From contig JAGWJP010000002.1 of the NCBI GenBank assembly GCA_028865725.1, forward strand, positions 104,050 through 168,049: a stretch of 64,000 nucleotides of DNA, in the 5' to 3' direction. The notes beneath the pieces are model-generated. The model saw only the letters and a program-made list of their open reading frames with translations, did not search any database and was not told the origin of the DNA. The stretch is from Patescibacteria group bacterium. GTDB taxonomy: Bacteria; Patescibacteriota; Minisyncoccia; UBA6257; JACRHW01. How positions within the stretch are numbered: the stretch's first letter is position 1; each line of letters opens with the position of its first letter. Made by a program: the position numbers and the translations under genes. Positions 1-64,000 of this stretch are shown here, in pieces.

Positions 1-35
1 TTGGTAGGTCATATTCTAAATATTCAACGTGTGAG

Positions 36-1226
36 TTACTTAAAATAACGTTTCATACTATCGAGTACGCGGAAAAAAACGTCGATATCGTGCGCGTCGT
101 TATAAAGACCGAGGCTCAAACGCACCGATCCCGGCACATGAAAAAACGTATGAAGCGGGATAGCGCAATGATGCCCTGCGCGTACGGCAACATGCGCACC
201 CGAAAATATGCTTGCCGCATCATGCACGTGCATGGCCTCCAGTGAAAACGATACCACTCCCACATTATCTTTTGGGGAGCTTAAGGGGTGCACGAAGTTA
301 TAGATACGTAGGCGCTCATAAACCGCCTTCACCAGTGCATCTTCGTGTGCACGAATAGCAGAAAATCCGACACGCTGTAAATACTGAATAGCCGCACATG
401 AAGCCACTACCTCGGCAATAGGAGGCGTGCCCGCCTCGAGGCATCGAGGAATATCAAAATACTGTACAGATGTTGCCGACACATTACGCGCGGTAGACCC
501 CCCCACTAAAAACGGCTTCATCTCAAAGAATCGTCTCTCATTAATATAGAGGACTCCTACTCCCGTTGGTCCATACATTTTGTGCACCGAGTAGGCTAGA
601 AAATCACATCCGATCTCAGTCACATCAAGCGGAATATGTGCTACCGCTTGTGCCGCATCCACCACAAACGCAATACGACGTTTCCCAATCGTAGGGCGTA
701 TCTTCTGAAGCGGCACCACTGTCCCGAGCACATTAGAAACCGCTGTACAACACACCATGCGCGTACGCGCGGTGAGCAACTTCTCGAGATCACTCACATG
801 AAGAACTCCTTCACGATCAGGCTTCCAGACACGAAGTTTAATTTTCTTTTCATGCGCCAATACCTGCCACGGCAAAAAGTTACTGTGATGCTCTAAGACT
901 GAAACCACAATCTCGTCACCCGGTTTTATATTCACTCTTCCCCATGCATATGCAACAAGATTCAACGCCTCAGTTGCATTCTTAGTAAATACAATCTCGT
1001 GCGCCTTTGCACCCACAAACTTTGCATGCAGAGCGCGCGCATTTTCATAGAGCGCGCTCGCCTCCTCGCTTAACGCATAAAACCCACGATGAATATTCGC
1101 GTTTTGTTTTGCATAAAAAGAGCTCATTGCATCGATTACCGCTTTTGGTTTTTGGGCAGTCGCCGCGTTATCAAGATAAATGAGGTCCTTGTGTGCATTA
1201 AAAATAGGAAAATCTTTTCTATGCAT
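36..1226 (-). CDS. sufS: Cysteine desulfurase, class V aminotransferase (SufS/NifS family)
   Basis: 396 aa ORF; PLP-aminotransferase class V architecture; RAGHHCA active-site Cys motif typical of group II (SufS) desulfurases; SVHKMYGP lysine region. Confidence 0.85.
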   Translation of the reverse strand: MHRKDFPIFNAHKDLIYLDNAATAQKPKAVIDAMSSFYAKQNANIHRGFYALSEEASALYENARALHAKFVGAKAHEIVFTKNATEALNLVAYAWGRVNIKPGDEIVVSVLEHHSNFLPWQVLAHEKKIKLRVWKPDREGVLHVSDLEKLLTARTRMVCCTAVSNVLGTVVPLQKIRPTIGKRRIAFVVDAAQAVAHIPLDVTEIGCDFLAYSVHKMYGPTGVGVLYINERRFFEMKPFLVGGSTARNVSATSVQYFDIPRCLEAGTPPIAEVVASCAAIQYLQRVGFSAIRAHEDALVKAVYERLRIYNFVHPLSSPKDNVGVVSFSLEAMHVHDAASIFSGAHVAVRAGHHCAIPLHTFFHVPGSVRLSLGLYNDAHDIDVFFRVLDSMKRYFK

Positions 1227-1227
1227 A

Positions 1228-4200
1228 TTATTGGATCATATCGCGAAGAGTGCAGTACTCACAATCCTTTTCTTCACATCGCACATCCCAAAACGATAAA
1301 TGAAGAACATCGGTAGCCATGTGTTTAATCTCCTCCTCTAATCCCCGTACATCTTCTTCGGTAATATCAAAACATTCTTTTTTATAGATTCCGCGCTCGT
1401 TCGGCTCCAAAAAATCAATCTCTCCCGAGGTCATACGATACCGCCCTTGTTCATAGCGATCAAGCAGAAGTTTATAAAATACTAATTGTCTCTTATAATC
1501 ACCATTCCCATCTTTTGTCAAACCTTCAATGGCGTTCCTCGACATAGGCTTTTTCGTTTTGTAATCAACCACATTTACTCCGTTTCCTACTCCAAGCTCT
1601 ACCTTATCGATACGACCCGCAAGCTTCACCGGTGTGAACTCATCCGAAACTGATAATGTGGCCCCCTCCACAAAAAACTCAGTTAATACGTTTATATTCC
1701 ACGTGTTTTTATAATACTCGTAATATCCACGCAACGCATCTTTTCCACGCACCAGAAAATCCTGATACTGCTCTCCGGAAAGTGAAGTTTTTCCTAACTC
1801 ATACTCGAACGCACCAAGCACCATTTCCGGAGTGACAGGATCCCCCTTTCTGAGCCGCATGAATAACATATTCATGGCCGCATGTGCAGCGATACCATAG
1901 AGTGCGATAGGCACCTTCGCCCGGGGAATACGCAATAAGTCGCTATAAAAATACTTCCAAGGACACTCACGGTAATGGTTAAGTGCCGTCGGAGAGATAC
2001 CACGTTCCTCGAAACACTGCGCAATAAACTTTTTTTCATAAATTGATTCCGGCGTTACCATGCGTGGTGTACACAATAATTCTGATACTTCAGAAGACTC
2101 ACTTGCGTGATGCGCAGTGCAGTCTATGGTTTCTTTGTGTGTGGGATCAATTTCGCCAATAAATTGGGACGGGAGCATCTCCGCCCCATCAGCAGTGTGG
2201 GTAGCATAGCTTATCACGAGACGCTTTGCGGCACGAGTAAGCGCCACATAAAAAATGTGACGCTCATCATCATTGCGATTCCCCTCACGTTCTTGTTCCC
2301 CTACCCCTGCACGCGAAACACTAAACTGTTCGCGATTCCTTCTATTCCCCCAGTGTCCGTCGGTAACACCAATCATATACACATAATCAAACTCGAGTCC
2401 TTTTGCCTTATGCACCGTCATCCCACGCACCCCTCCCGTATGTGCACCGTTTTTTGCGCCCTTGATTACCAGGTTATGCGCCTCGACCACATCAAGATAA
2501 TGAATAAGATCGCGAAGACGACATCCAGGATTTCCTTCCTCGAGACGTTCTATTTCCTGAAACAATACTTTTATTTTCGAAAGTTTCGCAGCAGCATCTG
2601 GGCGCGCAAGGATAAACCCAAGAAGCCCAGAATCACGAATAACGTTTTCACACAATTCACTTGCGCTAATGCGCTCTGCGCTCTCTGCCCACGCGCGCAT
2701 ATTGCGCCCCCAAGAAAGAAGCGCATCGCGCGACTCGTACATAGGATCGTCTTCGCGGGACAACCTCGCGAGCACGCCGTAAATACCGTCACGCGTATTA
2801 TGCGCAGTAACAATCACGCGATAGACATCAAGCGGGTGAATTCCAAAATAAGGAAGGTGCAGTGCACGCGCAGCCCACTCTCCTTCTCCAAAATAATGGA
2901 TAGCCTTTAATACGACAAGGAGATTCTTTACGTCAAGATCATCAAGCACATTGTGATCAGACTGGATGGAAAACGGGATCCTCATCTTTTCAAACACATG
3001 TGCCACCGCCACCACATCGTTATTATCGCGATACAACACCGCGATCGACTCGGGCGAAACGCCGTGGTCAAGAGACTCCCGTATGTCATACCCCAAAAAA
3101 TAATACTCGTCTTCCGGCGAATAGTACGCATGAATTTCTACCTGTTTTCCTGTTCCTTGACGTGCAGCACGAAGCTCATGATTGAGATCATTATCACCTT
3201 CTCCTTTGGTAATAAGACTATGCGCAGCATCAAGAATCTTCTGCGTAGAGCGATAATTGTCCTCAAGCGTAATCGCTTTGGCGTGCGGATACTTCTCGAG
3301 AAAATAGAGAAAATTTTGAAGCGACGCGCCCTGAAAACGAAAAATCGCCTGCTTTGCATCTCCCACAATAAAAATATTGGGGTGGGGATCGTAATTAACA
3401 AGCAAGTCGAGAAGCGTGTTTTGTGCATTGTTCACATCTTGATGCTCGTCTGCCAATACATAATGGTACTGTTCCTGAAGCATTAAAAGAAGATTGCTAT
3501 CAAGCGCCAATGCACGCACTACCTCAAGAATCATATCGTTGTAGTCATAGCGTTTTCGTTCTTGCAACATCTGTTCATACTCTGCGTACACAATTCCCAA
3601 CTCCCTATTTTTCTCAAGCGCATGCTCCTGCTTTACATATTCTGACTTCATCTTTCCTTTATGCGCGCCTTTCGTATGGTAGAGATCATCACGCGAAAGA
3701 AACACCTCTTTCTCCTTTGCAGTTTGTGTAGCAAATACATCTTCAGTAACTCCCTCGCGTTTTAACTCTGCAAGAGCGCGTATAATGCCCCGCGCATAGT
3801 AGAGTGGATCTCCCGCAGGCCGCAAAAGAGAAAGTGGTGCATGCGCGACAATCTCCTCGATATATTCAAACTGCTCTGCCTCGGTGATGTGCGTCGCCCC
3901 GATGATGCGCGGGAAGGATTCTGGATACGCTTGAATGAGATCGTTACAAAATTTATGAAACGTAGCGATCCGCACCCCGTATGCCGCGCTCCCCACCACA
4001 TCAAAAAGCCGCTTCCGCATATTGGCAGCGGCAGCATCGGTAAAGGTAAGCGCCAAGATACTCGAAGGTGCGGTATCAGTGCACTTTAAGATGTTTGCGA
4101 TGCGAAGCGTAAGCACCTTTGTCTTTCCCGTACCAGGCCCTGCAAACACCACCACGGGCCCCTCAATTGCATCGACTGCTTTGCGCTGTTTTGTATTAAG

Positions 4201-4236
4201 CTTTTCGTATTCTTTTTGAAAAACAATATTTTTCAT
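1228..4236 (-). CDS. UvrD/PcrA-type superfamily 1 helicase fused to C-terminal PD-(D/E)XK (Cas4/AddB-like) Fe-S nuclease
   Basis: 1002 aa; Walker A GPGTGKT near N-terminus, DEHQD Walker B-like motif, UvrD motifs (VGDAKQAIFRFQGA, YRS, HKAKGLEFD, VALTRA); C-terminal domain with one Cys in RECPWKYF plus a CEEKDCEYC cluster, as in Cas4/AddB iron-sulfur nucleases. Confidence 0.8.
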   Translation of the reverse strand: MKNIVFQKEYEKLNTKQRKAVDAIEGPVVVFAGPGTGKTKVLTLRIANILKCTDTAPSSILALTFTDAAAANMRKRLFDVVGSAAYGVRIATFHKFCNDLIQAYPESFPRIIGATHITEAEQFEYIEEIVAHAPLSLLRPAGDPLYYARGIIRALAELKREGVTEDVFATQTAKEKEVFLSRDDLYHTKGAHKGKMKSEYVKQEHALEKNRELGIVYAEYEQMLQERKRYDYNDMILEVVRALALDSNLLLMLQEQYHYVLADEHQDVNNAQNTLLDLLVNYDPHPNIFIVGDAKQAIFRFQGASLQNFLYFLEKYPHAKAITLEDNYRSTQKILDAAHSLITKGEGDNDLNHELRAARQGTGKQVEIHAYYSPEDEYYFLGYDIRESLDHGVSPESIAVLYRDNNDVVAVAHVFEKMRIPFSIQSDHNVLDDLDVKNLLVVLKAIHYFGEGEWAARALHLPYFGIHPLDVYRVIVTAHNTRDGIYGVLARLSREDDPMYESRDALLSWGRNMRAWAESAERISASELCENVIRDSGLLGFILARPDAAAKLSKIKVLFQEIERLEEGNPGCRLRDLIHYLDVVEAHNLVIKGAKNGAHTGGVRGMTVHKAKGLEFDYVYMIGVTDGHWGNRRNREQFSVSRAGVGEQEREGNRNDDERHIFYVALTRAAKRLVISYATHTADGAEMLPSQFIGEIDPTHKETIDCTAHHASESSEVSELLCTPRMVTPESIYEKKFIAQCFEERGISPTALNHYRECPWKYFYSDLLRIPRAKVPIALYGIAAHAAMNMLFMRLRKGDPVTPEMVLGAFEYELGKTSLSGEQYQDFLVRGKDALRGYYEYYKNTWNINVLTEFFVEGATLSVSDEFTPVKLAGRIDKVELGVGNGVNVVDYKTKKPMSRNAIEGLTKDGNGDYKRQLVFYKLLLDRYEQGRYRMTSGEIDFLEPNERGIYKKECFDITEEDVRGLEEEIKHMATDVLHLSFWDVRCEEKDCEYCTLRDMIQ

Positions 4237-4343
4237 ATCCTTTTCACTATATCGATAAATCTAAAAAAGAAAAACCCCGCGTACTGTGAAACGAGTATAC
4301 GCCTGATTACGCCTCACCCCTGCGATAAACCAAGAATTGAAAC

Positions 4344-4916
4344 CTAAAACAGTGCTTCCTGAGGATTGATATCGAGCGACCAGCCCCAATCGAAATCAAA
4401 GGTGACCCCTGGCGGATTAAATTTGTCGGGCACAAAGAGCTTCTTTTTATCAAGCACGAACTCATACAACTCTTTAGTAATCTTTACGTCGTTCAAGCAG
4501 TAGTGCTTGAGCTTCTCGATCTCTCCGCTTCTATAATATTCGATCGCATCGAGCCCTTTTCCGTTTTTTCCTGAATGCAAATTGGCTTCGCACAATACGC
4601 CAAGCCCTACACGGCGCCCCAGCTTTTTCTTTACTTCCTCGAACATATCAAGCGTTTTAATTTTTCCGATATTTGTCTTAAAGTATTTTCTCATCACGGG
4701 AATATCAAACTGATCCACCGCAAATCCGATGATAAGCTCTGTGTGCGCAAGTAGAGGCTCTAAGCGATCAAATTCATGCTCTTCGAGACCAAGATACTGA
4801 TCTTTTGCATAAGAATACACGCCGATGAGCGACGCATCAAGCTTCTCTACATTACGCTCTCCCCCTACATCATTAAATGTATTTTTGGTTTCAATATCGA
4901 TTACGAGACGATCCAT
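4344..4916 (-). CDS. DEDD-type 3'-5' exonuclease (RNase H-like fold, DnaQ-like)
   Basis: 190 aa; N-terminal DIET acidic motif, later FD..V and C-terminal HYCLNDV motif consistent with DEDDh exonucleases. Confidence 0.55.
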   Translation of the reverse strand: MDRLVIDIETKNTFNDVGGERNVEKLDASLIGVYSYAKDQYLGLEEHEFDRLEPLLAHTELIIGFAVDQFDIPVMRKYFKTNIGKIKTLDMFEEVKKKLGRRVGLGVLCEANLHSGKNGKGLDAIEYYRSGEIEKLKHYCLNDVKITKELYEFVLDKKKLFVPDKFNPPGVTFDFDWGWSLDINPQEALF

Positions 4917-4963
4917 ATGACTTGATGATAAACCGCCAAGGTTTTGTGATTAGGAATTATTTT

Positions 4964-5478
4964 TTATGATGCCACAATTCCTTTAGAAACTCCATGCACC
5001 ATTTCTTCAATGCGCCGAGTCAATGTATTCAATAGAGCTTTGTTGTGTGCTTCGATGTGTACACGCAACAAATCTTCCGTACTCGAAGGACGCACATTGA
5101 TGCAAAAATCATGCCCTTCAAGGGTAAGCCCGTCGAGATGAGAAACATATGCCATGTTCCCAAATGCTGCCTCTATGCGTGATATCATCGCTTCCTTGCC
5201 TTTCACGTTATAATTCAATGTTGGTGAATGCGGACGCATATCAAATAACTCCATCGTTTCAACAAGCACTTCTGGTACATAAATCGCAATATTCATAATC
5301 TTAAAAAACACGAGAATACCCGAATCCGCATTAAAAACTCTCTAAAATAATAATGTCCCGACCACTCAGCGCCACCCCATACCGCAACGTCCTTGAACTT
5401 CGCTCTAAAATGCGGTCCTCCTACACGTGTTAATACAGGCTTTGCGACAGAGACTTTTTTAAGTTCCTCGCGCGCCAT
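4964..5478 (-). pseudogene. Phosphoglucomutase/phosphomannomutase remnant (domains III-IV only, frameshifted)
   Basis: ORF 5293..5478 encodes the GGAEWSGHYYF sugar-phosphate loop (domain III GEESGH motif). Overlapping ORF 4964..5311 in another frame encodes NVRPSSTEDLLRVHIEA (domain IV RPSNTEP motif). No room upstream for domains I-II with the catalytic phosphoserine. Confidence 0.6.
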
Positions 5479-5513
5479 AAGAACGCCGGCAAGATCAGCG
5501 CGTATATAATCCT

Positions 5514-5924
5514 TTAATGCGGAATCACATTAGAGATGAGCGCACTCCACCAAGAAGGAGACGCTTCTGCGACATGAGGCACTATGGCAGGGGAGGACGA
5601 CGGAGCATTCACGACAATAATCACCTTCTCCCCTTTTTGCTGTACATTCAGCTCTTCCTTTGCCTTTTCTTCAAGATGAATAGGGTCGTGATACCAATCT
5701 ACTTGCTGCTGCAATACGTTATGTTCGATGGTTAACTTTTGTTCTTCAGCGTGGATCCGATTTAATTCACGAGACAGATCCGCATACTCACGATACCGAT
5801 CCCATGTATGGCGCATCACGATAAGCGTAAACAAAAACAAGCTAATGATAGGAAGCCATCGAAATAAGGCGTGAAATCGTTGCATAAAAAAGATATGAAA
5901 CAGCTCTTGGCATAGATACTGCAC
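5514..5924 (-). CDS. FtsB/DivIC-like septum formation initiator (TM + coiled coil)
   Basis: 136 aa; single N-terminal TM helix followed by a coiled-coil segment and the DP.HLEEKAKEELNV..KGEKVII region typical of FtsB family. Confidence 0.5.
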   Translation of the reverse strand: MQYLCQELFHIFFMQRFHALFRWLPIISLFLFTLIVMRHTWDRYREYADLSRELNRIHAEEQKLTIEHNVLQQQVDWYHDPIHLEEKAKEELNVQQKGEKVIIVVNAPSSSPAIVPHVAEASPSWWSALISNVIPH

Positions 5925-5957
5925 TCCCTCGTTTTTGAGGGCGAACCTATACGTACG

Positions 5958-7748
5958 CTACTTAAACACTTCGTAAAAGATGTGCGGCTCTACTGTTACC
6001 TTCCCTAATTCCTTAAGACGCTTTTTTCCCTCCTTCTGTTTTTTCCATAATTTCATTTTTCGGCTGCGGTCGCCTCCATACAAATAGCCCGTGACATCTT
6101 TGCGAAGTGCGGGAATAGTTTCCCGTGCCACAATCCTCGATCCCACTGCCGCTTGAATGGCCACAGCAAAATTTTCCCGCGGCAACAGATCTTTCAACTT
6201 TGCCGCCACCGCACGTCCCTCACGTTCTATTTTACTCTTTGGAAGGATTCTTGAAAATCCATCGAAACGCTCTCCTGCAATTAAAATATCGAGACGCTCC
6301 AGATCGCCTTTTCTATATTCAAGAAACGTATAGCTCATAGAAGCATATCCTTGTGAAACACTCTTTAAGTTATCATAAAAATTCACAATAATCTCAGCAA
6401 GCGGTGCCTCGAAATGAATCACCTGCCCATCTCCAAACCCTTCAACACCCATCAATTGAAGGCGATAATTCTCTACTAATTGCAGCACATTGCCGTAGTA
6501 ACGTTGTGGTGCAAGAATCTCAAGACGCACCCAAGGCTCTCGTATCTCAAGCGCCTGTTCATTCATATCATAATCAGAGGCACGATAAATAAGACGCACG
6601 ATCCCATCCTTCCCTGCCACTTGATACGACACGGAAGGAGTGGTCACCATCATCTCAATATTATACTCTCGCTTCATGCGTTCGATTGCCACATCAAGAT
6701 GCAACAGGCCTAAAAATCCCGCGCGAAACCCGCGCCCGAAAATCAACGATTGTTCAGGTTCATAGAATAGCGCCGCATCATTCAGTTTTAATTTAGAGAG
6801 AGACCGCGCAAGATGCGGATAATCATCCGCAGACGAAGGATAACACGACACGAATACCATAGGACGTGGTTCCTCGTATCCGGGAAACGGCTCCACTCTG
6901 CCTGCGTCCACATCTCGACGCACGACAATTGTATCTCCTACGCGTACTACTCCAGGATCCTTAATTCCTGTCGCAATATACCCTATCTCTCCTGTATACA
7001 AGCAGACTGATGTTTCATGAGTAGGATTAAAGTAGCCTACTTCCATAATATCGGCGTCTTTTTTGTTTTGAAACAACACCATGCGTTCATGCGCGCGAAA
7101 TTCACCGTCTAAGACACGCACGTTTGCGATAACTCCTTTATGATTATCGAAATGCGAATCAAAAATAAGCGCACGGCTAGAACGCGAAGCATTGCCTGTA
7201 GGAGGCGGGATCTCCGCCACTATCGTCTCGAGAAGATTGCGTACTCCTTCTCCGGTTTTTCCGGAAATAAGCTTCACGCGATCCATCTCTACTCCTACAA
7301 GCTGGGCAAGCTCCATCACGCGCGTCTCAAGATCCTGCGGCGCCAAATCAATTTTATTGAGGGCAGGAATAATAGTAAGTCCGCATTGTTGCGCAAACAT
7401 ATAGTTGGCAAGCGTCTGGGCCTGTATTCCTTGTGTTGCATCCACCAACAGAACAGCACCCTCTACCGCGAGAAGCGAACGAGATACTTCATATGCAAAA
7501 TCAGCATGGCCAGGGGTATCAATGAGATTCAACACATAAGGCATGTCAGTGCCCTCCGGCGTATACATCATCCGCACAGGCTGCAATTTAATCGTGATCC
7601 CCCGCTCCCGCTCAAGATCCATCTGATCCAAAAATTGTTCGCGCATTTTTCGCTTCTCCACAGTGTGCGTCATTTCTAAAAACCGATCTGCAAGTGTAGA
7701 CTTCCCATGATCAATATGCGCAATAATACAAAAATTTCTAATATTCAT
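5958..7748 (-). CDS. lepA: Elongation factor 4 (LepA)
   Basis: 596 aa; NIRNFCIIAHIDHGKSTLADR G1 motif, DTPGHADF, NKIDL; LepA-specific C-terminal domain. Confidence 0.95.
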   Translation of the reverse strand: MNIRNFCIIAHIDHGKSTLADRFLEMTHTVEKRKMREQFLDQMDLERERGITIKLQPVRMMYTPEGTDMPYVLNLIDTPGHADFAYEVSRSLLAVEGAVLLVDATQGIQAQTLANYMFAQQCGLTIIPALNKIDLAPQDLETRVMELAQLVGVEMDRVKLISGKTGEGVRNLLETIVAEIPPPTGNASRSSRALIFDSHFDNHKGVIANVRVLDGEFRAHERMVLFQNKKDADIMEVGYFNPTHETSVCLYTGEIGYIATGIKDPGVVRVGDTIVVRRDVDAGRVEPFPGYEEPRPMVFVSCYPSSADDYPHLARSLSKLKLNDAALFYEPEQSLIFGRGFRAGFLGLLHLDVAIERMKREYNIEMMVTTPSVSYQVAGKDGIVRLIYRASDYDMNEQALEIREPWVRLEILAPQRYYGNVLQLVENYRLQLMGVEGFGDGQVIHFEAPLAEIIVNFYDNLKSVSQGYASMSYTFLEYRKGDLERLDILIAGERFDGFSRILPKSKIEREGRAVAAKLKDLLPRENFAVAIQAAVGSRIVARETIPALRKDVTGYLYGGDRSRKMKLWKKQKEGKKRLKELGKVTVEPHIFYEVFK

Positions 7749-7852
7749 AATAAAAAATAAAAATACAAATCTAAAAATTTAAAATAAAGGTGTAAAAATG
7801 TTTTCACTTTCACATTTCAATAATTTTGACTTTTGCATTTTCAGTTTTGAAT

Positions 7853-9001
7853 TTACGCTATGATTCCCCCGCCCAACATCGTGTTTCCTTTATAGAACAC
7901 GATGGACTGTCCTGGAGTAATTGCACGATGAGGTCTGTCAAATATTACACGCACGGTGCGCACTCCTTGCTGCGTAAGTGTCGCACGAACCAGCGCCTGG
8001 CGATACCGTGTTCTACATGTCACGCGCAGAGGCATCATGGGTACTACCCCTTCTATCCATTGCAGATGTTTCGCTGCCAGTTCCTGTCCGAACTGATCAC
8101 GATTGTCTTTTCGCGCCACATATACGATATTCTTTTGCACATCTTTTTTCACCACGCAGTAAATGCCATCTCCCCCCTGAAGCCCGAGCCCATGACGCTG
8201 GCCGATCGTATAAAGCGCGGCCCCTTTGTGTGTGCCGAGCACTGCCCCATCAAGGCTCATCGTGGGCCCAGGCTTAGCAGTATGTAATAAGCGTTTTTCT
8301 AAAAATTCATCAAGCCTTACATCCCCCAAAAAACAAATCCCTTGACTATCTTTTTTGTCTGCAGTGGAAAGTCCAAATTGGGTCGCAAGCGCGCGTACTT
8401 CTGGCTTTGTGTAATTCCCAAGCGGAAACAAGCAGTATTGCAGTTGTCGTTGTGTAAGTGTCCACAAAAAATATGACTGATCTTTATTAAGATCGCGAGC
8501 GATAGCGAGCTCATAACTTTTGATTTTTGCATTTTGAGTTTTGCCTTCTCGTAGACGTACGTAATGCCCCGTCGCAATATAGTCCGCCCTCCAGGCGCGT
8601 GCGGTACGCAAAAATATGCCAAACTTAATCACCTTATTGCACATCACATCAGGGTTCGGAGTAATCCCCTCACTATACCCGCGCACCATATAGTCGACTA
8701 CGTTCTTGGCATATTCTTTTTCAAAATCAAATGTATAAAACGGGATCTTTAACTGAGCGGCAACACGATGCGCATCTGCTTCGTCATTGAGGGCGCAGGG
8801 ATTATTCTCCGACCAACATTTCATGTAAACCCCTACTACCTGAAATCCGGAAAATCCCTTAGGTGCGGTGCGTCCTGTGAGTGCCTTAAACTCATGCGGT
8901 GTCGTCGCACGAGTAAAAAGCGCGGCGGCGACCGAAGAATCCACCCCTCCCGACATCGCCACAATTACAAGAGGTTTTTGTGTGCTCTTCGCATAATTCA
9001 T
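7853..9001 (-). CDS. mnmA: tRNA-specific 2-thiouridylase MnmA
   Basis: 382 aa; PP-loop AMSGGVDSSVAA, catalytic Cys motifs, MnmA C-terminal beta-barrel region. Confidence 0.92.
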   Translation of the reverse strand: MNYAKSTQKPLVIVAMSGGVDSSVAAALFTRATTPHEFKALTGRTAPKGFSGFQVVGVYMKCWSENNPCALNDEADAHRVAAQLKIPFYTFDFEKEYAKNVVDYMVRGYSEGITPNPDVMCNKVIKFGIFLRTARAWRADYIATGHYVRLREGKTQNAKIKSYELAIARDLNKDQSYFLWTLTQRQLQYCLFPLGNYTKPEVRALATQFGLSTADKKDSQGICFLGDVRLDEFLEKRLLHTAKPGPTMSLDGAVLGTHKGAALYTIGQRHGLGLQGGDGIYCVVKKDVQKNIVYVARKDNRDQFGQELAAKHLQWIEGVVPMMPLRVTCRTRYRQALVRATLTQQGVRTVRVIFDRPHRAITPGQSIVFYKGNTMLGGGIIA

Positions 9002-9105
9002 AGGACTCTAGTATGCAACAAATTAAAAAGAACCACAAGTTTACCCTTACCATAACACACCCTGCACATTTCGTGTGAGGTAGAAATGTATAGTGAACAA
9101 GTGGA

Positions 9106-10146
9106 TTAATTGCTTAATCCTGGTGCAAGCTTCACATAATCATTTCCTGACTGTGCATAATACCCCGCTCCCTGGGGACCGTCGCTCGCCCAATTTTCTG
9201 TATTGCTTACTAAATAATTCTCTCCCGTATCCGGATTGTGCACATATTCAGTACCCAGTTGCGGATTATATCCATCGCTGTTATCGGAAGAGGTGTCAGA
9301 TGAAGTATCTCCTCCTCCTGTATCTGTCGAGATTACAGAATTATCGCGTGCCACAAGCTGTGTGCTGCATTGAATAGACGCGGCGATACGCGCAACCAGC
9401 AACCCTTTTGTGGGCCACAACGACTTGCGCACTAAGGCAAAACGCGCCGCTTCGATGTAAGTGGTATTATAACCATCGCCCGGAAAGATACGATAAAAAA
9501 CAACTCCCTTGCTACCCGCAGATTCCACTGAGCGCAGCGTATACGATCCGATCTGCTGGTTATAATCATTCGTAAATTGCATTGGGCTTCCATCGCCAAG
9601 TGCGCCTTGCGCAGCGAGGCTCGCAAGGCGTTGTATTGATGTACCGGGGTCCGGGCTATAGAGGGCGGGATCATAGACCTGCATTGCGGAGTTCACGCCC
9701 AACACGCCATATCCTGCATATAACGTTCTATCGGGACTCACAAAATCAACGGCATCAGATTGCGGTGATGCATTACCCGTCCACCCCACAGGCAACAATG
9801 CCGAACATGCTCCGGTTCGCTGGGGCGTAAGCGCAAAAGCCCCTGTTGCTTCCACTGTTTTTGAGGGTACCGATGCAGTAAGATTTGCAGAAGGAGACCC
9901 TGTGTGCTGAGCGGGAGAAGATGTCATACCCGTATTATGTTGCGGTACTCCTCCTTGCATTCCATTCGTACTCGGTGAAGAGGACTGCGGAGTATTCGCT
10001 ACTGGAGAAGTGTGCTGTTCGTTGAAAGCGGGGTTAGTACCTATGTAATACAGAGTTCCTAAAATAACCACCACCAACACCCCTACGACAAATGCGTAAA
10101 ATTTATTGGCGATGAGCCGCTCCATAAATGAAGACAGAATATTCAT
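9106..10146 (-). CDS. Hypothetical membrane-anchored extracytoplasmic protein (Ser/Thr/Pro-rich linker)
   Basis: 346 aa; N-terminal TM helix (FYAFVVGVLVVVILGTLYYI), low-complexity S/T/P-rich region, C-terminal S/D/G-rich tail; no recognisable catalytic motif. Confidence 0.45.
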   Translation of the reverse strand: MNILSSFMERLIANKFYAFVVGVLVVVILGTLYYIGTNPAFNEQHTSPVANTPQSSSPSTNGMQGGVPQHNTGMTSSPAQHTGSPSANLTASVPSKTVEATGAFALTPQRTGACSALLPVGWTGNASPQSDAVDFVSPDRTLYAGYGVLGVNSAMQVYDPALYSPDPGTSIQRLASLAAQGALGDGSPMQFTNDYNQQIGSYTLRSVESAGSKGVVFYRIFPGDGYNTTYIEAARFALVRKSLWPTKGLLVARIAASIQCSTQLVARDNSVISTDTGGGDTSSDTSSDNSDGYNPQLGTEYVHNPDTGENYLVSNTENWASDGPQGAGYYAQSGNDYVKLAPGLSN

Positions 10147-10155
10147 ATACTTATA

Positions 10156-10470
10156 TTATACCACATTCTCATCCTGCCTGCTCTCCTCCTGTTCGACAAA
10201 ATCAGCAAACTCACCCTCGATCTGTTGTGCCTCCTCAACAAGAATTTGTTTGAACACCTCGAGATGTTTCTCTAAAAACGCGGTCCTGCGCACAAGCTCC
10301 TTTTCATCTACTTCGTTGATAGCAAGCAATGCATCAAACTCTTCCTTATCCTTTCCGGAAAGAAGACTATATAACCGTGAAAATGAACGATTCAAAAGAA
10401 TACGGAGCATGGTGCCGCTAAATTGCTCTAATATGTCTTGGGGTACAAAGGCAAGAAAATCCCAACTCAT
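10156..10470 (-). CDS. Hypothetical protein (104 aa, acidic)
   Basis: ORF tightly packed between two co-directional genes (5-nt gaps), suggesting a small operon; no motif recognised. Confidence 0.35.
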   Translation of the reverse strand: MSWDFLAFVPQDILEQFSGTMLRILLNRSFSRLYSLLSGKDKEEFDALLAINEVDEKELVRRTAFLEKHLEVFKQILVEEAQQIEGEFADFVEQEESRQDENVV

Positions 10471-10474
10471 ATAT

Positions 10475-11956
10475 TTATTTTTTTCCTTGTTTTAATCCCG
10501 CTTGCGTAATCATTTTTACCACCCAAAATGCGAGTCCCATAATACCGAGGGTAGGCAACAATGCAAGGGTAAGCGCACCGCCCGCGGTAATCAGTGCGCC
10601 AAAACCAACCCCTTTCCCCACAGACAGCGCCCCTCTCCCTGTTGCACCAAGACCCCTCTTTACATGATCAGTAAAATCCCTAAACTTGACTTCATCCTCC
10701 CTGTTTTTTTCAATACCCGCAAACTCTTCAATAAGAGATGCGCGTTTCACTGCAGTTCTCTCTATTTCGGCAATTACCCTTTCATCAAGCATCCCCTTTT
10801 CGATAGCTCCCTGCACATGACGCAGCTCACCTGCACTCTTCTCGCGCAAATGCTCCTTAAATCGTCCGGGAATATCAGCGAGCGCATCGATGAGGGCACG
10901 GTCTGCGAGACCCTCGGGAGAAGAAAGGATGGAAAGCAACGCCGCAGATTGTTCGGCGGGAATCCGTTCCAATGTGCTTGCCACATTGAAAAACACGTTC
11001 TTGTCTGATACGAGCAGCATGCGGAACTTAGGCTTTTGTGAAAGGGTATGAAGAAGCGATGCGGCGTCCTCCGGAGAAAGTGTACCGATTGTTTCCATAA
11101 CTTCACGCCATGTCTGTTCTCGCTCCTTATCACCATCAATGTCTTCTGCCTGAAGCACGCGCTCATGGAGCACCTGTGCAAGCAAGGTTTCCTTCCTGAA
11201 TACATCTTCTTTATTACGTGCCCTCCTTGCCTCGTAAGCAAGTGCTGCAGCGCGACGAATCATTACCGTGCTGCGCAATTCGTCTTTCCGATCCTCATCG
11301 GTCTTATTGCTGCGAAGCTCTCGTTTCTCTTCAGAAGAAAGATACAATTCAAAAAATGAAGGGCGGGGCTTGCGTTCTTTCCGTTGTAATGCCTTATTCT
11401 CTGCATCCTGTTCATTTAAATCGCCTCTTGTATAGGCATCAAACTCTTGCCGAGTGAGATATGTTTGTAAAAATAACGAAAATCCTTCCTTGCGCGCCTG
11501 TTTCAAGAGAGCGTTTTGTTCTTCGGGTTCCAGCGCTTCAAATACCGCCGCTGCTTCTGTAGCTTCGCGCTCTCCTTCTTTGCGCGCCTCCGCGCGCAAA
11601 GAAGGATTACCCGTAATACGCGCACGCGCCTCCGCTAATGCCTTCTTTTCTGCGCGTGCATCTGCGGTAGATGACTGTTTCCCTCTCGACTCATGCGGTG
11701 CTTCCCCTAAAATTGCGGGTGGGTCTTTGCTCTCTTCTTGCGGTGCACTGTACGCATGACCTCCCTCATGCACCCTGCTCTTGAGGAACTCTTCGACATC
11801 TTGTCCACGCGCGGTGCTCTTTAGGATCTCTTCGATATCGTATGCCAATTTCTCTCTGTGTTGTTCTACAACTTCATGAAGAAATGCGGCATCCGCCTCC
11901 GCGTCGAGTTCTTTTCTAGTTTTTCTTCCTTTTTCCTTTGGTCCCTCAAATGACAT
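10475..11956 (-). CDS. Hypothetical charged coiled-coil protein with C-terminal membrane anchor
   Basis: 493 aa; E/K/R-rich throughout, C-terminal Gly-rich hydrophobic helices (GVGFGALITAGGALTLALLPTLGIMGLAFWVV). Confidence 0.45.
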   Translation of the reverse strand: MSFEGPKEKGRKTRKELDAEADAAFLHEVVEQHREKLAYDIEEILKSTARGQDVEEFLKSRVHEGGHAYSAPQEESKDPPAILGEAPHESRGKQSSTADARAEKKALAEARARITGNPSLRAEARKEGEREATEAAAVFEALEPEEQNALLKQARKEGFSLFLQTYLTRQEFDAYTRGDLNEQDAENKALQRKERKPRPSFFELYLSSEEKRELRSNKTDEDRKDELRSTVMIRRAAALAYEARRARNKEDVFRKETLLAQVLHERVLQAEDIDGDKEREQTWREVMETIGTLSPEDAASLLHTLSQKPKFRMLLVSDKNVFFNVASTLERIPAEQSAALLSILSSPEGLADRALIDALADIPGRFKEHLREKSAGELRHVQGAIEKGMLDERVIAEIERTAVKRASLIEEFAGIEKNREDEVKFRDFTDHVKRGLGATGRGALSVGKGVGFGALITAGGALTLALLPTLGIMGLAFWVVKMITQAGLKQGKK

Positions 11957-12180
11957 AATACTTGTTATTCACAACCTCGTGTTAATCCTAAAGTAGATAT
12001 CACTATTCTAATGCCTTCTCACCAATGAATCAAATTATCCCTTACGTGACGATCGTCAGATAAGGGATTATTGTATCGCAAATGGCTTAGAATGGCTTAT
12101 GCGGGGACTCAATGATAAGTGTGGCTGGTATTTTGAAACAAAAAAAGCCTTGGAATGTTTTCTTGAGGCATGGGGTAGAA

Positions 12181-12208
12181 AAAGAAAAACCCCGAGATTC
12201 GCTCGGGG
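12181..12208 (-). terminator. Rho-independent terminator downstream of GC-rich gene
   Basis: Minus-strand hairpin CCCCGAGCGAATCTCGGGG followed by TTTTTCTTT. Confidence 0.6.
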
Positions 12209-12347
12209 TACCTGCCACACATGTGACAGGATTTTGTCTGCCCGCCGCGGCCACCCGCGGCAGGACTTTTAAGTGAGTCCCAGCCGATCACTCGGCGCGG
12301 GACTTGCGGGGGCGAGGCCCCCGCCATCTGCTGGCTGGCCCGAAGGC

Positions 12348-13124
12348 CTACCAGCGGTTGCCGTGCTTGCCGTTGGTCTGGCGACCGCGCGAGCCACGGT
12401 CGCCGCCGTTGCGCTGGTAGCCGCCGCGGCCGGACGACTCGTCGTCGTCCTTTCCACGGACGTCGTCCCAGCGGCGGCCGCCGGCGCGGGAGTCCGTGTG
12501 CGGAGCCGGCTGATGCCGCTCCCGGTACGCCTGCTCCTCGCGGCGCAGGCCACCAAGCTCCTCGGCGCGCATCTGGGCCTGGTAGCCCGACTGCGCGTGG
12601 AGAGGCTTGCGGCCGTTGCCGAGACGCCGGATGTTGTCGAGGCAGCGGCCGGTGTGACCGACCTCCACCTGCACCGAGCGATCCTTCTGGAAGCGCGGAA
12701 CCGCCTGACCGCGGTACACGATTCCTTCCGGATTGCGGTCGGGGTCGATGTACTGGTCCTTCGTCAGGATCGCGCCGTTCTCCTGCTTCAGGATGACGAC
12801 ACGCACGGGCGCGTCGACCACTTTGTTGCAGAAGGAGCACTTGGTTCCGTCCAGGATGGAGTCGTCCGGACCGATGAGGGTCTTGACGTCCTCCAGCCCG
12901 AGGGTGGTGCCGTTGGCGAACTGCCTGACGGATTCCTGGGTGAAGTAGTTCTGGCCGCCGTGAGCGTCGAAGTACTGCTTCGCCTCTTCCGTCATGAGCG
13001 GGAGCGCGGACGCGCCCCGCTTGGCCTGGTTGCGCTCGAGAGCGCTTCCGGACTTCTGCGAGGGGGGGACGACGGTCAGGGTGGCGGTGGTGTTCTTGGA
13101 CATGGTTAGTGTCCTCCTTTTCAT
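12348..13124 (-). CDS. Hypothetical protein encoded on a high-GC (about 68 percent) foreign segment; CxxC...HxxxC motif and RGG-rich tail
   Basis: 258 aa; strong RBS AAAGGAGGA 8 nt upstream of ATG; GC3-biased codons (GCC, CTG, CGC, ACC) unlike the flanking genes; balanced amino-acid composition versus nonsense Ala/Arg/Pro-rich alternative frames; C-terminal RGGYQRNGGDRGSRGR low-complexity tail. Confidence 0.55.
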   Translation of the reverse strand: MKRRTLTMSKNTTATLTVVPPSQKSGSALERNQAKRGASALPLMTEEAKQYFDAHGGQNYFTQESVRQFANGTTLGLEDVKTLIGPDDSILDGTKCSFCNKVVDAPVRVVILKQENGAILTKDQYIDPDRNPEGIVYRGQAVPRFQKDRSVQVEVGHTGRCLDNIRRLGNGRKPLHAQSGYQAQMRAEELGGLRREEQAYRERHQPAPHTDSRAGGRRWDDVRGKDDDESSGRGGYQRNGGDRGSRGRQTNGKHGNRW

Positions 13125-13324
13125 TTTCGGATACTCTTCGTTCGTCAGTCAAAAGACTTCAGTCAGAAAGAGCCCGTTCGAAGTATAATCGTTATGCTTG
13201 CGCATCGTTCATATACCTCGAACGCGCCCTTCCTGATTTAGGGTCTTCAACATTTGGGTCGAAGAGTATGTCAGGTTTTTCAATGTTCTTAAGCCCATTA
13301 TACACCATCTTGAATTATTTGTCA

Positions 13325-13340
13325 ACCCCTCACCTTTTAG
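13325..13340. repeat. Left arm of 16-bp perfect inverted repeat flanking the GIY-YIG gene (ACCCCTCACCTTTTAG)
   Basis: Exact reverse complement found at 13615..13630. Confidence 0.8.
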
Positions 13341-13598
13341 GCATCGTTTAAACTATTGGCTATCCTTCTTTTTAACTGTCCATACGCTCTTCCAAATCCC
13401 TTAAGGCGTCTCTCACACAATTTAGCATCATCTTCCGAACGATATGCTTCCACGTAGACATATATCCAGGGCTGATAACGCGCAGTTGATGGCGATTGGC
13501 CACTGTTGTGCTCTAATAGTCTTCTTTTTAAATCGTTCGTTTTTCCGATATATAACGATTTGTTCGCCTTGCTCTTTAATACATACACGTAATGCATA
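13337..13598 (-). CDS. GIY-YIG nuclease domain protein (YhbQ/UPF0213-like)
   Basis: ATG at 13598 gives an 87 aa product starting MHYVYVLKS..LYIGKTNDLKRRLLEHN (GIY-YIG core with conserved R and E/N). The ORF track's longer version starts at a TTG. Confidence 0.75.
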
Positions 13599-13614
13599 CC
13601 TGCATTATTATGTC

Positions 13615-13630
13615 TAAAAGGTGAGGGGTC
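13615..13630. repeat. Right arm of 16-bp perfect inverted repeat (CTAAAAGGTGAGGGGT)
   Basis: Reverse complement of 13325..13340; lies 17 nt upstream of the GIY-YIG ATG. Confidence 0.8.
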
Positions 13631-13805
13631 AAGTTTTTCAGGATCGGCCCTCAAATAAAGAGATAACGTCAAGATTGTTCAGGATTTCTGTCGTCGCTCG
13701 TTCATTCACAAAAGCGGTCTCCCCTCATCTATTGTTCACCTCTTTATTTCAGGGCCGATACCCGTAACACCGGTGTACAAGGCCCTCATTCAAGTTTCTA
13801 GGTGT

Positions 13806-13833
13806 ATTATAGCAGATCCACAGAATTTGTCAA
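13806..13833 (-). promoter_or_regulatory. Consensus sigma-70 promoter (TTGACA-16nt-TATAAT) reading toward the GIY-YIG gene
   Basis: Minus strand reads TTGACAAATTCTGTGGATCTGCTATAAT; perfect -35 and -10 hexamers with 16-nt spacer. Confidence 0.55.
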
Positions 13834-13896
13834 GAACCCCCCATTGCGCTCCCCTCCTTTGTACATTATAGAGAACTTGATACAGGCACAGGGGAT

Positions 13897-13921
13897 AACA
13901 CAAAAGACCCCTTTTGGGGTC
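13897..13921 (-). terminator. Rho-independent terminator of NUDIX gene
   Basis: GACCCCTTTTGGGGTC hairpin followed by T-tract on minus strand (TTTTG), also T-rich on plus side. Confidence 0.65.
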
Positions 13922-13935
13922 CTATTTTAATAGTA

Positions 13936-14724
13936 TTAACGTCCGAAACAATCTCGAAGCGCCGTCGATACTCCCTCAAAATCACGGCCAAGGAGCGAAA
14001 GAATATACCCCAAACGTTTCCCATGACCCCGATACATCCACCGAGGTTTCCCCGAAACAAGATCAGCACCCTTCACATGATTTACAATCTCGTGTGGAGA
14101 AAATTCGCTGACCATTTCAATCTCCACCTCGTCCTTTTTTCCTGACATGCTCGCTACATCGCAGAGAACCGTGACTACAAGATTCACCCGTCCGGTTTCA
14201 TCGCTTGATTTTGCATCAATACGAAAATAGTTCCACAAGGGATCAACTTCAAGGCCCGCTTCCTCGCCTGTTTCACGATGCAGGACGCGCCTAATCACAT
14301 CGATTAACCCGTCAACTTCAATCTCATCAAGAAGTTCCTGCAACATTTCTGCCTTAACGCTTTTTGAAATTTCACGTTCTTTTGTGCCATCACCCTTAAT
14401 GTCGATAATGTCGACTCCCCCTCCGGGAAGCCCCCATGCCTCCGGTTTTACTACCGGCTCGCCATCGACCAAAAACGTGTCTTCCTTTTCGAACACCAGG
14501 CATATCCGTACTTCTTCGGGATTCATCCGACCACGCTCTAACTGGGCGGAAAATCCCTTGCCGTCTTTCATCCTTACCGGAACGCAAAAGACGGAAAGAT
14601 GTCCCACCGATCCTTCATACGCTTCAAGCGTACGCCGAAGCGCGGCGAGCAAACGCTCTTTCTCTCCTACAGTTTCCATTGCGCGCTTTTGGCGCGCGAT
14701 AAGCCATCCCTTCATTTTCAACAC
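13936..14724 (-). CDS. NUDIX-family hydrolase with insertion inside the Nudix box
   Basis: 262 aa; GLPGGGV ... RRVLHRETGEEAGLEV matches the G-x5-E ... REUxEExGU Nudix signature but with an approximately 45-aa insertion between the two halves. Confidence 0.55.
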   Translation of the reverse strand: MLKMKGWLIARQKRAMETVGEKERLLAALRRTLEAYEGSVGHLSVFCVPVRMKDGKGFSAQLERGRMNPEEVRICLVFEKEDTFLVDGEPVVKPEAWGLPGGGVDIIDIKGDGTKEREISKSVKAEMLQELLDEIEVDGLIDVIRRVLHRETGEEAGLEVDPLWNYFRIDAKSSDETGRVNLVVTVLCDVASMSGKKDEVEIEMVSEFSPHEIVNHVKGADLVSGKPRWMYRGHGKRLGYILSLLGRDFEGVSTALRDCFGR

Positions 14725-14827
14725 CCTCCTTTGGTGTGCTTTCTATTTGATACCACATTACAAGATAATAAGTCAATAGAACACGATAAATTAAAAACCC
14801 CGCATTTCGCGAGGTTGCATTTTTTAT

Positions 14828-15418
14828 TTATGTATGCCGCTTCTGCCGAATAAAAAAACCATTCGCGCGCCTCATCGCACGCTCGATCCGACGCATATCC
14901 TTGTCTTGCTTTCTTCCTCTTGCAAGACGGGCCTGACGGAGTGCAGAAGGCGTCAGAGTCCTCCGCTTCCCGTTTCTCCGCTCATTTCTCCCGGGAGAGC
15001 GCCACGGCGTCCGACATACCGTCACAAGAACGCAATACTTTTCAAATCTCTTCCAAACAAAACGGAGTCCTGCAGCATCCCAGAACTCTTCCGTATAGTC
15101 TGCGTGCATCCTTTGCCCCACAAGCCTCCCGTCCTCGCGCAAAAGATCAAGCATCTGCGTGATAACATTCTCCTTCAAAATTATACCTTCAAGAGGAGCA
15201 CGCTCCTTGAATCTCGATTGCGCGTGCTTGGAAATTTCAATATTCAACTCCTCCACTCCTCCCTCTCCCCTCTCTCTTAAGAAGCGGGGACGCACAGTCA
15301 CGCTTCCCAAGAGCGGTAATACCATACCAGTTTTCAAAACCCATGTCAATAATATCAATGGTATTGCACCCCAACCTGCGTGCGTTACTCTGATTCGTTT
15401 ACACGGATGTTTTCTCAA
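14828..15418 (-). CDS. Hypothetical basic protein
   Basis: 196 aa ORF, Arg/Lys-rich C-terminus, overlaps efp start by 20 nt; true start uncertain. Confidence 0.3.
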   Translation of the reverse strand: MRKHPCKRIRVTHAGWGAIPLILLTWVLKTGMVLPLLGSVTVRPRFLRERGEGGVEELNIEISKHAQSRFKERAPLEGIILKENVITQMLDLLREDGRLVGQRMHADYTEEFWDAAGLRFVWKRFEKYCVLVTVCRTPWRSPGRNERRNGKRRTLTPSALRQARLARGRKQDKDMRRIERAMRRANGFFIRQKRHT

Positions 15419-15974
15419 CGCGCTCTACATAGCTTTTTGTAAGCGTGTTGACCCGCACAATATCCCCCTCATTGATAAACAAAGGAACGGCCACTTCGGC
15501 CCCGGTTTCTAGTGTGACGAGCTTAGTGCCTCCTTGCGCAGTATTTCCTTTGATACCGGGTGGAGCTTCCATTACCTTAAGATCCACTTTGATAGGCAGA
15601 ATGACATTCAATACTGATCCCCGTACAAGAATGGCCTCCACTATTGTGTTCGCTTTCAAAAACGATGCCCCATCCCCCATGACGCCTTCAGGCAAAGAAA
15701 AACGATTGGCAGGTTTCCCTTCTTCACAAAACCAATATTCGCCTCTGTTTGCATACAAAAATTTCATCGGCTTTTTTTCCACTTCTACTTCCTCGAACTT
15801 ATCAGCAGGCTTGAAGTTACGGCTCAACACCGCACCGGTACGCAGGTTCTTGATACGCGTCTGCACATTGGAACCTCCGCGCCCAATATGTTGATGCGAG
15901 ACCTCGAGAATTTCAAAAGGATCTCCCTCAATCGAGACCACAATCCCATTTTCTAAATCATTAATCGTAAGCAT
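15399..15974 (-). CDS. efp: Elongation factor P
   Basis: 191 aa; KPGKG-region equivalent (QHIGRGGSNVQTRIKNLRTG), three OB-like domains, conserved C-terminal GDIVRVNT. Confidence 0.93.
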   Translation of the reverse strand: MLTINDLENGIVVSIEGDPFEILEVSHQHIGRGGSNVQTRIKNLRTGAVLSRNFKPADKFEEVEVEKKPMKFLYANRGEYWFCEEGKPANRFSLPEGVMGDGASFLKANTIVEAILVRGSVLNVILPIKVDLKVMEAPPGIKGNTAQGGTKLVTLETGAEVAVPLFINEGDIVRVNTLTKSYVERVEKTSV

Positions 15975-16057
15975 ATAAAATCGTGTAACGAGTATTACGT
16001 AGCGTTATTGATTATAAGATTTATATACTATACAAGAAATTTGCTATGAAATACAAG

Positions 16058-17818
16058 CTATTCAATTGATTTGAGAGAAGCAGCAATAGAGCGACGGAGC
16101 GCATCAATCTCCTTTTCTTTTTCTTCTCCTGCATTTTCTAATGGCATAGGGTTGTTGTGTGCGAAAGGGGTGAGCAGCGCATCTAACTGTGGCGCATGAT
16201 ACACAGTTGTTTCGACCACCGGTGCTGCGCCACCTTCCACGCTCTCAGCCACTGCCAGTGTTGCCGGAATCGAATCCTCTGACGTCGCAACCACTGGACG
16301 CGTTGCGCGGGGACGCGTGGGCGGAATAATCTTTCCCGCCTGGATGAGCTTGAGGCAGTTTTTGCAATATACAGGACGTTTTGGATCTGGCTGAAATGGA
16401 ATTTGCGTCTCCGTGCCGCAATTCCAGCAAATTGCCGAATACATCGCGCGTTGCGAATCGGGCTGACTCGAATGCGAAGCATCCGGAGCAACTCCACCCT
16501 CTCCCTGCATAGATGCTTCTTTATCAGACATGAATACGGTGCTCAACCATTCATTAATAATCTCATCTACGCGTTCACGAGGCACGGAATACGTGGCATA
16601 GGTATAGCGTAAAATCTCATTGCGAAAACTCACCTCGGGAAGAGGAGTGGGAGGAAGGGTTACTGCAGAAAACGCGGGCGATGTAGCTCCATCAATCATA
16701 AGTTTCATCGCCACCTGTGCCCGCGGCAAGTTCACAAAATCGTTGACCACAAAAACAGGAAACATTTCTTTTTCAAACAGCTCTGCATCATCAGGCCCAA
16801 TGCGAAACACCATCATCGTCCCCACGTTTCCCACAATCGCATCGCGTACTGTTTCGTCCATCTGTGAAATATACTGGTTTGCCACGATAAGATTGAGGTG
16901 AAATTTCCGCGCCTCAGCAAGGATAGAGGCAAAGGCAGGCGTTGCAAAATGTTGAAACTCATCGATATATAAATAAAAATCCTTGCGATCTTTTTCGTCG
17001 GGTATATCGATGCGGCTCATGGCAGCAAGTTGGAGCTTAGTCGTAAGGAGGGCACCTAAGATCCTGCTATTATCTTCGCCGATTTTCCCGCGCGAAAGAT
17101 TCACTAAAAAAATGGACCCTTCATCCATAATTTTCCGAATATCAATCGTCGAATGCGGCTGACCTACAATATTTCTAAGAAGCGGGTTCATGGTAATCTG
17201 ACCAATCTTGTTCTGAATAGGCGCGATCGCTTCGGTTTGAAACTGCTCTTTGTAGCGCGCAAACTCTTTCGTCCAAAAATCGCGTATCAAAGGATCGGTA
17301 AGCTGGTCGATCACGTATTTGCGATAATCCTTATCGTTCAACAAGCGCATGATACCAAGCAGGGTCGCATCAGGAATTTCAAGAAGCGCCATAAGGCAAT
17401 TATTAAGAATATACTCCATACGCGCCGACCATACATCAGGCCAAATCTTCTTAAACACGCTCATAAGTCCCGAGGCGACAAGGTGGCGCCTATCCGGCGT
17501 TACATTTTCCATGGGATTAAACGCGATCGCCTGATCAAGCACGGAAGGATCAAAATAGATCACATCCTTGATGCGATTCTCGGGAACAAAATCGAGTAGT
17601 TTTTCTACTGAATCGCCGTGAGGGTCAATAAACGCAAGCCCTCTCCCCGCAACCATATCTTGAATAGCCATATTTTCCAGCAAGACGCTTTTTCCCATGC
17701 CGCTCTTCCCGATAATATACGTGTGGCGCCTCCGATCATCCTCTCGGATACCAAAACGCACCCGTTGATTGCGGAAATTTGTTTCTCCTAATATCAGATC
17801 AAAAGTACTTTCTGCCAT
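16058..17818 (-). CDS. DUF87/TraD-VirD4-like P-loop ATPase with C-terminal CxxC-x16-CxxC zinc ribbon
   Basis: 586 aa; Walker A IIGKSGMGKS at residue about 35, IDPHGD motif, Walker B-like YLYIDEFQ; no N-terminal TM; C-terminal CWNCGTETQIPFQPDPKRPVYCKNC. Confidence 0.65.
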   Translation of the reverse strand: MAESTFDLILGETNFRNQRVRFGIREDDRRRHTYIIGKSGMGKSVLLENMAIQDMVAGRGLAFIDPHGDSVEKLLDFVPENRIKDVIYFDPSVLDQAIAFNPMENVTPDRRHLVASGLMSVFKKIWPDVWSARMEYILNNCLMALLEIPDATLLGIMRLLNDKDYRKYVIDQLTDPLIRDFWTKEFARYKEQFQTEAIAPIQNKIGQITMNPLLRNIVGQPHSTIDIRKIMDEGSIFLVNLSRGKIGEDNSRILGALLTTKLQLAAMSRIDIPDEKDRKDFYLYIDEFQHFATPAFASILAEARKFHLNLIVANQYISQMDETVRDAIVGNVGTMMVFRIGPDDAELFEKEMFPVFVVNDFVNLPRAQVAMKLMIDGATSPAFSAVTLPPTPLPEVSFRNEILRYTYATYSVPRERVDEIINEWLSTVFMSDKEASMQGEGGVAPDASHSSQPDSQRAMYSAICWNCGTETQIPFQPDPKRPVYCKNCLKLIQAGKIIPPTRPRATRPVVATSEDSIPATLAVAESVEGGAAPVVETTVYHAPQLDALLTPFAHNNPMPLENAGEEKEKEIDALRRSIAASLKSIE

Positions 17819-17908
17819 AGTGTGTACGCGCTGCGTATGCTACTGTATTACGTGCATATTTCTATTGTAACAAAGAAGTCCCCACCTGAATACAAAAACC
17901 AATCTGTA

Positions 17909-19156
17909 CTAGACAGGAAGGTTCGGGGGCGGCTGTCCTTTTTTTGTTTCCAGTCTATGCAAAAACGGAGCCGCGACATTCGCCATCGGATAATGATAAA
18001 TCGTCGCAAGCTCTTCCGTTGACATTACCATACTCTTTTGCGGAAAAAGTCTCAATTGGTACGCGCGATATATATCCTCCTTCATAAGGAATTCGGTTCT
18101 TTTCTTAAAGAACAAGCTCTTGGGGCCGGGAAGCGTCGCCAAATTAGGCACAAACCCGTTCATGTGAGTCGTATTAAAAATCTTAAACGCACCCGCGAGC
18201 GCTGCTACGTTTACGCGCGTGAATTGATCTCTACGATCAATATAAATCATACGCATTCCTGTCTCAAATGCGAGTTGTGACATTTTTCGCTCCACCGCTT
18301 CAAGTACCTCTCGTTTTCCCGGAGTTAATTTGGTCACATCACTCTCCTTCTTAGGAGCCTCCGCACTCCATGTGGGATGCTCAAAGGGCGCTTTTAAAAG
18401 ATTTACGATAAACTCAAGCAGTCCCTCGATCAATCCATCAAAAAACCCTTTTTTCAGTATAATGGGAACCCCTGATAATTTTTTAATCACAAGGTCGCCT
18501 TCTTCCTTAAATGCTTTGCGTGCAGGTTTGATAAGAATCTGGATCCACATCAATTCATCATTTTTCAACTGACTCATAGTCTCAATCACGCTTGACAACG
18601 GATCAACGCGACGCTCTTCTTTTACTTCTTCGAAGCTCGGATAAGTTCTTATTGGAAAGGGGCTCTCGTTTGTAAACACGTAATCCGCGCCCCAGATATC
18701 ATAATCCTTGTTCGGAAGCACATCCGCAATCGCATGCGTATAATCGTCTACCCCCACCACTTCGGCATCGGGATACTGCGCATACACTTGCGATTCAATT
18801 AAATTTTTGAACTTACTCGGTGTATGTATATAAAAATGAACACCGCCCCCCGTGCCCGCAATCTCAAAACTTATCCATTCCTGGAATGTACCTTTGAGAA
18901 ATGCATCCCGCGGGCGTATAAATGCCTGAATCGCGTGCATGCCATTAAAAATCTGCTCCATTGACTTGGGAGTTTTTAATATCTCTTTAGGAATCCGAAC
19001 CTCAAGGGTAATCCACGAAATGCTCGATGCATACATCGCGGTCACATACATTTTCCAAAAATCTACAAGAACCAAATACAACACCAGCGGAAGTATAAAC
19101 CACCATACCAGACCCCACACCATGAGAATACTTGAAAAAAGTCCTGAGACAATCAC
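17909..19156 (-). CDS. Hypothetical membrane protein (two N-terminal TM helices, large soluble domain) adjacent to DUF87 ATPase
   Basis: 415 aa; N-terminal hydrophobic helices VWGLVWWFILPLVLYLVLV; no known catalytic motif; 90-bp spacing to ATPase gene on same strand. Confidence 0.5.
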   Translation of the reverse strand: MIVSGLFSSILMVWGLVWWFILPLVLYLVLVDFWKMYVTAMYASSISWITLEVRIPKEILKTPKSMEQIFNGMHAIQAFIRPRDAFLKGTFQEWISFEIAGTGGGVHFYIHTPSKFKNLIESQVYAQYPDAEVVGVDDYTHAIADVLPNKDYDIWGADYVFTNESPFPIRTYPSFEEVKEERRVDPLSSVIETMSQLKNDELMWIQILIKPARKAFKEEGDLVIKKLSGVPIILKKGFFDGLIEGLLEFIVNLLKAPFEHPTWSAEAPKKESDVTKLTPGKREVLEAVERKMSQLAFETGMRMIYIDRRDQFTRVNVAALAGAFKIFNTTHMNGFVPNLATLPGPKSLFFKKRTEFLMKEDIYRAYQLRLFPQKSMVMSTEELATIYHYPMANVAAPFLHRLETKKGQPPPNLPV

Positions 19157-19182
19157 GCTTAAAATATGCTCGTTAAAAACCT

Positions 19183-20232
19183 CTAGCCTCTTACCGAATA
19201 GGTACCATCAGCATTCTTTTGGAAATGTTGACGGTTCTGAAGATTCAACAAGATAGTATTTTCTTTTACCAAACGCTGTGCCTTTACCATTTGTGTCAAC
19301 GAATCAGCCTGAAGCGGCCCGTGCTTCGTGAGCAAACTCTGCAGTACGTCACGCACAGTTCCTTCCTCAAACCCCCACTCTTTCAAAGCATACACGCCAC
19401 GCCCCACCAGCACAAAGCGGGGATCCTTAATCAACTCGTTGTGTACGGTAAGAGGATGGCTCTTCTTGGGTGCAAACTTTGCTTCATTAATCACTTGAGT
19501 AATGTGACGAAAGTGCAATGGTTTTGCATGACGCTTTAATACCAAGAACGCCTTGTCACGTGCGCCGCGCGGCGCAATTTCTTTCCATGACACAAGCCCG
19601 AATTCACCAAACACATTCTTGCCAAATAATTTTGAAAGAGAAATCAGGTTGTGGAGATATTCCTCTGAAGCAAGCGCCCCCTTCTTTGAGAACTGTTTGA
19701 AATGATCAGCGATTACGTTTTCGGCCAAAGGATGTTCAACTTCTTCAAGATATCCTTGGAATTTTGCCACCGTATCCTTTGCACGTGCCAATGACGCCGC
19801 ATCGCGATACCATGCAGCGTGAAACTCCTCCGTCTCAGGAAAATGCTTCAATCCAGCCTGTTCAAGAACAAAATAAAAGTAAGGATATAATTGGCGCGCC
19901 TTCTTTGTGTCACCCACTCCAAAATAGGGCGCTACCGCCGCAAGAAAGACATCCTCTTTTGCAATACCACCCTTTCCCGCGAGATACGCGTTAGTTTCTT
20001 TAACAGAGGCCTCAAACACATCAAAGACATTATGTTTTTTTAAGCTCGCAAGTGCCGCCGCCTCGATCTGGCGCACGCGTTCACGAGTAATAGAGTACTC
20101 GTGTCCAATTGCTTCAAGCGTAACAAACTTACCGGTCTTTAATCCGTATCGTTTTTCGAGGATCACCCGAGAGCGTTTGCCAAGCACTCCTAATGCATCC
20201 TGGACTAATTGAGAAAGTGATTTTTTTTCCAT
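19183..20232 (-). CDS. DNA-binding protein with sigma-70 region-4-like HTH and C-terminal HARE-HTH-like domain
   Basis: 349 aa; N-terminal TLEAIGHEYSITRERVRQIEAAALASLKK resembles RpoD region 4.2; C-terminal PLHFRHITQVINEA...RFVLVGRGVYALKEW resembles HARE-HTH. Confidence 0.5.
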   Translation of the reverse strand: MEKKSLSQLVQDALGVLGKRSRVILEKRYGLKTGKFVTLEAIGHEYSITRERVRQIEAAALASLKKHNVFDVFEASVKETNAYLAGKGGIAKEDVFLAAVAPYFGVGDTKKARQLYPYFYFVLEQAGLKHFPETEEFHAAWYRDAASLARAKDTVAKFQGYLEEVEHPLAENVIADHFKQFSKKGALASEEYLHNLISLSKLFGKNVFGEFGLVSWKEIAPRGARDKAFLVLKRHAKPLHFRHITQVINEAKFAPKKSHPLTVHNELIKDPRFVLVGRGVYALKEWGFEEGTVRDVLQSLLTKHGPLQADSLTQMVKAQRLVKENTILLNLQNRQHFQKNADGTYSVRG

Positions 20233-20523
20233 AATATAAATATTGTTGAGAACACGTGAAAATAACGACCATTATCTTCTCCGCACTCTTTCTTCAAATA
20301 ATATAACACAGACCATTTTTAAAGTCAAACCATTCGCGCGCACGTCTTCCTCAAAATTCCGCGCAATGATTGGCCTCTCTTGGGAAACTCCTAATTCTTT
20401 AATCCGCAAATATACCCCATACACCTTTTAACCACATCTCAAATAAAAAGTAAAGTAATTTTTAGCTCTCTTCTTCTTTCATTATTACTGCCCCATATTT
20501 CTTCTCTTCCTTACCTCAACTTA

Positions 20524-21414
20524 TTACTTTTTCTTCGCTTTGCTATAGGCAATATCGACAAGAATTGGGCTTGCGATGAAAATAGAAGAGTAAGTTCCCG
20601 TGGTGATGCCAATCAAAAGTGTCAGAATAAAATAGCGAAGATTAGGTTCTCCAAAGATGAAGAGGGACAACAATACCAACAACACTGTGAGAGACGTATT
20701 AACGGATCGTGCAAATGTCTCCACCATGCTTCTATTTACGAGTTCTTCAAACGAAATCTTTTCTGTGACGCGGCGTAAATTTTCACGCACGCGATCAAAC
20801 ACCACAATCGTATCATGCACAGAGAACCCCATCACCACAAGCATTGCCACCACAAAATTCGAATCAATTTCGACATGCTTAAAATGTCCTAGGAACGAGA
20901 ACACGCCCGCAGGCACGATCGCATCATGAAATAACGTAAACAAGGTGACAAAGCCATACACCCAGGACGAGAGCGGGCGCGATACTTCGCGAAATGCAAA
21001 TGCAATATACAATGAGATGCCAAATAACACAAAGAGAATCGCCGTCATAGCCTTGCTACGCAACTCATCTGAAATAGCAGGACCAATTACTGCAAATTGC
21101 TCTTCGATGACATCAGGATACGCGCCACGCAATGCGGTAAGAAGCTGTTGGTGCTTCACTTCCGGCACTTCCTCAAAACGAAGCATAAGCTCATCGGTAC
21201 CGAGCGGCTCTGCCGAAACGTAGGGAATCCCCTGCTGTGCAAAGAGGGCGCTAATAGTTTTTATATCCATGTGCTGCGCTTTGACCTGCCATGAGGATCC
21301 ACCCGTAAAATCAATCCCAAGACGAAACCCCCACAACAATAATGCAGCCAGAGACGCAATGATCACTACTCCCGAAATGCTATAATATAGTTTCCTGTGT
21401 CCAATGATATTCAT
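20524..21414 (-). CDS. secF: Protein translocase subunit SecF
   Basis: 296 aa; six-TM SecF architecture, conserved GIDFTGG periplasmic region. Confidence 0.9.
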   Translation of the reverse strand: MNIIGHRKLYYSISGVVIIASLAALLLWGFRLGIDFTGGSSWQVKAQHMDIKTISALFAQQGIPYVSAEPLGTDELMLRFEEVPEVKHQQLLTALRGAYPDVIEEQFAVIGPAISDELRSKAMTAILFVLFGISLYIAFAFREVSRPLSSWVYGFVTLFTLFHDAIVPAGVFSFLGHFKHVEIDSNFVVAMLVVMGFSVHDTIVVFDRVRENLRRVTEKISFEELVNRSMVETFARSVNTSLTVLLVLLSLFIFGEPNLRYFILTLLIGITTGTYSSIFIASPILVDIAYSKAKKK

Positions 21415-21431
21415 AGGTCATTAATATGAAG

Positions 21432-22751
21432 TTAGGATTTTAAAAATATCCGAAGCATGCTCCTCGTCACCGTAATGGCAGTAAACATGCTTACGAGTAC
21501 GCCAATAAGGAGTGTCAGTGCAAATCCCTGCACGATAGAAGTCGTAAAAGTATAGAGTACGAGGCTCGTAATAATTGTCGAAACGTTCGAATCGCGAATG
21601 GACGTCCATGCGCGGCGAAATCCTTCCTCAATAGCCTGCGCCCCCGTTCTCCCTCGTTTTCGTTCTTCTTTAATGCGTTCAAAGATCAAGATGTTTGCGT
21701 CTACTGCCATACCGATAGAAAGCACAAATCCCGCAATACCCGCAAGCGTGAGCGTGACGGGGATTGTCTTGAAAATGGCGAGAACAAGCGCGGTATAAAT
21801 CAACAGAGCAAGCGACGCAAAAAACCCAAGGGTACCATAATAAAGAATCATAAACGCAAACACAATAAGAAGACCGATCGCCCCCGCTTTCACGCTGTGC
21901 TGCAACGCACTAGCCCCAAGGCTTGCGCCTACTGTCTGTTGTGCAATAAGGGTAATGGGGACAGGGAGCGCGCCTGCATTGAGATTAGCCGCGAGCTTCT
22001 TAGCTTCATCAAGCGTAAAGTTACCGGAAATCACGGCGGTACCTCCTGAAATTTTCTCTTGCACTACTGGAGCGGAAATAATATTTCCATCAATCGCAAT
22101 AGCGACACGTCTGCCCACATTACGAGCCGTGATATCGCCAAAAAGTTTTGCGCCTTCGCTATTAAATTGAAGCTGGACGGTGGGCTGGAACGTAGTCTTA
22201 TCGAAATCAAGCGATGCGCGGGTGAGATACTTCCCCGTAAGCGCTGTCGGCTCAAACGCATCTGCGCTAAGACTGTCAGTCGATGACGCCGCAGCGGCTT
22301 GCGCGTTTTCTTCCCGGAATTCCAGATACGGAGTTTGGCCGATCGCCTGAATTGCAGCACTGATATCGTTAATCCCCGCAATTTCGACAATCAACCTCCA
22401 TGAATTTCCTATCTTTTGCGTTTCCACGCGCGGTTCGCTTACCCCAAACACATTCACGCGCCGCTCGATCACGTCTTTCAATCCACTCATTGTTGAATCT
22501 TGGTCAGCAGCCGGTACGCTGGATAAATCTGCCTGATATTCCAAATGCGCTCCTCCTGCGACATCAAGCCCCAGGACATAAGGTTTATTCCAAAAATGAG
22601 GTATTGAAACATCTTTGAGCCAGGAAACGTTCTGAATACCCCGCGTCGCGGCATCGGCCCCCTTATCCCACAGAGACGGATAATCATAAAATCCAGCTCC
22701 CACTGCGATAATCACGATTACGATAAAAATAGAAAGATAATGTTTACGCAT
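21432..22751 (-). CDS. secD: Protein translocase subunit SecD
   Basis: 439 aa; LGLDVAGG motif, large periplasmic domain, C-terminal six TM helices, 18-nt spacing to secF. Confidence 0.9.
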   Translation of the reverse strand: MRKHYLSIFIVIVIIAVGAGFYDYPSLWDKGADAATRGIQNVSWLKDVSIPHFWNKPYVLGLDVAGGAHLEYQADLSSVPAADQDSTMSGLKDVIERRVNVFGVSEPRVETQKIGNSWRLIVEIAGINDISAAIQAIGQTPYLEFREENAQAAAASSTDSLSADAFEPTALTGKYLTRASLDFDKTTFQPTVQLQFNSEGAKLFGDITARNVGRRVAIAIDGNIISAPVVQEKISGGTAVISGNFTLDEAKKLAANLNAGALPVPITLIAQQTVGASLGASALQHSVKAGAIGLLIVFAFMILYYGTLGFFASLALLIYTALVLAIFKTIPVTLTLAGIAGFVLSIGMAVDANILIFERIKEERKRGRTGAQAIEEGFRRAWTSIRDSNVSTIITSLVLYTFTTSIVQGFALTLLIGVLVSMFTAITVTRSMLRIFLKS

Positions 22752-22860
22752 AGAAATAATAAAAATTCAAAATGTACAATTCACAACACCACAGGCAAAA
22801 ACTTAAAAAAATAAATGTACTTATCTTGTTTGCCTCATTCATCCGCATTATGCGGACTCA

Positions 22861-22988
22861 TGTGCCCCCAGTAGGCTCGGTCACAAGTTTGCCTTCGGGC
22901 AACTCGCGACCCCGCCTCCCCGCCCCGGGCAGGTCCGGCTTTCGAGTCCAAACGTGAGTGAAATCATTCACTCACTCTGTGTGCACTC
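22861..22988 (-). mobile_element. tRNA-Lys-associated miniature element: 113-bp insert bounded by 15-bp direct repeat of the tRNA 3' end, with conserved core shared with the tRNA-Asn locus
   Basis: TGTGCCCCCAGTAGG at 22861..22875 repeats 22989..23003 (tRNA-Lys T-stem/acceptor 3' half). Internal core CGGTCACAA-hairpin-TCGCGACCCCGCCTCCCC...GGTCCGGCTTTCGAGTCC matches 60927..61005. Confidence 0.55.
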
Positions 22989-22990
22989 TG

Positions 22991-23063
22991 TGCCCCCAGT
23001 AGGACTCGAACCTACGACCGTTTGCTTAAAAGGCAACTGCTCTACCAACTGAGCTATAGGGGC
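22991..23063 (-). tRNA. tRNA-Lys (anticodon UUU)
   Basis: 73-nt cloverleaf on minus strand: acceptor GCCCCTA/TGGGGGC, D-arm GCTC-AGTTGGTA-GAGC, anticodon loop CTTTTAA, T-arm GTAGG-TTCGAGT-CCTAC, discriminator A; CCA not encoded. Confidence 0.9.
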
Positions 23064-23169
23064 ATTCACATTTTGTAGACATTCTGTGCATTATTGTACG
23101 GAATATTTTGAAAAAAAACAAGATTCTGTGACATAAAGTATGAGGCATGGAAAAAATAAAAAAGCCGCT

Positions 23170-23203
23170 CGGTGATTCCGAAAACGGCTTATACCCAAAA
23201 AAT
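23170..23203 (-). terminator. Rho-independent terminator of gene 23207..24142
   Basis: Minus-strand hairpin AAGCCG...CGGCTT followed by TTTTTTATTTTTT. Confidence 0.55.
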
Positions 23204-23206
23204 TAA

Positions 23207-24142
23207 TTAATGCCCATCGGGATGCAAAACCTCATTCAGCTCTCCATCCCTATCATGCGCATCCGCAACAGCCCTTGCGACACTTGCCTGCGTTGATTTG
23301 CAGGTACGCACAAGCGCATCAAGATCTTGATCTTCATGATCATCGTGCTGCGTCCCCGCCAGCTTTTCAAGCAAACTCATCAACGCGTGATTACTCCTCG
23401 CCGCAATCAATTCTTCCTTCATCCTACAAAGAAGCTGTTCGGCTCTCTGAATCACACCACGGAATGTCGCGAAATAATGCGTTCGCCCGAGGTCGCTGTC
23501 GATCACGAGTCCATACGTATTCTCGTAACTCGTCAAATAATCCACGATCATCTGGACTACCTCGACCAAGCGCGCGCGAATCGCGATCGCCTCTTCTCGA
23601 GAAATACTCTCGTCAAGCAAAAGATCAATCACCATTTTACCGAGCTCGCCCGGCACATCGCCGAGACCGTGAAGCCGCGTCTGAGGACGCATTTCAAGAT
23701 CTTCCGCCGAAGGAACCGCCCCCGGCTCACGCTTATCACCCTTAATATAAGGCCATGTGGCCTCAACCGCAAAAAACTCAATCAGTTCCTGCCCAGCCTT
23801 GCTCGTAAACTCGGTAAACTTCGAATTCGGCACATGAAGACTCAAAATCCTGTCCCAACACGCACGCATGGTATTTTTGTGCGTTTCAAGATTATCCTCA
23901 TCGCCTCTCTTCAAGGCATTGATCGCACTCTTCGAGGCAAGATTATGCTCCGTGAGATTTTGATATCCTTGCCCAATACTTCTCCGAAGCTTTTCAAAAA
24001 GATCCGCGAGGGAAACTTCCTCACCCCTTAACTGCTCACGATCATTTCTCAACGATTCTCTAAAATAATTCACTTTTTCCTTTTCCTTTCTTTTCAATAT
24101 CGCACCCATAGGATACGACGTTCTGGTGGTCATATACCACAA
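23207..24142 (-). CDS. Hypothetical protein (311 aa)
   Basis: Long ORF with good coding periodicity, own terminator; no motif recognised. Confidence 0.45.
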   Translation of the reverse strand: MWYMTTRTSYPMGAILKRKEKEKVNYFRESLRNDREQLRGEEVSLADLFEKLRRSIGQGYQNLTEHNLASKSAINALKRGDEDNLETHKNTMRACWDRILSLHVPNSKFTEFTSKAGQELIEFFAVEATWPYIKGDKREPGAVPSAEDLEMRPQTRLHGLGDVPGELGKMVIDLLLDESISREEAIAIRARLVEVVQMIVDYLTSYENTYGLVIDSDLGRTHYFATFRGVIQRAEQLLCRMKEELIAARSNHALMSLLEKLAGTQHDDHEDQDLDALVRTCKSTQASVARAVADAHDRDGELNEVLHPDGH

Positions 24143-24217
24143 AACATAGAATCATGTCAAATTTTGGGTTTGTTTTGCCTCCAAACAAAAAACCCCGCAG
24201 AAACGGGGCTTTTTGTC

Positions 24218-24412
24218 TTAGCGCTGGAAATCACGACGTGGGGGGCGTGACTGCGCGTGATTTGCACGAAAGCAATCACTGCAATACACCGGTCGGTCTC
24301 CTCGTGGCTGAAAAGGAACTTCCGTATCCTTTCCGCAATCGGCGCATTTCGCCGGGTACATCGGACGATCCCCTCGGTTGTAGCCACCTCCACGATTGTT
24401 ATCTGAAAACAT
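24218..24412 (-). CDS. Small zinc-ribbon protein (CxxCG-x16-CxxC), RGG/Pro-rich flanks
   Basis: 64 aa; CADCGKDTEVPFQPRGDRPVYCSDC, same motif as the C-terminus of the 16058..17818 ATPase. Confidence 0.55.
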   Translation of the reverse strand: MFSDNNRGGGYNRGDRPMYPAKCADCGKDTEVPFQPRGDRPVYCSDCFRANHAQSRPPRRDFQR

Positions 24413-24667
24413 GGATTATGTTCTCACAATATTTAAAAACGAGAACAAAAACGTTGAGCCTTTTATGCATTGCGAAAGAATCCCGCCGCAATGCATCTCC
24501 TTTTATATCCACAAAAGGAAGGTCCACTTACTATTCTATTTTCTTACATTGAGAGTCCGTTAAGACCTTTGATCTTCGCCTCTGCGAGGCACTAGATACC
24601 ACAAAGTTTACCCCAGGAATCTCGCAAAGTCAAACCCACCTATTTGAGCCTGAACTGCCTGCGTTAT

Positions 24668-25369
24668 CTAGTGCACTGTACGCCACTCATCTATCTTTTT
24701 TGGATCACCGGAAAATAGTATGTCGGGCACATCCCACGAAACTCCCTTCTTCGGAGAAAACTCGCGAGGACGCGTATACACCGCGTAGCCTTTCACCGCA
24801 CGGGTCTCTTCAATTGATTCTTCGTTTCCTAAAACTCCCGGCACAAGGCGCGTCACTGCGTCGACAACTGCCATTGCGGGGACTTCGCCGCCGGAGAGTA
24901 CGTAATTTCCCACAGAAATAACATCAGTCGATAAAAACTCTTTCACGCGCTCGTCGATTCCTTCATAATGCCCACAAATAAGAATAATGTGCGCGGAGTG
25001 GCGTCGTGTTGTTGCGCCTGAAATAAAAGAGTGTGCTTTTTCCTGAGTAAAGAGTTCGCCCTTAGTATCAAAAAACACGATGCGCCATTTTTGCGTGTCT
25101 ACTGCAATCCTTCCTTTCGTGTCGAGCTTAAAATCCTTTTTCATGATGTGTCGAATGGTGTGTGTTAAAGGCTCTACCATCATCACCATACCCGGACCGC
25201 CTCCAAAAGGACGATCGTCTACCTTGTGATGCCGATCACTCGAAAAATCACGCACATTGTGCACGACAATCTTCACCCGCTTTTCCTCTTGTGCACGCTT
25301 CAAAATAGAGGAATCAAAATATCCCTTCACCCCTTCAGGAAATATGGTAATCACATGAAAAATAAGCAT
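24668..25369 (-). CDS. trmD: tRNA (guanine37-N1)-methyltransferase TrmD
   Basis: SPOUT fold motifs; GEVPAMAVVDAVTRLVPGVLG AdoMet-binding loop; ORF track start (25459) likely over-extended, ATG at 25369 gives MLIFHVITIFPE. Confidence 0.9.
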   Translation of the reverse strand: MLIFHVITIFPEGVKGYFDSSILKRAQEEKRVKIVVHNVRDFSSDRHHKVDDRPFGGGPGMVMMVEPLTHTIRHIMKKDFKLDTKGRIAVDTQKWRIVFFDTKGELFTQEKAHSFISGATTRRHSAHIILICGHYEGIDERVKEFLSTDVISVGNYVLSGGEVPAMAVVDAVTRLVPGVLGNEESIEETRAVKGYAVYTRPREFSPKKGVSWDVPDILFSGDPKKIDEWRTVH

Positions 25370-25401
25370 AAGCAAAATATAAATTTTGGGCAACTTAGAC
25401 C

Positions 25402-25938
25402 TTAGACGCGCGAAGACTCCGAATACCACGCGTGCTTCATACACACCACGGAAATCCATGCTACCACACCTCCCGCAATGATGTCACTCATATAATGTAC
25501 GCCGAGTACCACGCGGGAAAGAGCAATGCTCGCCGCGAACACAAAATACCACGCTCCTATTTTCCTGTGGAGTACATACATCCCTCCTGCAAGTGCGCCA
25601 TAAAACGCAGCGTGCCCCGAGGGAAACGAGGCCGAAAGAGGAGGAGGAATAATTAAATGAAGAGAGGAAATGGCGAGAAACGGACGCGGGCGATGCCATA
25701 CCAGACGAATCCCTTCCGTAATAATCAAACGTGAAAGGAGCGCAGACAAGGAAAGAAAAAGAAAAGCACGTATCCCCTCTCCTTTCTTGTATGATTGGTA
25801 GGAATACCAAAGCGCGCCTATAATAAGCAGATAACCCAAGTCATTAGTAATAAACACAAGAAGTGCATTCATAAATGACGTACGGTTCACGAACCCATTC
25901 AGATATTCTACTATCGCGATATCAGAATACATAAACAA
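25402..25938 (-). CDS. PAP2-family phosphatase (undecaprenyl-diphosphatase/phosphatidic acid phosphatase type 2)
   Basis: 178 aa; PAP2 motifs PSGH and SRVVLGVHYMSD, multiple TM helices. Confidence 0.75.
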   Translation of the reverse strand: MFMYSDIAIVEYLNGFVNRTSFMNALLVFITNDLGYLLIIGALWYSYQSYKKGEGIRAFLFLSLSALLSRLIITEGIRLVWHRPRPFLAISSLHLIIPPPLSASFPSGHAAFYGALAGGMYVLHRKIGAWYFVFAASIALSRVVLGVHYMSDIIAGGVVAWISVVCMKHAWYSESSRV

Positions 25939-26011
25939 ATCGTTTTTTCATACACCAGAGATCCCCGCCTTGCCGAGTCGGGGCAAGCTTCGCGTTCCTC
26001 AGGATGACAAA

Positions 26012-28435
26012 CTATTTGATAACAAAGTTGATAAGTTTATCGGGAACATACACTACGCGCACAATTGTTTTTCCTTCTAAGTACTGCGAAACGTGTCCTG
26101 CGCGTTTTGCAGTCTCGATATTTGCGTCTTTCGTGCTTCCACGTGAAGTCTCAAATGACCCACGCATTTTTCCGTTCACCTGAATCACAATTGATACCAA
26201 TTCCTCCTCTAAACGCGCGGCGTCGTACTGAGGCCAGGTTTCTCGGTGAACAGAAGTGGTGTGCCCTTGTGTATGCCATAACTCCTCGCTCATGTGAGGC
26301 GCAAACGGTGCCAAAATATGCAAGAAACTATTCCACGCCTCCTGCGGTACTATATCCGCCTTATAACACTCATTCGTAAAAATCATAAGCGCAGAAATAG
26401 CGGTATTAAAACTCATTGATTCGATATCTTCCGTTACTTTTTTTATCGTCTTCTGAAGAAGCCGCGTAATACTCTCATTCTCACCCCGCCCCACAGACCC
26501 TTTCTGCGCGATATCCCACACTTTCCCTAAGAAACGATGTGCTCCATTTAACCCACGCTCGTCCCAAGGAATCGCCTGATCAAAGGGCCCCATAAACATT
26601 TCATAAATGCGCAAGGCATCTGCGCCAACAATATCTACCACGGTATCTGGATTTACCACATTGCCACGAGACTTCGACATCTTTTCTCCTCCTGAGGCTA
26701 ACACGATACCGTGCGATGTTCTTTTTTGATACGCCTCGCTTACCGGGGAAACACCAATATCATACAAAAACTTGTTCCAAAAACGTGAATAAAGAAGATG
26801 GAGCGTGGTGTGTTCCATGCCACCGTTATACCAATCAACGGGCATCCAATGCGTAAGCTTCTCTTTGTCTGCGAGACTGTTTGCGTTATGCGGATCAACG
26901 TAGCGCAAAAAGTACCAGCTTGAGCCTGCCCAGTTCGGCATCGTGTCTGTTTCGCGCTTAGCGCTACCGCCACAAACGGGACATGATACATTTACCCAAT
27001 CCGTCATTGATGCAAGGGGAGACTCCCCAGTGTCTGTAGGTTCGTATCGTTCAACTTCAGGAAGTTCCAGAGGCAAATCGTCCTCCGAAACAGGCTGCCA
27101 GCCACACGCATCACAATGAATCATGGGAATCGGCTCTCCCCAATATCGTTGTCGAGAAAATACCCAATCACGAAGCTTGTAGGTGGTATGAGGCTCCGCG
27201 CTCCCCTTCTCTTTCAGCCACTCAATAATCTTTGGACGCGCCTCACTTGAGGTCATCCCATCAAATCGCTGAGAGTGAATAAGTATCCCCTCACCTTCGA
27301 AACACACCTCAAGATTCTCTACTTGTGGCGCCAGGTCTTTATCGTCCGGAACAATAGAGGTTTTAAGAGGAATATTATATTTCTTCGCAAGCTCAAAATC
27401 ACGCGCATCATGCGCATCAGCAAATACCGCACCCGTGCCATAATGCGCAAGCACAAAATCTGCAACCCACACAGGCATCTCCTCCCCTGTTGCCGGGTTA
27501 GTAACATGTATACCACGAAGAGCAATGCCGCTTACGGGACGCTCAAAGGACGTTCTCTCGATATCACTTATATTACGCACCTCGGCACAATATTGCTCCA
27601 CCTCATCCCAGTTTGTAATTGAACCCTTCAGATCCTCAATCATGGGGTGTTCTGGTGCCAACACCACATACGTTCCTGAAAAAATAGTATCGATACGAGT
27701 CGTAAATACTTCGATACAGTGCTCGCTTCCTACTACAGGGAATTTCACGAGCGCGCCTGCTGAGGGGCCAATCCAGTTGCGTTGTCCTGTTTTTGCGGCA
27801 GGAATATAATCAACGCTATCTAAATCATCATAAAGGCGCTGCGCATACTGAGTAATCGCAAGCATCCATTGTTCTTTCTCTTTTTTCTCTACCGCAGTAC
27901 CGCAGCGCTCGCACGCTCCCCCAATTACCTCTTCGTTCGCAAGCCCAATCTTGTCTTTAGGACACCAGTTAATCGCCATCTTCGCCTTATATGCCAAGCC
28001 TTTTTTATAAAGCTGCAAAAAAATCCATTGCGTCCATTTATAGTATGTAGGGTCTGTGGTGTTTACCTCTCGATCCCAGTCAAACGAAAACCCAAGCGAC
28101 TTCAACTGCCGCCTGAAGGTATCCGTATTTTTCTTGGTAATTATTTTGGGGTGAATACCAGTCTTAATCGCATAATTTTCTGTCGGTAATCCAAATGCAT
28201 CCCATCCAAATGGATATAGTACGTTAAACCCCTGCATTCTACGCTTACGCGCAATAACATCCAATCCTGTATAAGGCCTAATATGCCCCACATGAAGCCC
28301 CTCGCCAGAAGGATAAGGAAACTCGACCAGCGCATAATATTTAGGCTTAGAGGAGGTATCATCTGCTCTGTAGATTTTCGACTCCTCCCACTTCTTCTGC
28401 CATTTTTTTTCTATTAGTTTATGATTGTAATTCAT
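26012..28435 (-). CDS. leuS: Leucyl-tRNA synthetase
   Basis: 807 aa; HVGH (HIGH) motif, KMSKS motif, editing CP1 domain, class I LeuS architecture. Confidence 0.95.
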   Translation of the reverse strand: MNYNHKLIEKKWQKKWEESKIYRADDTSSKPKYYALVEFPYPSGEGLHVGHIRPYTGLDVIARKRRMQGFNVLYPFGWDAFGLPTENYAIKTGIHPKIITKKNTDTFRRQLKSLGFSFDWDREVNTTDPTYYKWTQWIFLQLYKKGLAYKAKMAINWCPKDKIGLANEEVIGGACERCGTAVEKKEKEQWMLAITQYAQRLYDDLDSVDYIPAAKTGQRNWIGPSAGALVKFPVVGSEHCIEVFTTRIDTIFSGTYVVLAPEHPMIEDLKGSITNWDEVEQYCAEVRNISDIERTSFERPVSGIALRGIHVTNPATGEEMPVWVADFVLAHYGTGAVFADAHDARDFELAKKYNIPLKTSIVPDDKDLAPQVENLEVCFEGEGILIHSQRFDGMTSSEARPKIIEWLKEKGSAEPHTTYKLRDWVFSRQRYWGEPIPMIHCDACGWQPVSEDDLPLELPEVERYEPTDTGESPLASMTDWVNVSCPVCGGSAKRETDTMPNWAGSSWYFLRYVDPHNANSLADKEKLTHWMPVDWYNGGMEHTTLHLLYSRFWNKFLYDIGVSPVSEAYQKRTSHGIVLASGGEKMSKSRGNVVNPDTVVDIVGADALRIYEMFMGPFDQAIPWDERGLNGAHRFLGKVWDIAQKGSVGRGENESITRLLQKTIKKVTEDIESMSFNTAISALMIFTNECYKADIVPQEAWNSFLHILAPFAPHMSEELWHTQGHTTSVHRETWPQYDAARLEEELVSIVIQVNGKMRGSFETSRGSTKDANIETAKRAGHVSQYLEGKTIVRVVYVPDKLINFVIK

Positions 28436-28524
28436 AGTGCATCATCGAATACCGCTTCTATTAGGGTATCAAAATCACGGCAAAATACAAAAAATCACCG
28501 GAACGCCGGTGAAATAGTGAGACG

Positions 28525-29181
28525 CTATAGTACTTTTTCTTTAAAAAGTGCTTCGCGCACTCGTTTTCCTGCATCGGTAAGGCTGTAAAAATACCGAATA
28601 ATCGGCTTAGGACATGAAGGTGTCGTTCCATATCGCGTCTCTGCATGAACAAGTAACTCCACGTACATCTTTCCGAGCTCCTCTAGTACCTCATTTCTTT
28701 TCAGATTCGTCAAGCATGCACATATGCTATCCAGATCCATATACTCCTTATCAGAAAGTACGTTGAGAAGCGCGCGTGCGGAACCATATTCTTCAGGACA
28801 GGCCTGAAATTTCTTCAGGATCACAAGAATCGACAATGAGACCCGAGCATTCTCGACAACCTCCATGACAGTATCGCACTCACGTGCCACATCTCGAAGA
28901 TAATTATCCGCGGAGTTATAAAACCTCTGCAAAAATGGTTTCAATGGGTCATACGCAGCTAAAAATTCATCTAACGCCTTCAAGTCTCCTTGTGCGAGAC
29001 GAAAATGCATGATGCCCAACGCCTCAAAAAGATAGTGTTTGTAGACGGGGGGGTCGCTTGCGTTAAAATCTCGTCGTGTAACTTCTTGAATCAAACCCTC
29101 GATTAACGCCGAAATCGTTGCGGACGTCTCCGCGACCATGCGCGCTTTTTGCGCAAGTAAAGTGAAATTCTCATCATTCAT
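28525..29181 (-). CDS. Hypothetical protein
   Basis: ORF 28525..29223, likely start at MNDENF (29181); C-terminal YFYSLTDAGKRVREALF may be a winged-helix segment; weak. Confidence 0.35.
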   Translation of the reverse strand: MNDENFTLLAQKARMVAETSATISALIEGLIQEVTRRDFNASDPPVYKHYLFEALGIMHFRLAQGDLKALDEFLAAYDPLKPFLQRFYNSADNYLRDVARECDTVMEVVENARVSLSILVILKKFQACPEEYGSARALLNVLSDKEYMDLDSICACLTNLKRNEVLEELGKMYVELLVHAETRYGTTPSCPKPIIRYFYSLTDAGKRVREALFKEKVL

Positions 29182-29324
29182 CGCTATACCTCTCTTTTCA
29201 CAGTGCTGTCTGCAGGGTAGCACATAAGTATGATTATGTAAAGTTTTCCACGAACGACACGGGTCTCATTGCCTCCTTCTCTACAGTAAATAAAATCCAC
29301 CACAAGAAACGTGGTGGAAAATCG

Positions 29325-29957
29325 TTATCGTCGGATCCGCTTATTCTTTGGGAAAAAGATATCAGTACCGAATTGATAAGCGTTCCACTCATTCACACTG
29401 GCATCAAGGGCGTACGTATGCCAGAAGTGATGGAACAACTCATGGCGTATCGTATTCTCATTTCCCAAGGAACTCACATCAAAAACTCTCTTGCGGGCCT
29501 TTACCCATATGTGCCCTGGCGGACTATATAAATCCTCGGGCGTTTCTAATCCATTTCCAGAATCGGCCATCATTGCTTCGCTTGTGACACGCAGCATTAC
29601 AGACGTACGCATATTCCTCCATTGATAAAGCGACGCATTCCACTGAGGAATCAGATACAGATTAGGATAGTAATGTGCGCAATAGGTAGGAAAGTCATAA
29701 TATGCTCTTACAATAACACGAGGAAGACCCTCTTCATGAAGTATCTGTACTCCCCCCTCACGTTCTACGTACACGGTCAGATTTCCTACCGCAATGGTTC
29801 TTACAGGCACATAACGCCACGGCGCGTACAAATCATAGATTGCTTTCACAGAAATTCCTCTCATTCCACATATGCATTGAACAATCACCACGGAGAGAAC
29901 AATAATCACGCCGCACTGAACCGCCTTATGAGCCCATACATTGCGTACGCGTTTCAC
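29325..29957 (-). CDS. Hypothetical membrane-anchored protein with HExxH motif
   Basis: 210 aa; N-terminal TM helix; HELFHHFWH near C-terminus could be a zincin-like metal site. Confidence 0.4.
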   Translation of the reverse strand: MKRVRNVWAHKAVQCGVIIVLSVVIVQCICGMRGISVKAIYDLYAPWRYVPVRTIAVGNLTVYVEREGGVQILHEEGLPRVIVRAYYDFPTYCAHYYPNLYLIPQWNASLYQWRNMRTSVMLRVTSEAMMADSGNGLETPEDLYSPPGHIWVKARKRVFDVSSLGNENTIRHELFHHFWHTYALDASVNEWNAYQFGTDIFFPKNKRIRR

Positions 29958-30053
29958 GCATCTTCGCTCCTTTCAAGGTACTGCTATAATTTAACCATAA
30001 ATAATATTACGCGTCAAATACCTTGCGAGAATCTGCGTACAGACACAATGATC

Positions 30054-30884
30054 CTACCGCGCGTTGAAAAACCGCGTTGCGTTCATAAATGTAACCTGCT
30101 CTACCTCCTCAAACGCTATGCGCTTTACTTCCGCGATCTTCTCTGCCACTTTTTTTACGAATATCGGCTCATTACGCTCCCCTCGATGCGGCTCCGGCGC
30201 CACGTAGGGCGCATCCGTCTCAAGCACAATACGATCAAGCGGTACGTATGCGACATGCTCGCGATGTACATCGGCATTGCGAAAGGTAATCGCACCTCCA
30301 AACCCGATACAAAAACCGAGATCCAAAAACTTTTTTGCGGTCTCATTACTTCCCACAAAGAAGTGAATGATTCCAGGATTCTCTGGAAGATGATGCACCT
30401 CTGGTTTCAGAAGATCATAAAGGTCATCATACGCATCTTCTCCGCTCTCTGGTCGGCAATGAATCATGAGTGGTTTCTTATATTTTGTAGCCGCCTCAAG
30501 CTGAACCATAAAAATCTCCCTCTCTTTATCTCGTATTGCAGGCTCCTCGATTCGGAAGTAGTCGAGCCCACACTCGCCTATCATTGAGATGCCCGCATTC
30601 CGCGCAAGTTCATCGAAACGCGCCGCATCAAACTCTTCGTGATAATCCTCCCGTTTTTCTTGCGGATCATGATGGCGCACAAAATTAGTAGGATGAAACC
30701 CTGCAGTCGCATAAACCCCATCGAAACGGTATTGCTCAGCCAGTAAGAGTGCGGCACGAGAACTTATAATGTCAGTCCCTACATTGGCGAAATATACATC
30801 TGCAGTCTTAGCGCGCGTCAAAACCATATCACGATCGTCGTCAAATGCTGCAAATTGAACATGGGTGTGTGTATCGAAGAGCAT
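30054..30884 (-). CDS. TatD-family metal-dependent DNase/hydrolase
   Basis: MLFDTHTHVQF N-terminal His motif, further conserved His/Glu/Asp positions of TatD TIM-barrel hydrolases; ORF track start 30938 probably over-extended. Confidence 0.85.
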   Translation of the reverse strand: MLFDTHTHVQFAAFDDDRDMVLTRAKTADVYFANVGTDIISSRAALLLAEQYRFDGVYATAGFHPTNFVRHHDPQEKREDYHEEFDAARFDELARNAGISMIGECGLDYFRIEEPAIRDKEREIFMVQLEAATKYKKPLMIHCRPESGEDAYDDLYDLLKPEVHHLPENPGIIHFFVGSNETAKKFLDLGFCIGFGGAITFRNADVHREHVAYVPLDRIVLETDAPYVAPEPHRGERNEPIFVKKVAEKIAEVKRIAFEEVEQVTFMNATRFFNAR

Positions 30885-30888
30885 ATCT

Positions 30889-31734
30889 CTATTGAGATTC
30901 TGATAGGGTATAGAAGTTTTCAAAAAGTTTGGCAACAAGAATAGGTCCTGTTCCTCCGGGAGTGGGCGTATAAAATGCGAGCCGTTTCATCTCCTCTGGT
31001 TCGGCATAAAGATCTCCCCGTAATTTCCCCTCTACCATACTTGTTCCAAAATCAATGACACCTGCGCCTTCCTTTACCATGTGTGCATGGATCAGTCCGG
31101 GAGATCCTGTTCCTGTAATCACGAGATCGGCATTTCGAATACCACAAGTACTGCTCAACAAATCGCTTTTTCGGGTCAGAATAGTAAGTTCTTTCACTCT
31201 GCCCTGCAACCATGTCGCGACAGGCTTCCCAATTAAAAAACCAACCCCCACCACCGCGACGCGCATCCTTTCTAAAACAAGTTTGCGATCATTACAAATC
31301 TCCTCAATCACTGATAGGGCGGGTGGCACCACAAGACTATCGCCATTATAAAATGCGCCGCGCGCCCGTTCGCCTAACACGTCCACATCCTTTGCGGCAT
31401 CAATGCTGTTTAAGAGCGCGTGGGACCCAAGATGAGATGCAAGAGGAAGTTGTACAAGTACGCCTCCGCAACGAGGTTCGCGCTGTACGTCTTCGATCTC
31501 ACGTCGAACTGCTTCCGCGGCAGCATGTTCTGGTAACTGATACAATCTAAACTCAACTCCTAACGCCTCCGCCACTTCTTCTTTCTTTTTCAAAAAATTC
31601 AACGAAACAAGGTTATCCCCCACTACAAACGCAGCCAAAAATCTATCCGGCTTTGTTCGAGCCGCAAGACGCACGATAATATCACGTGCCATCTCTTTAC
31701 CCTGTATACGATACCCCGCAGAAAAAGTATCCAT
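30889..31734 (-). CDS. folD: Bifunctional methylenetetrahydrofolate dehydrogenase/cyclohydrolase FolD
   Basis: 281 aa; FolD N-terminal catalytic and C-terminal Rossmann domains, GxGxxVG-like NADP motif VVGVGFLIGKP, PGGTGP C-terminal motif. Confidence 0.88.
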   Translation of the reverse strand: MDTFSAGYRIQGKEMARDIIVRLAARTKPDRFLAAFVVGDNLVSLNFLKKKEEVAEALGVEFRLYQLPEHAAAEAVRREIEDVQREPRCGGVLVQLPLASHLGSHALLNSIDAAKDVDVLGERARGAFYNGDSLVVPPALSVIEEICNDRKLVLERMRVAVVGVGFLIGKPVATWLQGRVKELTILTRKSDLLSSTCGIRNADLVITGTGSPGLIHAHMVKEGAGVIDFGTSMVEGKLRGDLYAEPEEMKRLAFYTPTPGGTGPILVAKLFENFYTLSESQ

Positions 31735-31770
31735 AGTTTTTTATAACATAAAAAAAGAAAAAGCCGTCAT

Positions 31771-32307
31771 CTATTGTGACGGCGGAGGTTCGGAAAAAAA
31801 TCCAATCGGAGGATTAAACCCGGCGAAATATTCTACAAGGTGATCAAACCATAACGCACGAGATTCAAAAAGATTAAACCCATTCGCATACACAAGCTTA
31901 AATATCGTAATAAGCTCAACGCCATCTGAAGTTTCTTCTAGTTGCACACCGTAGAGCACATCCGCATCAATTCCAAAACATCCCTTGATACGTGCAGTAA
32001 GTGACCTATAATACTGAGAAAATGTTCCATGTGCTACCAACTCATGATCGATTAGTTTTACGACGGCGCGCACATCTGCAATCGACACATGGCGTAATGC
32101 AGCTATCTTCTTAGTGCTTATAACATGAGAAACGCATTTTGTCTTAATATCGTAGAAAATACTTCGCATAGTACCCAACAATGTATGAATTTCGGCACCG
32201 CACACGATGCATTTTATTTCTTCATAGGATGATCCTGCATCCATAGAAAGAAGCGCTGTGGTGCAATACCTTGCATCTGCTTCGTGGGAATCGGCCACCT
32301 TTCTCAC
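31771..32307 (-). CDS. Hypothetical protein (178 aa)
   Basis: Intact ORF between folD and a 130-bp gap; possible CxxC (CIVCG) near N-terminus; no family assigned. Confidence 0.35.
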   Translation of the reverse strand: MRKVADSHEADARYCTTALLSMDAGSSYEEIKCIVCGAEIHTLLGTMRSIFYDIKTKCVSHVISTKKIAALRHVSIADVRAVVKLIDHELVAHGTFSQYYRSLTARIKGCFGIDADVLYGVQLEETSDGVELITIFKLVYANGFNLFESRALWFDHLVEYFAGFNPPIGFFSEPPPSQ

Positions 32308-32476
32308 CTCCTGTTATCAATCTCTGCTTTCTCTAGTATGCAGATAAATCCTTGTATTGCGCAAGAGCAAGAGCCACCCGCTTACAAGCCCTCACATAAA
32401 ACTTGACATAATATAATAAATATGATAGGAACAGATGTTGGTGGGAGAAATCTTACCAAAATTAAACCGGAGGTAT

Positions 32477-32743
32477 ATGAAAATGCTGTTCCTTTTGATG
32501 ATCCTTTGGCAATTTGTAACGGCGGGCGTGGCGGTGAAGCTCCTGTGGGGATGGTTCATTACTCCCTTCGGACTTCCTGCGCTCTCGGTGGCGCACGGGG
32601 TCGGGATTGCGATTCTTGCATCCTTCTGCACCATACAATACATCCCCCGGACGGACGAAGAACAGCGAAAAGCTTTTCTCTTTGAAACCCTTCTGCCCCT
32701 CCTCGCAATCGCCTGCGGATTCATTGCTCACTTGCTCATGTAA
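32477..32743 (+). CDS. Small hydrophobic membrane protein
   Basis: One of the few plus-strand ORFs; three predicted TM segments; followed by a strong bidirectional terminator. Confidence 0.4.
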   Translation: MKMLFLLMILWQFVTAGVAVKLLWGWFITPFGLPALSVAHGVGIAILASFCTIQYIPRTDEEQRKAFLFETLLPLLAIACGFIAHLLM

Positions 32744-32747
32744 ATCA

Positions 32748-32771
32748 AGCCTCCGCGAAGGAGGCTTTTTC
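32748..32771 (+). terminator. Rho-independent (bidirectional) terminator
   Basis: AAGCCTCCGCGAAGGAGGCTT hairpin followed by TTTTT; serves convergent genes 32477..32743 (+) and 32800..34479 (-). Confidence 0.7.
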
Positions 32772-32799
32772 ATTATGAGCGAAGGTACACACAAGGCGG

Positions 32800-34479
32800 C
32801 TACTCGATGTTTACGTGATCCATGGAGTATTCGAGAGTAGCATTGGTTTTTTTGTGAGGATTAAAGATATCGTCCGGATCAAAAATATGTTTGATCTTCT
32901 TGAAAATCTCAAAAATTTCATCACCAAACATGTCGCGCAAATAGGCGCCCCGGACCATGCCGTCATTGTGCTCCCCTGTCATTGAGCCTTTATACTTAAA
33001 CACTAGGCTATATACTTTTTTAGACAATTCGGGAATAATTTCTTTGATATGCGGATTGTGAAAATCAGCAAGAGGAATAATGTGAAAGTTTCCATTGCCT
33101 ATATGCCCTGCGATAGTATAAATAAGATCATAGGGCTTTAGGATGGCATCAAGCTCGGGAAGAAAAGTGGCAAGGTCCTGTGGATGCACCACAATGTCAT
33201 CAATAAACGGCGCAGTCCTCTTCCCGCTTACATGTTTTCGAAGCAAGTTAAAACTCTCACGACGAATCACCCAATACTTTCTTGCTTCTTCCTCAGATGC
33301 CGTAATGCGCATGGTGAGATGCAACGGCAAAAGATCGGCTTGCGCCGCACGCGCTTTCTCCATTACTTCTTCTTCGGAATCTCCGGTAAACTCTGCCATC
33401 AAAATGAGCTTGGGCATACCGCCTGTTAACACCATCCACGCTTCTGGCAAAAATTGAAACGCAAGGTTAATAAGACTTGATCTAAAAAATTTGACAATGT
33501 CTGGGAAAAACTTTACTGCAAGCTGGAGCGTATGGTCATCGTACGACTCAAAACTTTCCGGATGATGCGCAAGTACGGCGTTCACCACCTTTGGCAATAC
33601 CGATACATCTTTCAAAAATACTACGAGAAGCGTGGAGTGTTTCTTGGGGCGAACAAGCCGATAGGTAATTTCAGTAATTGCGCCAAGCGTGCCCTGTGAA
33701 CCGACAAATAATTTGGTGAGATCAAAGAAGCCTGTTTTCTTGTCCCAGACATCCCATATCTGATATCCTGCGGAGTTCTTTGATACCGTAGGGCGCGCTG
33801 CCTGAATTATATCGTAATGATCACTAAGCAGCTTGAAGCTGTCGCGGTACACAGATCCTTCAAACGTATTGAGCTGCATTTTTTGGTCAAGCTCCTCCTT
33901 CGTGAGCGCATGGAACGCATACTCATGACTATCGGATAACACCACCTTCAACGCATCAACATAACGAATCGTCTGGCCGTACACCAATGTTTTTTCTCCC
34001 GCAGAGTTATTCGCCGCCATGCCGCCCACCGTACATATCTCGCGCGAGGCGGGATACGTAGGAAGCAAAAATCCCTTTGCAAGCGTTGCCTTTTCAAAAT
34101 CCCTATAGTAAACACCCGGCTCCACTACGGCATATCCTTCTTCTGCATTCCGGGGATTCGTACCCACCTCCAAAATGTGATTGAAGTAACGCGTCATGTC
34201 GACAAGGAGGGACTCGGTAATGGAGCCGCCGCTCATATCAGTCCCTCCGGAACGCATCGTAAGCGAAAGATGATCGTCTCTATGCTGACGGACAAAAGCG
34301 ATCACTTGCTCCAGATCATCTTTATTTTTTGGATAGATCACCGCACGCGGCTCCAGCTCAAAAATGCTCGCATCATGGTTGTGTGCGGTACGCGTCGATT
34401 CATCCGTGGCGACTTCGCCTTTGATGAGGTGAGAAAGTTCTGTGGTGGCGTCGATCATAGGATGATAAGAAAAAACCAT
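32800..34479 (-). CDS. FAD-linked oxidase (PCMH-type FAD-binding, GlcD/D-lactate dehydrogenase-like)
   Basis: 559 aa; N-terminal FAD_binding_4-like region (SGGTDMSGGS, TVGGMAANNSAGEK), C-terminal FAD-oxidase_C-like domain. Confidence 0.78.
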   Translation of the reverse strand: MVFSYHPMIDATTELSHLIKGEVATDESTRTAHNHDASIFELEPRAVIYPKNKDDLEQVIAFVRQHRDDHLSLTMRSGGTDMSGGSITESLLVDMTRYFNHILEVGTNPRNAEEGYAVVEPGVYYRDFEKATLAKGFLLPTYPASREICTVGGMAANNSAGEKTLVYGQTIRYVDALKVVLSDSHEYAFHALTKEELDQKMQLNTFEGSVYRDSFKLLSDHYDIIQAARPTVSKNSAGYQIWDVWDKKTGFFDLTKLFVGSQGTLGAITEITYRLVRPKKHSTLLVVFLKDVSVLPKVVNAVLAHHPESFESYDDHTLQLAVKFFPDIVKFFRSSLINLAFQFLPEAWMVLTGGMPKLILMAEFTGDSEEEVMEKARAAQADLLPLHLTMRITASEEEARKYWVIRRESFNLLRKHVSGKRTAPFIDDIVVHPQDLATFLPELDAILKPYDLIYTIAGHIGNGNFHIIPLADFHNPHIKEIIPELSKKVYSLVFKYKGSMTGEHNDGMVRGAYLRDMFGDEIFEIFKKIKHIFDPDDIFNPHKKTNATLEYSMDHVNIE

Positions 34480-35693
34480 TATCCCTTCACAGGGAACTTT
34501 TTACATAATGCCCGAATCTCGTTTTTCACATTCTTGTGTTCAACAATAACCCCATGAATCATATGAGCCACGCGTACCATCTCCTTTTCTTTCATTCCAC
34601 GCGTCGTGAGCGTAGGCGTTCCCATACGAATTCCTGATGGATCCATCGGCGAACGCGTATCAAACGGGATCGTATTCTTATTCACAATAATACCATTCTT
34701 TTCAAGTAGCGTGCTCGCCTCGCCTCCGGGAATGCCGCGCGCAAACGTGTCGATCAGTAAAAGATGGGTGTCAGTACCCCCCGATACAATCCGCCATCCA
34801 AGATACTGCAATTCTTTGGCAAGGACGCGCGCATTCTGTACCACCTGTTTTGCATAATCACGAAACGCGGGCTGCGCGGCCTCCTCGAGGGCCACGGCCG
34901 TACCTGCGATTTGGTTGACATGAGGTCCTCCCTGAAACCCGGGAAACACAGCTTTGTCGATTGCTTTTGCAAGATCGCTTTTACAGAAAATCATCGCACC
35001 GCGTGGACCTCGAAGCGTTTTGTGAGTAGTGGTCGTTACAATATCCGCATAAGGGAACGGGCTTGGAATCGCTCTTCCTGCCACAAGCCCTGCAAAGTGG
35101 GACATATCCACCATAAAATACGCATGTACGGTATCCGCAATCTTTCGCAATGCTCCAAAGTCTATTTTCCTCGGATATGCAGTAAACCCTGCCACAATGA
35201 GCTTTGGCTGTTCCTGGATCGCAAGATTCGCCAATTGTGCATAATCGAGCATTTCAGTACTCTTGTTCACACCATAAGGCACCTGTTTCCATGCATTCCC
35301 CGTAAAACTTACTTTGTGGCCGTGCGTAAGATGCCCTCCCATATCAAGCTGCATTCCCATAATCTTTTCACCGAGCGGCACGAGGCCCGCATACACCGCT
35401 AGATTTGCAGGAGAACCAGAATAGGGCTGCACATTCACATGCCACTTCTTCGGCGACAGACGAAACGCACGAAGCGCACGCTCCCTACACAATTGCTCTA
35501 CTTCATCTACCACCTCATTCCCTGCATAATATCGTCTCCCCGGATACCCTTCCGCGTATTTATTCGTAAACACCGATCCTAAGGCATCGCGGACACCTTG
35601 CGACACAATATTTTCAGAAGGAATCAAATCCAACGTCTCCTCTTGGCGCACGGTTTCTTTTTTTATAAGATTTCCGATCACACGATCTTTCAT
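34479..35693 (-). CDS. glyA: Serine hydroxymethyltransferase
   Basis: 404 aa; PLP-lysine motif TTTTHKTLRGPRG, SHMT N-terminal LIPSENIVS motif. Confidence 0.95.
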   Translation of the reverse strand: MKDRVIGNLIKKETVRQEETLDLIPSENIVSQGVRDALGSVFTNKYAEGYPGRRYYAGNEVVDEVEQLCRERALRAFRLSPKKWHVNVQPYSGSPANLAVYAGLVPLGEKIMGMQLDMGGHLTHGHKVSFTGNAWKQVPYGVNKSTEMLDYAQLANLAIQEQPKLIVAGFTAYPRKIDFGALRKIADTVHAYFMVDMSHFAGLVAGRAIPSPFPYADIVTTTTHKTLRGPRGAMIFCKSDLAKAIDKAVFPGFQGGPHVNQIAGTAVALEEAAQPAFRDYAKQVVQNARVLAKELQYLGWRIVSGGTDTHLLLIDTFARGIPGGEASTLLEKNGIIVNKNTIPFDTRSPMDPSGIRMGTPTLTTRGMKEKEMVRVAHMIHGVIVEHKNVKNEIRALCKKFPVKG

Positions 35694-35839
35694 AATTTAT
35701 TTTAATTTTGTCTATCACGACACAAACGGACATTTCGTTATTTACTGTACCATATTTTTTACAGGAGAAAAAACAAACCCCCTTAATGAAAAGGTGGGGT
35801 TTGAAGAATTAAAGATGTTTCACTCCTTTTAAGTCCGGC

Positions 35840-36469
35840 TTATTTGTTATAATCAGCCGGATATTCTACGCGTGGATTAAAACCACCCTTTTTTAGTGCC
35901 TCGGTAATTTTATTTTGCTCCTCTTCCAAATCAATAATATCGCCACGAAGAACTTGTTCTTCTGCATCGTTTAACATCCCCCTCCCCTCGCGAAGTCTAG
36001 CACGCATCCTCTCGATCTCTTTTTGCAATCTCTTCCATTCATCGACTTGCCGCAATGCCTCTTTGTTTTTTTTGATATTTTCAGTATCCTTCACTATCCT
36101 CTCTTTATAAAAAAGATCTTTCATAAATCCCCAGAAATTTTTTTTCGGTGTCACCACTGTTTCTTTTTCTCCTGTATTTTTATCCGTAGGCGGAATAACA
36201 AATTTTTCAGGTTTTTTTTCCTCTATTCCAGGAAACTTCCTTCCTCCTGCTGTTTCAAGAATCTTTGCGCGCAAATTTTTTTCTTCTTCCCGTTTAGCAG
36301 CCAGACGAGATCGTTCTTCATCAGTCATCGGTCCGATCTCCGGCCCCTCGTTTTTTCTCGGCTTTGGAAAAGAAAACGAAGGTTTTACTAACTCGGTTAC
36401 GTGGCGTTGCGTCACGTCATCAAGTGGTCGCGATAATTGTTCCTTTTTTTTAATAGCAGGTCCTTCCAT
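35840..36469 (-). CDS. Hypothetical Lys/Glu-rich coiled-coil protein
   Basis: 209 aa, highly charged, own terminator hairpin at about 35780..35815 on minus strand. Confidence 0.4.
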   Translation of the reverse strand: MEGPAIKKKEQLSRPLDDVTQRHVTELVKPSFSFPKPRKNEGPEIGPMTDEERSRLAAKREEEKNLRAKILETAGGRKFPGIEEKKPEKFVIPPTDKNTGEKETVVTPKKNFWGFMKDLFYKERIVKDTENIKKNKEALRQVDEWKRLQKEIERMRARLREGRGMLNDAEEQVLRGDIIDLEEEQNKITEALKKGGFNPRVEYPADYNK

Positions 36470-36537
36470 AAAAATTGATATATTAATTTAGTGAGTGCAT
36501 CATGTATAATTTTAGTATAGAGGAGTTACGCACTTCG

Positions 36538-37143
36538 TCAATCTGGCACGAACTGTTTTCTTCCCCAACGATCGCGCAGGGTGTGTATAATAATGGGCAA
36601 AAACGAACTCGCAAAAATAAGCCCTAAGACAAGCGCGATGTGCGACTCTAGATTTGGGAAATGGATTCCAAAATAAAATCCGGAAAATACAAACACACAC
36701 ATCCATCCTACAATACCCAGCACATCATAAAGAAAAAATAGTGGGAAGAACATGCGCCCTATTCCTGCAAGTGTGGGGACAAAACTCCTCACAATAGGGA
36801 AAAAACGGCCGATCACCACAGTGCTCTTTCCATACCGCTCATAAAAGGCCTCTGCGCGTGCGACATGTTGCTTGTGAAAAAATTTGTGTGTTTCGCTGAC
36901 AAACACTCTTCTTCCCCCCGCTTTCCCCACAAAATAGCCGAGCATATCGCCAAGCACCGCAGCCACGATCACGAGAGTACACACTACCCCAATACGAAAC
37001 TCTCCCTGCGCAGAAAGAATTCCCGCCGCAAAAAGCAACGTATCACCGGGCAAGAAAAACCCAAAAAACAACCCTGTTTCCGCAAACACAATGCCTGCGA
37101 GCCCCACATAACCAAATGTATGAAGAAGTGTGGTTGGATCCAT
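36538..37143 (-). CDS. DedA-family membrane protein
   Basis: 201 aa; DedA signature region GLFFGFFLPGDTLLFAAG and multiple TM helices. Confidence 0.8.
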   Translation of the reverse strand: MDPTTLLHTFGYVGLAGIVFAETGLFFGFFLPGDTLLFAAGILSAQGEFRIGVVCTLVIVAAVLGDMLGYFVGKAGGRRVFVSETHKFFHKQHVARAEAFYERYGKSTVVIGRFFPIVRSFVPTLAGIGRMFFPLFFLYDVLGIVGWMCVFVFSGFYFGIHFPNLESHIALVLGLIFASSFLPIIIHTLRDRWGRKQFVPD

Positions 37144-37147
37144 ATTA

Positions 37148-37621
37148 CTATTGTTTTTCTGTTCCCTGCTTTAAGGACGCAATATCGCCTAATAATTTAC
37201 GCAAATCATTTTCAATATTTACAATCGCGCGTTGTGTTTTTTCCTCTTCCCCTTCCTCCTCTTCATCCTCTTCTTGCATCTTATCGATATCCTCTTCGAT
37301 TTCTTTCACATCCTCTTGCATTTCTTCCACATCATCACCCAGCCCCTTCACCTCTTCCTCAATGCTTTCCAAGTCATCGCTCACGTCGGCAATGGTTTCG
37401 ATGCTTCGATTCACCGTCATCTGAATAAAGATTGCGAGATAGATCGCTTCAAGCGATACAGCTGTTGTCAAAATAAGGAGGATGCTATCCGTTGTGACCC
37501 CTAAAAAATAAAAACCAAAAATCCCTATAAATAAAAAGGTGTGGACAATAATCGACGCGGGAGTCCCCACCCACTGCGTTGCCTTGATCGCCAGGCGTTC
37601 GATGGGAGAATCAGTATACAC
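37148..37621 (-). CDS. Hypothetical membrane protein with acidic coiled-coil C-terminus
   Basis: 157 aa; two TM helices then EEDIDKMQEEDEEEEGEEE acidic stretch; 5-nt gap to DedA gene. Confidence 0.4.
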   Translation of the reverse strand: MYTDSPIERLAIKATQWVGTPASIIVHTFLFIGIFGFYFLGVTTDSILLILTTAVSLEAIYLAIFIQMTVNRSIETIADVSDDLESIEEEVKGLGDDVEEMQEDVKEIEEDIDKMQEEDEEEEGEEEKTQRAIVNIENDLRKLLGDIASLKQGTEKQ

Positions 37622-37640
37622 AAAATAACGCTTACGTCAC

Positions 37641-38438
37641 TTAATTAATTTCATATGTGAGTGATTCGGTCACCTTCACTTCATTTGAACCCGGCTCTAT
37701 TTGCGGCGCTACTGCTTGCGGCGCTACTGCTGCCCGTTCAAGTCCAACTGACACGCCTGAATACCCACCGTAGGGCAACGAGGATTCTCCCTCTTGTACG
37801 GAAATAAGTTTACCAAGTTGAAAACCGCCTGCTTTCGCCACCATCTCTGCCTGTGCTCTTGCTTTCATAAGCGCATCGGCGCGCGCTGCGTTCATAGAGG
37901 TGGTTTCATCATCCACGATAAAAGAAAGCTGCGAGACAGAATTGGCGCCCTTTGCAACCACCCCGGCAAGGATGTCGCCAACAGTGGTAAAATCACGCAC
38001 CTTCACCTGAACATTCTGGGAAATAGTATACCCCGCAATATTGGGAGGAGGACATGGTCTTGAAATGCCGCCATTCGGGACCAGCACGACGCCGCATGAC
38101 GAGTACTCATACCGCGGCGCTACGCTATAACCCGTCGTCTTTATATCTTTTTTGTCGACGCCCTTTGACTTCACAAAATCAACTGCGGCATTTACCTTGT
38201 CGGTATTCATTTTCTGCAAATCAGCAAGATTTTTACCTCCTTCTGTAATCACGCTAAACGAAAACTCCGCCACATCGGGCAACGCGATCGCCTTCCCTTC
38301 CGCAGAGACTGTAAAATTGCGCTGTTCCGCAAGCTGTCCATAGGAGTGCACATACGAGACTCCTACGAACACAAGCGTCGCGAGAACCACAATCCCCATA
38401 ATCCCCACCCCGTTTTTAATTCTTGTATCCATAAACAA
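37641..38438 (-). CDS. SIMPL/DUF541-domain periplasmic protein
   Basis: 265 aa; N-terminal signal/anchor, architecture and conserved segments of the SIMPL (26 kDa periplasmic immunogenic protein) family. Confidence 0.7.
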   Translation of the reverse strand: MFMDTRIKNGVGIMGIVVLATLVFVGVSYVHSYGQLAEQRNFTVSAEGKAIALPDVAEFSFSVITEGGKNLADLQKMNTDKVNAAVDFVKSKGVDKKDIKTTGYSVAPRYEYSSCGVVLVPNGGISRPCPPPNIAGYTISQNVQVKVRDFTTVGDILAGVVAKGANSVSQLSFIVDDETTSMNAARADALMKARAQAEMVAKAGGFQLGKLISVQEGESSLPYGGYSGVSVGLERAAVAPQAVAPQIEPGSNEVKVTESLTYEIN

Positions 38439-38508
38439 TAATAAGATAAGTCGTTACTTCAATCATAGCAGATCTGCAGTAAACCACCAATACAATCCCA
38501 CTGTCACA

Positions 38509-39249
38509 TTATGCCGCAAGGGAAAAATCCTCATCCTCTACCAATGTCGGGTCGGACATCTCCTCTTCCCATTGTTCTCGGATACGTTCATTCAACATTT
38601 CATGTTTTCCTTTTGATAGCCCGCCCAACTCCTCAACCTCTCGTTCGTAGGTATCAAGCTGATCAATCCGTAACCACCGCATAAAATCGTGCTTCGTGTG
38701 AAAAAGTTTGAAAAGATCAACATGATGCGTATCCCGAATGGTGCGCGCAATATGAATCGCCGCGGCCCATGCATCCCGTTCTTCTTGTAAATTAATTTGT
38801 GCACCTTCTGAAACCTTTACATCATACGTCATACGCCATAAATCTACAGTCTTTTTCTTTTCCGGATTTTCCTCTCCCCATTTTTTCCATTTTGGAAATA
38901 TCTGTAAATGTCCAAGCTCGTGTAAAAACGTAAAAATATTTTTTGGATCACGCAACTCTTCTACCGTGAGAACGATAAAAAAGTTTTTCGTGTTTGCACC
39001 CCACCCGGGTTGTTCTCGAATTCCTATCTTCTTTGGGACACCGTCTTCCTCTCTCACGAAATCAGTAAATTCTAAAATAGTTCCGTCTTCGCTTTCTAAA
39101 AAAATACGAAGTGTGTTTTGATTCAAATCCTGACGAACCACTACATAGTGGTGGTTATTGTCGAGCGGAGTTCTCAACACTTCTTTTAAATCTTTAACCG
39201 CTTCCTTTTTGTTTTTAGGATCCGATTCTTTTTGTAATAAATTCTCCAT
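38509..39249 (-). CDS. Putative zinc metallopeptidase (HELGH motif, ImmA/IrrE-like)
   Basis: 246 aa; FLHELGHLQIF HExxH motif with downstream acidic residues. Confidence 0.4.
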   Translation of the reverse strand: MENLLQKESDPKNKKEAVKDLKEVLRTPLDNNHHYVVVRQDLNQNTLRIFLESEDGTILEFTDFVREEDGVPKKIGIREQPGWGANTKNFFIVLTVEELRDPKNIFTFLHELGHLQIFPKWKKWGEENPEKKKTVDLWRMTYDVKVSEGAQINLQEERDAWAAAIHIARTIRDTHHVDLFKLFHTKHDFMRWLRIDQLDTYEREVEELGGLSKGKHEMLNERIREQWEEEMSDPTLVEDEDFSLAA

Positions 39250-39295
39250 ACGTTATTTATTCCTATGTTGCACAACAAAAGATATTGTATAGATT

Positions 39296-41137
39296 CTAAT
39301 ATCTTTTGTTGCGGAAGAGAAGGGCGGAACCGATAAGCGGGAAAAAGTCGGTGATAAAGTTATAGGCCGCTGCAAATGTCGGCCCGAATACGCCTACAAA
39401 TACCAAAGCAAAACCAAAAATGTTTGCTATCGCCCAGATCCAGATGTTGTTGCGAATAACCGCGGATGTTCGTTTTCCTAATTGAATCATCTCCGGTATC
39501 CGCGAAAGGCGATCGGAAAGAAGCACCACGTCGGCCGCTTCGACGGTGATCGCCGTTCCTGCGCGGCCCATCGCAATACCCACATCGGCCCGTGCAAGCG
39601 CCGGCGCATCGTTGATTCCGTCTCCCACCATCACCACCACGCCGCTCCGCTCGGCCACTAACGATTCAATCTCTTTAATTTTATCCTCCGGCGAAAGAGA
39701 CGATTTCACGCGCGTGATGCCAAGCGCCTCCGCCACACGCGATGCGACACCCTCATTGTCTCCTGTGAGCATCAGCGACTCAACACCCATGTGTGCGAGC
39801 GTCTCGAGGCTCTGTTTCACACCCTTGCGCGGTACATCCGCCACGATAATCATGCCTGCGTAGGTCGCATCAACAAATACAAGCACGACTGTATTTCCAT
39901 ACTGTTCGCGCGCGGAAGCAAGCCCTCCCCACACAGCAGGCGGAATCGCAATGCTTCTCTCACGGCATATCGCCTCGTTCCCTATCACCACTTCATGAGA
40001 ACCTAATCGCGCCCACACCCCTCCTCCTTGGGACACCTGAATATCATCAGGATCTTGCAAGGTGCGTGTATGCGCAATGGCTTCATGCGCGATAGCTCTC
40101 CCGATAGGATGGTCAGAAAACTTCTCTGCCATACCGACATAGTTCCAAAACAATTGCTCCGCGATAGAGGATGCGCGATCGACCGTAGCTACCGTAAAGG
40201 TGCCATAGGTAAGCGTGCCTGTCTTATCAAGTACGAGCGTTTTTGTATGCGCTAAGCGTTCAATCCACTCTCCTCCCTTGATCATCACACCGCGTTTTGC
40301 GGCATATCCGAGCGAGGCCACCATAGCAAGAGGAATCGCAACCGAAATATCATCCGCACAGGCAACCAAAAACAATGCAGCCACCTTGAGAGGATCATGC
40401 GTCACTGCATAAGTCGCTATCCCCATGACAAGCACAAGCGGAAAAAAGATGCTTGCAAACGTGTCAGCCAAACGCTCACCGTGCGATTTATGTTGCGCTG
40501 CGCTCTGTAAAAGCTCGGCCATACGTTCCAATGTCGACTCCTTTCCTACGCGCGTCGCGCGCACTTTAATCAGACCTGCTTCATTGAGCGTGGAACTCGT
40601 TACCTCGTCTCCTACTACTTTCTCAATGGGAAGCGATTCTCCTGTCACCGATGCTTCATTCACCGTAGCAGCACCAAACACAATCACACCATCAACCGGA
40701 ATACGCGCGCCTTCCTTGATCACTACCACATCGCCTTCGCGCAGTTTGTTCACATGCACCTCTACCAACCCTTTTCCCTCTTCCCGCACCGCCGTAAGCG
40801 GCTTTAATGCGAGAAGCGCGGCCACGGCATCTTCTGATCGTGTCGCGATATAGTAGTCAAGCAACCGCGCAGAAGTGAGCATCAGAACAATGAATGCGCC
40901 AGAATTATAAGCTCCTACAACGAAGGCAACCCCTAAGGCAAACGCATTGAACATATCAATCGTGATGCGGCGGGTTGGAATTGCGGCGAATGCATCCAGA
41001 AATGTGGGGAGTGACCCTATCACGACCACCACCCCCATTACGATACGGCCATACCCAAACACCATCTCGGCAACGAATACAAGACACACTCCGACAAGAA
41101 TCGCATAATCTCGAAAAGGCGTGCGAAAAAGTGACAT
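39296..41137 (-). CDS. P-type cation-transporting ATPase (P1B heavy-metal type, lacking N-terminal metal-binding domain)
   Basis: 613 aa; DKTGTLT phosphorylation motif, TGDN, GDGINDAP hinge motif, 6-8 TM helices; no canonical CPC motif seen in TM6 (ACADD instead). Confidence 0.82.
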   Translation of the reverse strand: MSLFRTPFRDYAILVGVCLVFVAEMVFGYGRIVMGVVVVIGSLPTFLDAFAAIPTRRITIDMFNAFALGVAFVVGAYNSGAFIVLMLTSARLLDYYIATRSEDAVAALLALKPLTAVREEGKGLVEVHVNKLREGDVVVIKEGARIPVDGVIVFGAATVNEASVTGESLPIEKVVGDEVTSSTLNEAGLIKVRATRVGKESTLERMAELLQSAAQHKSHGERLADTFASIFFPLVLVMGIATYAVTHDPLKVAALFLVACADDISVAIPLAMVASLGYAAKRGVMIKGGEWIERLAHTKTLVLDKTGTLTYGTFTVATVDRASSIAEQLFWNYVGMAEKFSDHPIGRAIAHEAIAHTRTLQDPDDIQVSQGGGVWARLGSHEVVIGNEAICRERSIAIPPAVWGGLASAREQYGNTVVLVFVDATYAGMIIVADVPRKGVKQSLETLAHMGVESLMLTGDNEGVASRVAEALGITRVKSSLSPEDKIKEIESLVAERSGVVVMVGDGINDAPALARADVGIAMGRAGTAITVEAADVVLLSDRLSRIPEMIQLGKRTSAVIRNNIWIWAIANIFGFALVFVGVFGPTFAAAYNFITDFFPLIGSALLFRNKRY

Positions 41138-41289
41138 AGTTAGGACTTACGCCGGCTGGATGAACCACTCACCTTTGATACCAGTTAGGAAAATAGGTAA
41201 CGTATAGAGAAAAAGAAGTGTTCTGTGCATATCAAAGGTGAGGAACGAGGGTTTTGACAAAGAAATTTGCCAGCTCGGGTAAGTCATAG

Positions 41290-42693
41290 TTAAAGCTCTA
41301 CCTGTTCTCCCAGAGTGGGAATATTCACGTCAATATTCGGGTGCAATGATTCTACGGTATTTTTGAATATCGTTGCTTGCGGCATTTCTGTATGCACTAG
41401 AAAGAGATGTTCGATGCCGCTTGTGTGCCCTAAATAAGCGAGGAGACTTGCTTGGTCTGCGTGGGCGCTTAATTCATCAAGCACCATAACTTTTGCACGC
41501 ACCTCGTGTGACTCTCCTAAAATCATCACAGGACTTGCTCCCTCTTTAATTTTTCGGCCCAACGTATTTTCAGCCTGATATCCCGTGATCAAAATAATAT
41601 TATTGGGATTTCCGATCCCATTATTCAAATGATGCAATATACGACCCCCTTCGCACATTCCCGAAGCAGAAATAATCATACAAGGTCCCTCCACATTATT
41701 GATCATTTTCGATTCCTCTACGCTATGTGTATACACAAGATTTTTGAACGCAAATGGAGACTCTCCAAGCCGCTCAAAATCACGAACCACTTCATCATTA
41801 AAATCTTCTTTGTGGCGAGAGAACACATCGGTCAAACTTTCTGCCAAAGGACTGTCGATATAGATAGGAATGGAAGGGATTTCATGCATGTCTGTCATGC
41901 GATGCAAGATATAGATAAGCTCTTGCGTTCTTCCGAGTGAAAAAGCGGGAACAATAATCTTAGATTTGAGGCGTACTGCGTCTTCGATTGCACGCTGCAA
42001 ATCCAACTTTACTTCCGAAATGGGGCGGTGATTACTGTTTCCATATGTACATTCCATAAGCATGGCCTGCACGTCTTCTTCAATATACTCTCGCGCATGA
42101 AGAATGGGTACATCTACACGGCCTAAATCTCCCGTAAATGCAAGCGTTTTTGTTATTCCCTCTTCTTTGATTTCAAGTACAATCACCTCAGATCCCAAAA
42201 TATGCCCCGCATCATACAACTTAAACCTGATATGGTCATTCAACGTAATCCATTCATGGGAAATGCGATAATAGGGATGGGGTTCAAAATAGGAAAAGAC
42301 GCGGCGTGCATCTTCAAGCGTATAGACAGATTCCACACGATCCTGCCCTTTGTGATGCCGATTATAATCATTTGCAATTTGTTCTTGAAGCGCGCCCGAA
42401 TCCTCAAGAATGCATCGTGCGACATCAGCAGTCGCGCCAGTACAATAAATCCTGCCTCGAAACCCATCGCGTACCAAAATAGGAAGTGCGCCGCAATGAT
42501 CCAAATGTCCGTGCGACAAGATCACCGCATTAATATCTTTTGCAGCAAACGGAAGCGCCTTGTTGCGTTCATTTGCAATACTTCGTTTTCCTTGATACAT
42601 CCCGCAATCAAGAAGCAGTTTGTAATCCTCCACTTCAATAAGGTGCCGAGATCCCGTCACATCCTGCGCGGCACCAAAAAATGTAATTTTCAT
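41290..42693 (-). CDS. MBL-fold beta-CASP ribonuclease (RNase J/CPSF-like)
   Basis: HGHLDHCG metallo-beta-lactamase motif, downstream beta-CASP and RNA-metabolising MBL motifs; likely start MKITFFG. Confidence 0.8.
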   Translation of the reverse strand: MKITFFGAAQDVTGSRHLIEVEDYKLLLDCGMYQGKRSIANERNKALPFAAKDINAVILSHGHLDHCGALPILVRDGFRGRIYCTGATADVARCILEDSGALQEQIANDYNRHHKGQDRVESVYTLEDARRVFSYFEPHPYYRISHEWITLNDHIRFKLYDAGHILGSEVIVLEIKEEGITKTLAFTGDLGRVDVPILHAREYIEEDVQAMLMECTYGNSNHRPISEVKLDLQRAIEDAVRLKSKIIVPAFSLGRTQELIYILHRMTDMHEIPSIPIYIDSPLAESLTDVFSRHKEDFNDEVVRDFERLGESPFAFKNLVYTHSVEESKMINNVEGPCMIISASGMCEGGRILHHLNNGIGNPNNIILITGYQAENTLGRKIKEGASPVMILGESHEVRAKVMVLDELSAHADQASLLAYLGHTSGIEHLFLVHTEMPQATIFKNTVESLHPNIDVNIPTLGEQVEL

Positions 42694-42767
42694 ATATTCA
42701 TTGTACATCAAACTAAATCTTCTCTCTATGCTTGATTTACTCCGCAATATTCGCTAGAGTAGGCGCA

Positions 42768-43358
42768 ATGCATCAACCGCTTCCACAATCTTTTTTTGAA
42801 CGTCCTACGCTCCACGTTGCACACGACATGCTTGGAGCGAGAATTATTGTTCGCGCGAATGGCATCAGAAAGACACTCGTTATTACAGAGGTGGAGGCAT
42901 ATGATGGTCCGAAGGACAAAGCATCGCACGCGTACCGCGGCACAACGCCTCGCAATGCGCTCATGTTCGGTGACGCGGGGCACTGGTACATCTATCTTGT
43001 CTACGGCATGCACTGGATGTTAAACATCACAACCGGCCCCGAAAGATACCCTGCCGCAATTCTCATTCGCAGCGGAATTACCGACGCACAACAATATCTG
43101 AAAGGCCCGGGGACCCTATCACGTTATCTCGGTATTGAGGGACGATGGAACGGACTCCTTGCCGCACCACGCAACAATCTGTGGATCGAAACCACAGATA
43201 TCAATATTCCTCCTCGCGCAATAATAAAAAAACCCCGCATCGGGGTACCCTATGCCAAAGAGTGGGCTCTGAAGCCTTACAATTTCTCCGTGACACCTTC
43301 CTTATTGTCCCAATACGTCGTTCCCGATTCCATAAGCTCAAGCCGACGTGTCTTGTAA
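42768..43358 (+). CDS. mpg: DNA-3-methyladenine (methylpurine) glycosylase, Mpg/AAG family
   Basis: ITEVEAYDGPKDKASHAYRGTTPRNALMFGDAGHWYIYLVYGMHWMLNIT matches the Mpg signature; plus strand; 3' end overlaps convergent gene by about 80 bp. Confidence 0.8.
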   Translation: MHQPLPQSFFERPTLHVAHDMLGARIIVRANGIRKTLVITEVEAYDGPKDKASHAYRGTTPRNALMFGDAGHWYIYLVYGMHWMLNITTGPERYPAAILIRSGITDAQQYLKGPGTLSRYLGIEGRWNGLLAAPRNNLWIETTDINIPPRAIIKKPRIGVPYAKEWALKPYNFSVTPSLLSQYVVPDSISSSRRVL

Positions 43359-44083
43359 TTATACCGATACACAAACACTCCACAATTCGGTATTTTTTGA
43401 GATACCGCATTTTCGTGATACTTCCTTGCGGTCCATTTCTCAAGATTGAAACGAAATGCACGAATAGTATGTCCATGAGAGACGACAAGTACCCGCTTCC
43501 GCGCACGCTGCTTGAACAACATTCCGATAAACTGATACACACGATCACACACTGCAGCTTGACTTTCTCCTCCGAGCGGCCAGGGATAAAATTTTCCCAT
43601 GACATGCCAATAATTCCGATAATCAGGGAGAATCTTTTTCACATCCTCAACATACATCGTAGCGGCATACCCAGAATCACGTTCGCGAATGAGGTGACTC
43701 TCCCTTCGCTTTATTTTCGCGCGTTCTTCTGATGTATATGCAGCAAGGATTCCATCAAGCGTTTCATGCGCGCGCCGATATCCCGAATCATACGCCACAT
43801 CAAAAGTGCCAAACCGTTCACGCAACGCAACGCCTGTATGTCGTGCTTGAGCATGTCCGCGCGCAGTAAGCGGAGTATCAGGATCTGAAATCTCCCGAAG
43901 TACCTCCGCGCCGGGCTTTCGCGGCAGGTAGGGATCACCATCTTTAATCACATTACGCAATGACTCGCCATGCCGCACAATCACAAGCAGTGCGGGCCGT
44001 TGAATTCCTATACTTCCCAGAAATTCTCTGAATGCCAATGCGCGTGCAAATATGCGGTAGAAAAACTCCCGAAGCGTCCTCAT
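43277..44083 (-). CDS. Histidine phosphatase family protein (phosphoglycerate mutase-like)
   Basis: 268 aa; RHGES catalytic His motif and second SHGHTIRA His motif. Confidence 0.7.
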   Translation of the reverse strand: MRTLREFFYRIFARALAFREFLGSIGIQRPALLVIVRHGESLRNVIKDGDPYLPRKPGAEVLREISDPDTPLTARGHAQARHTGVALRERFGTFDVAYDSGYRRAHETLDGILAAYTSEERAKIKRRESHLIRERDSGYAATMYVEDVKKILPDYRNYWHVMGKFYPWPLGGESQAAVCDRVYQFIGMLFKQRARKRVLVVSHGHTIRAFRFNLEKWTARKYHENAVSQKIPNCGVFVYRYNYKTRRLELMESGTTYWDNKEGVTEKL

Positions 44084-44194
44084 TGCATTCTCTCCTTTGT
44101 GAAGATTCTATCCAAAGACTAACACATGCATACCCACATATCAAACTCTACAATTTATCCAAGTAATCTGAAGAAAAGATTGAATCTTATTCGA

Positions 44195-44962
44195 CTAAAT
44201 CTCGATTTTTGAAAAAAGATAACTGCCAACGGCGAGAAGGAAAAGCGTTGCAAGGCTTAAGACGAGAAGATCAAGCGGAATGCCGAAGTGGCCGCCCGCG
44301 CCAAACGCGGCCCGCAAGCCATCGACGCCATAAGAGAGCGGATTAAACGCCGCGATTAGTTTTAAAAATTGAGGTGCCGTGTCAATCGGGAACAGTGCTC
44401 CCGAGAGGAAAAATGTAGGCATGACTAAAAAGTTCATGATAAGCTGAAACCCCTGCATATCCTCAAGCATTGATGCAACTGCAGTCCCAAATGCCGTAAA
44501 GAGCACTGCGACCAGGAACATGAAAAGAAGCCCCAAGAACATACTCCCCATGTGTGTGATGTGAAATCCGATCACGAGCGAAAGCAACAACACGATGCAT
44601 CCTTGAAGCGTGGCAACCGTTGCGCCTCCAAGTGTTCTTCCTATCACAATCGTCAGACGCGAGACAGGGGCCACAAGCATCTCTTTTAAAAACCCGAATT
44701 GCCGATCCCAAATAATCTCGATCCCCGCAAACATCGCGGTAAACAACACACCCATTGCGATCACGCCCGGCGCCAAAAACTCTATATAATTCCCCCCTCC
44801 TGCTTTTTGGTACACGGGGCCAAATCCAAATCCAAGTGCCACCAAAAACAAAAGCGGCTGACCAAGCGATCCGATCACACGCGCACGCGAACGCGCGTAG
44901 CGCTTCAGCTGGCGGAGCCACAACACATAGATAATGGAACCAGTAGTGGTTATCTTCTCCAT
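44195..44962 (-). CDS. ABC-2 type transporter permease
   Basis: 255 aa, six TM helices, ABC-2 family features; 12-nt overlap with upstream ATPase gene. Confidence 0.75.
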   Translation of the reverse strand: MEKITTTGSIIYVLWLRQLKRYARSRARVIGSLGQPLLFLVALGFGFGPVYQKAGGGNYIEFLAPGVIAMGVLFTAMFAGIEIIWDRQFGFLKEMLVAPVSRLTIVIGRTLGGATVATLQGCIVLLLSLVIGFHITHMGSMFLGLLFMFLVAVLFTAFGTAVASMLEDMQGFQLIMNFLVMPTFFLSGALFPIDTAPQFLKLIAAFNPLSYGVDGLRAAFGAGGHFGIPLDLLVLSLATLFLLAVGSYLFSKIEI

Positions 44963-45753
44963 ACACGTGCATGCATCCTCATTTGATCTATTGATCCTGC
45001 TGACTCTTCACGGATCGATTTCCCGGTAAGACTCAGAAACGCATCCTCAAGCGAAGCTACACCCGTCTTCTGTTTTAATCCTTCAGGCGTATCCTGTGCC
45101 ACAATCGCCCCATGATCAATCACTGCGACATAATCAGCCACACGATCCGCCTCCTCCATATAGTGCGTAGTGAGAAATACGGTAATTCCCTCTTCTTTGT
45201 TCAATCCTTTTACGTAACTCCAAATATGATTTCTCGTTTGAGGGTCCAGTCCGATAGTCGGCTCATCAAGAAATAAAATCTTAGGGTGATGTATGAGGCC
45301 GCGCGCGATCTCAAGCCGTCTTCGCATCCCTCCTGAAAAATGTTTCACAATCTCATCCTTCCTATCCCACAGTTCCACCACATTCATAAGTTGTTTGATA
45401 CGCTCCGCACGCAATACGCGGGACATACGGTAGAGCACGCCATGAAGATCCATATTCTCATATGCAGTAAGTTCTTCATCAATGCTCGGATCTTGAAATA
45501 CGATGCCGAATAACTTCCGCGCCTCATCCTCATGATGAACGGGATCAACGCCGTTCAGTAAAATCGTTCCTTCCGTGGGTTTCAAAAGAGTCGTAAGCAT
45601 GCGAATTGTTGTGGTTTTTCCCGCTCCATTCGGCCCTAAAAAAGCAAAAATTGACCCCTCTTCCACCCCAAAAGACACTCCCTGCACCGCAGCAAGATCA
45701 CCGAATCTTTTTTGAAGATTATGTACTTCGATGCTTAACATACGTTTCTCCAA
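44950..45753 (-). CDS. ABC transporter ATP-binding protein
   Basis: Walker A GPNGAGKTT, signature LSGGMRRRLEIA, Walker B ILFLDEPT. Confidence 0.88.
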   Translation of the reverse strand: MEKRMLSIEVHNLQKRFGDLAAVQGVSFGVEEGSIFAFLGPNGAGKTTTIRMLTTLLKPTEGTILLNGVDPVHHEDEARKLFGIVFQDPSIDEELTAYENMDLHGVLYRMSRVLRAERIKQLMNVVELWDRKDEIVKHFSGGMRRRLEIARGLIHHPKILFLDEPTIGLDPQTRNHIWSYVKGLNKEEGITVFLTTHYMEEADRVADYVAVIDHGAIVAQDTPEGLKQKTGVASLEDAFLSLTGKSIREESAGSIDQMRMHARVWRR

Positions 45754-46241
45754 GCGATACGTTCATACCATGCCCATACACCCCATACAAATAACAAAGT
45801 CGATGTACCTGCGGAGATCATGCAGTAAAAACAAACCGCATGAATCACAAAAAGCTGCAAAAACACAAACCAAAGTGCCGCCAAAAACCCAAGCATGGTC
45901 ATACGCGTCGCGATACGCCACAACACTTCATACCTTGAATCCCAATACGCAAGGAGAAGCACTAATACCGTAAGATAATACCCTGCGCCCCAAAGCGCCA
46001 CAGGAATACCCCCCACCATTGAATAAATGCTTGTGGTTACCGTTTCACATCCACCAAAAAGCGGACAATTAAGTTCTGTCCCCGCATAGTGAGTCACAGT
46101 AAGATATGTCGCATCAAAAAAACCAATCAGGCTCAGCACAAGCCCAATAGTGAGCAGAACATTACGCGTGAGCTGCCAACTCTTTGTCGATAGCTGACTT
46201 GAATGCATCATAATTTTGCGGCTGAATACGCGCGCCATCAA
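45735..46241 (-). CDS. Vitamin K epoxide reductase (VKOR) family protein
   Basis: 168 aa; loop Cys pair CPLFGGC and active-site CFYC in TM helix. Confidence 0.72.
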   Translation of the reverse strand: MMARVFSRKIMMHSSQLSTKSWQLTRNVLLTIGLVLSLIGFFDATYLTVTHYAGTELNCPLFGGCETVTTSIYSMVGGIPVALWGAGYYLTVLVLLLAYWDSRYEVLWRIATRMTMLGFLAALWFVFLQLFVIHAVCFYCMISAGTSTLLFVWGVWAWYERIAWRNVC

Positions 46242-46923
46242 GGAAAAAAGATGGTGTTGAGTTAATACCTGCTTTGACGGCTTGCTCGTAATCAGAATCC
46301 ACGCGTTGTTGAATTTCTGGTGAATGCAGGTCGCTTGTAAATTGAGTTACGTTGAGATGAAGGTCTCCCGCATAGGTGATAAAAAGTGCTTCGGCATTAT
46401 TTGATTCTGCCCACGATGGCTGATGCTCAAATAACGCATCATGCATCTCCCAGAATCTCCCCTGCTTGTCCGCAGCGTATGCAGCGGCAATCGCAAGTTT
46501 TGCGTTCTTGTGTTGCGGTAACGGAAAGTTGCGATAGACAAACTGTATCCTGCCTTGATACTCACTAGTGATTTGTTTCACAAGCGGATAGTAGGCGCCG
46601 CATGCAGGGCACTGGAAATCACTATATTCGATAAGCACGACACGAGAAGTAGAGCTCCCCATTACCAAATCTTGAGATGAAACCGGAGCAACCAAAAACG
46701 CAGCTTGAGAAGAGGGGCTCGCATCCCCAAGTTTTATAATCCCATACACACCACCTCCCAAAAGGAGGATGACGAAAGTCCAAAAACTAACACGTTTCAG
46801 CGTCTTCTTTTTTTGTAGCGCAGCAGCGGTACGTTTCCTTTCCTCTTGTTTTGCCTCATATTTATTCTCTTTTTTAGAAGAGTTATCGCCCTGTGTTAGT
46901 TCCATATAACTTAAAATCACCAA
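46162..46923 (-). CDS. DsbA-like thiol:disulfide oxidoreductase (membrane-anchored)
   Basis: 253 aa; N-terminal TM anchor, thioredoxin-fold CPAC active site; adjacent to VKOR. Confidence 0.75.
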   Translation of the reverse strand: MVILSYMELTQGDNSSKKENKYEAKQEERKRTAAALQKKKTLKRVSFWTFVILLLGGGVYGIIKLGDASPSSQAAFLVAPVSSQDLVMGSSTSRVVLIEYSDFQCPACGAYYPLVKQITSEYQGRIQFVYRNFPLPQHKNAKLAIAAAYAADKQGRFWEMHDALFEHQPSWAESNNAEALFITYAGDLHLNVTQFTSDLHSPEIQQRVDSDYEQAVKAGINSTPSFFLDGARIQPQNYDAFKSAIDKELAAHA

Positions 46924-47030
46924 TTACAGTCTATTTGACGTAGACCAATCTTACCACATTGCACTTTCTATATCAATTGGCACACATCTCATTTTTACAT
47001 AAAAAACCGCATCATAATGCGGCACGTAAA

Positions 47031-47414
47031 TTACCCATTGATCACAAAATTCTCCGCGGCAAAGACTACTTCCTGCATCTCCATTTCGCTCTCTGCTTCG
47101 CGCAACACGAGGAGTGGCGCCCGTTCATCAAGGTAATCATTTCTCCCCACAAACCACACAAGAGCAATCTTCGTACCGTCGCACCCCACAATGACACGCA
47201 CAGCTTGATAAAGATAGCGCAGACGCGTATGGTGAAGATCGGTACGCAGATCCTTGAGCGTTTCATAAGAGGCAAGACCAATACCGTATCGGACAAGATC
47301 CTTCCCTAATGATGCAACCAAAAAATCAATCATTTCTTCTGGTTTTTTTGTATTTGCATCACGTCGTGCTTCATCGATATGCCGATACTCTTCTCTCGCA
47401 TACTGGTCTTCCAT
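47031..47414 (-). CDS. Hypothetical protein (127 aa)
   Basis: Intact ORF; no motif recognised. Confidence 0.35.
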   Translation of the reverse strand: MEDQYAREEYRHIDEARRDANTKKPEEMIDFLVASLGKDLVRYGIGLASYETLKDLRTDLHHTRLRYLYQAVRVIVGCDGTKIALVWFVGRNDYLDERAPLLVLREAESEMEMQEVVFAAENFVING

Positions 47415-47657
47415 AAAAAACCTCCTAATACCAGTTCTATTCGTAATCTAACATCACATTTCATAGTTGTAAATAACCTTCCACGATCCACGAACGTAAG
47501 CTCGTGGCACTCCTTGATCCCTTCGGTTGCCAAGGAATACCAAGTCGCGCGCCTCCTTCCTGCGTATCAATGCGATTCCGAAATTTTTTAGACCCTACGC
47601 GCTTTGCCCTCCGGGTCTCATAAAACCCTACCCGAGAAGACAAGCTTTGATGAAAAA

Positions 47658-47686
47658 ACCGCCTTTTCTTTCGGCGGTTTGTTATT
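47658..47686 (-). terminator. Rho-independent terminator
   Basis: AAACCGCC-loop-GGCGGTTT hairpin; T-tract on minus strand (TTTTTTCATC) directly after stop of 47689..47967. Confidence 0.6.
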
Positions 47687-47688
47687 AC

Positions 47689-47967
47689 CTACATATACGA
47701 TCTCGCTTCTCGTTCTGTCACCTCAGGCGGCTCATGTTCTTTCAGATACACAACAGTATCCTCTATCCCTGTAGATGCTATGATAAGAACCTTCAATGCA
47801 TCAAGGACTTCTCTGGTAAACATACTCTCATCATCCGGATGTGCTTTGATGATAACCTCAAGAGCAAAACGATCTCGCCGCAAGACGACATTTACGGCAT
47901 CCGTGTCAGGATGTCTCACAAATGTTTCCACGAAAATCAACAAACCACGGTGAAAATCGTTGGTCAT
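47689..47967 (-). CDS. Hypothetical protein (92 aa)
   Basis: Intact small ORF with terminator; no motif recognised. Confidence 0.35.
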   Translation of the reverse strand: MTNDFHRGLLIFVETFVRHPDTDAVNVVLRRDRFALEVIIKAHPDDESMFTREVLDALKVLIIASTGIEDTVVYLKEHEPPEVTEREARSYM

Positions 47968-48065
47968 TCTTGCCTCCTCCGAGGGGGTGCTGTATTGGAA
48001 TTACTATAACACAAAAACTAATAATTAGTCAAATAAAGCCGGGTTCTACTGCACCACGCCGTGTT

Positions 48066-48106
48066 TTTCAAAAACAAAAGCACCCTGCACATAATGCGCG
48101 GGGTGC
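48066..48106 (-). terminator. Rho-independent terminator of cold-shock gene
   Basis: GCACCC...GGGTGC hairpin followed on minus strand by TTTTGTTTTTG. Confidence 0.6.
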
Positions 48107-48128
48107 TTTTGTTGCATTGAATAGAGGC

Positions 48129-48326
48129 TTATGCGCGCTGAACGTTCTTTGCGCTTGGGCCCTTGTCACCCTCAACAACCTCAAAGGTGACATCATCGCC
48201 AACCTTCAACTCGTCAAAAGCAACACCATTCAAATCATTAGCATGAAAGAAAAGATCCTTTGTCTCGCCTTCGCGAGCAATGAACCCATATCCTCTTCCA
48301 TTCAATGTTTTGATTTTACCTGTCAT
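48129..48326 (-). CDS. cspA: Cold-shock protein (CspA family)
   Basis: 65 aa; RNP1 KGYGFI and RNP2 VFFHA-like motifs (GRGYGFIAREG, LFFHAN). Confidence 0.92.
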   Translation of the reverse strand: MTGKIKTLNGRGYGFIAREGETKDLFFHANDLNGVAFDELKVGDDVTFEVVEGDKGPSAKNVQRA

Positions 48327-48455
48327 GGTTCTCTTTTACGTTATTAAATACAGAAACTCGACTCCGTCTCTTACTATACCTTCCTGTATAGCATAAGTAG
48401 AAATGAATGTCAACTATCCCTTTTCCCTAGGATTTTGGGTAGTAAAACATTTGAA

Positions 48456-49361
48456 TTATTGCGAACCGATCTGTCTGCGCTGCTTCATAACCAATAACAC
48501 TGCCGAAAATAGACCGAGCATAAGAAGCACAATGGTGCCTCCCGTTGCCAGATTCGCATAAAACGAAATAATCATACCAAGAAGCACTGCGCATACAGAA
48601 CACAGTTCCGCGTAGAAGATTGTGCGTACAAAACTTGTTCTCAACTGCAACGCGGTAAGCACGGGGATAACGATCAATGCTGCGATGAGGAGTACGCCAA
48701 CAATGGGAATGGAAAGCGCTACAGTAAGTGCCGTAAGCACGATGAACACCACATTGATACTTTTAACCGGTATTCCGGCCACCAGCGCAGACTCTTCATC
48801 AAAAGTAATATACACAAGCTCTTTATAGAACAAGAACACGAGTGCCGCCACAAGCGCGCCCAGAATAGTAATTGTGAATACATCAGTCGTCGTTACTGTC
48901 ACAATGCTTCCAAAAAGATAATTGAATAAATTGGCATTCATACCGCGCGCAAGGCTCAAAAGCACAATCGCAAACGCCAAACTTCCTGATAAAAACAAAG
49001 CGAGCGCAGATTCCCCATATACTTTTTTTGACATGCGCAATCGCTCAATACCCAAGGATGCAATCACCGTGAACACAATAGCAGCAAGAACAGGATTTAT
49101 TCCTAATAACATTCCAAGCGCAATCCCAGAAAGCGACACATGAGACAATGTGTCTGCGATCAAAGAATAACGGCGCAAAACAAGAAAAATTCCAATAAGC
49201 GGCGCAACAAGTGCCACCACCATTCCCGCCTCAAGCCCCCGCATAATAAACCCGTAATGAAAAAATGAAACGATCATGAATGGTGTGGTTCTGGACCATG
49301 ATAGGCCAGATGATGAATTCTGTGGCCTTCTTGCGCAAACTCTTGAGGCGAGCCCGCCCAC
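48456..49361 (-). CDS. Metal (Zn/Mn) ABC transporter permease, ABC-3 family
   Basis: 301 aa; 8-9 TM helices, ABC-3 (ZnuB/MntB) family topology; in operon with ATPase and SBP. Confidence 0.82.
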   Translation of the reverse strand: MGGLASRVCARRPQNSSSGLSWSRTTPFMIVSFFHYGFIMRGLEAGMVVALVAPLIGIFLVLRRYSLIADTLSHVSLSGIALGMLLGINPVLAAIVFTVIASLGIERLRMSKKVYGESALALFLSGSLAFAIVLLSLARGMNANLFNYLFGSIVTVTTTDVFTITILGALVAALVFLFYKELVYITFDEESALVAGIPVKSINVVFIVLTALTVALSIPIVGVLLIAALIVIPVLTALQLRTSFVRTIFYAELCSVCAVLLGMIISFYANLATGGTIVLLMLGLFSAVLLVMKQRRQIGSQ

Positions 49362-50032
49362 ATTACCGTCCGATCTATCACCACAATATGAGAAGCCTCC
49401 TCCGCCACTTTTTCCAAATCATGAGAAACCAGCACAAGTGTCAATCCAAATTCAGTGTTCAAATGCTTAAGAAGCGCATAAAACTCATTACGTGTTACTT
49501 CATCGATTCCTGTCGTCGGTTCATCAAGAAAAATAATTTCAGGTTGTCCCGCAAGAGCGCGCGCAATAAATACGCGCTGCTGCTGCCCTCCTGACAGATC
49601 ACCAATCAAACGATTGCGATATTCCCACATTCCTATTTTAGTAAGTGCTGCCTCTACCTGACGGCGGTCTTCAATCGTCACCTTTTTGAACATTCCCCGC
49701 TTTGCATAACGTCCCATAAGCGCTACTTCCTCGACGGTAACTGGAAAATTAATATCAAAATTCGTTACTTTTTGTGGCACATATCCGATGCGCCACCATT
49801 CTCTAAACTCTTGAATAGGCTCATTAAATAACGCTATGTTCCCCTGCAAAGGAGTAAGCAACCCCAGCATCACACGAAGAAACGTAGATTTTCCTGCCCC
49901 ATTCGGTCCTACAATACCGACATAATCACCCGCGCATACGGAAAGCGAAATGTCATGCAACACTTCACCTTCTCCATATGAAAATGAAATGTGACGAGCG
50001 TCGATAAGCGTGTGCCGTGTTAGTGCGTGCAT
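49274..50032 (-). CDS. Metal (Zn/Mn) ABC transporter ATP-binding protein
   Basis: Walker A GPNGAGKST, signature LSGGQQQRVFIA, Walker B IIFLDEPT; overlaps permease gene. Confidence 0.88.
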   Translation of the reverse strand: MHALTRHTLIDARHISFSYGEGEVLHDISLSVCAGDYVGIVGPNGAGKSTFLRVMLGLLTPLQGNIALFNEPIQEFREWWRIGYVPQKVTNFDINFPVTVEEVALMGRYAKRGMFKKVTIEDRRQVEAALTKIGMWEYRNRLIGDLSGGQQQRVFIARALAGQPEIIFLDEPTTGIDEVTRNEFYALLKHLNTEFGLTLVLVSHDLEKVAEEASHIVVIDRTVMWAGSPQEFAQEGHRIHHLAYHGPEPHHS

Positions 50033-50952
50033 AACAATGCTTTTTGTAATTGTGCCAGATTACGCTCCATAATTGTGAAGTAGTTGTCTCCCCGCTGAAG
50101 TTCCTCTTTTGTCAACCCTTCAAGTGGATTTAGTTCCAAGGTAGTCGCACCCACTTCTTGCGCAAGCGTATTCGCTAATTTGGGACTTACTAAGCTCTCG
50201 AAGAAAATATAATGGACATTGTGCTGCTTCGCGAATGAAGCGATTTGCACCAACGTATTTGCTGAAGGCTCGGCATCAGGAGATAATCCCGCAATCGGAA
50301 CTTGTGTAAGACCGTAGGTACGCGCCAAATATCCAAATGCAGCATGAGAAGTGATAATGTCCTGATTCGCACAATGCGCAAGTCCCTCATGATACGCCTG
50401 ATCAAGCATATGAAGCCGGACAATCAGCGCTGTTGTATTTTTTTGATACGCTTCCGCATGAGACGGATCTACACGAATAAATCCCTCTGAAATCTTTTGC
50501 ACCATCTGCACCGCGAGCGGCGGACTCAACCACACATGAGGATCAGTCTCATGGTGTCCATTCTCTTCCAACATTTGATCGGTGAGCCCTTCTCCTGCTA
50601 CCACCACGAATGTATTCTTTGATGCATTATCTTGCACATTCTGACTCCACGCCTCAAGTCCTCCTCCATTTAATACCACAAGAGCACTCCGCTCTATGCG
50701 AGCCATATCCTGTGCTGTCGGCTCATAGTCGTGCGGCTCAGCGCCTGCAGGAGTAATGTTAAAAACATCAGCGTAGGTTCCCCCTATTTCCTGCGCAAAG
50801 AACGCAAGCGGATAAAAACTTGTGGAAACTTCAACCTTTCCTCCCTGCTCATGAGTTGAGGTTACATCAATATGTTGTGCTATCAACCAAAAAACACCCC
50901 CCAAGAGGAGAACTGCCCCCACTATCTCTATCCACAACAATCCTTTATGCAT
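50020..50952 (-). CDS. Metal (Zn/Mn) ABC transporter substrate-binding protein (cluster A-I SBP)
   Basis: 310 aa; N-terminal anchor, ZnuA/TroA-like fold with conserved His residues. Confidence 0.82.
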   Translation of the reverse strand: MHKGLLWIEIVGAVLLLGGVFWLIAQHIDVTSTHEQGGKVEVSTSFYPLAFFAQEIGGTYADVFNITPAGAEPHDYEPTAQDMARIERSALVVLNGGGLEAWSQNVQDNASKNTFVVVAGEGLTDQMLEENGHHETDPHVWLSPPLAVQMVQKISEGFIRVDPSHAEAYQKNTTALIVRLHMLDQAYHEGLAHCANQDIITSHAAFGYLARTYGLTQVPIAGLSPDAEPSANTLVQIASFAKQHNVHYIFFESLVSPKLANTLAQEVGATTLELNPLEGLTKEELQRGDNYFTIMERNLAQLQKALLCTH

Positions 50953-51040
50953 ACAAAAAACTTCAAAAATTACATTTTATCGTAACACATCTTTCGCTCA
51001 TAAAAAAATGCGCAGGATTTCCCGCGCAATGAAACTATTA

Positions 51041-51367
51041 TTATCCTTCTCGGTCTACCACATATCCATTTATAACAAGTACGTCCCGCATCAAATTCAA
51101 TCCACCCACCGTAACCACGGTAACCCGAAATGCACGATCTAAATTTTGAGGAATTTTCGTACCAAGAAACAATTGCCATCCAGGCATATCGCGCTGCACG
51201 ATAGCATTCACCTTTTCCCACGTCGGTCTCGAAGCAAACTCATCTTTCAAAAAACCGCCGTGAGAAAGTGCATTGTAAATTGTACGCTCATGCGTCTCTT
51301 TGCTCTGTGTTTCCGCGTGTCGCAGAAGTGCACGCCCAATCGCTGCCTCTACCTCATTCCACGCCAT
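51041..51367 (-). CDS. Hypothetical protein (108 aa)
   Basis: Intact ORF; no motif recognised. Confidence 0.35.
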   Translation of the reverse strand: MAWNEVEAAIGRALLRHAETQSKETHERTIYNALSHGGFLKDEFASRPTWEKVNAIVQRDMPGWQLFLGTKIPQNLDRAFRVTVVTVGGLNLMRDVLVINGYVVDREG

Positions 51368-51443
51368 GGCTTTTGCTCTCCTTTCCTAGATTGCCCCACA
51401 GCATAACACCCCCCTCAAGTTTGTCGAGATCTTACACACGGCA

Positions 51444-52073
51444 CTAACTTGCCCAGCTCTTATACGCTTGCTGTAAGCGATCGATCTCCTCAGGGCTTAG
51501 AGTCTTATACACTCGCACCCAGTCATTTGCAATCTGTTCTTGCGCCACCTTGATATCTACCACTCCTGCACATACTTCTTCGTGAAGATAGTCCTCTACA
51601 AGATCCTTTTCGCGAAACCCGGGCACGGGATCTGCGGCCTCAGGAAATAGGTTCGCGATATCATTGCTTCCCCCGAGCTCAAGAGGAATTACATGATCGA
51701 TCTCTACTGTGCCGTAGGGTGCGGGATACGACATGCCGTATTCTCGAAATACCTTTTTCTTCGTGGCGGTGGAAACATTACGAACCGTCTTGGTGTATCC
51801 TAAAACACAAATTACATCGGGGGTTGCACGAGCAAAAACTGCTCCAGGCGTACAGGAGTGGTCAGGAAGACTATCATGTACCATACATTCCGCGGTTTTA
51901 TTTCGCGTATCGAGATGAAACGGAACAGATGCATGAAGCAAAAAATCGGCAGTGTTCTGCCGGGAATCAAGAGACACTAAACTCTCATGCATTCGCGTGG
52001 TGTACCAAAAATATCCCCCGCCCCCCAAAACGGCCAGAATAATAAATAAAATGCTAGTGGTACGCGCCGACAT
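51444..52073 (-). CDS. Membrane-anchored HNH-type nuclease
   Basis: 209 aa; N-terminal TM helix; VEIDHVIPLELGGSNDIANL HNH motif; Cys residues upstream may form a zinc site. Confidence 0.6.
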   Translation of the reverse strand: MSARTTSILFIILAVLGGGGYFWYTTRMHESLVSLDSRQNTADFLLHASVPFHLDTRNKTAECMVHDSLPDHSCTPGAVFARATPDVICVLGYTKTVRNVSTATKKKVFREYGMSYPAPYGTVEIDHVIPLELGGSNDIANLFPEAADPVPGFREKDLVEDYLHEEVCAGVVDIKVAQEQIANDWVRVYKTLSPEEIDRLQQAYKSWAS

Positions 52074-52154
52074 AGTTTGTCGTGTGCTTACAGCCTATCA
52101 CATGTTCTGTGCTTGCTCCAATATGCTATACTAACAGTACACAATCTCATCGCT

Positions 52155-53051
52155 ATGAATAAAGATGCGCTCTCCATTTTGTTTTTCACTCTTCTTGCGG
52201 GCGTAGGGCTATTTGTCTTGCGTTCTGTACCGCTCAATAACTTCATTACCCCCCTCTCCTCATTGACTGCCTCCTCTACCCTTACTTCGCGCGCTCCCAC
52301 CTACCGCAATCCAAGCCCATCCGCTTCTCCTTCTTCGCCTACTGTTTCCGCAAGCACAAGCACGCCCATTAATCCCTATGATATCCCCGCCGGCTTTTCT
52401 GCGAACGACCTCTCCCCTTATTTTCATAAAATACGCTTCTCAACCGCCTACCCGGGATATGGAAGCTCTTACGGACAAGTCGCCCTCTCATCCAATTTTT
52501 ACGACGACGAGCATATTGATATCACGGGATGGCTAATTCAAGGAAATCAGGGTAGTCAGATTGTTCCGCATGCCATCAATGTCTACGATCCTACAGGACT
52601 CGCTCCCGAAACCGACATTATCATGAAACAAAATTCCATCGTACGCATGTACTCCACCGCAAGCGCTATCGGTAGAAACCTTCAGTTGAATGAATGCAGC
52701 GGCTACCTCGCAAACGCAAATTCATTTACCCCAGAGCTCCCGCTTACCTGCCCACGCCCTACTGACTCCGAAATATCAGGCTATAGTAACCCATGCCAAG
52801 ACTATGTCTCTTCCCTCAGCACCTGTGGTGCACCGGCAGCCAATCCTCCAGGATTAGAATACGACAACGCATGCAGATCCTATCTTTTGACACTCAACTA
52901 TCGCGGATGCTACGAACGCCACGTAAACGATGTAAATTTTCTCGGTAATGAATGGTGGGTGTGGACCAACAACAACTTCGTTGCCACACGGCGAGAAAAT
53001 CTGCGCCTCTTTGATAACAACCACCTGCTCGTCGATACCTACCAATATTAA
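52155..53051 (+). CDS. Hypothetical secreted protein (signal/anchor plus S/T/P-rich linker)
   Basis: Plus-strand ORF; hydrophobic N-terminus ILFFTLLAGVGLFVL, low-complexity linker, Cys-containing C-terminal domain. Confidence 0.45.
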   Translation: MNKDALSILFFTLLAGVGLFVLRSVPLNNFITPLSSLTASSTLTSRAPTYRNPSPSASPSSPTVSASTSTPINPYDIPAGFSANDLSPYFHKIRFSTAYPGYGSSYGQVALSSNFYDDEHIDITGWLIQGNQGSQIVPHAINVYDPTGLAPETDIIMKQNSIVRMYSTASAIGRNLQLNECSGYLANANSFTPELPLTCPRPTDSEISGYSNPCQDYVSSLSTCGAPAANPPGLEYDNACRSYLLTLNYRGCYERHVNDVNFLGNEWWVWTNNNFVATRRENLRLFDNNHLLVDTYQY

Positions 53052-53121
53052 AGAGGGAAAATATAAACCATGGAATATCGTAATAAAAAACCGGGCTATT
53101 CCCGGTTTTTTAATATTTTCC

Positions 53122-53742
53122 CTATGTCCCCGCACGAAGAATAAAATAAAGCAGTTCGAGAATGGATTCTTCCGTCAGCCTTCCGTATCTATTTAATGTG
53201 GCGCAAAGCAGCATATTCGCAGATACGTTACAACGTGATGCCTGTTCATGAAGCAAGAGGAATGTACGCTCGGAGATCATGGTGGTAAATCGAGATCCTG
53301 CGTGAAGGACAAATACGCGTATCGTTTTGCTTGAAACAATCTGTGCAAGATCGCCTTCAATCACGACGGGATTCATACCCAAAAGCTCGTCAGTGAAAAG
53401 ATTGTTGGGAATTTCATTCCACAAAAAGATATCCCTTCCGATTCTCCAAGCCTGAAAAATCTCCAGAAATGTCGCGCCGCCAATATAATTTTTTTGATCA
53501 CCCTTGTCAAAATTGAGCACGAGAAGCGCGTCATTTCCTCTTACCTTTTCCTCTTGGAGCATTAGCATCTTTGCTTTCCATGTTCGATGCGCTTCTTCTC
53601 CCCGTTCTCTCATGCGCTCTTCCCAAAACGGTTCATCATAACTATTCGGAAGCGTCACCACATGGCCCTGTGCCTCAAGCGCCGCTTTGATAGGAGGAAT
53701 ACGATCATAGCAATACTTGCTACACACAATAAAAATCTTCAT
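53122..53742 (-). CDS. Hypothetical protein, N-terminal flavodoxin-like/nucleoside 2-deoxyribosyltransferase-like fold (tentative)
   Basis: 206 aa; MKIFIVCS start and alternating beta-alpha pattern; weak. Confidence 0.3.
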   Translation of the reverse strand: MKIFIVCSKYCYDRIPPIKAALEAQGHVVTLPNSYDEPFWEERMRERGEEAHRTWKAKMLMLQEEKVRGNDALLVLNFDKGDQKNYIGGATFLEIFQAWRIGRDIFLWNEIPNNLFTDELLGMNPVVIEGDLAQIVSSKTIRVFVLHAGSRFTTMISERTFLLLHEQASRCNVSANMLLCATLNRYGRLTEESILELLYFILRAGT

Positions 53743-53851
53743 TACCTATATCTCCTGCAAGAAAGAGCTGGTACAAGCATACTATACAATGATCAATGTA
53801 TCAATATGTGGTTCCCAATCAAAAACCGCCGCGATAGTCATCGAGACGGTT

Positions 53852-54097
53852 TTAATTTCCTTTTAGTATTTTATTCCTTAATAATGCTGCTTGTAGTTCT
53901 TGTTCTTTTTCTTTTGCCGCAAGTGCTTTTGCTTTTTCCTTTTCGCTTATCTCTGGACGTGGTTTGGGGTCGGTAGCTGTTCCTTCTTTCTGAGTGTCGG
54001 GGCCTTCCTGTTTTTTTTCATCCTGTCCCTTGGAGGGCCGCTCAAAAAAGGGCTTATGAGAGGGGCTTCCTGGGGTGATAGGTTTGATTATTTCCAT
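53852..54097 (-). CDS. Small Lys/Glu/Pro-rich hypothetical protein
   Basis: 81 aa low-complexity ORF; coding status uncertain. Confidence 0.25.
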   Translation of the reverse strand: MEIIKPITPGSPSHKPFFERPSKGQDEKKQEGPDTQKEGTATDPKPRPEISEKEKAKALAAKEKEQELQAALLRNKILKGN

Positions 54098-54193
54098 AGT
54101 ATAATACTACATAATTAGTATACCATATTTATAAAAAAATGCAAGCATACCTGTACAGTATACACAAAAAATCGCTCAAATTTGAGCGAAAGA

Positions 54194-54841
54194 CTACACA
54201 ATAGTCACCACTAATCGTACCGCCCACGCAAGGCCACGCAACACATAATGAATGACGCTAAACATAACACCTCCTCCCGCAATGAGCGCATTTTCAAACG
54301 TATGTGATTGTCGAAGCCCGCGCACCCATCCATATGCCGTATAGAGTATAAATATGACAATCCCCCACCACATATTCAAAGAAATACAGTGGTGATGGGG
54401 GCATTTCATCGCCTTCGCAATCTCTTCCCGAGCGTGTGCATTGCCATAGTAAACGGCAACGAACGTCAGTGCCATAAGAAAGTAAGGACGCCACTTCTCT
54501 GCCAGAGCAGGATAGAGAATGATAAGCCCAGAAGCGGCCGACACCACGAGCATCGCAACAAAAGACGACTCCAACGCTCCTCCTGTTTCATGGTGCGCAA
54601 TAAGCGGACCGGAAACAAACCCCAAGACGACGCTCATTCCCCCCACTGCCACAACGCGCACAACCCTACTCTCCACGAGTTCTAGCACCATCACGCAGGA
54701 CGCACAGATAAGTAATGCAGTGAGACATGTGTGTAAATTGAGAATCATATGATAACTCATCAGGGCGCCCCACAACCATGCAGAAGAAACCAAAAAGGTA
54801 AACAATCCTATCATGCGTATATAACATGCCCTTCCAAGCAT
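54194..54841 (-). CDS. Hypothetical polytopic membrane protein
   Basis: 215 aa with 6 or more hydrophobic helices. Confidence 0.45.
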   Translation of the reverse strand: MLGRACYIRMIGLFTFLVSSAWLWGALMSYHMILNLHTCLTALLICASCVMVLELVESRVVRVVAVGGMSVVLGFVSGPLIAHHETGGALESSFVAMLVVSAASGLIILYPALAEKWRPYFLMALTFVAVYYGNAHAREEIAKAMKCPHHHCISLNMWWGIVIFILYTAYGWVRGLRQSHTFENALIAGGGVMFSVIHYVLRGLAWAVRLVVTIV

Positions 54842-55167
54842 TGCGGCACCTTCTTTTTTATTTCAAACAACTACAACAAAAATAGCACATTGCGTGCTAT
54901 TGATCAATTCATTGTTCCCACCCCCCTCTGCCGTACTTAAGAGGCTACAGAATACCAGTTAACTTTTTTAAACACCCCTTTTTCCTCCTTTTTAGATTTC
55001 AAGGAACTTGAAAAAGTTATAGCACATCATTGATATATAAGTCAACATTCGCGGCCCTTAAGTCCTCCTCCCCTGAGGCATCCAAAATCAAAGTGCGGTG
55101 CCCTACATAGCACACCGCGCACATCTTTACGTGGTGTATGCTCGCTATATTATTCCTTCACACATTC

Positions 55168-55719
55168 CTATTGCTCGCGATGAAACACTTCTCCTGCCTG
55201 CCAAGGTGTACCAAGCGCAGGTAATACATAGCGATCGAGTCCAAGCCATCCCGCGGTGCGCCATGCAAGGATTAATAATAATTGGAAAAGAAGCATCACG
55301 GGATTTAGGCTTACTGTACCCGCAAACAAGTAGTTTAGGTTCATGAATGTGCCAAAAAACGCGGCAATTCCCGTAAAGACACCAAAAATCAACGCAACGC
55401 CTACCGCAAGTTCTCCATAGGTAATCAAGTATGAAAAGAATACGGGATGAGGCAACGCGATATGTCGGATAAAAAACGAGTACCATCCCGATACATCAGG
55501 ATGCTGTCCTCCCGCTTTTTGAAGTGCGGCGGTCAAGAAACCCTTAACGGCAACCCCCGCCGAAGATCCTGTCCACGCAGCACTGCCCAATTTTTCCCAC
55601 CCCGCCATCACCCACTCATACCCAATATAGACGCGCACGATAAGCCAAAACCACGCCATACGTGTATCTGAAAAAAGAAAACGCGACAATGCAGGCTCTG
55701 GTATTTCGATTGTATGCAT
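55168..55719 (-). CDS. DoxX-family membrane protein
   Basis: 183 aa; four TM helices and conserved W/G pattern of DoxX/TQO small subunit family. Confidence 0.65.
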   Translation of the reverse strand: MHTIEIPEPALSRFLFSDTRMAWFWLIVRVYIGYEWVMAGWEKLGSAAWTGSSAGVAVKGFLTAALQKAGGQHPDVSGWYSFFIRHIALPHPVFFSYLITYGELAVGVALIFGVFTGIAAFFGTFMNLNYLFAGTVSLNPVMLLFQLLLILAWRTAGWLGLDRYVLPALGTPWQAGEVFHREQ

Positions 55720-55883
55720 AGTGAATTGTTAATGTAATAAAAACGCCTTTCCTATTGTGAGTATATCACACTCAAAAAATCAAGAGCAGTGAAACGTTAT
55801 CCACTATAGTCACTTGTCACACGATACAATGGTTTTATAATAAAAGAAAGGTCGCGTGGTATACCATAACACCTATTTGATTT

Positions 55884-56126
55884 ATGAATACCTGTTCACC
55901 CAAAGCTCTTGGTGTTGCGCTCGGCGTCCTCTGGGCTTTGTACGTATTTTTTGCAGGCATTTTTGCAATGTACGGCTGGGGAAGCGCACTTGTCGCATTG
56001 CTCAGTTCATTCTACCTTGGCTACGGTGCTTCATTTGCAGGAGCACTCATCGGCGCGGTATGGGCATTTGTCGATGGCTTTGTTGCGGGAGCAATTATCG
56101 CATGGGTTTATAATAAAATAGCCTAG
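55884..56126 (+). CDS. Small Gly/Ala-rich membrane protein
   Basis: 80 aa, plus strand, two hydrophobic helices, followed by terminator. Confidence 0.4.
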   Translation: MNTCSPKALGVALGVLWALYVFFAGIFAMYGWGSALVALLSSFYLGYGASFAGALIGAVWAFVDGFVAGAIIAWVYNKIA

Positions 56127-56146
56127 TACTTTTCATTCTCCATCAA

Positions 56147-56178
56147 AAAGAGCGTTTAATGCGAACGCTCTTTTTTCT
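56147..56178 (+). terminator. Rho-independent terminator
   Basis: AAGAGCGTT-loop-AACGCTCTT hairpin then TTTTTCTTCTT. Confidence 0.6.
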
Positions 56179-56234
56179 TCTTCATTGTTATTTAAAAAAC
56201 CGCCTTGAATAAGCGGCTCATCACACACTCGTTG

Positions 56235-56663
56235 TTAGTTATTCGAAAACGAGGTACCTCTGCCTCCTTTTTCCTGAGGTGGTTCCGTAGAAGGAAGGGG
56301 CATCATCGCCATCAAAATTCCGGAATCCGCAAAAACAGCCACACGTATATATCCCTTAGGAATAGGGTTAGCGGCAACCTTGGCCACCGAAGGAACAATT
56401 TCCCCGATACGGTCGATAAATCCTTTCGTTGCGATCCCAATTACCACACGCTTGATATTAAAATCTATACCGGAAAATCCCTCCTCACAAAAATGAAATG
56501 TTTTCGCTATCTCGCCCCAGACAGGATCATTCATATCAAGCGCTATGATAACAAATGCGGTGCTGTCTAATTCTCCTATGACAAACTGCTGATACGCTAC
56601 TGATGCAATCTGATCTCTTATGGCGAGAAATAATTTGGCACGCTTCCCCTCATAAGGATTCAT
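56235..56663 (-). CDS. Hypothetical protein (142 aa)
   Basis: Intact ORF; possible roadblock/LC7-like alpha-beta fold, unverified. Confidence 0.35.
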   Translation of the reverse strand: MNPYEGKRAKLFLAIRDQIASVAYQQFVIGELDSTAFVIIALDMNDPVWGEIAKTFHFCEEGFSGIDFNIKRVVIGIATKGFIDRIGEIVPSVAKVAANPIPKGYIRVAVFADSGILMAMMPLPSTEPPQEKGGRGTSFSNN

Positions 56664-56806
56664 GTACCATCACGCTCCGCTCCCAATGAACTGACTTCAC
56701 ATTAGCATATCTTTCTTCTCTTTTCTAGTCCCGGTGCGAACAATCTTTGTTTGATCTTTTCCACAACGTCTGCGGCATAACAAAAATCTCGCGGAGAAGC
56801 GAGATA

Positions 56807-57583
56807 TTATGTGCCGTTGAATAACGGATTTGTTTCGACAAAAGAAAACATCCTGAATATACGATCAATGGTAACCACACGCGGATCTGTGATATGCTCC
56901 TCTATGAGTTCTGCCGCCCATGTATAATACGGAATATACAATCCATATGCCCCCGCTTGCAATGCGGGCACAATATCAGATTGAAACGAGTTACCGACGC
57001 TAATAAGGGTATGATCCGGATAACGTTCTTGTAGAGCGCGAAACTCCTGTTCTGTTTTCGAGTGTGTAATATGAATCTCCGCGCCAAACCATCGGTCAAG
57101 ATTTAACATATCAATCTTCGTCTTTTGTACTAATTCATCTCCCTTGGTAATCAAGATCAGTGCGTCGCCCCGCGCAACAAGAAAATCCAACACTTCCCCG
57201 CCGCCCTCTACGAGGCCCTGCTCCTGATACCGAAGCGGATCAAATGCCGAATATCCGATATCACGCACCCGCTGTAGTACCAACTCATTCACATTTCCAA
57301 ACCCCTGCGCGCAAAGCCACCGATAGGTCCGCACGAGAGATTCGGGAAAACGATGCCGCGTATAGCCATAGGGGATCATAAGAGCCGGATTAATTTCCTC
57401 ACGCAATCCAAGATCAATTTTCTCCGAAATCGTGCCGAGGGTGCGAATTTCCAAAAGCCTATGTTTATAGAGTTTCAGCAGATAATTATAAAATACCTCA
57501 AATGCGACGGAATATGCATACGAAGTCCATATTAAGGTATCATCTAAATCAAACACCCAGCATATCTTTCGCTTGACGCTCAT
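56807..57583 (-). CDS. HAD-superfamily hydrolase
   Basis: FDLDDTL motif I (DxDxT), later K and DD motifs; terminator hairpin at 56770..56800. Confidence 0.68.
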   Translation of the reverse strand: MSVKRKICWVFDLDDTLIWTSYAYSVAFEVFYNYLLKLYKHRLLEIRTLGTISEKIDLGLREEINPALMIPYGYTRHRFPESLVRTYRWLCAQGFGNVNELVLQRVRDIGYSAFDPLRYQEQGLVEGGGEVLDFLVARGDALILITKGDELVQKTKIDMLNLDRWFGAEIHITHSKTEQEFRALQERYPDHTLISVGNSFQSDIVPALQAGAYGLYIPYYTWAAELIEEHITDPRVVTIDRIFRMFSFVETNPLFNGT

Positions 57584-57739
57584 CACATTCACCTCCTTAC
57601 ACCTTTTTGCAACCAGCATTACTGGCCTTAACGGTTTTCAACGGACTATAAAAATAGTAATATGACAGGACGCATTTGTACAGTACATCAACAGAAAACA
57701 AAAACGCCCTTGCAAGGCGTCCGCGTTGGTGCGAGTGGT

Positions 57740-58282
57740 TTATTTACTCTTCTTATTACGCTTTTTTGCAGATCGCAACACGCGCTGAAGAATCCTGATT
57801 TCGTCCTCGAGCCCTCTCACCATAGTTTGCATATGACGCACAGCTCCCTGGTCAGCACCCTCAAAGGTTGCAAACGTTCCTAGTAGTTCCTCTCTCGAAA
57901 ATCCATAATATAAATAATATGCACTGGGGTTTACATAAATCCGATAATAAAACGAGGCCACTTTCACGGAATACCCTTCATACCCAAAATACTTCCATGG
58001 TAGCTGTCGCTTCTTTCGTTTCGCAGGAGTACGCATATTCTTTTCCTCCTTCTTTTCTTCCGGATCAGAGAGCATCTGAGTAAAGAACTGACAAGTTAAG
58101 CATTGCGTGATGTGAATCAATCGTTCTTCAGGAAGATCAGGATATGCCTCCCACTCCTCGATCCCAAGACAATCAGGCGTTGAGGGAGTTTGATGAAACG
58201 TTTCATCAAGTCTTCGCTGTAAATCCTCTGAAGTCATGCCCCACTCACGTGCAGCCGCCTCTAATGCTTCATTTTCGTCCAT
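57740..58282 (-). CDS. Hypothetical protein (180 aa)
   Basis: Intact ORF with terminator (57700..57735); C-terminal basic tail. Confidence 0.35.
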   Translation of the reverse strand: MDENEALEAAAREWGMTSEDLQRRLDETFHQTPSTPDCLGIEEWEAYPDLPEERLIHITQCLTCQFFTQMLSDPEEKKEEKNMRTPAKRKKRQLPWKYFGYEGYSVKVASFYYRIYVNPSAYYLYYGFSREELLGTFATFEGADQGAVRHMQTMVRGLEDEIRILQRVLRSAKKRNKKSK

Positions 58283-58635
58283 ATGGATACCTCCTCACCT
58301 CACAATGGACTGCCTCAAGAATATCACGCGCGAAACGAAAAGATAATCATACGCCTAGTTTGATAAGACAAAATATGTAGAATCATCTAACAGACTGCAA
58401 ATGGTAATAAAAAAGCCCTGATATGTCGGGGCTAAACACATTAGATTAAAAATTATAGAGCGTCCCTGATATCAATCCAAGATAAAATTCCGCATCGCGA
58501 AACGCAAACTGATTCATCTGACTCTTCATATCAATATCAGCCAGTTGAAAGAGGTGCAGAAACTTCTCACGAGCATTTCTTGGGTTAAGCGACATCGCAT
58601 GATACAGCACCACAATCGCATCAGTATAATTATGA

Positions 58636-59043
58636 GTGGATTCCGGACCGCACATGGTAGCGATACCGACTACTTCTCGAGCGGTCAAAAATGACAACGG
58701 AAGCATCTTCACCAATTACTATCTTGGCACAAACGAAAGAAGCGACCTCTTGGTGAAGACGCTTCATGCACTCGATATGTTTTGTAGAGAACACAACATT
58801 GTTCATTACCTCATTGATCCTGGTAAACCAGCTCAGAATGGCACCGTAGAACGAAGTCACCGAGAAGATCAGGAGAAATTTTATGAACAACATACGTTCA
58901 AGACAATCACCGATTTGCGACGTAAACTAAAACAGTGGAATATATATTACAATGATCTTGAGCACTGTGGGTTGAAAGGAAAAACACCGAATGAATTTCT
59001 TCTTGATTATCAATTAACTAATCCGCCAGATGTCCGTACCTAA
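58636..59043 (+). pseudogene. Truncated DDE transposase (rve integrase-core C-terminal fragment, IS3/IS481-like)
   Basis: KNDNGSIFTN (second catalytic D region) and PGKPAQNGTVERSHRE (catalytic E region) present; HTH and first D missing; no terminal inverted repeats of an intact IS found. Confidence 0.65.
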
Positions 59044-59059
59044 AACACCGCTCTATTTT

Positions 59060-59190
59060 CTCAAAAAGTTCGAAAGTCACAATAGGTTGGGTGGAGGTGG
59101 CGCCTGTACCTGAATTGGTGGTGGACCAGATGAGGCAACTTTGTAGCCTCATCTAACATATCAGGTAAGGCGGTAAAAAATGAAAAAACC
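59060..59190. repeat. Repeat unit A (conserved 28-nt 5' block and about 40-nt 3' block) next to transposase fragment
   Basis: CTCAAAAAGTTCGAAAGTCACAATAGG and CATCTAACATATCAGGTAAGGCGGTAAAAAATGAAAAAACC recur at 59635..59783. Confidence 0.6.
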
Positions 59191-59218
59191 GCGTAATGCG
59201 GTGTATTTATGTTATTCT

Positions 59219-59569
59219 TTATTCTTGCCTCATATCTGCAAGAAGTTTTATGGTGTTCAAACCGGGAGTAGCAATTTCTCTCAAACTACCTGTGGTGGGA
59301 TCACCGTAACACAAGATTTTTCCTTCTTGAGTTTTTTCTACAGCAACGCAATACAGATGCACTGCTTCGTTGAGGAATGCTTTAAAATCTTTAAAGCCAC
59401 ACCTTCGTATAACCCTAGCAACCCGGTCGTGATATTCTTCACTAAGGATAAAAGAGACTTCATGGTTAAGCCTTTCTCGATCGAAAACTTCCTCATAGTT
59501 AGTTTCTTGTTTTTCATCAGGTTTCTTTGAGAAAAGGGATACAACACGAGAACTCAACCATTTAAACAT
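59219..59569 (-). CDS. Hypothetical protein (cargo of repeat-flanked cassette)
   Basis: Probable start MFKWL; terminator hairpin (ACCGC-ATTAC-GCGGT plus T6) at 59183..59210; promoter-like TAGACA-17-TTATAT upstream on minus strand. Confidence 0.4.
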   Translation of the reverse strand: MFKWLSSRVVSLFSKKPDEKQETNYEEVFDRERLNHEVSFILSEEYHDRVARVIRRCGFKDFKAFLNEAVHLYCVAVEKTQEGKILCYGDPTTGSLREIATPGLNTIKLLADMRQE

Positions 59570-59634
59570 ATGTCTTATCTCCTTCAACGAACTGAAAAAA
59601 ATATAACACAAAAACGTACTGTTTGTCTAGCCCA

Positions 59635-59783
59635 TCTCAAAAAAGTTCGAAAGTCGCAAAGGGTATCAAAAAATCATCTGATTTTATCACGTGATTTTCG
59701 GCTGCTCCGCATGATGCGCGATGTAAGAACCTTGTTCGCTACCCTCTCCTGATATATCAGGTAGGGTAGTAAAATTAAGAAAC
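59635..59783. repeat. Repeat unit B (paralog of unit A)
   Basis: CTCAAAAAAGTTCGAAAGTCGCAAAGGG ... CCTGATATATCAGGTAGGGTAGTAAAATTAAGAAACC; variable middle. Confidence 0.6.
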
Positions 59784-59869
59784 CTCAACCCTCAAATCTA
59801 CTTCCTCCCCTGACTTCGCTATGCCGTGCCAGAGGAGGAAGTCATTAAATACACAACACGTGTAAAAAA

Positions 59870-60715
59870 TTAGTTGTCACTACTCCTGTTACCATCTTCC
59901 TGCTGACGTTGTGTCTTGTCTGATTCTGTCTCGCTGTGTAACGGTTGAGAGGATGAACTTGTAACATCTTTTCCGTCAATCTCCGGATTATCTACTCCAT
60001 CTAAGGAGTCAGGGATCCCATTATGATCAGAATCCCCTTTTGCGCACTGGTCTTCAATATATTTGCGACTCATGGGTCCAAAATAACCAGTTGACGGAAT
60101 ACCATATTTCTCCTGAAACTTTTTTACTGCATCTGCGGTAAGAGGACCAAAATATCCCGTAATGAGGTTTCCAGAAAAAAGAGCCGGATCGCCTGCAAGA
60201 ACTTTTTGAAGATCCTCCACATCGCCTCCGTGATCACCTTGATGAAGATCTCCATTAAAACTAAAACACGGGGTTGAGGTGGAAGTAGTTGATGGTGTAT
60301 TTGTGGAAGATGCCTGTTCGCTGAGAAGTTGGGCAAGTTGCACCTTCAATGCTGCAATTTGATTAAGGATTGCTGTAATCTGATCCGCAGGCGAGGTGCT
60401 TGTAGTCGTTGGCTGCGGGATGGTGGTAGAGCAAGTAGTTGTTGCGACAGAAGAAGACGCATCGGTTACTTGGAGCATCATTGAATATGTCCCCGGATTT
60501 TCAGTAATAGTCTGCGTAGTTGAAGTTGCGCCATTACTCCATAAAAATGTGACAGGAGACGTCCCTCCTGTTGAGGAAGCTGTCCATGTTATCATGGTAG
60601 ACGTCGAGCTGCCGGCACACGAGGCGGACAATGTTGAGGCCATTGCAACAATCGGCAAGGCGGCAACAATCAGCACTCCCGCTAGAGATAAAAAAATCTT
60701 TTTCATACTATTCAT
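59870..60715 (-). CDS. Secreted Ser/Thr-rich protein with peptidoglycan-binding (PG_binding_1-like) domain
   Basis: 281 aa; signal peptide, long S/T-rich region, DVEDLQKVLAGDPALFSGNLITGYFGPLTADAVKKFQEKYGIPSTGYFGP resembles PG_binding_1. Confidence 0.6.
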   Translation of the reverse strand: MNSMKKIFLSLAGVLIVAALPIVAMASTLSASCAGSSTSTMITWTASSTGGTSPVTFLWSNGATSTTQTITENPGTYSMMLQVTDASSSVATTTCSTTIPQPTTTSTSPADQITAILNQIAALKVQLAQLLSEQASSTNTPSTTSTSTPCFSFNGDLHQGDHGGDVEDLQKVLAGDPALFSGNLITGYFGPLTADAVKKFQEKYGIPSTGYFGPMSRKYIEDQCAKGDSDHNGIPDSLDGVDNPEIDGKDVTSSSSQPLHSETESDKTQRQQEDGNRSSDN

Positions 60716-60907
60716 ATGATGTTATATTATTAATCTTTTATTTACCTATAAAGTTTACCTTGTTTGTAAACGCAACTCAATATGAACCAGCAGAAAAAGG
60801 CTCTTTGTGAGCTGTCTACTTGAGAACCCTAGCGTAAACGAAAAAACACTAGTATTTACCTTGCGTTCTCCATATCATCTAGTCCTAGAACTAGCTAACA
60901 ATCCATC

Positions 60908-61079
60908 TTGGCTCCGGCGGCAGGATGCGGTCACAACTTTTTCGCTACGCGAAAAGTCGCGACCCCGCCTCCCCATCGACAAGCTCAGGGTCCGGCTTTC
61001 GAATCCTGACGAAAGCAAATACATTTGCTTTCTCCTCCTCAAAACCAATACAAAATACCTCACAAGGAGGTATTTTGTA
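60908..61079 (-). mobile_element. tRNA-Asn-associated miniature element: 153-bp insert bounded by 19-bp direct repeat of the tRNA 3' end, core shared with tRNA-Lys locus
   Basis: TTGGCTCCGGCGGCAGGAT at 60908..60926 repeats 61080..61098 (3' end of tRNA-Asn incl. CCA). Core CGGTCACAA-hairpin-TCGCGACCCCGCCTCCCC...GGTCCGGCTTTCGAATCC. Includes an 18-bp terminator-like hairpin 61041..61080. Confidence 0.55.
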
Positions 61080-61080
61080 T

Positions 61081-61155
61081 TGGCTCCGGCGGCAGGATTC
61101 GAACCTACGACCATCTCGTTAACAGCGAGCCGCTCTACCACTGAGCTACGCCGGA
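61081..61155 (-). tRNA. tRNA-Asn (anticodon GUU), CCA encoded
   Basis: Minus-strand cloverleaf: acceptor TCCGGCG/CGCCGGA, D-arm GCTC-AGTGGTA-GAGC, anticodon loop CTGTTAA, T-arm GTAGG-TTCGAAT-CCTGC, discriminator G + CCA. Confidence 0.9.
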
Positions 61156-61289
61156 ATATGTAACGATAATACCTCATTATATACGGAACTACAAGTATAT
61201 TCTACGAACCTCTCGAACTTACGCCCGAGATTTCTTTCCATACCTACAAAAAATAAAAACCCCCGGCATACATGCCAAGGGAATACGAA

Positions 61290-63173
61290 TTACTTTTGAA
61301 TAGGGATCGTGAGAACCTTATCTTCATCCAAGATATAATCGGGGAGCGGACAGGAAAATATTTGAAGCTCCACTTCCTGGGTCTCCGTCTTACTTTCTCG
61401 GAACGGATCTAACGAAGGCACCGCTTCCCATGTTGCACTTTCTGATTCCACGGGAATTTTCCTTTCCCTATAGGGAAGCTCGGTGGGAGGATACACAAAT
61501 TGCACATACACTTTTTGCGGATCGCCTGCACCTCCGCCTCTGTTCAACAGTTGCTTGAGAAATTCGTCAGGCGTATCCGCAGTATGATTAATCCTATGCT
61601 CGGGATTCAAATCTCTGAATTGAGATCCCGATGCCACGCTGATGAGAAGCGACGGAATTGGCGAAGAAAAATCCAAGTTGTCAGGAACCCGAAATGGCAC
61701 CGTGAGCTTGTATTTTTTCTCCCCGCGAAAATCACGCCACAGGAGAAGCAGTTGGTAGTTTTCTCCGGCTTGTACCTCATCCACAGGTTTATGGTTCTTA
61801 TCCAAAATACAGCAGGAATCTACCCAGAGTTTTTTAACTCCTGAACGTACCGTCACCGCAATATCAACTTCCGCAATATTGAAATTCCATTCGCTTGCGA
61901 TAAGAGCGCCCACCCTCCCAGTAATAGTGCCAAAGAGAAGGGCAACAGGATCAACCGTAATGCCGCGTATATTCAACACAGGGGTGAGCAGCGCTGAATT
62001 CGAGAAAGAAAACGGTGTACGGTCTTTGAACAGCACCGATGTATCCATGCGCAAGGTCGATTCATTGCCGACCGAAATAATTGATTCCGAAAGATTTGAA
62101 AGACCCATCACCATAAGGAGGCGGGAGAGCGCTCTTTGCCGTACAACCCCAAAATGATACGCAGCGACCTTGCCATCAACATCCAGCTTCAACGAAACCG
62201 GCATCATGCAAGAATGATCCTCTGACCCATACCTTCCTTCAATGCCGAAAATACCATCTTTATAAATGGTACCAAAATGCTCAAGAAGCCGTTCCGGCAT
62301 TTTGTAGGAATCTGCATATCCAAGCGACGTTGTTGCGATTGAGGCATGATAGGCGGGCATCTCCATAGGACCAAGCCCGAGATCTGCAAGAAATGGGTGA
62401 CCAAATGCGACAAACCGGTTTGAAAGGGTATCCACATAAGTAATCGTCCCTGTTGCATACATCGTGAAGTCACCGTCCGCCAGGACTGCAGAGATTGCAT
62501 CTCCCGGTCGCGGTATGGCTTCTTGTCTCGACGTTTCGGATTGCGGAGCAGATATCTCATTGGCTTCCTTATGAATTACAAGCAGAGATCGTATTGCACA
62601 TCTCCCAAATCCCGGGAGCGATACCACGCTCTTTTTTTGGAAATGCCGCAGAAAATTATTTACATCAACCCCCGAAGCTTTAATGTGCAACGCCGCATTT
62701 TGGTCAAGCATATCCTGGATAGGAGTCACTCCCACAAGAAACTCACCCTTGGGAGCAAGTTGGTTCATTCCGTATGCATAGGCACCCAAAAGGCGCCATT
62801 CGCCTCTGACGTGCGCGTACACAGGAGATCCACTCATACCCGCCACCGTACAAACATGGGCAAGCGGCGGACCTACTCGGAATAACATAATATGTGCTTG
62901 GCTGATAAATGGATTTTCTACAGTTCCTGCATATGAGAGCAGGCCCGCTTCTCGCCTCGTTCCGTGCATGACAGAAAGACTGTAAGCATGCATCCCAAAA
63001 GTAAGATCCTTGTATGTTCCAAAATTACGAGTGATCCCATTCGTCGCATGAACCCACCTCATAAACTGAGCCTTCCCGTCTTTATGCGAAGAAGCAACGG
63101 GTCGATACGCAATTGCATTTCCATAAGAACACATCATCACCAAAAATGCGATTATCGATACCTTGAATCTCAT
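61290..63173 (-). CDS. Secreted serine peptidase-like protein (GMSGSP active-site motif, SpoIVB/S55- or trypsin-like)
   Basis: Signal peptide MRFKVSIIAFLVMMCSYGNAIA (start 63173 preferred over ORF-track 63341); TVAGMSGSPVYA resembles the serine nucleophile motif of SpoIVB/chymotrypsin-fold proteases; later GTITYVD..FGHPF segment. Confidence 0.5.
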   Translation of the reverse strand: MRFKVSIIAFLVMMCSYGNAIAYRPVASSHKDGKAQFMRWVHATNGITRNFGTYKDLTFGMHAYSLSVMHGTRREAGLLSYAGTVENPFISQAHIMLFRVGPPLAHVCTVAGMSGSPVYAHVRGEWRLLGAYAYGMNQLAPKGEFLVGVTPIQDMLDQNAALHIKASGVDVNNFLRHFQKKSVVSLPGFGRCAIRSLLVIHKEANEISAPQSETSRQEAIPRPGDAISAVLADGDFTMYATGTITYVDTLSNRFVAFGHPFLADLGLGPMEMPAYHASIATTSLGYADSYKMPERLLEHFGTIYKDGIFGIEGRYGSEDHSCMMPVSLKLDVDGKVAAYHFGVVRQRALSRLLMVMGLSNLSESIISVGNESTLRMDTSVLFKDRTPFSFSNSALLTPVLNIRGITVDPVALLFGTITGRVGALIASEWNFNIAEVDIAVTVRSGVKKLWVDSCCILDKNHKPVDEVQAGENYQLLLLWRDFRGEKKYKLTVPFRVPDNLDFSSPIPSLLISVASGSQFRDLNPEHRINHTADTPDEFLKQLLNRGGGAGDPQKVYVQFVYPPTELPYRERKIPVESESATWEAVPSLDPFRESKTETQEVELQIFSCPLPDYILDEDKVLTIPIQK

Positions 63174-63282
63174 GATGCACTCCTTGTGTTTTCTATGAGC
63201 TATATTGAGCCTAGTACAAACGTCCCCAAAATACAAGCGATCACCCAAGTGATCGCTTGTACCCCTACTCCCTGCTTCTCCC

Positions 63283-64000
63283 TTATAAGGTGGTCGTAGA
63301 TATTGTAGGATTCTCTTCAAAATCAACCTCACACACCCCACTTACGCATGCAAGCTCCTTTTTCACTTCGGTCATGTCCTCGTTTTCATACAAGACAAGC
63401 TTTGAAAAATCGATTTTGGGAAACTTGGCGCTAAGCTCTGCGTACTTTTCCGCGGTAATTTCTTCGTAGGGTGCAAGGCGGTAAACATGATTACTGCGCG
63501 GTAGGAATGAAAGCCCTCCGATCATGTCCCAATTTTCATGCACCCACGCCCCTACACGCAACCACTCATCTTCTCCCACCGAAATTGTCGTGGATGGATT
63601 ATGCTCGGTAAAATTTTCTTTTACCATCTTCCAGTACTCAAGCTGCTGCCATGCGCTCAAATCATCTTTATACACCGTTCCCTTTGCCGCAGGCGCTTTA
63701 ATCGGAAACTCAACCACATACGTTGTCGCGTTTTCTTTTGTCTGCCCCACTTCCGGTTCATAGGGCACACCCATATCGCGAAGCATCTTGAAAATAGGAT
63801 TATGCCCTTCAATACGCACGCGACGAATATAATAGCGCGCGTGACGAGGGTGCATACCAGATGAGGAATCAAAAAGTTGGGAGCCGTTACCTGACGGCTT
63901 TACGCATGTCACGGCTGCCGAACGATTAATACCAAACCGCTCTGCGTATTTACGATTGGTCTCGAGTGCGATCTCCTTCAACTTGCGAAACACGGATGCG
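63283..64000 (-). CDS. Ribonucleotide reductase C-terminal region (class II adenosylcobalamin-dependent type, tentative), 5'-truncated by window edge
   Basis: C-terminal ACVSGVCEVDFEENP Cys pair typical of RNR C-terminal redox tails; gene continues past position 64000. Confidence 0.45.
   Translation of the reverse strand, partial: ASVFRKLKEIALETNRKYAERFGINRSAAVTCVKPSGNGSQLFDSSSGMHPRHARYYIRRVRIEGHNPIFKMLRDMGVPYEPEVGQTKENATTYVVEFPIKAPAAKGTVYKDDLSAWQQLEYWKMVKENFTEHNPSTTISVGEDEWLRVGAWVHENWDMIGGLSFLPRSNHVYRLAPYEEITAEKYAELSAKFPKIDFSKLVLYENEDMTEVKKELACVSGVCEVDFEENPTISTTTL

Follow-up and report, generated by a model that had tools for sequence, protein, structure and literature searches.

A small GIY-YIG nuclease gene bracketed by a perfect inverted repeat raises the question of whether it is a housekeeping gene with a local palindrome or, as an initial annotation of this DNA proposed, a miniature mobile or homing cassette. 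The gene lies in the window, which is the whole stretch of 64,000 nucleotides (64 kb) that was analysed, and the features described around it are on the minus strand. The repeat consists of ACCCCTCACCTTTTAG at 13325-13340 and the exact reverse complement at 13614-13629; the perfect 16-bp repeat had been described correctly, with its second arm misplaced at 13615-13630. Allowing one mismatch, the arms grow to 20 nt (13325-13344 and 13610-13629, with a spacing of 265 nt). On the gene strand, the upstream (5') arm at 13610-13629 reads ACCCCTCACCTTTTAGACAT and the downstream (3') arm at 13325-13344 reads ATGCCTAAAAGGTGAGGGGT. None of 100 shuffled windows reached as many arm matches. From repeat to repeat, the whole cassette measures 305 bp (13325-13629), and it carries the terminal inverted repeats typical of IS/MITE-type elements. 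Further arm copies or paralogues of the cassette were not found within the 64-kb window. Rfam gave just two tRNAs in the whole window and no known RNA family or intron at the locus, and a search of 13100-14100 with E-values up to 10 returned no intron model, just nonsense microRNA-type matches.

The gene between the repeats (13337-13597) comprises 86 codons and a TAA stop, in agreement with the 87-codon GIY-YIG gene annotated there. Its stop codon (13339-13337) falls within the 3' arm, as had been noted, and the ATG is separated by 16 nt, rather than 17 nt, from the end of the 16-nt arm and by 12 nt from the end of the 20-nt arm. No Shine-Dalgarno sequence is present upstream of the gene. The PF01541 profile scores the protein at 62.6 bits (curated cut-off 22.6; E 4.5e-17), and the domain covers residues 1-67 of 86. 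Across 28 homologues, the residues Y3, Y5, Y16, G18, R26, H30, and E62 do not vary, and the catalytic core is intact. The AlphaFold model of the 86-aa protein has a mean pLDDT of 93.1, and its top PDB matches are all GIY-YIG domains. Sequence matches were obtained to 1ZG2 (E 1.8e-13), 1YWL (E 8e-10), and SLX1 (E 4e-4), and Foldseek gave TM-scores of 0.64-0.70 to UPF0213 BH0048 and SLX1 compared to ~0.5 to I-TevI and UvrC. Judged from sequence and model, the protein is a single-domain member of the Slx1/UPF0213 (YhbQ-like) branch of the GIY-YIG superfamily. It would be expected to cut DNA, and a role of this activity in mobility appears plausible. The homing-type nuclease suggested initially did not hold in the classical sense, since the sequence and structure comparisons pointed to the SLX1/UPF0213 type and not to the I-TevI type with a DNA-binding domain. 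An I-TevI-type enzyme was rejected because the 86-aa protein lacks such a domain, the grpIintron_endo profile scored 21.7 bits against a cut-off of 56, and there is no group I intron. A phage or defence origin was also rejected; the hits were limited to weak matches to two Listeria phage records and, in PADLOC and PHROGs, to weak similarity that did not extend beyond the GIY-YIG motif. The neighbouring genes had no matches in these phage and defence collections.

The bracket is a property of the gene family. The comparison set consisted of 80 homologous genome loci from other species (given below by L numbers) whose proteins are 50-62% identical, with a related-loci profile built from 10 sequences. 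Bracketing repeats of 12-26 nt were found at 62 of the 80 loci, plus L043 and L057, while shuffle controls had a mean of ~7 nt and a maximum of 13. The search of related genomes returned the same bracket in 64 of 80 homologous loci, with a length of 275-320 bp from repeat to repeat. The tips of the arms are conserved as (A/G)CCCC-N-CAC ... GTG-N-GGGG(T/C), and the inner arms vary yet stay complementary. Over 59 loci and 16 pairs, 96.2% of the cells were paired versus 59.9% in shuffles, two-sided changes numbered 321 versus 110, and the covariation score was 0.85 versus 0.18, a value of 0.85 being reached by none of 500 shuffles. When the register of the arms was slid, 42-54% of the positions were paired. 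A chance palindrome, for which a second, unrelated 16-bp long-range inverted repeat in the window might speak, is refuted by the shuffled windows and by a bracket that is conserved and covarying in about 80% of the homologous loci.

The same unit occurs in contexts that have little in common. Elements lie inside full-length 16S rRNA (L089 and L059) and inside 23S rRNA (L032 and L065). In RNase P RNA, the arms of L050 align as the P12 stem, and the elements of L002, L030, and L048 occupy the P3 position. These elements of the relatives are insertions because the Rfam matches run full-length across the insert. At 12 loci, a tRNA has its first nucleotide 3-7 nt inside the 3' arm, and its initial 7-13 nt occur a second time on the left side of the element. 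The 5' ends of tRNA-Ala, tRNA-Ile, and tRNA-Val recur as sites in different lineages of the relatives. In 26% of the loci, the element is flanked by direct repeats of 7 nt or longer, versus 2.3% in cross-locus controls; their lengths range from 4 to 13 nt, and they are absent at about half of the loci. The window copy is intergenic and outside any rRNA gene. It is flanked by TTGA(C), like the copies of L014, L097, L100, and L113 and at least eight distinct ORF-less relatives, in which the left flank was not imposed by the search.

Multiple copies and derivatives are also found in the relatives. L018 and L092 each have a second copy, and L052 has identical copies in tandem. Paralogues within one genome differ by 15-18% overall and by 17-20% in the ORF, and their arms are identical; the L092 paralogue shows 30 synonymous and 7 non-synonymous codon differences. 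Hairpins of 29-170 nt that keep the cassette arms but lack the ORF were found at 13 loci and in 15 of 33 metagenome matches.

The segment 13325-13629 is therefore probably one full-length representative of a selfish family of miniature insertion elements that is common in Patescibacteria (CPR) and whose spread would be driven by the nuclease. The proposal of a mini mobile or homing cassette, and not a housekeeping gene, is borne out by the recurrence of the unit of inverted repeat and ORF in unrelated contexts including conserved RNA genes, the covarying arms, the flanking duplications, the multiple copies, and the ORF-less derivatives, together with the intact core and SLX1-like fold of the protein. 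The element can be described as a minimal SLX1/UPF0213-type GIY-YIG gene with inverted repeats of 16-20 bp, conserved at their tips, lying close against its start and stop codons. In the putative mechanism, the SLX1-like, structure-specific nuclease would cut at the paired arms and/or the target, and host repair would then copy the cassette into the break. The outcome may be a homing-like spread between equivalent sites, with occasional jumps to new sites that leave short duplications. The geometry of the cut remains conjectural in this scheme. Where the element is transcribed within a tRNA precursor, rRNA, or RNase P RNA, the paired arms would fold the insert out as an extra helix, and the host gene would therefore survive.

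At the window locus, the copy would have landed on the -35 box of the promoter of a high-GC gene, with the TTGA(C) duplication on both sides. The upstream TTGAC copy (13628-13632), a candidate target-site duplication, would combine with AATAAT inside the element to give a junction promoter, TTGACC-17-AATAAT, at 13604-13632 (10/12 match), of which the 5' arm forms the spacer. The same geometry is seen in L014, L113, and L097, and in all four cases the -10 ends 6-7 nt before the ATG. From its predicted position, transcription would start at the A of the ATG and yield a leaderless nuclease mRNA, and the nuclease gene probably uses this promoter. The downstream TTGAC copy (13321-13325), recognised by sequence and promoter scan, begins the -35 of the resident promoter, TTGACA-17-TATAAT, at 13297-13325 (12/12 match), which would be kept whole because TTGAC is duplicated. 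Equivalents of the resident promoter follow the 3' arm in L014 and L113, and its spacers in the window and L014 are alike at ~10/17 positions, a weak basis for regarding this promoter as carried by the element. Both TTGAC copies of the window thus double as -35 boxes, and the two promoter-like sites that touch the arms (13632-13604 and 13325-13297) were not listed in the initial annotation.

The initial annotation instead assigned the unit its own consensus promoter with a leader of roughly 200 nt. A TTGACA-16-TATAAT promoter is indeed present at 13806-13833 (12/12 match), has a TG upstream of the -10, and would produce a leader of ~202 nt. However, it is specific to the window, lies outside the conserved unit, and is absent from the closest relatives L014 and L113, in which an upstream terminator is directly followed by TTGAC and the arm. 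By comparison of these sequences, the junction promoter, with the duplicated TTGAC as its -35, is the conserved one. The GC-clamped leader hairpin AGGGCC...GGCCCT also exists, at ~13751-13786 and not at 13760-13800. Strong structure of the 5' UTR was confirmed (z-score -4.3), but in the minimum-energy fold this hairpin is displaced by a longer one (13635-13787), which is built on a 20-nt inverted repeat at 13643-13662 and 13740-13759. The leader matched no fetched locus and no Rfam family, and a structured leader as part of the cassette is not upheld. Further upstream, an intrinsic-terminator-like hairpin at 13904-13923 (terminator scan) ends a NUDIX-like gene. A near-perfect long hairpin occupies 13131-13269 in the 5' leader of the downstream gene (z-score -7.25). 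The two long leader hairpins were considered as kin of the element or of each other, and no similarity was found.

The downstream gene is a 251-aa ORF (12348-13103) with a GC3 of 0.90, which the resident promoter would serve. GC content is 62% over 12001-13000 versus ~46% in the rest of the window, and the described adjacency of the unit to a high-GC segment is correct. In contrast, the view of that segment as a one-off foreign block does not stand, as a homologue of the 251-aa protein is located at the same position after the element and its promoter in L113 (tblastn E 2e-8), and L014 has the same layout. The order of element, promoter, hairpin leader, and high-GC gene recurs in L113, with a frameshifted ORF, and in L014, and an ORF-less version of the element is present at the equivalent site in L134. 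Since the window, L014, L113, and L134 share site and layout, they are not independent insertions, and their comparison does not separate vertical inheritance from homing at this promoter site. The element at the window promoter looks old or fixed, and the hairpin may by now have a function for the host. The genome of the window shows no sign of recent activity, with one copy in 64 kb and a nearest protein relative that is 64% identical. L095, the sole syntenic relative found, has no GIY-YIG gene; its NUDIX protein is 48% identical, and it diverges completely after the NUDIX gene. An empty site at the nucleotide level was not found for the window locus, L095 being too diverged for the comparison, and an exact 23-mer search of JGI metagenomes for the predicted empty site (...AAAAACTTGACAAATAATTC...) gave no match.

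Among the other explanations, it is improbable that the arms act in RNA alone, where they would close the mRNA, sequester the start region, or provide an RNase III site and so control a potentially toxic nuclease with no role in DNA mobility. Analogues are the end-to-end pairing of hok-type mRNAs and the processing stems around rRNAs. This explanation draws on the arms overlapping the start and stop codons in many relatives, the lack of a Shine-Dalgarno sequence, and the copies in rRNA, RNase P RNA, and tRNA precursors, which must be transcribed with both arms. The transcript from the promoter at 13833 likewise holds both arms, and they are paired in its minimum-energy fold (z-score -4.6). On the other hand, transcription from the junction promoter of the window, L014, L097, and L113 would start downstream of the 5' arm. 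The same arms are kept by the ORF-less hairpins and are unbroken around the frameshifted ORF of L113, and the flanking direct repeats and scattered genomic contexts are left unexplained. G.U pairs account for just ~2% of the cells, with A.C-type mismatches occurring as often as G.U-type ones; the mismatch spectrum as a whole (13 G.U-type, 14 A.C-type, and 11 other) does not separate a DNA-level from an RNA-level role. A function of the arms in RNA is also compatible with the mobile element as an additional role.

It is equally improbable that an unlinked conventional transposase mobilises the cassette as a non-autonomous MITE, in which the GIY-YIG gene would be a passenger or a retention (homing) module. 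Terminal inverted repeats with short target duplications are the hallmark of DDE transposition, identical arms in diverged paralogues are expected for a trans-acting recognition factor, and ORF-less copies outnumber ORF-bearing ones by 15 to 2 among the exact-arm metagenome matches. An rve-type integrase fragment is present in the window at 58636-59043. MITEs such as the Neisseria Correia elements resemble the cassettes in that they are short, end in inverted repeats, and show small duplications, hairpin transcripts, proximity to or creation of promoters, and many ORF-less copies. MITEs carry no coding sequence and rely on a DDE transposase, whereas the full-length cassette encodes a GIY-YIG nuclease alone and a matching transposase was not seen. 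No DDE, HUH, serine, or tyrosine transposase is encoded by the element, whose single ORF is the GIY-YIG gene, and no transposase gene is adjacent in the loci with listed gene tables. Moreover, the arms are tied across phyla to one small gene family and fused to its start and stop codons, the duplication length of 4 to 13 nt is not fixed, and a non-exhaustive search linked no known IS family to the element ends.

Still less probable is a domesticated host gene, i.e., a DNA-damage nuclease of the YhbQ kind accompanied by a local palindrome with a regulatory function, whose arms would serve as operator-like sites beside two promoters or as an insulating hairpin ahead of the promoter of the downstream gene. 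In its favour, both arms directly adjoin a -35 hexamer, and L014, L113, and L134 preserve the arrangement in which the element is followed by the promoter and the high-GC gene. Hairpins with the cassette arms also occur directly upstream of TTGACA promoters at many loci. This promoter logic fails where the same unit lies within rRNA or RNase P RNA or at tRNA 5' ends. A canonical housekeeping YhbQ orthologue was rejected, given that the syntenic relative L095 lacks the gene and that E. coli yhbQ, a fixed chromosomal gene, is distant (37% identity over 38 aa) and, unlike the cassette gene, has no bracketing repeats.

The selfish insertion element with its own nuclease shares traits with several known systems. 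SLX1, UPF0213, and YhbQ are closest to the cassette protein in sequence and fold (1ZG2, 1YWL, and SLX1), with a single GIY-YIG domain in the cassette. SLX1 cuts branched and hairpin-like DNA, which suits cassette ends that are able to pair, and it requires SLX4 and a RING domain. We know of no mobility described in the SLX1/UPF0213 branch apart from one GIY-YIG insertion into an HsdR gene. The Slx1 cluster of GIY-YIG nucleases including prokaryotic UPF0213/YhbQ, and the recent insertion of a GIY-YIG domain into an HsdR gene, were noted by Dunin-Horkawicz et al. 2006 (PMC1564403). T4 Seg proteins and I-TevI are similar as selfish nuclease genes that recur at the same position of conserved genes across lineages, as the cassette does at the tRNA-Ala 5' end. 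In contrast to them, the cassette protein has no C-terminal DNA-binding domain and no intron, and its fold is nearer SLX1. The T4 Seg and I-TevI elements are not characterised by inverted repeats, target duplications, or derivatives of the MITE kind. In REP/RAYT systems, a small gene likewise lies between inverted palindromic repeats, and the genome contains further copies of the repeat that have no ORF. RAYTs are relatives of HUH/Y1 transposases, whereas the cassette has no HUH/Y1 domain and the window contains no dispersed copies of the arm motif. The intervening sequences of 23S rRNA (23S_rRNA_IVP proteins) are also inserts in an rRNA helix with an extended stem-loop and a possible small ORF, but the cassette encodes another protein family and is also found in tRNA, RNase P RNA, and promoter sites. 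As an intergenic copy, the window cassette is not an rRNA intervening sequence, in contrast to its relatives in L032, L065, L059, and L089.

The nearest precedent is the work of Tsurumaki et al. 2024 (PMC11270868) on CPR rRNA genes, whose non-intron insertions can carry GIY-YIG ORFs. The protein superfamily and host group in that paper are the same as here, and some of the present relatives lie in 16S and 23S rRNA. Its main text does not contain the term 'inverted repeat', and its passages on these ORFs are silent on duplications at the flanks, on derivatives that lack the ORF, and on sites in RNase P RNA, in promoters, or at the 5' ends of tRNAs. A description of the bracketed GIY-YIG architecture was not found in the largely openly accessible literature searched.

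A more tentative proposal is that the cassettes constitute an unclassified class of prokaryotic transposable element, which is possible but on balance doubtful. In such a class, a minimal SLX1-like nuclease and hairpin-forming ends would suffice, short duplications would arise, the end would rebuild the interrupted part (tRNA start, rRNA or RNase P helix, or -35 box), and ORF-less MITE-like offspring would be left. To our knowledge, no GIY-YIG enzyme carries out transposition and no class of prokaryotic transposon relies on a GIY-YIG nuclease. If the proposal is true, it could represent a new mobility strategy. Seamless insertion would account for part of the puzzling CPR rRNA insertions and would add tRNA genes, RNase P RNA, and promoters to the range of sites. 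The essential genes of tiny genomes could host an element that folds out and rebuilds the interrupted end. The prokaryotic UPF0213/Slx1-like family is large, with ~25,000 cluster representatives (50% identity) at E ≤ 0.001, and most of its members have no assigned role, and the cassettes may offer a clue to their function. A structure-guided nuclease of very small size, and an insertion module that is both compact and self-contained, may also be of practical interest. For genome annotation, cassettes and hairpin remnants can break RNA-gene models, and the RNase P RNA scores below the Rfam threshold in three loci that carry the cassette.

The interval 13325-13629 of the window (305 bp, minus strand) probably belongs, as a full-length copy, to a family of miniature selfish elements with a GIY-YIG gene between inverted-repeat arms. 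A perfect 16-nt arm, ACCCCTCACCTTTTAG, lies at 13325-13340 and its exact reverse complement at 13614-13629; the repeat described in the initial annotation therefore exists, with its partner arm placed one base off. The arms reach 20 nt with one mismatch (13325-13344 and 13610-13629), and no shuffle of the window gave equally many matches of the ACCCCTCACCTTTTAG type. The ORF between them (13597..13337, minus strand, 86 codons) matches Pfam GIY-YIG with E 4.5e-17. Its stop codon is inside one arm, its ATG is 12-16 nt past the end of the other, and no Shine-Dalgarno sequence precedes this ATG. On the gene strand the junctions read ...AAAAAC-TTGA-CCCCTCACC...GGTGAGGGG-TTGA-CAAATAA..., so a 4-5-bp direct repeat, TTGA(C), lies on either side of the inverted repeat. 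Both copies are -35 boxes, one of a promoter-like site TTGACC-17-AATAAT at 13632-13604 and the other of a perfect TTGACA-17-TATAAT at 13325-13297, each touching an arm.

Bracketing is characteristic of the gene family. With the window protein as query, a word-indexed search found 28 homologues, the closest non-self one being 64% identical, and the contigs encoding four of them all carry the same kind of bracket, whose arms differ and remain complementary (5' CCCCCGCACCTTTC and 3' GAAAGGTGCGGGGG in P0004, ACCCCCACCTTTTA and TAAAAGGTGGGGGT in P0008, ACCCCTCACCTTTCGAGCAT and ATGCTCAAAAGGTGAGGGGT in P0003). Scanning one genome per species yielded 80 loci, most of them in CPR lineages, whose proteins share 49-62% identity with that of the window; a bracketing repeat of 12-26 nt is present in 62 of the 80, plus L043 and L057, compared with a mean of ~7 nt and never more than 13 nt in shuffled controls. 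In these bracketed relatives the 5' arm either overlaps the ATG or stops 0-30 nt short of it, the 3' arm overlaps the stop codon or comes after it, and the IR-to-IR unit spans 275-320 nt. The 16 outermost arm pairs were aligned for 59 loci; the arms were picked by complementarity, and the figures thus describe loci having arms. Here 96.2% of cells are paired against 59.9% after shuffling, two-sided changes number 321 against 110, and the covariation score is 0.85, which none of 500 shuffles reached, against 0.18. Pairing falls to 42-54% when the register is slid by 1-3 columns. The outermost three C:G pairs are invariant, and inner positions vary freely yet keep Watson-Crick pairing. Among representatives of 50%-identity clusters, the family profile hits 24,866 at E ≤ 0.001 and 5,091 at E ≤ 1e-10. 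Members fused into proteins of 230-600 aa with an N-terminal GIY-YIG domain also exist (e.g. L088 3001-4188).

Relatives sit inside otherwise complete stable-RNA genes, as identified with Rfam and ARAGORN. The full 16S rRNA model (1-1533) is spread over 1784 nt in L089, L059 likewise has its cassette in 16S rRNA, and those of L032 and L065 are in 23S rRNA. For RNase P RNA, 641 nt of L050 cover the 367-position model, with the arms aligned to the P12 stem, and in L002, L030 and L048 the RNA picks up at GAGGAAAGUCC directly past the 3' arm, the P3 position; the matches of these three fall under the Rfam threshold, presumably because of the insert. Twelve loci have a tRNA gene, usually for Ala, Ile or Val, that starts 3-7 nt inside the 3' arm and whose first 7-13 nt are repeated left of the element. 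In L086 the left copy is GGGT and the present tRNA has GGGC, which is consistent with the element tip supplying the first bases of the tRNA. TTGA(C) occurs on both sides in the window, L014, L097, L100, L113, L036 and L064, and the copy on the right is, in most of them, the start of a promoter-like site. Among 66 loci, direct repeats of at least 7 nt flank 26% (2.3% when left and right flanks from different loci were paired) and those of at least 6 nt flank 35% (6.7% in the same control), and about half of the loci have no convincing flanking repeat. Many of the repeats fit a ~5-bp duplication plus a chance or selected match to the G-rich element tip.

Some surroundings are more complex. Nested arrangements at tRNA genes occur in L051 (about 412-460), L078 (2939-2976 and 3288-3325) and L038 (2938-2975 and 3285-3323), with 38-40-nt element-arm hairpins on both sides of the GIY-YIG ORF and partial tRNA duplications; L051 has a tRNA-like 5' half followed by a further CCCCGCACC motif. 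A group I intron (726-972) interrupts the CPR 16S rRNA gene of L047 (119-2375), with part of a group II intron domain further downstream (2286-2375); a GIY-YIG cassette is present in the same locus. Two different cassettes, in L006-L011 and L097/L098, adjoin AbiEii/DUF6922 and ParE-like toxin-antitoxin genes, the surroundings resembling variable genomic islets.

Multiple copies and derivatives were also found. L018 and L092 each hold two full cassettes with 82-85% overall identity and identical 19-25-nt arms, and the L092 copies differ at 30 synonymous versus 7 non-synonymous codons, which indicates purifying selection on the protein. L052 has an identical tandem pair ahead of a tRNA-Ala gene. 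Thirteen of the fetched loci contain 29-170-nt hairpins that have the same arms and no ORF, and in L097 a full cassette and a 67-nt ORF-less one stand in tandem with TTGA around each. An exact search of JGI metagenomes for AAAAGGTGAGGGGTTGACA, which joins the window-type right end to the -35 box, returned 33 loci, among them two full cassettes and 15 ORF-less elements of 30-132 nt with an exact partner arm. At least eight distinct ORF-less elements also have TTGA on the left, a side not imposed by the query, and most matches have a -10-like hexamer 16-17 nt further on.

Every residue of the GIY-YIG core is invariant across the aligned homologues, and the predicted structure is confident (mean pLDDT 93.1). 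Its closest solved structures, in sequence as in fold, are two UPF0213 proteins, BH0048 and EF2693, together with the SLX1 nuclease domain (TM-scores to SLX1 0.64-0.70, rmsd 2-3.5 Å), with I-TevI and UvrC behind at about 0.5. The protein has no DNA-binding extension and is thus placed in the Slx1 cluster (Dunin-Horkawicz et al., PMC1564403) and not among classical homing endonucleases. It is not a canonical YhbQ in syntenic position. E. coli yhbQ, the housekeeping member of the cluster, lacks a bracketing repeat, unlike the window gene, and shares just 37% identity over 38 residues. The upstream order SecD-SecF-sigma-DUF8128-TrwB-EF-P-NUDIX is common to one genome only, L095, whose NUDIX protein is 48% identical; L095 lacks the GIY-YIG gene and has nothing in common with the window downstream of the NUDIX gene. 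A nucleotide-level empty site was not found for the window locus, and JGI metagenomes contain no match to the predicted empty-site sequence.

The mobile cassette proposed initially gains support from the family-wide bracket, varied sites, flanking repeats, multiple copies and ORF-less derivatives. In the favoured mechanism, which is tentative as a whole, the SLX1-like nuclease would recognise the paired ends and/or nick the target, host repair would copy the cassette in, insertion would leave short duplications, and the element tip would rebuild whatever was interrupted, be it a tRNA end, an RNA helix or a -35 box. A role of the arms in RNA as well is probable: they would let the insert fold away from host RNAs and might also give rise to a leaderless mRNA. 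That they function in RNA only is unlikely; G.U pairs make up ~2% of arm cells and the mismatches comprise 13 G.U-type, 14 A.C-type and 11 other, so pairing could matter in DNA, RNA or both, and an RNA-only role leaves the flanking repeats and the scattered genomic contexts unexplained. A MITE mobilised by an unlinked transposase is similarly improbable: the abundant ORF-less copies fit it, but the arms are tied to this one small gene family and fused to its start and stop codons. A domesticated regulatory hairpin, suggested by the promoter boxes at the junctions, is less probable still, the family also occupying rRNA, tRNA and RNase P RNA genes. A chance palindrome is the sole rival excluded, by the shuffles and the covarying arms. 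An earlier paper reported GIY-YIG ORFs within insertions, other than introns, in CPR rRNA genes and judged that they do not spread by homing (PMC11270868). A search of the accessible literature found no description of this family's covarying terminal repeats, of the flanking duplications, of the tRNA, RNase P RNA and promoter sites, or of ORF-less derivatives; most subscription journals lie outside it, so an earlier description of the architecture in print is possible.

The cassettes closest to that of the window, in L014, L097 and L113, share its geometry of TTGACC, a 17-nt spacer formed by the 5' arm, a -10-like hexamer, 6-7 nt and the ATG, and the predicted transcript would start at or beside the start codon. 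Further upstream, the TTGACA-16-TATAAT promoter at 13833-13806 (minus strand) was borne out as a pattern (12/12 match). RNA predicted from it folds as a long hairpin at 13635-13787 (z-score -4.3), and the small leader hairpin proposed earlier is not favoured. This promoter and its ~200-nt leader had been counted as cassette parts; a terminator lies immediately upstream of the TTGACC junction in L014 and L113, which makes them local additions outside the unit, and the leader has no match among the fetched loci. The stretch 13635-13833 (minus strand) comprises the perfect promoter with an extended TG and then a ~150-nt hairpin (inverted repeat 13643-13662/13740-13759). It has no terminator, Rfam match or counterpart in related loci, and may be a novel small RNA or a remnant; its TGAGGGG motifs could pair with the element's 5' arm.

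Past the 3' arm, L113 and L014 have TTGACA-16-TATAAT and then a GC-rich ORF with a strong ribosome-binding site, behind a leader of 190-230 nt that contains a long hairpin. The high-GC 251-aa ORF of the window (12348-13103, minus strand) has GC3 0.90 versus 0.41-0.47 in neighbouring genes. The segment had been called foreign; that it is a one-off block is not supported, given the ORF's homologue behind element and promoter in L113 (13159-13938, GC3 0.67; tblastn 28% over 185 aa, E 2e-8) and the ORF in the same position in L014 (1659-2000, GC3 0.85). Pfam, PADLOC and PHROG give no match to the 251-aa protein, which was also its own sole hit in the word-indexed protein search. L134 shares the upstream gene family of L113 and L014 and has, at the equivalent place, a 131-nt ORF-less element with arms almost those of the window; in L113 the GIY-YIG ORF is frameshifted and the arms are perfect. 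The conserved layout in L113, L014 and L134 means that insertion at this promoter is old or repeatedly renewed, and these loci and the window should not be counted as independent insertions. The leader of the high-GC gene (13131-13269, minus strand) forms a near-perfect long hairpin (z-score -7.25); those in the leaders of L014 (about 1520-1580) and L113 (about 12960-13075) have no sequence similarity to it. Just past the high-GC ORF region, a 26-nt palindrome (88% complementary) centred on TGACGATCGTCA lies at 12033-12072. The window contains a second perfect 16-bp inverted repeat (58006-58021/58731-58746), its arms 709 nt apart and overlapping ORFs; the ORF at 58636-59043 resembles an rve/DDE integrase core fragment, so this locus may be an IS remnant.

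Follow-up and report, generated by a model that had tools for sequence, protein, structure and literature searches.

A chromosomal locus resembling a coupling protein

Why does a coupling-protein-like ATPase without a membrane anchor of its own lie on a patescibacterial chromosome, and do the genes beside it belong to the same machine? These questions were raised by the 64,000-nucleotide stretch analysed here (the window), part of a chromosomal contig of a Patescibacteria (CPR) MAG, in which an earlier, sequence-only reading had claimed a three-gene cluster. All three ORFs were found on the minus strand, and NCBI called the same three genes on contig JAGWUQ010000003.1 of GCA_028868355.1. Gene 1 (19183..20232) encodes Sig4HARE, a 349-aa protein combining sigma region 4 with tandem winged-helix domains that include a HARE-HTH, as indicated by Pfam, AF2 and Foldseek. 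Gene 2 (17909..19156) encodes a 415-aa DUF8128 protein, assigned from precomputed PF26449 matches to the gene and its homologues, and gene 3 (16058..17818) encodes a 586-aa soluble P-loop ATPase of the VirD4/TrwB type (T4CP-like) whose tail carries a zinc finger, as indicated by Pfam and NCBIfam. A consensus scan yielded a candidate promoter for the three genes at 20300..20328 on the same strand (TTGACT, 17 nt, TATATT and an upstream TG), approximately 70 nt 5' of the Sig4HARE start codon; with 10 of 12 consensus matches it had the top score in the region, as a pattern match only. The GC content of the genes is 0.44-0.48, compared with 0.46 in the window.

Gene 3 is predicted to encode a VirD4/TrwB-type ATPase

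The nucleotide-binding motifs lie where they had been claimed: Walker A (GKSGMGKS) at residues 37-44 (17687..17710, minus strand; G37, K38, G40, G42 and K43 invariant), IDPHGD at residue 64 and Walker B (IDEF) at residues 285-288 (16955..16966, minus strand; D286, E287 and F288 invariant). The VirD4/TrwB coupling proteins, or T4CPs (PF10412/PF02534; TrwB of R388, 1E9R), share Walker A, the (I/V)DP(H/N)GD motif and Walker B with the ATPase. Its Pfam score for TrwB_AAD_bind was 43.1 bits against a cut-off of 20.5, and its only PDB sequence matches were TrwB (3.7e-7) and DotL. The family aligned to residues 118-393 of TrwB with an hhalign probability of 94.7% over 264 columns, from Walker A through Walker B and including the region of the TrwB all-alpha domain, whereas with TrwK/VirB4 proteins only the P-loop was aligned. 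The protein had earlier been labelled a DUF87/VirD4-like ATPase; its DUF87/HerA score (19.5, cut-off 23.2) fell under the cut-off. Kinship with FtsK or HerA, together with unconserved neighbours, would have spoken against the sequence-only reading; instead, we found the TrwB match, no FtsK_SpoIIIE among the Pfam matches with E<=0.1, and neighbours that are conserved (see below). Identity between CPR lineages is 55-60%. Judged by its sequence, the protein is a VirD4/TrwB-type coupling-protein homologue without a TM segment, which agrees with the earlier claim: no 19-residue hydropathy window reached 1.6. It differs from T4CPs in scoring far under the NCBIfam equivalog cut-offs (37.6 versus 366) and in that T4CPs have their own TM domain, whereas here the anchor is on a separate protein.

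The C-terminal zinc ribbon had been regarded as unusual, but it corresponds to a catalogued domain, a CxxC-x17-CxxC treble-clef zinc finger at residues 457-490 (16349..16450, minus strand) that scored 55.3 bits with PF23477 (zf_Tbcl_2, cut-off 27) and 57.2 bits with TIGR04272. Its motifs are CWNCG at 464 and RPVYCKNC at 481, with C464 and C485 invariant and C467 and C488 nearly so (>=90%); a low-complexity tail and a terminal amphipathic helix follow. Only 20 of the 64 complete orthologues carry the finger, indicating that it is an accessory feature. Zinc binding has been demonstrated for small proteins of this class in M. mazei (PMC12704099).

The DUF8128 protein is modelled with one anchor and a VirB4-like fold

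Gene 2 had been described as encoding a large two-TM membrane protein, a description that had to be abandoned: there is one anchor helix, and the remaining ~370 residues are predicted to form a soluble alpha/beta domain (AF2 pLDDT 89.8, pTM 0.84). The hydrophobic anchor comprises residues 2-31 (IVSGLFSSILMVWGLVWWFILPLVLYLVLV; 19064..19153, minus strand) and, with a Kyte-Doolittle maximum of 2.37, is the sole segment of at least 1.6 across the three proteins. It is uncharged, is followed by five K/R versus two D/E, contains the invariant residues W19 and P23, and falls within a single long helix (2-45) in the AF2 model.

In a Foldseek search of the PDB, the top 13 matches were all TrwK/VirB4 (E 7e-6 to 2e-4), and VirB4 (TrwK of R388; 7O42/7O43/8RTB) gave the only significant fold matches to the soluble domain, with TM-scores of 0.33-0.41 that denote likeness at the fold level only. 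BFVD matches included gp156 (7.6e-19) and the phage VirB4-like protein gp155 (2.6e-8). The likeness does not extend to sequence profiles, as hhalign detected no similarity of the DUF8128 profile to TrwK, gp155, a TcpF-like protein or TrsD. We infer that the matched region lies in the N-terminal domain of VirB4. According to the model, DUF8128 is an N-terminal membrane anchor joined to a cytoplasmic alpha/beta domain with a VirB4-like fold, a domain that has no counterpart in canonical T4CPs. A VirB4-N-terminal-like module (TrsD) is encoded apart from the ATPase TrsE in pGO1-type monoderm T4SSs (PMC12102498), but the partner ATPase of DUF8128 is VirD4-type, unlike the VirB4-type ATPase of VirB4/TrsD-TrsE systems.

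The protein ends in a conserved tail (…KKGQPPPNLPV; 17912..17986, minus strand) in which P410 and P414 are invariant and P409 and L413 nearly so. Its low pLDDT suggests that it is probably flexible. The tail is the counterpart of the linker in the fused relatives, and at the very position of the split it aligns with DPNLTIP of a B. subtilis plasmid fusion. It is likely a docking peptide for the ATPase.

Fused relatives support a split coupling protein

That the membrane anchor of the ATPase is supplied by the adjacent gene, as had been suggested, was independently supported by gene adjacency and by colinear DUF8128-ATPase fusions in Bacillus phage G (gp156), SPO1-like phages and Bacillus plasmids. 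Residues 15-319 of gp156 matched the DUF8128 profile (hhalign 98.1%, E 1e-13) and residues ~384-761 matched the ATPase; the two modules are ordered likewise in the B. subtilis plasmid protein (885 aa) and in SPO1-like CampHawk_129, and phrog_5156 spans DUF8128 at profile positions 76-318 and the ATPase at 396-804. When concatenated, the window proteins were colinear with the fused relatives (WP_345805471.1, gp156, CampHawk_129 and phrog_5156) over the junction, and EELATIYH(F/Y)P-like and PNL motifs are common to both arrangements. On the B. subtilis plasmid NZ_CP154917.1, the fused gene, whose product is WP_345805471.1, is the first in a conjugation operon that also encodes a Replic_Relax protein, a pilin-like protein, conjugal-transfer proteins, a lytic transglycosylase and a TcpF-like VirB4 (792 bits), and the plasmid annotation contains no T4CP besides the fused protein. 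As such relatives occur on plasmids and in phages of Bacillota, the pair is not specific to reduced genomes, contrary to the earlier suggestion. The fused proteins differ from the split pair in being one polypeptide whose N-terminal TM helix is mostly absent, in residing on mobile elements next to Replic_Relax, ParM-like and VirB4/TcpF genes, and in having no Sig4HARE orthologue.

The trio is inherited throughout the Patescibacteria phylum

Among 80 species-level genomes, the order sigma4/HARE, DUF8128, ATPase was kept in 68. The DUF8128-ATPase pair was adjacent in 71 (median gap 31 nt), and the ATPase was not beside DUF8128 in approximately seven of the 80 whose contigs were long enough to show this. 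Sig4HARE, the most tightly linked neighbour of the pair, was upstream of DUF8128 in 77 genomes (median gap 74 nt), including loci with other flanks or without the ATPase. SecDF was likewise adjacent in 51 of the 80, and CPR gene order is broadly conserved; synteny alone therefore overstates the functional linkage of gene 1. The trio is flanked by housekeeping genes (SecDF, EF-P, MnmA, LepA, TrmD and LeuRS), and in dozens of species the three genes, at 32-49% identity, are ordered alike between the same housekeeping genes. DUF8128 forms 3475 clusters at 50% identity, and IMG/VR gave one partial match only.

In previous work on 3,035 Patescibacteria genomes, 2,918 carried VirD4-type homologues; these numbered 5,713 in total, and only 148 of them were near virB4. 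The T4CP homologue is commoner than VirB4, which occurred in 2,417 of these genomes (PMC12102498). In the window, we applied Pfam to 23 ORFs (part of those of at least 180 aa) and a phmmer paralogue scan to all ORFs of at least 80 aa, and among the ORFs scanned there was neither an integrase or relaxase nor a VirB4-type or second T4CP-like ATPase. The genes studied here further differ from those of T4CPs in that relaxase and MPF genes do not lie next to them, their location is chromosomal, their inheritance is vertical and a zinc-finger tail is optional.

Gene 1 and its discordant essentiality

The domain content claimed for gene 1 was borne out: Pfam placed Sigma70_r4 (42.1 bits) at residues 13-66 (20035..20196, minus strand), containing an invariant TRERVRQIE recognition helix, and HARE-HTH (34.6 bits, cut-off 25.9) at residues 226-286 (19375..19557, minus strand). 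T49, R50, E51, R52, R54 and Q55 were invariant among 63 homologues, and invariant residues were densest at 262-283. Nearly all of the 7583 homologues carry the same domain pair. In the AF2 model (pLDDT 92.3, pTM 0.80), the N-terminus superposed on primary sigma region 4 (Foldseek rmsd 0.7-1.8 A, 36-47% identity) and the rest resembled winged-helix arrays. Sig4HARE thus has a primary-sigma-like region 4 and a HARE-HTH resembling the N-terminal domain of the RNAP delta subunit (RpoE), but the acidic tail of delta is absent and three extra winged or helical modules are present. As it lacks sigma regions 1-3 (region 2 had no match in Pfam or NCBIfam), it cannot be an initiation factor.

The gene order sigma4/HARE then ATPase extends to the Saccharibacteria. 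In Southlakia epibionticum ML1, SEML1_0294 (349 aa, Sigma70_r4 and HARE-HTH) lies directly upstream of SEML1_0293 (TrwB_AAD_bind) on the same strand, as in the window; the flanks differ (a Cas9 locus and TopA), and SEML1_0293, at 921 aa with an unassigned 360-residue N-terminus, is apparently fused rather than split. Both genes are flagged as core, Patescibacteria-enriched families (PMC10633639, Table S1), and the module received fitness calls but no discussion in Wang et al. 2023 (PMC10633639). By Tn-seq, SEML1_0294 was essential at three of three time points, whereas SEML1_0293 was called non-essential, although its reads dropped from 5817 through 2940 to 1372 and the neighbouring genes showed flat counts (PMC10633639, Table S1). 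The discordance between an essential Sig4HARE orthologue and a dispensable T4CP-like gene argues against a simple one-machine model, leaves the earlier notion of the trio as one module unsupported and indicates a wider role of Sig4HARE besides the module.

Could gene 1 be independent of the pair, as an essential RNAP-associated or global transcription factor whose only tie to a dispensable T4CP remnant is a common operon or regulation of that remnant? We regard this as possible but doubtful. The essentiality data fit it, as do the sigma-like region 4 with its invariant -35 recognition helix, the delta-like HARE-HTH fold (TIGR04567 at 27 bits) and a model containing no enzymatic or ATPase-binding domain. 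However, the adjacency of Sig4HARE and DUF8128 across a short gap persists where all other flanks differ, as far as the Saccharibacteria, and essential and dispensable parts often belong to one pathway.

It is rather improbable that the pair is the motor of natural transformation, pulling DNA through ComEC in the role of ComFA in Firmicutes, while Sig4HARE handles or protects the DNA. In 12 of ~47 sufficiently long loci, and likewise in L004 and L006, comEC is located on the same strand, 4-6 kb downstream. In S. epibionticum, ComEC is needed for transformation, and neither comEC, comF nor the T4CP-like gene is essential (PMC10633639); ComEC and the ATPase family are both core and Patescibacteria-enriched (PMC10633639, Table S1), and the annotation tables contain no ComFA, only a ComFC-like ComF protein. 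Yet this proximity is part of a larger conserved housekeeping block (EF-P, MnmA), comEC was not found in the 64-kb window, no T4CP-type ATPase partnered with ComEC is known, and the fused relatives occur in conjugation rather than competence operons.

An FtsK-like segregation or dimer-resolution pump in three polypeptides (anchor, motor and winged-helix DNA reader) would parallel the FtsK N-domain, alpha/beta motor and gamma winged helix and suit the housekeeping context and near-universal distribution, but it is very improbable and largely refuted: S. epibionticum possesses a canonical FtsK (4TM, alpha, motor, gamma) that is essential and flagged as a core CPR family, the ATPase of the window has no FtsK_SpoIIIE match in Pfam, and the T4CP-like gene of S. 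epibionticum is dispensable. The idea that the cluster is what a conjugative element or prophage left behind in this particular genome, suggested by the Bacillus plasmids and phages that hold the nearest non-CPR relatives and by a GIY-YIG ORF 2.4 kb from the cluster, is refuted by the conserved synteny, in line with the average composition, the near absence from IMG/VR and the lack of element genes among the ORFs scanned, and its probability is negligible.

A probable domesticated, membrane-tethered translocase

We therefore consider it fairly probable that the locus encodes a domesticated, membrane-tethered T4CP-type translocase split over genes 2 and 3, with gene 1 as a DNA-binding partner or regulator. 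The two genes would make one functional protein, with DUF8128 as the detached N-terminal half. This half would hold the soluble P-loop ring ATPase at the membrane's inner face, its conserved C-terminal PPxNLP tail being the probable point of attachment; a membrane-tethered ring is the working form expected from T4CPs. The optional zinc finger may provide an extra nucleic-acid or partner contact. Sig4HARE would probably bind DNA, and possibly RNA polymerase, to direct or regulate the module.

The module would derive from conjugation systems of the monoderm (Firmicute) type, in which its ancestor was the coupling protein, and would have been domesticated in Patescibacteria, as its chromosomal location, ordinary composition, housekeeping synteny, vertical inheritance and lack of linkage to virB4 or relaxase genes suggest. 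As a hexameric NTP-driven translocase or substrate receptor, it may handle DNA or another T4SS-type substrate. It would most likely feed the relaxase-less monoderm-type T4SS of the phylum or, alternatively, work with the ComEC uptake channel. The S. epibionticum T4SS cluster has no recognisable coupling protein; the link to the T4SS is weak, as virB4 is not co-located and the T4SS is essential in S. epibionticum whereas the T4CP-like gene is not. In the biology of the Patescibacteria, the module would probably serve a conserved, non-essential transfer of DNA or substrate.

Genomic setting of the three genes

The three ORFs are consecutive on the minus strand: gene 1 (19183-20232, 349 aa) encodes Sig4HARE, a protein with sigma region 4 and winged helices including HARE-HTH; gene 2 (17909-19156, 415 aa) encodes the DUF8128 protein; and gene 3 (16058-17818, 586 aa) encodes a VirD4/TrwB-like ATPase. 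NCBI calls them as well, on contig JAGWUQ010000003.1 of the Patescibacteria MAG GCA_028868355.1. The spacers are 26 and 90 nt, and the top sigma-70-like promoter match of the region, a candidate found by pattern matching, lies ~70 nt upstream of the gene 1 start. No regulatory RNA was found near the operon with Rfam, whose sole matches were two tRNAs. The genes are flanked by housekeeping functions, with SecD and SecF upstream and EF-P, MnmA and LepA downstream, and TrmD, LeuRS, SHMT, RNase J and ZnuABC are encoded elsewhere in the window. No relaxase, integrase or VirB4 was detected among the 23 window ORFs run through Pfam (part of the ORFs of at least 180 aa), no second ATPase paralogue was found with phmmer among all window ORFs of at least 80 aa, and no relaxase or VirB4 gene lay within 6 kb on either side in 80 related loci. 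With a GC content of 0.44-0.48, the same as the window mean of 0.46, housekeeping synteny in 80 species and near-absence from IMG/VR, the locus is not a mobile-element remnant. An anti-phage reading was set aside, PADLOC having returned only a mad8 match (57 bits) and partial HerA matches, without system context.

SecDF adjoins the three genes in 51 of the 80 species-level CPR genomes compared. Since gene order is conserved in general in the CPR, synteny alone counts for less here than it would in most other phyla, and the weight of the pairing between gene 1 and the DUF8128 gene comes from its persistence in altered contexts. Gene 1 lies upstream of the DUF8128 gene in 77 of the 80 genomes (median gap 74 nt); this adjacency is kept where the ATPase gene does not adjoin, and also where all other neighbours differ, as in the two loci in which the pair stands between an integrase gene and nusA (L008 and L009). 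Gene 1 is the tightest neighbour of the DUF8128-ATPase pair.

Several other features of the window were recorded. GC content rises to 0.54, against 0.46, at 12001-14000, where three long ORFs overlap on both strands (12109-13152, minus; 12273-13109, plus; 12348-13124, minus); the one called by NCBI has no Pfam match and a Gly/Arg-rich C-terminus. A small ORF with a GIY-YIG nuclease domain (13337-13672, minus; PF01541, precomputed) is isolated amid housekeeping genes, and a 683-aa ORF (61290-63341, minus) matches no Pfam family at E≤1e-4. Nearly all ORFs of at least 180 aa are on the minus strand and every 2-kb bin has a negative GC skew, suggesting that a single replichore, with a strong gene-strand bias, takes in the entire window.

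The ATPase is related to type IV coupling proteins

All the ATPase motifs listed in the sequence-only reading were found where it had placed them. The protein matches TrwB_AAD_bind (PF10412) at 43.1 bits against a cut-off of 20.5, which makes it by sequence a homologue of the type IV coupling proteins (T4CPs), and the only solved structures matched by sequence were the coupling proteins TrwB (of R388) and DotL. A profile of 51 family members aligned with TrwB residues 118-393 (hhalign probability 94.7%, E 5.8e-8, 264 columns), following a path at the profile level from Walker A through the region of the all-alpha domain (TrwB ~190-300) to Walker B; the Pfam model named for that domain, TrwB_AAD_bind, matches the ATPase sequence itself. 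TrsK of pGO1 gave a weak yet colinear alignment with the profile, and with the VirB4 proteins TrwK and TrsE the P-loop alone aligned. Identity among lineages is 55-60%, indicating strong conservation.

The reading would have been refuted by kinship with housekeeping FtsK or HerA proteins and unconserved neighbours, which was not borne out: TrwB_AAD_bind is above its threshold, HerA/DUF87 (PF01935) is below it (19.5 bits against 23.2), the FtsK_SpoIIIE motor, 4TM N-domain and gamma winged helix are absent from the Pfam matches at E≤0.1, and the neighbours are conserved. The PADLOC HerA matches were restricted to residues 286-349.

No hydropathy window reached 1.6 across the 586 residues, and Walker A begins at residue 37. 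The N-terminal transmembrane domain of T4CPs is therefore not in the ATPase polypeptide, and the anchor would come in trans from the DUF8128 protein.

At its other end the ATPase carries a catalogued CxxC-x17-CxxC treble-clef domain (TIGR04272, 57.2 bits against 36; PF23477, 55.3 against 27), in which C464 and C485 are invariant in the family alignment and C467 and C488 nearly so (≥90%). Zinc binding by this domain is known from small proteins of archaea (PMC12704099). Judged by the cysteine pattern, only 20 of 64 complete orthologues have the tail, which is thus an accessory feature. The same domain, with Gly/Arg-rich and basic flanks, makes up a stand-alone 64-aa protein lying ~4 kb upstream (24218-24412, minus; 72 bits to both PF23477 and TIGR04272), which adjoins a 311-aa protein without a family (23207-24142).

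Fold matches of the DUF8128 protein point to VirB4

PF26449 (DUF8128) is precomputed on gene 2 itself and on all 120 listed homologues; a separate Pfam scan gave no PF26449 match to gene 2. The family comprises 3475 clusters at 50% identity (E≤1e-3), and we found no mention of it in the literature searched. In an AlphaFold2 model built from 66 sequences (pLDDT 89.8, pTM 0.84), a single long helix at the N-terminus (2-45) leads into an alpha/beta domain of two lobes. Two transmembrane segments had been expected; a membrane segment is indeed present, as a single one, the sole hydrophobic stretch being residues 2-31. The segment just after the helix carries a net positive charge, which by the positive-inside rule suggests a cytoplasmic alpha/beta domain.

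In a Foldseek search of the PDB, the model had 13 matches at E 7e-6 to 2e-4, all of them to chains of TrwK/VirB4 from the R388 T4SS (TMq 0.33-0.41); the next matches were unrelated ferredoxin-like folds at E>7e-3. As the DUF8128 protein has no P-loop, the match is probably to the VirB4 N-terminal domain. In the T4SS, the VirB4 ATPase binds both VirB3 and VirB8, at the membrane. The best viral models came from phage G (gp156), phage JL and phage Slash, and the model also matched phage G gp155, whose C-terminus is a VirB4-type P-loop domain by Pfam. The DUF8128 profile gave hhalign probabilities of at most 0.5% with TrwK, gp155, a TcpF-like VirB4 and TrsD of pGO1, indicating that the likeness is at the fold level only, and a PDB-sequence profile search gave no match.

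Split and fused forms of the pair

The link between genes 2 and 3 has four independent lines of support. The family phrog_5156 (824 positions) spans both, with DUF8128 at 76-318 and the ATPase at 396-804. In phage G gp156 (825 aa), the DUF8128 profile falls on residues 15-319 (hhalign 98.1%) and the ATPase on ~384-761. Joined end to end, the window proteins are colinear with the fusions, and the split falls in the linker (PPPNLPV/MAES… against …DPNLTIP…). Finally, the ATPase gene follows the DUF8128 gene in 71 of the 80 species-representative genomes (median gap 31 nt; DUF8128 identity 32-49%). We consider it very probable that the two genes encode a split VirD4-type coupling ATPase whose tether and VirB4-like domain are provided by DUF8128; the sequence-only reading had suggested an anchor from the adjacent gene.

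No fused ORF was found among the 80 species loci. Fusions also occur in SPO1-like phages and in several Bacillus, Niallia and Peribacillus plasmids; the N-terminal transmembrane helix is mostly missing in fused forms and is present in a split copy from Pontibacillus. On the 27.5-kb B. subtilis plasmid NZ_CP154917.1, the fusion opens an operon, followed there by Replic_Relax, pilin-like and conjugal-transfer proteins, a TcpF-like VirB4 (792 bits), a large conjugal-transfer membrane protein and a lytic transglycosylase/C40 peptidase. The plasmid annotation names no further coupling protein; the fusion therefore takes the place of the coupling protein in a monoderm conjugation system.

Lytic Bacillus phages carry a plasmid-like cassette: in SPO1-like phages the fusion is flanked by a ParM/Alp-like actin gene and Replic_Relax (CampHawk, 1759-7284 of locus L002), and in phage G a gene for a VirB4-like ATPase adjoins it (1196-5338 of locus L003).

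On two Bacillaceae megaplasmids, Pontibacillus NZ_CP062975.1 (8509-10972 of locus L091) and Priestia pFDU301A (7914-11582 of locus L092), the DUF8128-linked ATPase is in three pieces, 0.2-1 kb apart and broken at similar positions; these could be pseudogenes or contain intervening elements such as introns, inteins or homing endonucleases. Both loci also encode a SigH-like sigma factor close to the broken ATPase. These sigma-like proteins are full SigH-like factors and were ruled out as Sig4HARE orthologues.

Sig4HARE combines sigma region 4 with winged helices

In the AlphaFold2 model of Sig4HARE (pLDDT 92.3), the N-terminal domain is helical, and several winged-helix-like modules come after it, among them the Pfam HARE-HTH. 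The N-terminus superimposes on region 4 of primary sigma factors at 0.7-1.8 Å with 36-47% identity, the rest resembles tandem winged-helix arrays, and the model contains no enzymatic domain. All of 63 homologues retain an unchanged region-4.2 recognition helix (TRERVRQIE), the element with which sigma-70 reads the -35 hexamer. The product almost certainly binds DNA. It is not a sigma factor, as sigma regions 1-3 are missing: region 2 was not found, Sigma70_r4 is the sole Pfam sigma match, and the NCBIfam sigma matches all cover residues 1-73 only, far under their cut-offs. The match to RNAP delta (TIGR04567) was likewise below its cut-off (27.2 bits against 42) and covered residues 226-289 only.

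A single Foldseek match to 8D5V, a chimera of sigma region 4 and the beta-flap tip, extended over 116 columns instead of the usual ~60 (rmsd 4.9 Å) and took in residues 71-86 (window about 19975-20022), a weak hint from the model that the groove in which the RNAP beta-flap tip normally sits may here be filled by the helix that follows region 4.

Counterparts in Candidatus Southlakia epibionticum

The genes SEML1_0294 and SEML1_0293 of the saccharibacterium S. epibionticum are adjacent (PMC10633639; Wang et al. 2023, Tables S1 and S2). The 349-aa product of SEML1_0294 contains Sigma70_r4 (27-72), HARE-HTH (225-283) and three winged domains; SEML1_0293, directly downstream on the same strand, encodes 921 aa with TrwB_AAD_bind at 402-719 within a P-loop domain at 361-795, and its first 360 residues have no assigned domain (PMC10633639). 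Its size and layout indicate an apparently fused DUF8128-ATPase. Both genes are flagged as core and Patescibacteria-enriched, and by Tn-seq SEML1_0294 was essential at each of the three time points, its insertions numbering 24 in the input and 1-2 thereafter (PMC10633639). As this counterpart is essential, gene 1 must do more than serve the ATPase; its product, possibly a regulator or a factor associated with RNAP, may direct or control the translocase as well. SEML1_0293 was called non-essential, with normalised reads of 5817, 2940 and 1372 while its neighbours stayed flat (PMC10633639); this ~4-fold drop from T0 to T2 suggests a fitness cost masked by the HMM call.

A 2025 survey of the phylum counted 5,713 VirD4-type homologues in 2,918 of 3,035 Patescibacteria genomes (96%), only 148 of them near virB4, with VirB4 itself in 2,417 genomes; its authors stated that the homologues 'may have been exapted' (PMC12102498). 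Neither DUF8128 nor the three-gene unit is described in PMC10633639 or PMC12102498.

Discussion

A conjugation coupling protein has very probably been domesticated in Patescibacteria to a vertically inherited chromosomal function. We propose that the split ATPase serves as an accessory coupling protein of the CPR T4SS; its substrate would be DNA or another T4SS-type cargo. This accessory role is favoured by the conjugative ancestry, by a putative docking domain with a VirB4-like fold, and by T4SS clusters that have no coupling protein in cis; the essential T4SS cluster of S. epibionticum has no recognisable coupling protein or relaxase (PMC10633639). The difference in essentiality, together with the lack of co-location, argues against an obligatory T4SS role.

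That the pair instead forms a ComEC-linked DNA uptake motor is a live alternative. ComEC is encoded within 6 kb of the three genes in 12 of ~47 loci; in S. epibionticum, comEC is dispensable for growth, as is the T4CP-like gene, and is required for transformation, and ComFA is not among the listed genes (PMC10633639). An FtsK-like role is disfavoured, as S. epibionticum already has a canonical, essential FtsK (PMC10633639), which, with the absence of an FtsK Pfam signal in the ATPase, speaks against an FtsK substitute.

Beyond the accessory coupling role, we regard as possible, if rather unlikely, a phylum-wide, vertically inherited three-part DNA-handling machine, in which a VirB4-like anchor, a VirD4-like motor and an essential sigma-region-4 reader of -35-like DNA would form the cytoplasmic engine of DNA import or export, together with either the relaxase-less T4SS or ComEC.

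The individual domains are already catalogued and CPR homologues of T4CPs have been counted; apparently undescribed are the split/fused relation to DUF8128, the likeness of its fold to VirB4, the place of the fusions in a conjugation operon and the conserved pairing with the essential Sig4HARE protein. To the survey our analysis adds that the T4CP homologue has an apparently obligatory second half, DUF8128, which would supply its anchor and VirB4-like domain, that fused versions lead conjugation operons in Bacillus plasmids, and that its most faithful neighbour is an essential, phylum-enriched Sig4HARE protein. DUF8128, so far a domain of unknown function, thereby gains a structural and functional context, and the three-gene unit has testable partners, SEML1_0293 and SEML1_0294, in a genetically tractable species. 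The finding also bears on the divergence of the VirB4 and VirD4 ATPases. If the three-part machine exists, the hybrid of a VirB4 N-terminal domain and a VirD4 nucleotide-binding domain would be a lineage that branched off between the two families of T4SS ATPase, and the unit would be the long-sought DNA import/export engine of these nucleotide-auxotrophic epibionts.

Follow-up and report, generated by a model that had tools for sequence, protein, structure and literature searches.

Small folded modules with flanks copied from tRNA 3′ ends in Patescibacteria: a putative undescribed family

The tRNA-Lys and tRNA-Asn loci

The window, by which we mean the whole stretch of 64,000 nucleotides analysed here, holds two tRNA genes, tRNA-Lys and tRNA-Asn. 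Both are followed by a copy of the same small module, and cmsearch finds no further copies in the window (Table 1). At tRNA-Lys, the sequence TGTGCCCCCAGTAGG has two exact occurrences, at 22861–22875 and 22989–23003, which are 128 nt apart from start to start and leave 113 nt between them. The earlier note had described this 15-nt repeat of the tRNA 3′ end, and it is real: shuffled sequences gave a mean of 0.05 matches with up to two mismatches, and three or more matches were obtained in 0 of 100 shuffles. The likeness of the distal copy (the tail) and tRNA-Lys extends into the T-loop, where the tRNA reads CGAGTCCTACTGGGGGCACA and the tail CGAG-CCTACTGGGGGCACA on the tRNA-sense strand. The tail is a direct copy of the 3′ half of the T-loop and the 3′ strands of the T-stem and the acceptor stem.

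The insert folds strongly. The hairpin GTTTGCC-CGAA-GGCAAAC, noticed before together with its G-U pairs, caps a longer helix, GGTCGCGA...TTGTGACC, with two G-U pairs that are possible only on the tRNA-sense strand. The folding energy is −65 kcal/mol (z = −5.1) for this strand and −49 kcal/mol (z = −3.1) for the opposite one. Pairing of the leader segment GUGCACACAG is weak in the Lys copy and much stronger in relatives, e.g. L029, L033 and L094. The leader hairpin shows compensatory changes in its orthologue in L182. Within the leader block, GGACUCGAA reverse-complements the T-loop sequence UUCGAGUCC of tRNA-Lys, and the P1 5′ strand can form 8/10 pairs with the tRNA and 7/10 with the tail.

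The window has exactly two matches to the core GGGGAGGCGGGGTCGCGA, both on the minus strand, at the core positions of Table 1. The recurrence of the core at tRNA-Asn, which had been pointed out earlier, is thus an exact 18-nt match, and the 3′ end of tRNA-Asn, its encoded CCA included, is repeated downstream as at tRNA-Lys. Next to the two copies lie genes for SecD/SecF, TrmD, LeuRS and a peptidoglycan-binding protein, and neither copy adjoins an integrase gene or any other gene of a mobile element.

A comparison of syntenic tRNA-Lys–secD loci in relatives, whose SecD proteins are 76–77% identical, gave the outcome predicted for an insertion. The site is empty in L180 and L181 and carries two tandem copies in L182, which indicates that the module is gained and lost as a unit.

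Table 1. Positions of the features at the two tRNA loci, in window coordinates
Feature	Position	Strand	Basis or remark
tRNA-Lys(ttt)	22990..23063	minus	ARAGORN; Rfam tRNA, 72.6 bits
Segment X, tRNA-Lys T-loop to 3′ end, source of the repeat	~22989-23008	minus	15-mer copy at 22989-23003
Leader segment GUGCACACAG	22979..22988	minus	8/10 pairs possible with the acceptor-strand copy CUGGGGGCAC of the tail; minimum-free-energy fold
Leader hairpin GAGUGAGUGAA-UGAU-UUCACUCAC, between tRNA and core	22954..22977	minus	Sequence and fold
P1 5′ strand, leader block GUUUGGACUCG	22943..22953	minus	
P2 helix GCC-GGA-CC...GG-GA-GGC; internal loop conserved, tip variable	22914..22939	minus	RNAalifold and pair counts
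Invariant 18-nt core GGGGAGGCGGGGUCGCGA, P2 3′ strand plus P3 5′ strand	22904..22921	minus	
P3, GGUCGCGA + variable hairpin + UUGUGACC; two conserved G-U pairs	22879..22913	minus	
Tail, P1 3′ strand, CGAG-CCUACUGGGGGCACA	22861..22878	minus	Distal repeat of the earlier note
Whole family covariance-model match, Lys locus	22854..22961	minus	cmsearch R1, 80.2 bits, E = 1e-28
tRNA-Asn(gtt), second host gene	61081..61155	minus	ARAGORN; Rfam tRNA
Terminator-like palindrome CCAAUACAAAAUACCUC...GAGGUAUUUUGUAUUGG, directly after tRNA-Asn	61045..61083	minus	
Asn leader UUGGUUUUGAGGAGG, after the palindrome	61034-61048	minus	Pairs with the tail via G-U pairs
Second module copy, whole	60904..61018	minus	cmsearch R1, 101.6 bits
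Asn copy, P1 5′ strand	61000-61010	minus	
Asn copy, P2	60967-60996	minus	
Asn copy, core	60957-60974	minus	
Asn copy, P3	60929-60966	minus	
Asn copy, tail CGCAUCCUGCCGCCGGAGCCAA, copy of the tRNA-Asn 3′ end including CCA	60908-60928	minus	

Distribution, fold and flanks of the family

An 18-mer scan, a gapped-pattern scan, nhmmer and cmsearch together identified a family of ~160 copies in Patescibacteria, which are ultra-small (CPR) bacteria, and in gut Elusimicrobium. A tRNA gene lies on the same strand within 300 nt upstream in 98 copies, with a median gap of 55 nt and 32 anticodons represented. Other hosts are tmRNA and, occasionally, rplL, 5S rRNA and plain terminators. The orientation of a copy is always that of its host gene, and the hosts tRNA, tmRNA, 5S rRNA and rplL are the ends of units with high expression. 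In the sampled element-bearing loci, about every second tRNA has a copy. The 18-nt core is identical across distant phyla. Copies within one genome have idiosyncratic P2 and P3 arms in common while their flanks are specific to their own tRNA. Tandem arrays are observed in L029, L033, L125 and L105, and truncated or pseudo-tRNA copies with one or two insertions stand beside intact tRNAs in L012, L097, L133 and L138. In Elusimicrobium, the copy at tRNA-Asp is syntenic in at least eight species-level genomes, and its leader hairpin shows compensatory changes. Many copies have a strong terminator between tRNA and core, so the core may be poorly transcribed. One subfamily (L150, L092, L142) begins directly after the 3′ arm of an intrinsic terminator. 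The same tRNAs are also used by prophages or islands at L103, L025 and L048.

Each copy consists of three parts, namely an inverted leader, a three-way-junction core with helices P2 and P3, and a direct-copy tail. The conserved motifs of the core are AAGCCGGAC, GGGGAGGCGGGGUCGCGA and UUGUGAC. Among 12 diverse copies, 91.5% of the cells are paired and 12 pairs show double changes, and none of 500 shuffles was as good. For 108 copies, 91.4% are paired, compared with 35–46% when the partners are slid, and double changes occur in 25 of 31 pairs. Since the model guided this alignment and the metagenome pattern prescribed some core positions, the conservation of those columns is partly built in. Two G-U pairs of P3 are kept in 106 and 100 of the 108 copies, respectively, and because of these conserved pairs the fold is specific to the tRNA-sense strand. 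P1 covaries with the tRNA type. With compensatory changes that support a fold on one strand, the module is a putative structured non-coding RNA in the generic sense.

The flanks come from the host gene. The leader before the core is an inverted copy of the 3′ segment of the upstream gene and the tail after the core is a direct copy of it; the P1 closing helix is built from host-gene sequence. In relatives the leader is a Watson–Crick inverted copy of the tRNA 3′ strand, with an 18-nt perfect match in L033 and TGGTGCC..GGACTCG in L029, and the leader of L094 matches the tmRNA 3′ end perfectly over 22 nt. On average, 8.1 of 10 leader positions pair with the real tRNA, against 7.6 of 10 for the tail. 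Where the tail has drifted, the leader still complements the real tRNA (58 positions versus 32). The duplications range from 6 to 60 nt, and the edges of the duplicated segment vary, falling in the T-loop, at the tRNA end, or 10–39 nt past that end. A fixed crossover in the T-loop was rejected as a universal rule, since the right edge varies and a subfamily uses a terminator arm. We also rejected an origin of the leader from the tRNA 5′ acceptor strand: the leader CGGGCA of L033 complements the 3′ strand, while the tRNA's own 5′ strand reads CGGGTG. A retro-copy of the mature tRNA was rejected as well, for the tail has CCA only where it is gene-encoded and the leader is complementary to the gene as it stands in the genome and not to a 3′ end with added CCA.

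Comparison with known classes

In Rfam 15, the whole window gave only tRNA at the gathering threshold. A search of the locus at E values up to 10 returned nothing but tRNA, the best non-tRNA match (E = 0.0015) falling on the antisense strand of the tRNA. All-against-all BLASTP of the ORFs from 25 loci and the window revealed no protein family common to the copies, only local synteny within Elusimicrobium. Pfam assigns the neighbours of the copies to housekeeping genes or to SNase, Fic, ankyrin and phage genes, and no integrase is found in the read parts of islands next to copies. INPHARED contains no copy in 50,697 deposited phage genomes. In the viral collections, the 18-mer has one chance match inside a GC-rich coding region. 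The gapped pattern matches two contigs, of which one (L184/L103) is a prophage beside an element array, not carrying the array as attP, and the other has a weak 26.7-bit match inside an ORF. Neither the core sequence nor a description of the module was found in the literature searched. With no Rfam match, no linked protein and no paper on the core in that literature, the module is apparently undescribed.

A tRNA intron was rejected, as virtual splicing of 157 copies produced tRNAs only beside an adjacent intact tRNA. The introns described for Patescibacteria tRNAs in PMC13011429 are group I introns at anticodon position 35/36 and are unrelated to the module. The reported absence of group II introns from Patescibacteria (PMC13011429) weakens models of the retro type. 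Like bacterial class C group II introns, one subfamily of the module sits directly after terminator hairpins, but the module is five- to twenty-fold smaller, has neither intron domains nor reverse transcriptase, and removal of its core never restores a stand-alone gene. A retron msr-msd resembles it in that inverted repeats close a molecule made up of a conserved stem-loop and then a long variable hairpin, with AGC right after the 5′ arm. Unlike a retron, however, the module is multi-copy at tRNA genes, its closing repeats are copied from the neighbouring gene, and no reverse transcriptase is adjacent, the only one seen lying inside the L103 prophage; a retron ncRNA was thus rejected. We likewise rejected a MITE, because the inverted flanks (P1) differ between host tRNAs and the duplications vary in length.

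The omega RNAs of IscB and TnpB and the bridge RNA of IS110 share with the module a conserved structured scaffold with a short, variable, site-matching segment directly attached, the RNA itself being non-coding. This likeness appears to be one of layout only. Unlike in those systems, no IscB, TnpB or IS110 recombinase gene is adjacent, and the variable segments, one inverted and one direct, copy a single target and pair with each other. The Rfam families HEARO and IS605-orfB gave no match.

Possible origins and roles

Our preferred explanation, to which we give a probability of about one half, is that the insert is a copy of an undescribed family of small (~100–190 nt), protein-less, structure-defined modules that sit at the 3′ ends of genes for tRNA or tmRNA, and now and then at those of other transcription units. 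The module would be a non-autonomous mobile or duplicative element whose conserved core may be recognised by a trans-acting factor. It is most likely read as RNA, either co-transcribed with the tRNA or reached by read-through. This reading rests on the G-U pairs, the covariation and the flanking terminators; a single DNA strand folded from the lagging-strand template is the alternative and would have the same orientation. New copies would take their flanks from the target, and the repeat would then be a by-product of insertion that doubles as a P1 strand, not the crossover core of a dedicated integrase. Rather than an att core, the repeat is more aptly called the 3′ strand of the helix that closes a folded module. 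One may picture a closed three-armed molecule with the order X – terminator – inverted X – P2 – P3. Opening it between UUGUGAC and X would yield the integrated layout and the tandem arrays, with the tRNA 3′ end restored and a terminator supplied. The persistent complementarity to the real tRNA suggests that the leader could pair with the tRNA, its precursor or its gene, or act as a guide to one of them.

If confirmed, the family would be an abundant, previously unannotated genetic module in Patescibacteria, the genomes of which are ~1 Mb in size with little room for junk. A strongly conserved RNA-like fold with flanks copied both ways suggests either a new mode of tRNA-gene targeting that needs no dedicated integrase or a new class of tRNA-pairing regulatory RNA. 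For annotation, copies create spurious att-like repeats and pseudo-tRNA fragments and can mislead the calling of island and prophage boundaries. Cultivable Saccharibacteria and Elusimicrobium make direct tests feasible.

A more specific version is tentative, and we consider it unlikely. The module might be a self-contained RNA-guided device, with the junction as a scaffold, either self-catalytic or bound by a trans-acting protein, the leader as a programmable antisense guide and the tail as product or mimic of the target. It would steer insertion to the tRNA or tmRNA or its gene, or have these processed or cleaved. Bacteria with tiny genomes would then carry a so far undescribed kind of mobile RNA gene, protein-less and templated by its target.

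The module could instead be useful to the host, as a cis-acting or tRNA-binding RNA that spread by local duplication and selection without transposition. Its core would be an effector or protein-binding domain and its leader would pair with the 3′ part of the neighbouring tRNA; possible roles are 3′-end processing, control of read-through, quality control and a decoy. We regard this as unlikely too, but several features speak for it. Even in copies with a drifted tail the leader remains able to pair with the real tRNA, and it can pair with either segment X upstream or the tail. A copy is present at about half of the tRNAs in element-bearing loci, the orientation always follows the host gene, and the hosts lie at the ends of strongly expressed units. 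The long-term synteny at tRNA-Asp in Elusimicrobium, together with its compensatory changes, could equally mean a host-useful RNA and not a selfish element. However, presence, absence and doubling at one orthologous locus among such close SecD relatives, and an identical core in distant phyla, are hard to combine with this explanation. Pseudo-tRNA copies with insertions beside intact tRNAs look like insertion damage, not design, and the terminator often precedes the core.

The earlier note favoured a miniature CIME-like element, decayed or cis-mobilisable, left by site-specific integration into the tRNA 3′ end, with attL in the tRNA and attR at the distal end. In full, this model would have a tyrosine integrase encoded elsewhere insert and excise the element by a crossover in the T-loop, the repeat being the att identity block. 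Part of this holds: the insert is discrete and bounded by a true duplicate of the tRNA 3′ end, its core recurs at tRNA-Asn, and relatives have empty sites. As with tRNA- and tmRNA-targeting elements and CIMEs, the site is the 3′ end, the direct repeat spans the T-loop to the 3′ end, the tRNA is left intact and followed by an element-borne terminator, and tandem arrays occur. The T-loop is reportedly a classical sublocation of such integrases, tmRNA is among the targets, and prophages or islands use some of the same tRNAs. We nevertheless doubt the att-flanked interpretation. A tyrosine integrase normally has one att specificity, whereas one core is found here at 32 anticodon types and also at tmRNA, rplL, 5S rRNA and terminators. 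The module of ~110 nt has no cargo and contains an extra inverted copy of the target; this leader and the RNA-type covariation with near-invariant G-U pairs are not predicted for a CIME, and the edges of the repeat vary. No cognate integrase was found next to the window copies, in the 25 loci or in the island parts read, and the copies have no protein family in common. Deposited phage genomes contain no copy, and viral contigs match only beside an integrated prophage.

Improbable, in our view, is a folded single-stranded DNA recombination site in the manner of integron attC, CTX-phage attP(+) or IS200/IS605 ends, folded on the lagging-strand template with a leader–X duplex that mimics the double-stranded target. 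The T-shaped hairpins of the AAV type, attC and attP(+) are likewise strand-specific branched hairpins of ~100–150 nt. In such folded sites the stem reproduces the target duplex, as the leader–X duplex does here, and integrated copies can be tandem. The strand-specific fold with conserved irregularities and a circle-opening model that reproduces the integrated layout are also in line with this, and the sense strand is probably the lagging-strand template, since nearly all genes of the window lie on one strand. But an internal loop conserved in sequence and the two near-invariant G-T "pairs" are more typical of RNA. The core is also strongly conserved in its primary sequence, unlike in such sites, and the orientation always follows the transcription of the upstream gene. 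The ORFs of the 25 loci and the window show no association with a Y1/HUH transposase, IntI, Xer or Rep. Compared with IS200/IS605-type (PATE) hairpins, P2 of the module differs from P3 and duplications are present, while IS200/IS605-type elements, to our knowledge, make no long ones.

That the repeat arose by chance, or is a tandem pseudo-tRNA duplication in decay and without further meaning, is hardly credible and was rejected: some relatives do carry truncated tRNA copies beside intact ones, but the repeat lies far beyond shuffle expectation, ARAGORN detects no tRNA in the insert, and the conserved core recurs at tRNA-Asn and, with covariation, at ~160 loci.

Structured inserts behind the two tRNA genes

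The earlier note had read the 113-bp insert behind tRNA-Lys as a CIME-like miniature element flanked by attachment-site repeats. The 15-mer TGTGCCCCCAGTAGG occurs exactly twice in the window, and no shuffle gave three or more matches at up to two mismatches. In tRNA sense the similarity extends to the T-loop, with CGAGUCCUACUGGGGGCACA in tRNA-Lys against CGAG-CCUACUGGGGGCACA in the distal copy. The hairpin described within the insert is confirmed as part of a helix of about 16 pairs, which requires two G-U pairs and thus forms only on the tRNA-sense strand. The insert folds with −65 kcal/mol (z = −5.1) in tRNA sense and −49 kcal/mol (z = −3.1) on the opposite strand. Its core GGGGAGGCGGGGTCGCGA has only two sites in the window, one of them at the tRNA-Asn locus, as the note had claimed. 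The tRNA-Asn 3' end, including the encoded CCA, is likewise repeated about 150 nt downstream. R1, the covariance model of this module family, gives exactly two significant matches in the window, which has only two tRNAs, each followed by one match. The Lys leader GUGCACACAG pairs with CUGGGGGCAC, and the Asn leader UUGGUUUU pairs with GGAGCCAA via G-U pairs.

Nearly all long ORFs of the window (1-64000) lie on the minus strand, and their content is housekeeping (SecD/SecF, TrmD, LeuRS, a sigma-70-like protein), as is typical for a Patescibacteria chromosome.

Parts of the module in tRNA-sense order, and coordinates of features in the window and in loci from other genomes or contigs (L-numbers)
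Feature	Sequence	Position	Strand	Description
Spacer	module	directly 3' of host gene	tRNA sense	often an intrinsic-terminator-like palindrome
Leader	module	after spacer		3' end GGAYUCGAA
P2	module	after leader		GCC-GGA-CCC...GGG-GA-GGC; tip variable
Invariant GGGGAGGCGGGGUCGCGA	module	after P2
P3	module	after GGGGAGGCGGGGUCGCGA		variable hairpin closed by GGUCGCGA/UUGUGACC
Tail	module	after P3		begins CGARUCC, then T-stem and acceptor 3' strands of upstream tRNA
tRNA-Lys(ttt)	window	22990-23063	minus
TGTGCCCCCAGTAGG	window	22861-22875; 22989-23003
Core GGGGAGGCGGGGTCGCGA, Lys	window	22904-22921	minus
Core GGGGAGGCGGGGTCGCGA, Asn	window	60957-60974	minus
ORFs directly upstream of both tRNAs	window	23207-24142; 61290-63341	minus	311 and 683 aa; no Pfam match
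Further ORFs	window	17909-19156; 57740-58282		no Pfam match
Alternative tail	L094	3915-3975
Pseudo-tRNA-Trp and tRNA-Trp	L138	2560-2840	minus
Disrupted tRNA-Asp	L009	~6090-6180 (oriented sequence)
Prophage-like region	L103	1700-12600		IMG/VR contig L184
5S rRNA and 5S-like copy	L044	976-1360
Group I intron (Rfam), near copy	L115	986-1221	minus	presumably within upstream tRNA
LOOT RNA (Rfam), near copy	L142	339-459	minus
SAM riboswitch (Rfam), near copy	L116	2007-2106	minus

Anatomy of the module and origin of its flanks

The common plan comes from an alignment that combines the two window copies and ten diverse relatives. Leader block and tail pair to make the closing helix P1, which turns the module as a whole into a three-way junction. 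In this 12-sequence alignment 91.5% of the cells are paired, 12 pairs have double-sided changes, and the covariation score is equalled by no shuffle. Among 108 copies aligned by model, an alignment fitted to that model and with part of the core fixed by the search pattern, which qualifies the conservation of the core, 91.4% of the cells are paired against 35-46% with partners slid. Double changes are found in 25 of the 31 pairs, and the two G-U pairs are retained in 106 and 100 of the 108 copies. The module is established as a discrete, structure-conserved and strand-specific unit that encodes no protein itself.

The flanks of the module are host-derived. Upstream of P2, the leader repeats the 3' segment of the host gene in inverted, Watson-Crick complementary form, so each locus holds three versions of this segment, direct in the gene, inverted in the leader and direct in the tail; gene segment, terminator and leader make one long palindrome. 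In L029 the leader TGGTGCC..GGACTCG faces CGAGTCC..GGCACCA of tRNA-Leu; the L033 leader matches tRNA-Gly perfectly over 18 nt, and the L094 leader matches the tmRNA 3' end perfectly over 22 nt. Over 50 copies, at positions where tail and tRNA disagree, the leader pairs with the tRNA alone in 58 cases and with the tail alone in 32. Its mean pairing is 8.1 of 10 positions with the tRNA and 7.6 of 10 with the tail; complementarity to the tRNA is thus maintained at least as well as P1.

A leader copied from the tRNA 5' strand is excluded, since L033 reads CGGGCA, the 3'-strand complement, where the 5' strand of tRNA-Gly is CGGGTG. A tail copied from mature tRNA is excluded too, as CCA is present in the tail only where the gene encodes it. 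The duplicated segment is mostly bounded on the left by T-loop C56 (T54 in L076), and in one whole subfamily, where P1 takes the form xTTGTG/CACAAx, by the tRNA end or the terminator 5' arm. On the right it generally stops at the tRNA end, but extends 10 nt further in L148 and 38-39 nt further, terminator included, in L033 Arg, L174 and L083. Several unrelated copies (L094, L066, L109) replace the tRNA copy by a common alternative tail, CGAAAGCG-loop-CGCGGUUCC, which resembles a T-loop sequence interrupted by a short hairpin. The Elusimicrobium copies L004, L008, L023, L031 and L041 conserve the leader-hairpin loop AACUGCUU with covarying stems, whichever tRNA is upstream; both window copies have a hairpin of other sequence at this position.

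Hosts, turnover and unusual arrangements

When one genome per species was scanned with the 18-mer, about 25 of 58 matches were true; they fall in many Patescibacteria classes, gut Elusimicrobium/Elusimicrobiaceae, one WS2 genome and one Clostridia-binned contig. A gapped-pattern search of metagenomes gave at least 120 matches, and all loci collected hold at least 157 copies (nhmmer and ARAGORN). Among the 157 listed, 98 lie no more than 300 nt downstream of a tRNA on the same strand (median gap 55 nt), 23 are at contig edges, and the host tRNAs cover at least 32 anticodon types. The collected loci contain 211 tRNAs, of which about half carry a copy, an ascertainment-biased figure. Further hosts are tmRNA (L094, L154, L159, L060), a tRNA containing a group I intron (L115), rplL, with the copy after its stop codon (L109, L074), and plain terminator hairpins (L142, L089). 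In L044 the intact 5S rRNA ending an rRNA operon is followed by a partial 5S-like copy with the conserved core inserted near its 3' hairpin, again a non-tRNA host.

Empty sites, which the note had proposed to look for, are found at tRNA-Lys in relatives with 76-77% identical SecD and the order LeuRS–PAP2–TrmD–...–tRNA-Lys–SecD–SecF. In L180 there is no insert and secD begins 2 nt past the tRNA, L181 has a 78-nt AT-rich spacer, and L182 carries two exact 127-nt copies in tandem. With further arrays in L029, L033, L125 and L105, presence/absence and tandem polymorphism are established. Within one genome, copies behind different tRNAs show 50-75% identity and have idiosyncratic P2/P3 arms in common (Arg and Gly in L033, Leu and Phe-2 in L029), and despite this the leader and tail are specific to each tRNA.

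A second arrangement (L012, L097, L116, L133) consists of a truncated tRNA 5' part, a hairpin, P2 and P3, a short start of the host 3' segment (X), its inverted copy and an intact identical tRNA. In L138 a pseudo-tRNA-Trp precedes the intact gene and has two insertions, a canonical core at position 26/27, between the D and anticodon arms, and a divergent core TGCCGGAC...GTGGCC in the T-loop. R1 misses the latter, and the family is therefore larger than counted. A tRNA intron is excluded because core removal never gives a stand-alone tRNA. The tRNA-Asp upstream of the L009 module is disrupted, its first ~19 nt being followed by unrelated sequence ending GTGACCGCGGCTCCGTA.

Islands or prophages can separate the tRNA from the module array. 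In L103 a prophage-like region (phage lysozyme, tail-repeat protein, reverse transcriptase, NrdD fragment) separates a tRNA-Ser-derived junction from a three-copy array, and in L025 and L048 from Elusimicrobium an SNase/Fic/ankyrin island lies between tRNA-Asp and module. No integrase was found in the parts of these regions that were examined, and no protein family is common to the neighbourhoods of copies across phyla.

Mode of action and rival readings

We infer that the module behaves like a mobile or duplicative element that is non-autonomous, its core being recognised by a trans-acting factor, most probably in RNA form. On this view the repeat would be the P1 3' strand and an insertion by-product rather than the crossover core of an integrase. 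If a closed three-armed molecule (X–terminator–inverted X–P2–P3) were opened between UUGUGAC and X, the integrated layout, tandem units and a restored tRNA with its terminator would result; this model is a topological fit and not a demonstrated intermediate.

The module somewhat resembles tRNA-integrating elements in position and repeat, and guide-plus-scaffold RNAs of mobile elements or folded single-strand recombination sites in layout. In contrast to integrase-dependent tRNA-integrating elements it shows neither a cognate integrase in the neighbourhoods examined nor a single att specificity, and it has no constant terminal repeats, adjacent reverse transcriptase or splice-restorable gene. 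By their defining tests, it can be placed in none of the families considered. No Rfam family matches it, and no description was found in the literature, with the core sequence included as query. As a class, these tRNA-associated structured modules are widespread and apparently undescribed.

Synteny of the Elusimicrobium tRNA-Asp copy extends over at least eight species-level genomes, with a nearly unchanged core, compensatory changes in the leader hairpin and freely diverged flanks, which indicates long retention under constraint. Such synteny, together with leader maintenance, would fit a host-useful RNA pairing with the tRNA or acting at its 3' end; we consider this unlikely, as it is at odds with the turnover and the insertion-damaged pseudo-tRNAs. 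A classical integrase-dependent element, the reading of the earlier note, accounts for the direct repeat, the tmRNA targets and the empty sites, but is rather doubtful, since the breadth of targets, the leader and the RNA-type conservation are left unexplained. The insert itself is real, and more interesting than that reading of it. A folded single-stranded DNA site is improbable. Chance or a pseudo-tRNA remnant is hardly credible. The readings do not wholly exclude one another, and domestication of a selfish module is quite conceivable.

The copy in L058, labelled Candidatus Fimivivens (Clostridia), is nearly identical to that of L015 in a Moraniibacteria MAG, which suggests a mis-binned contig or a recent transfer.
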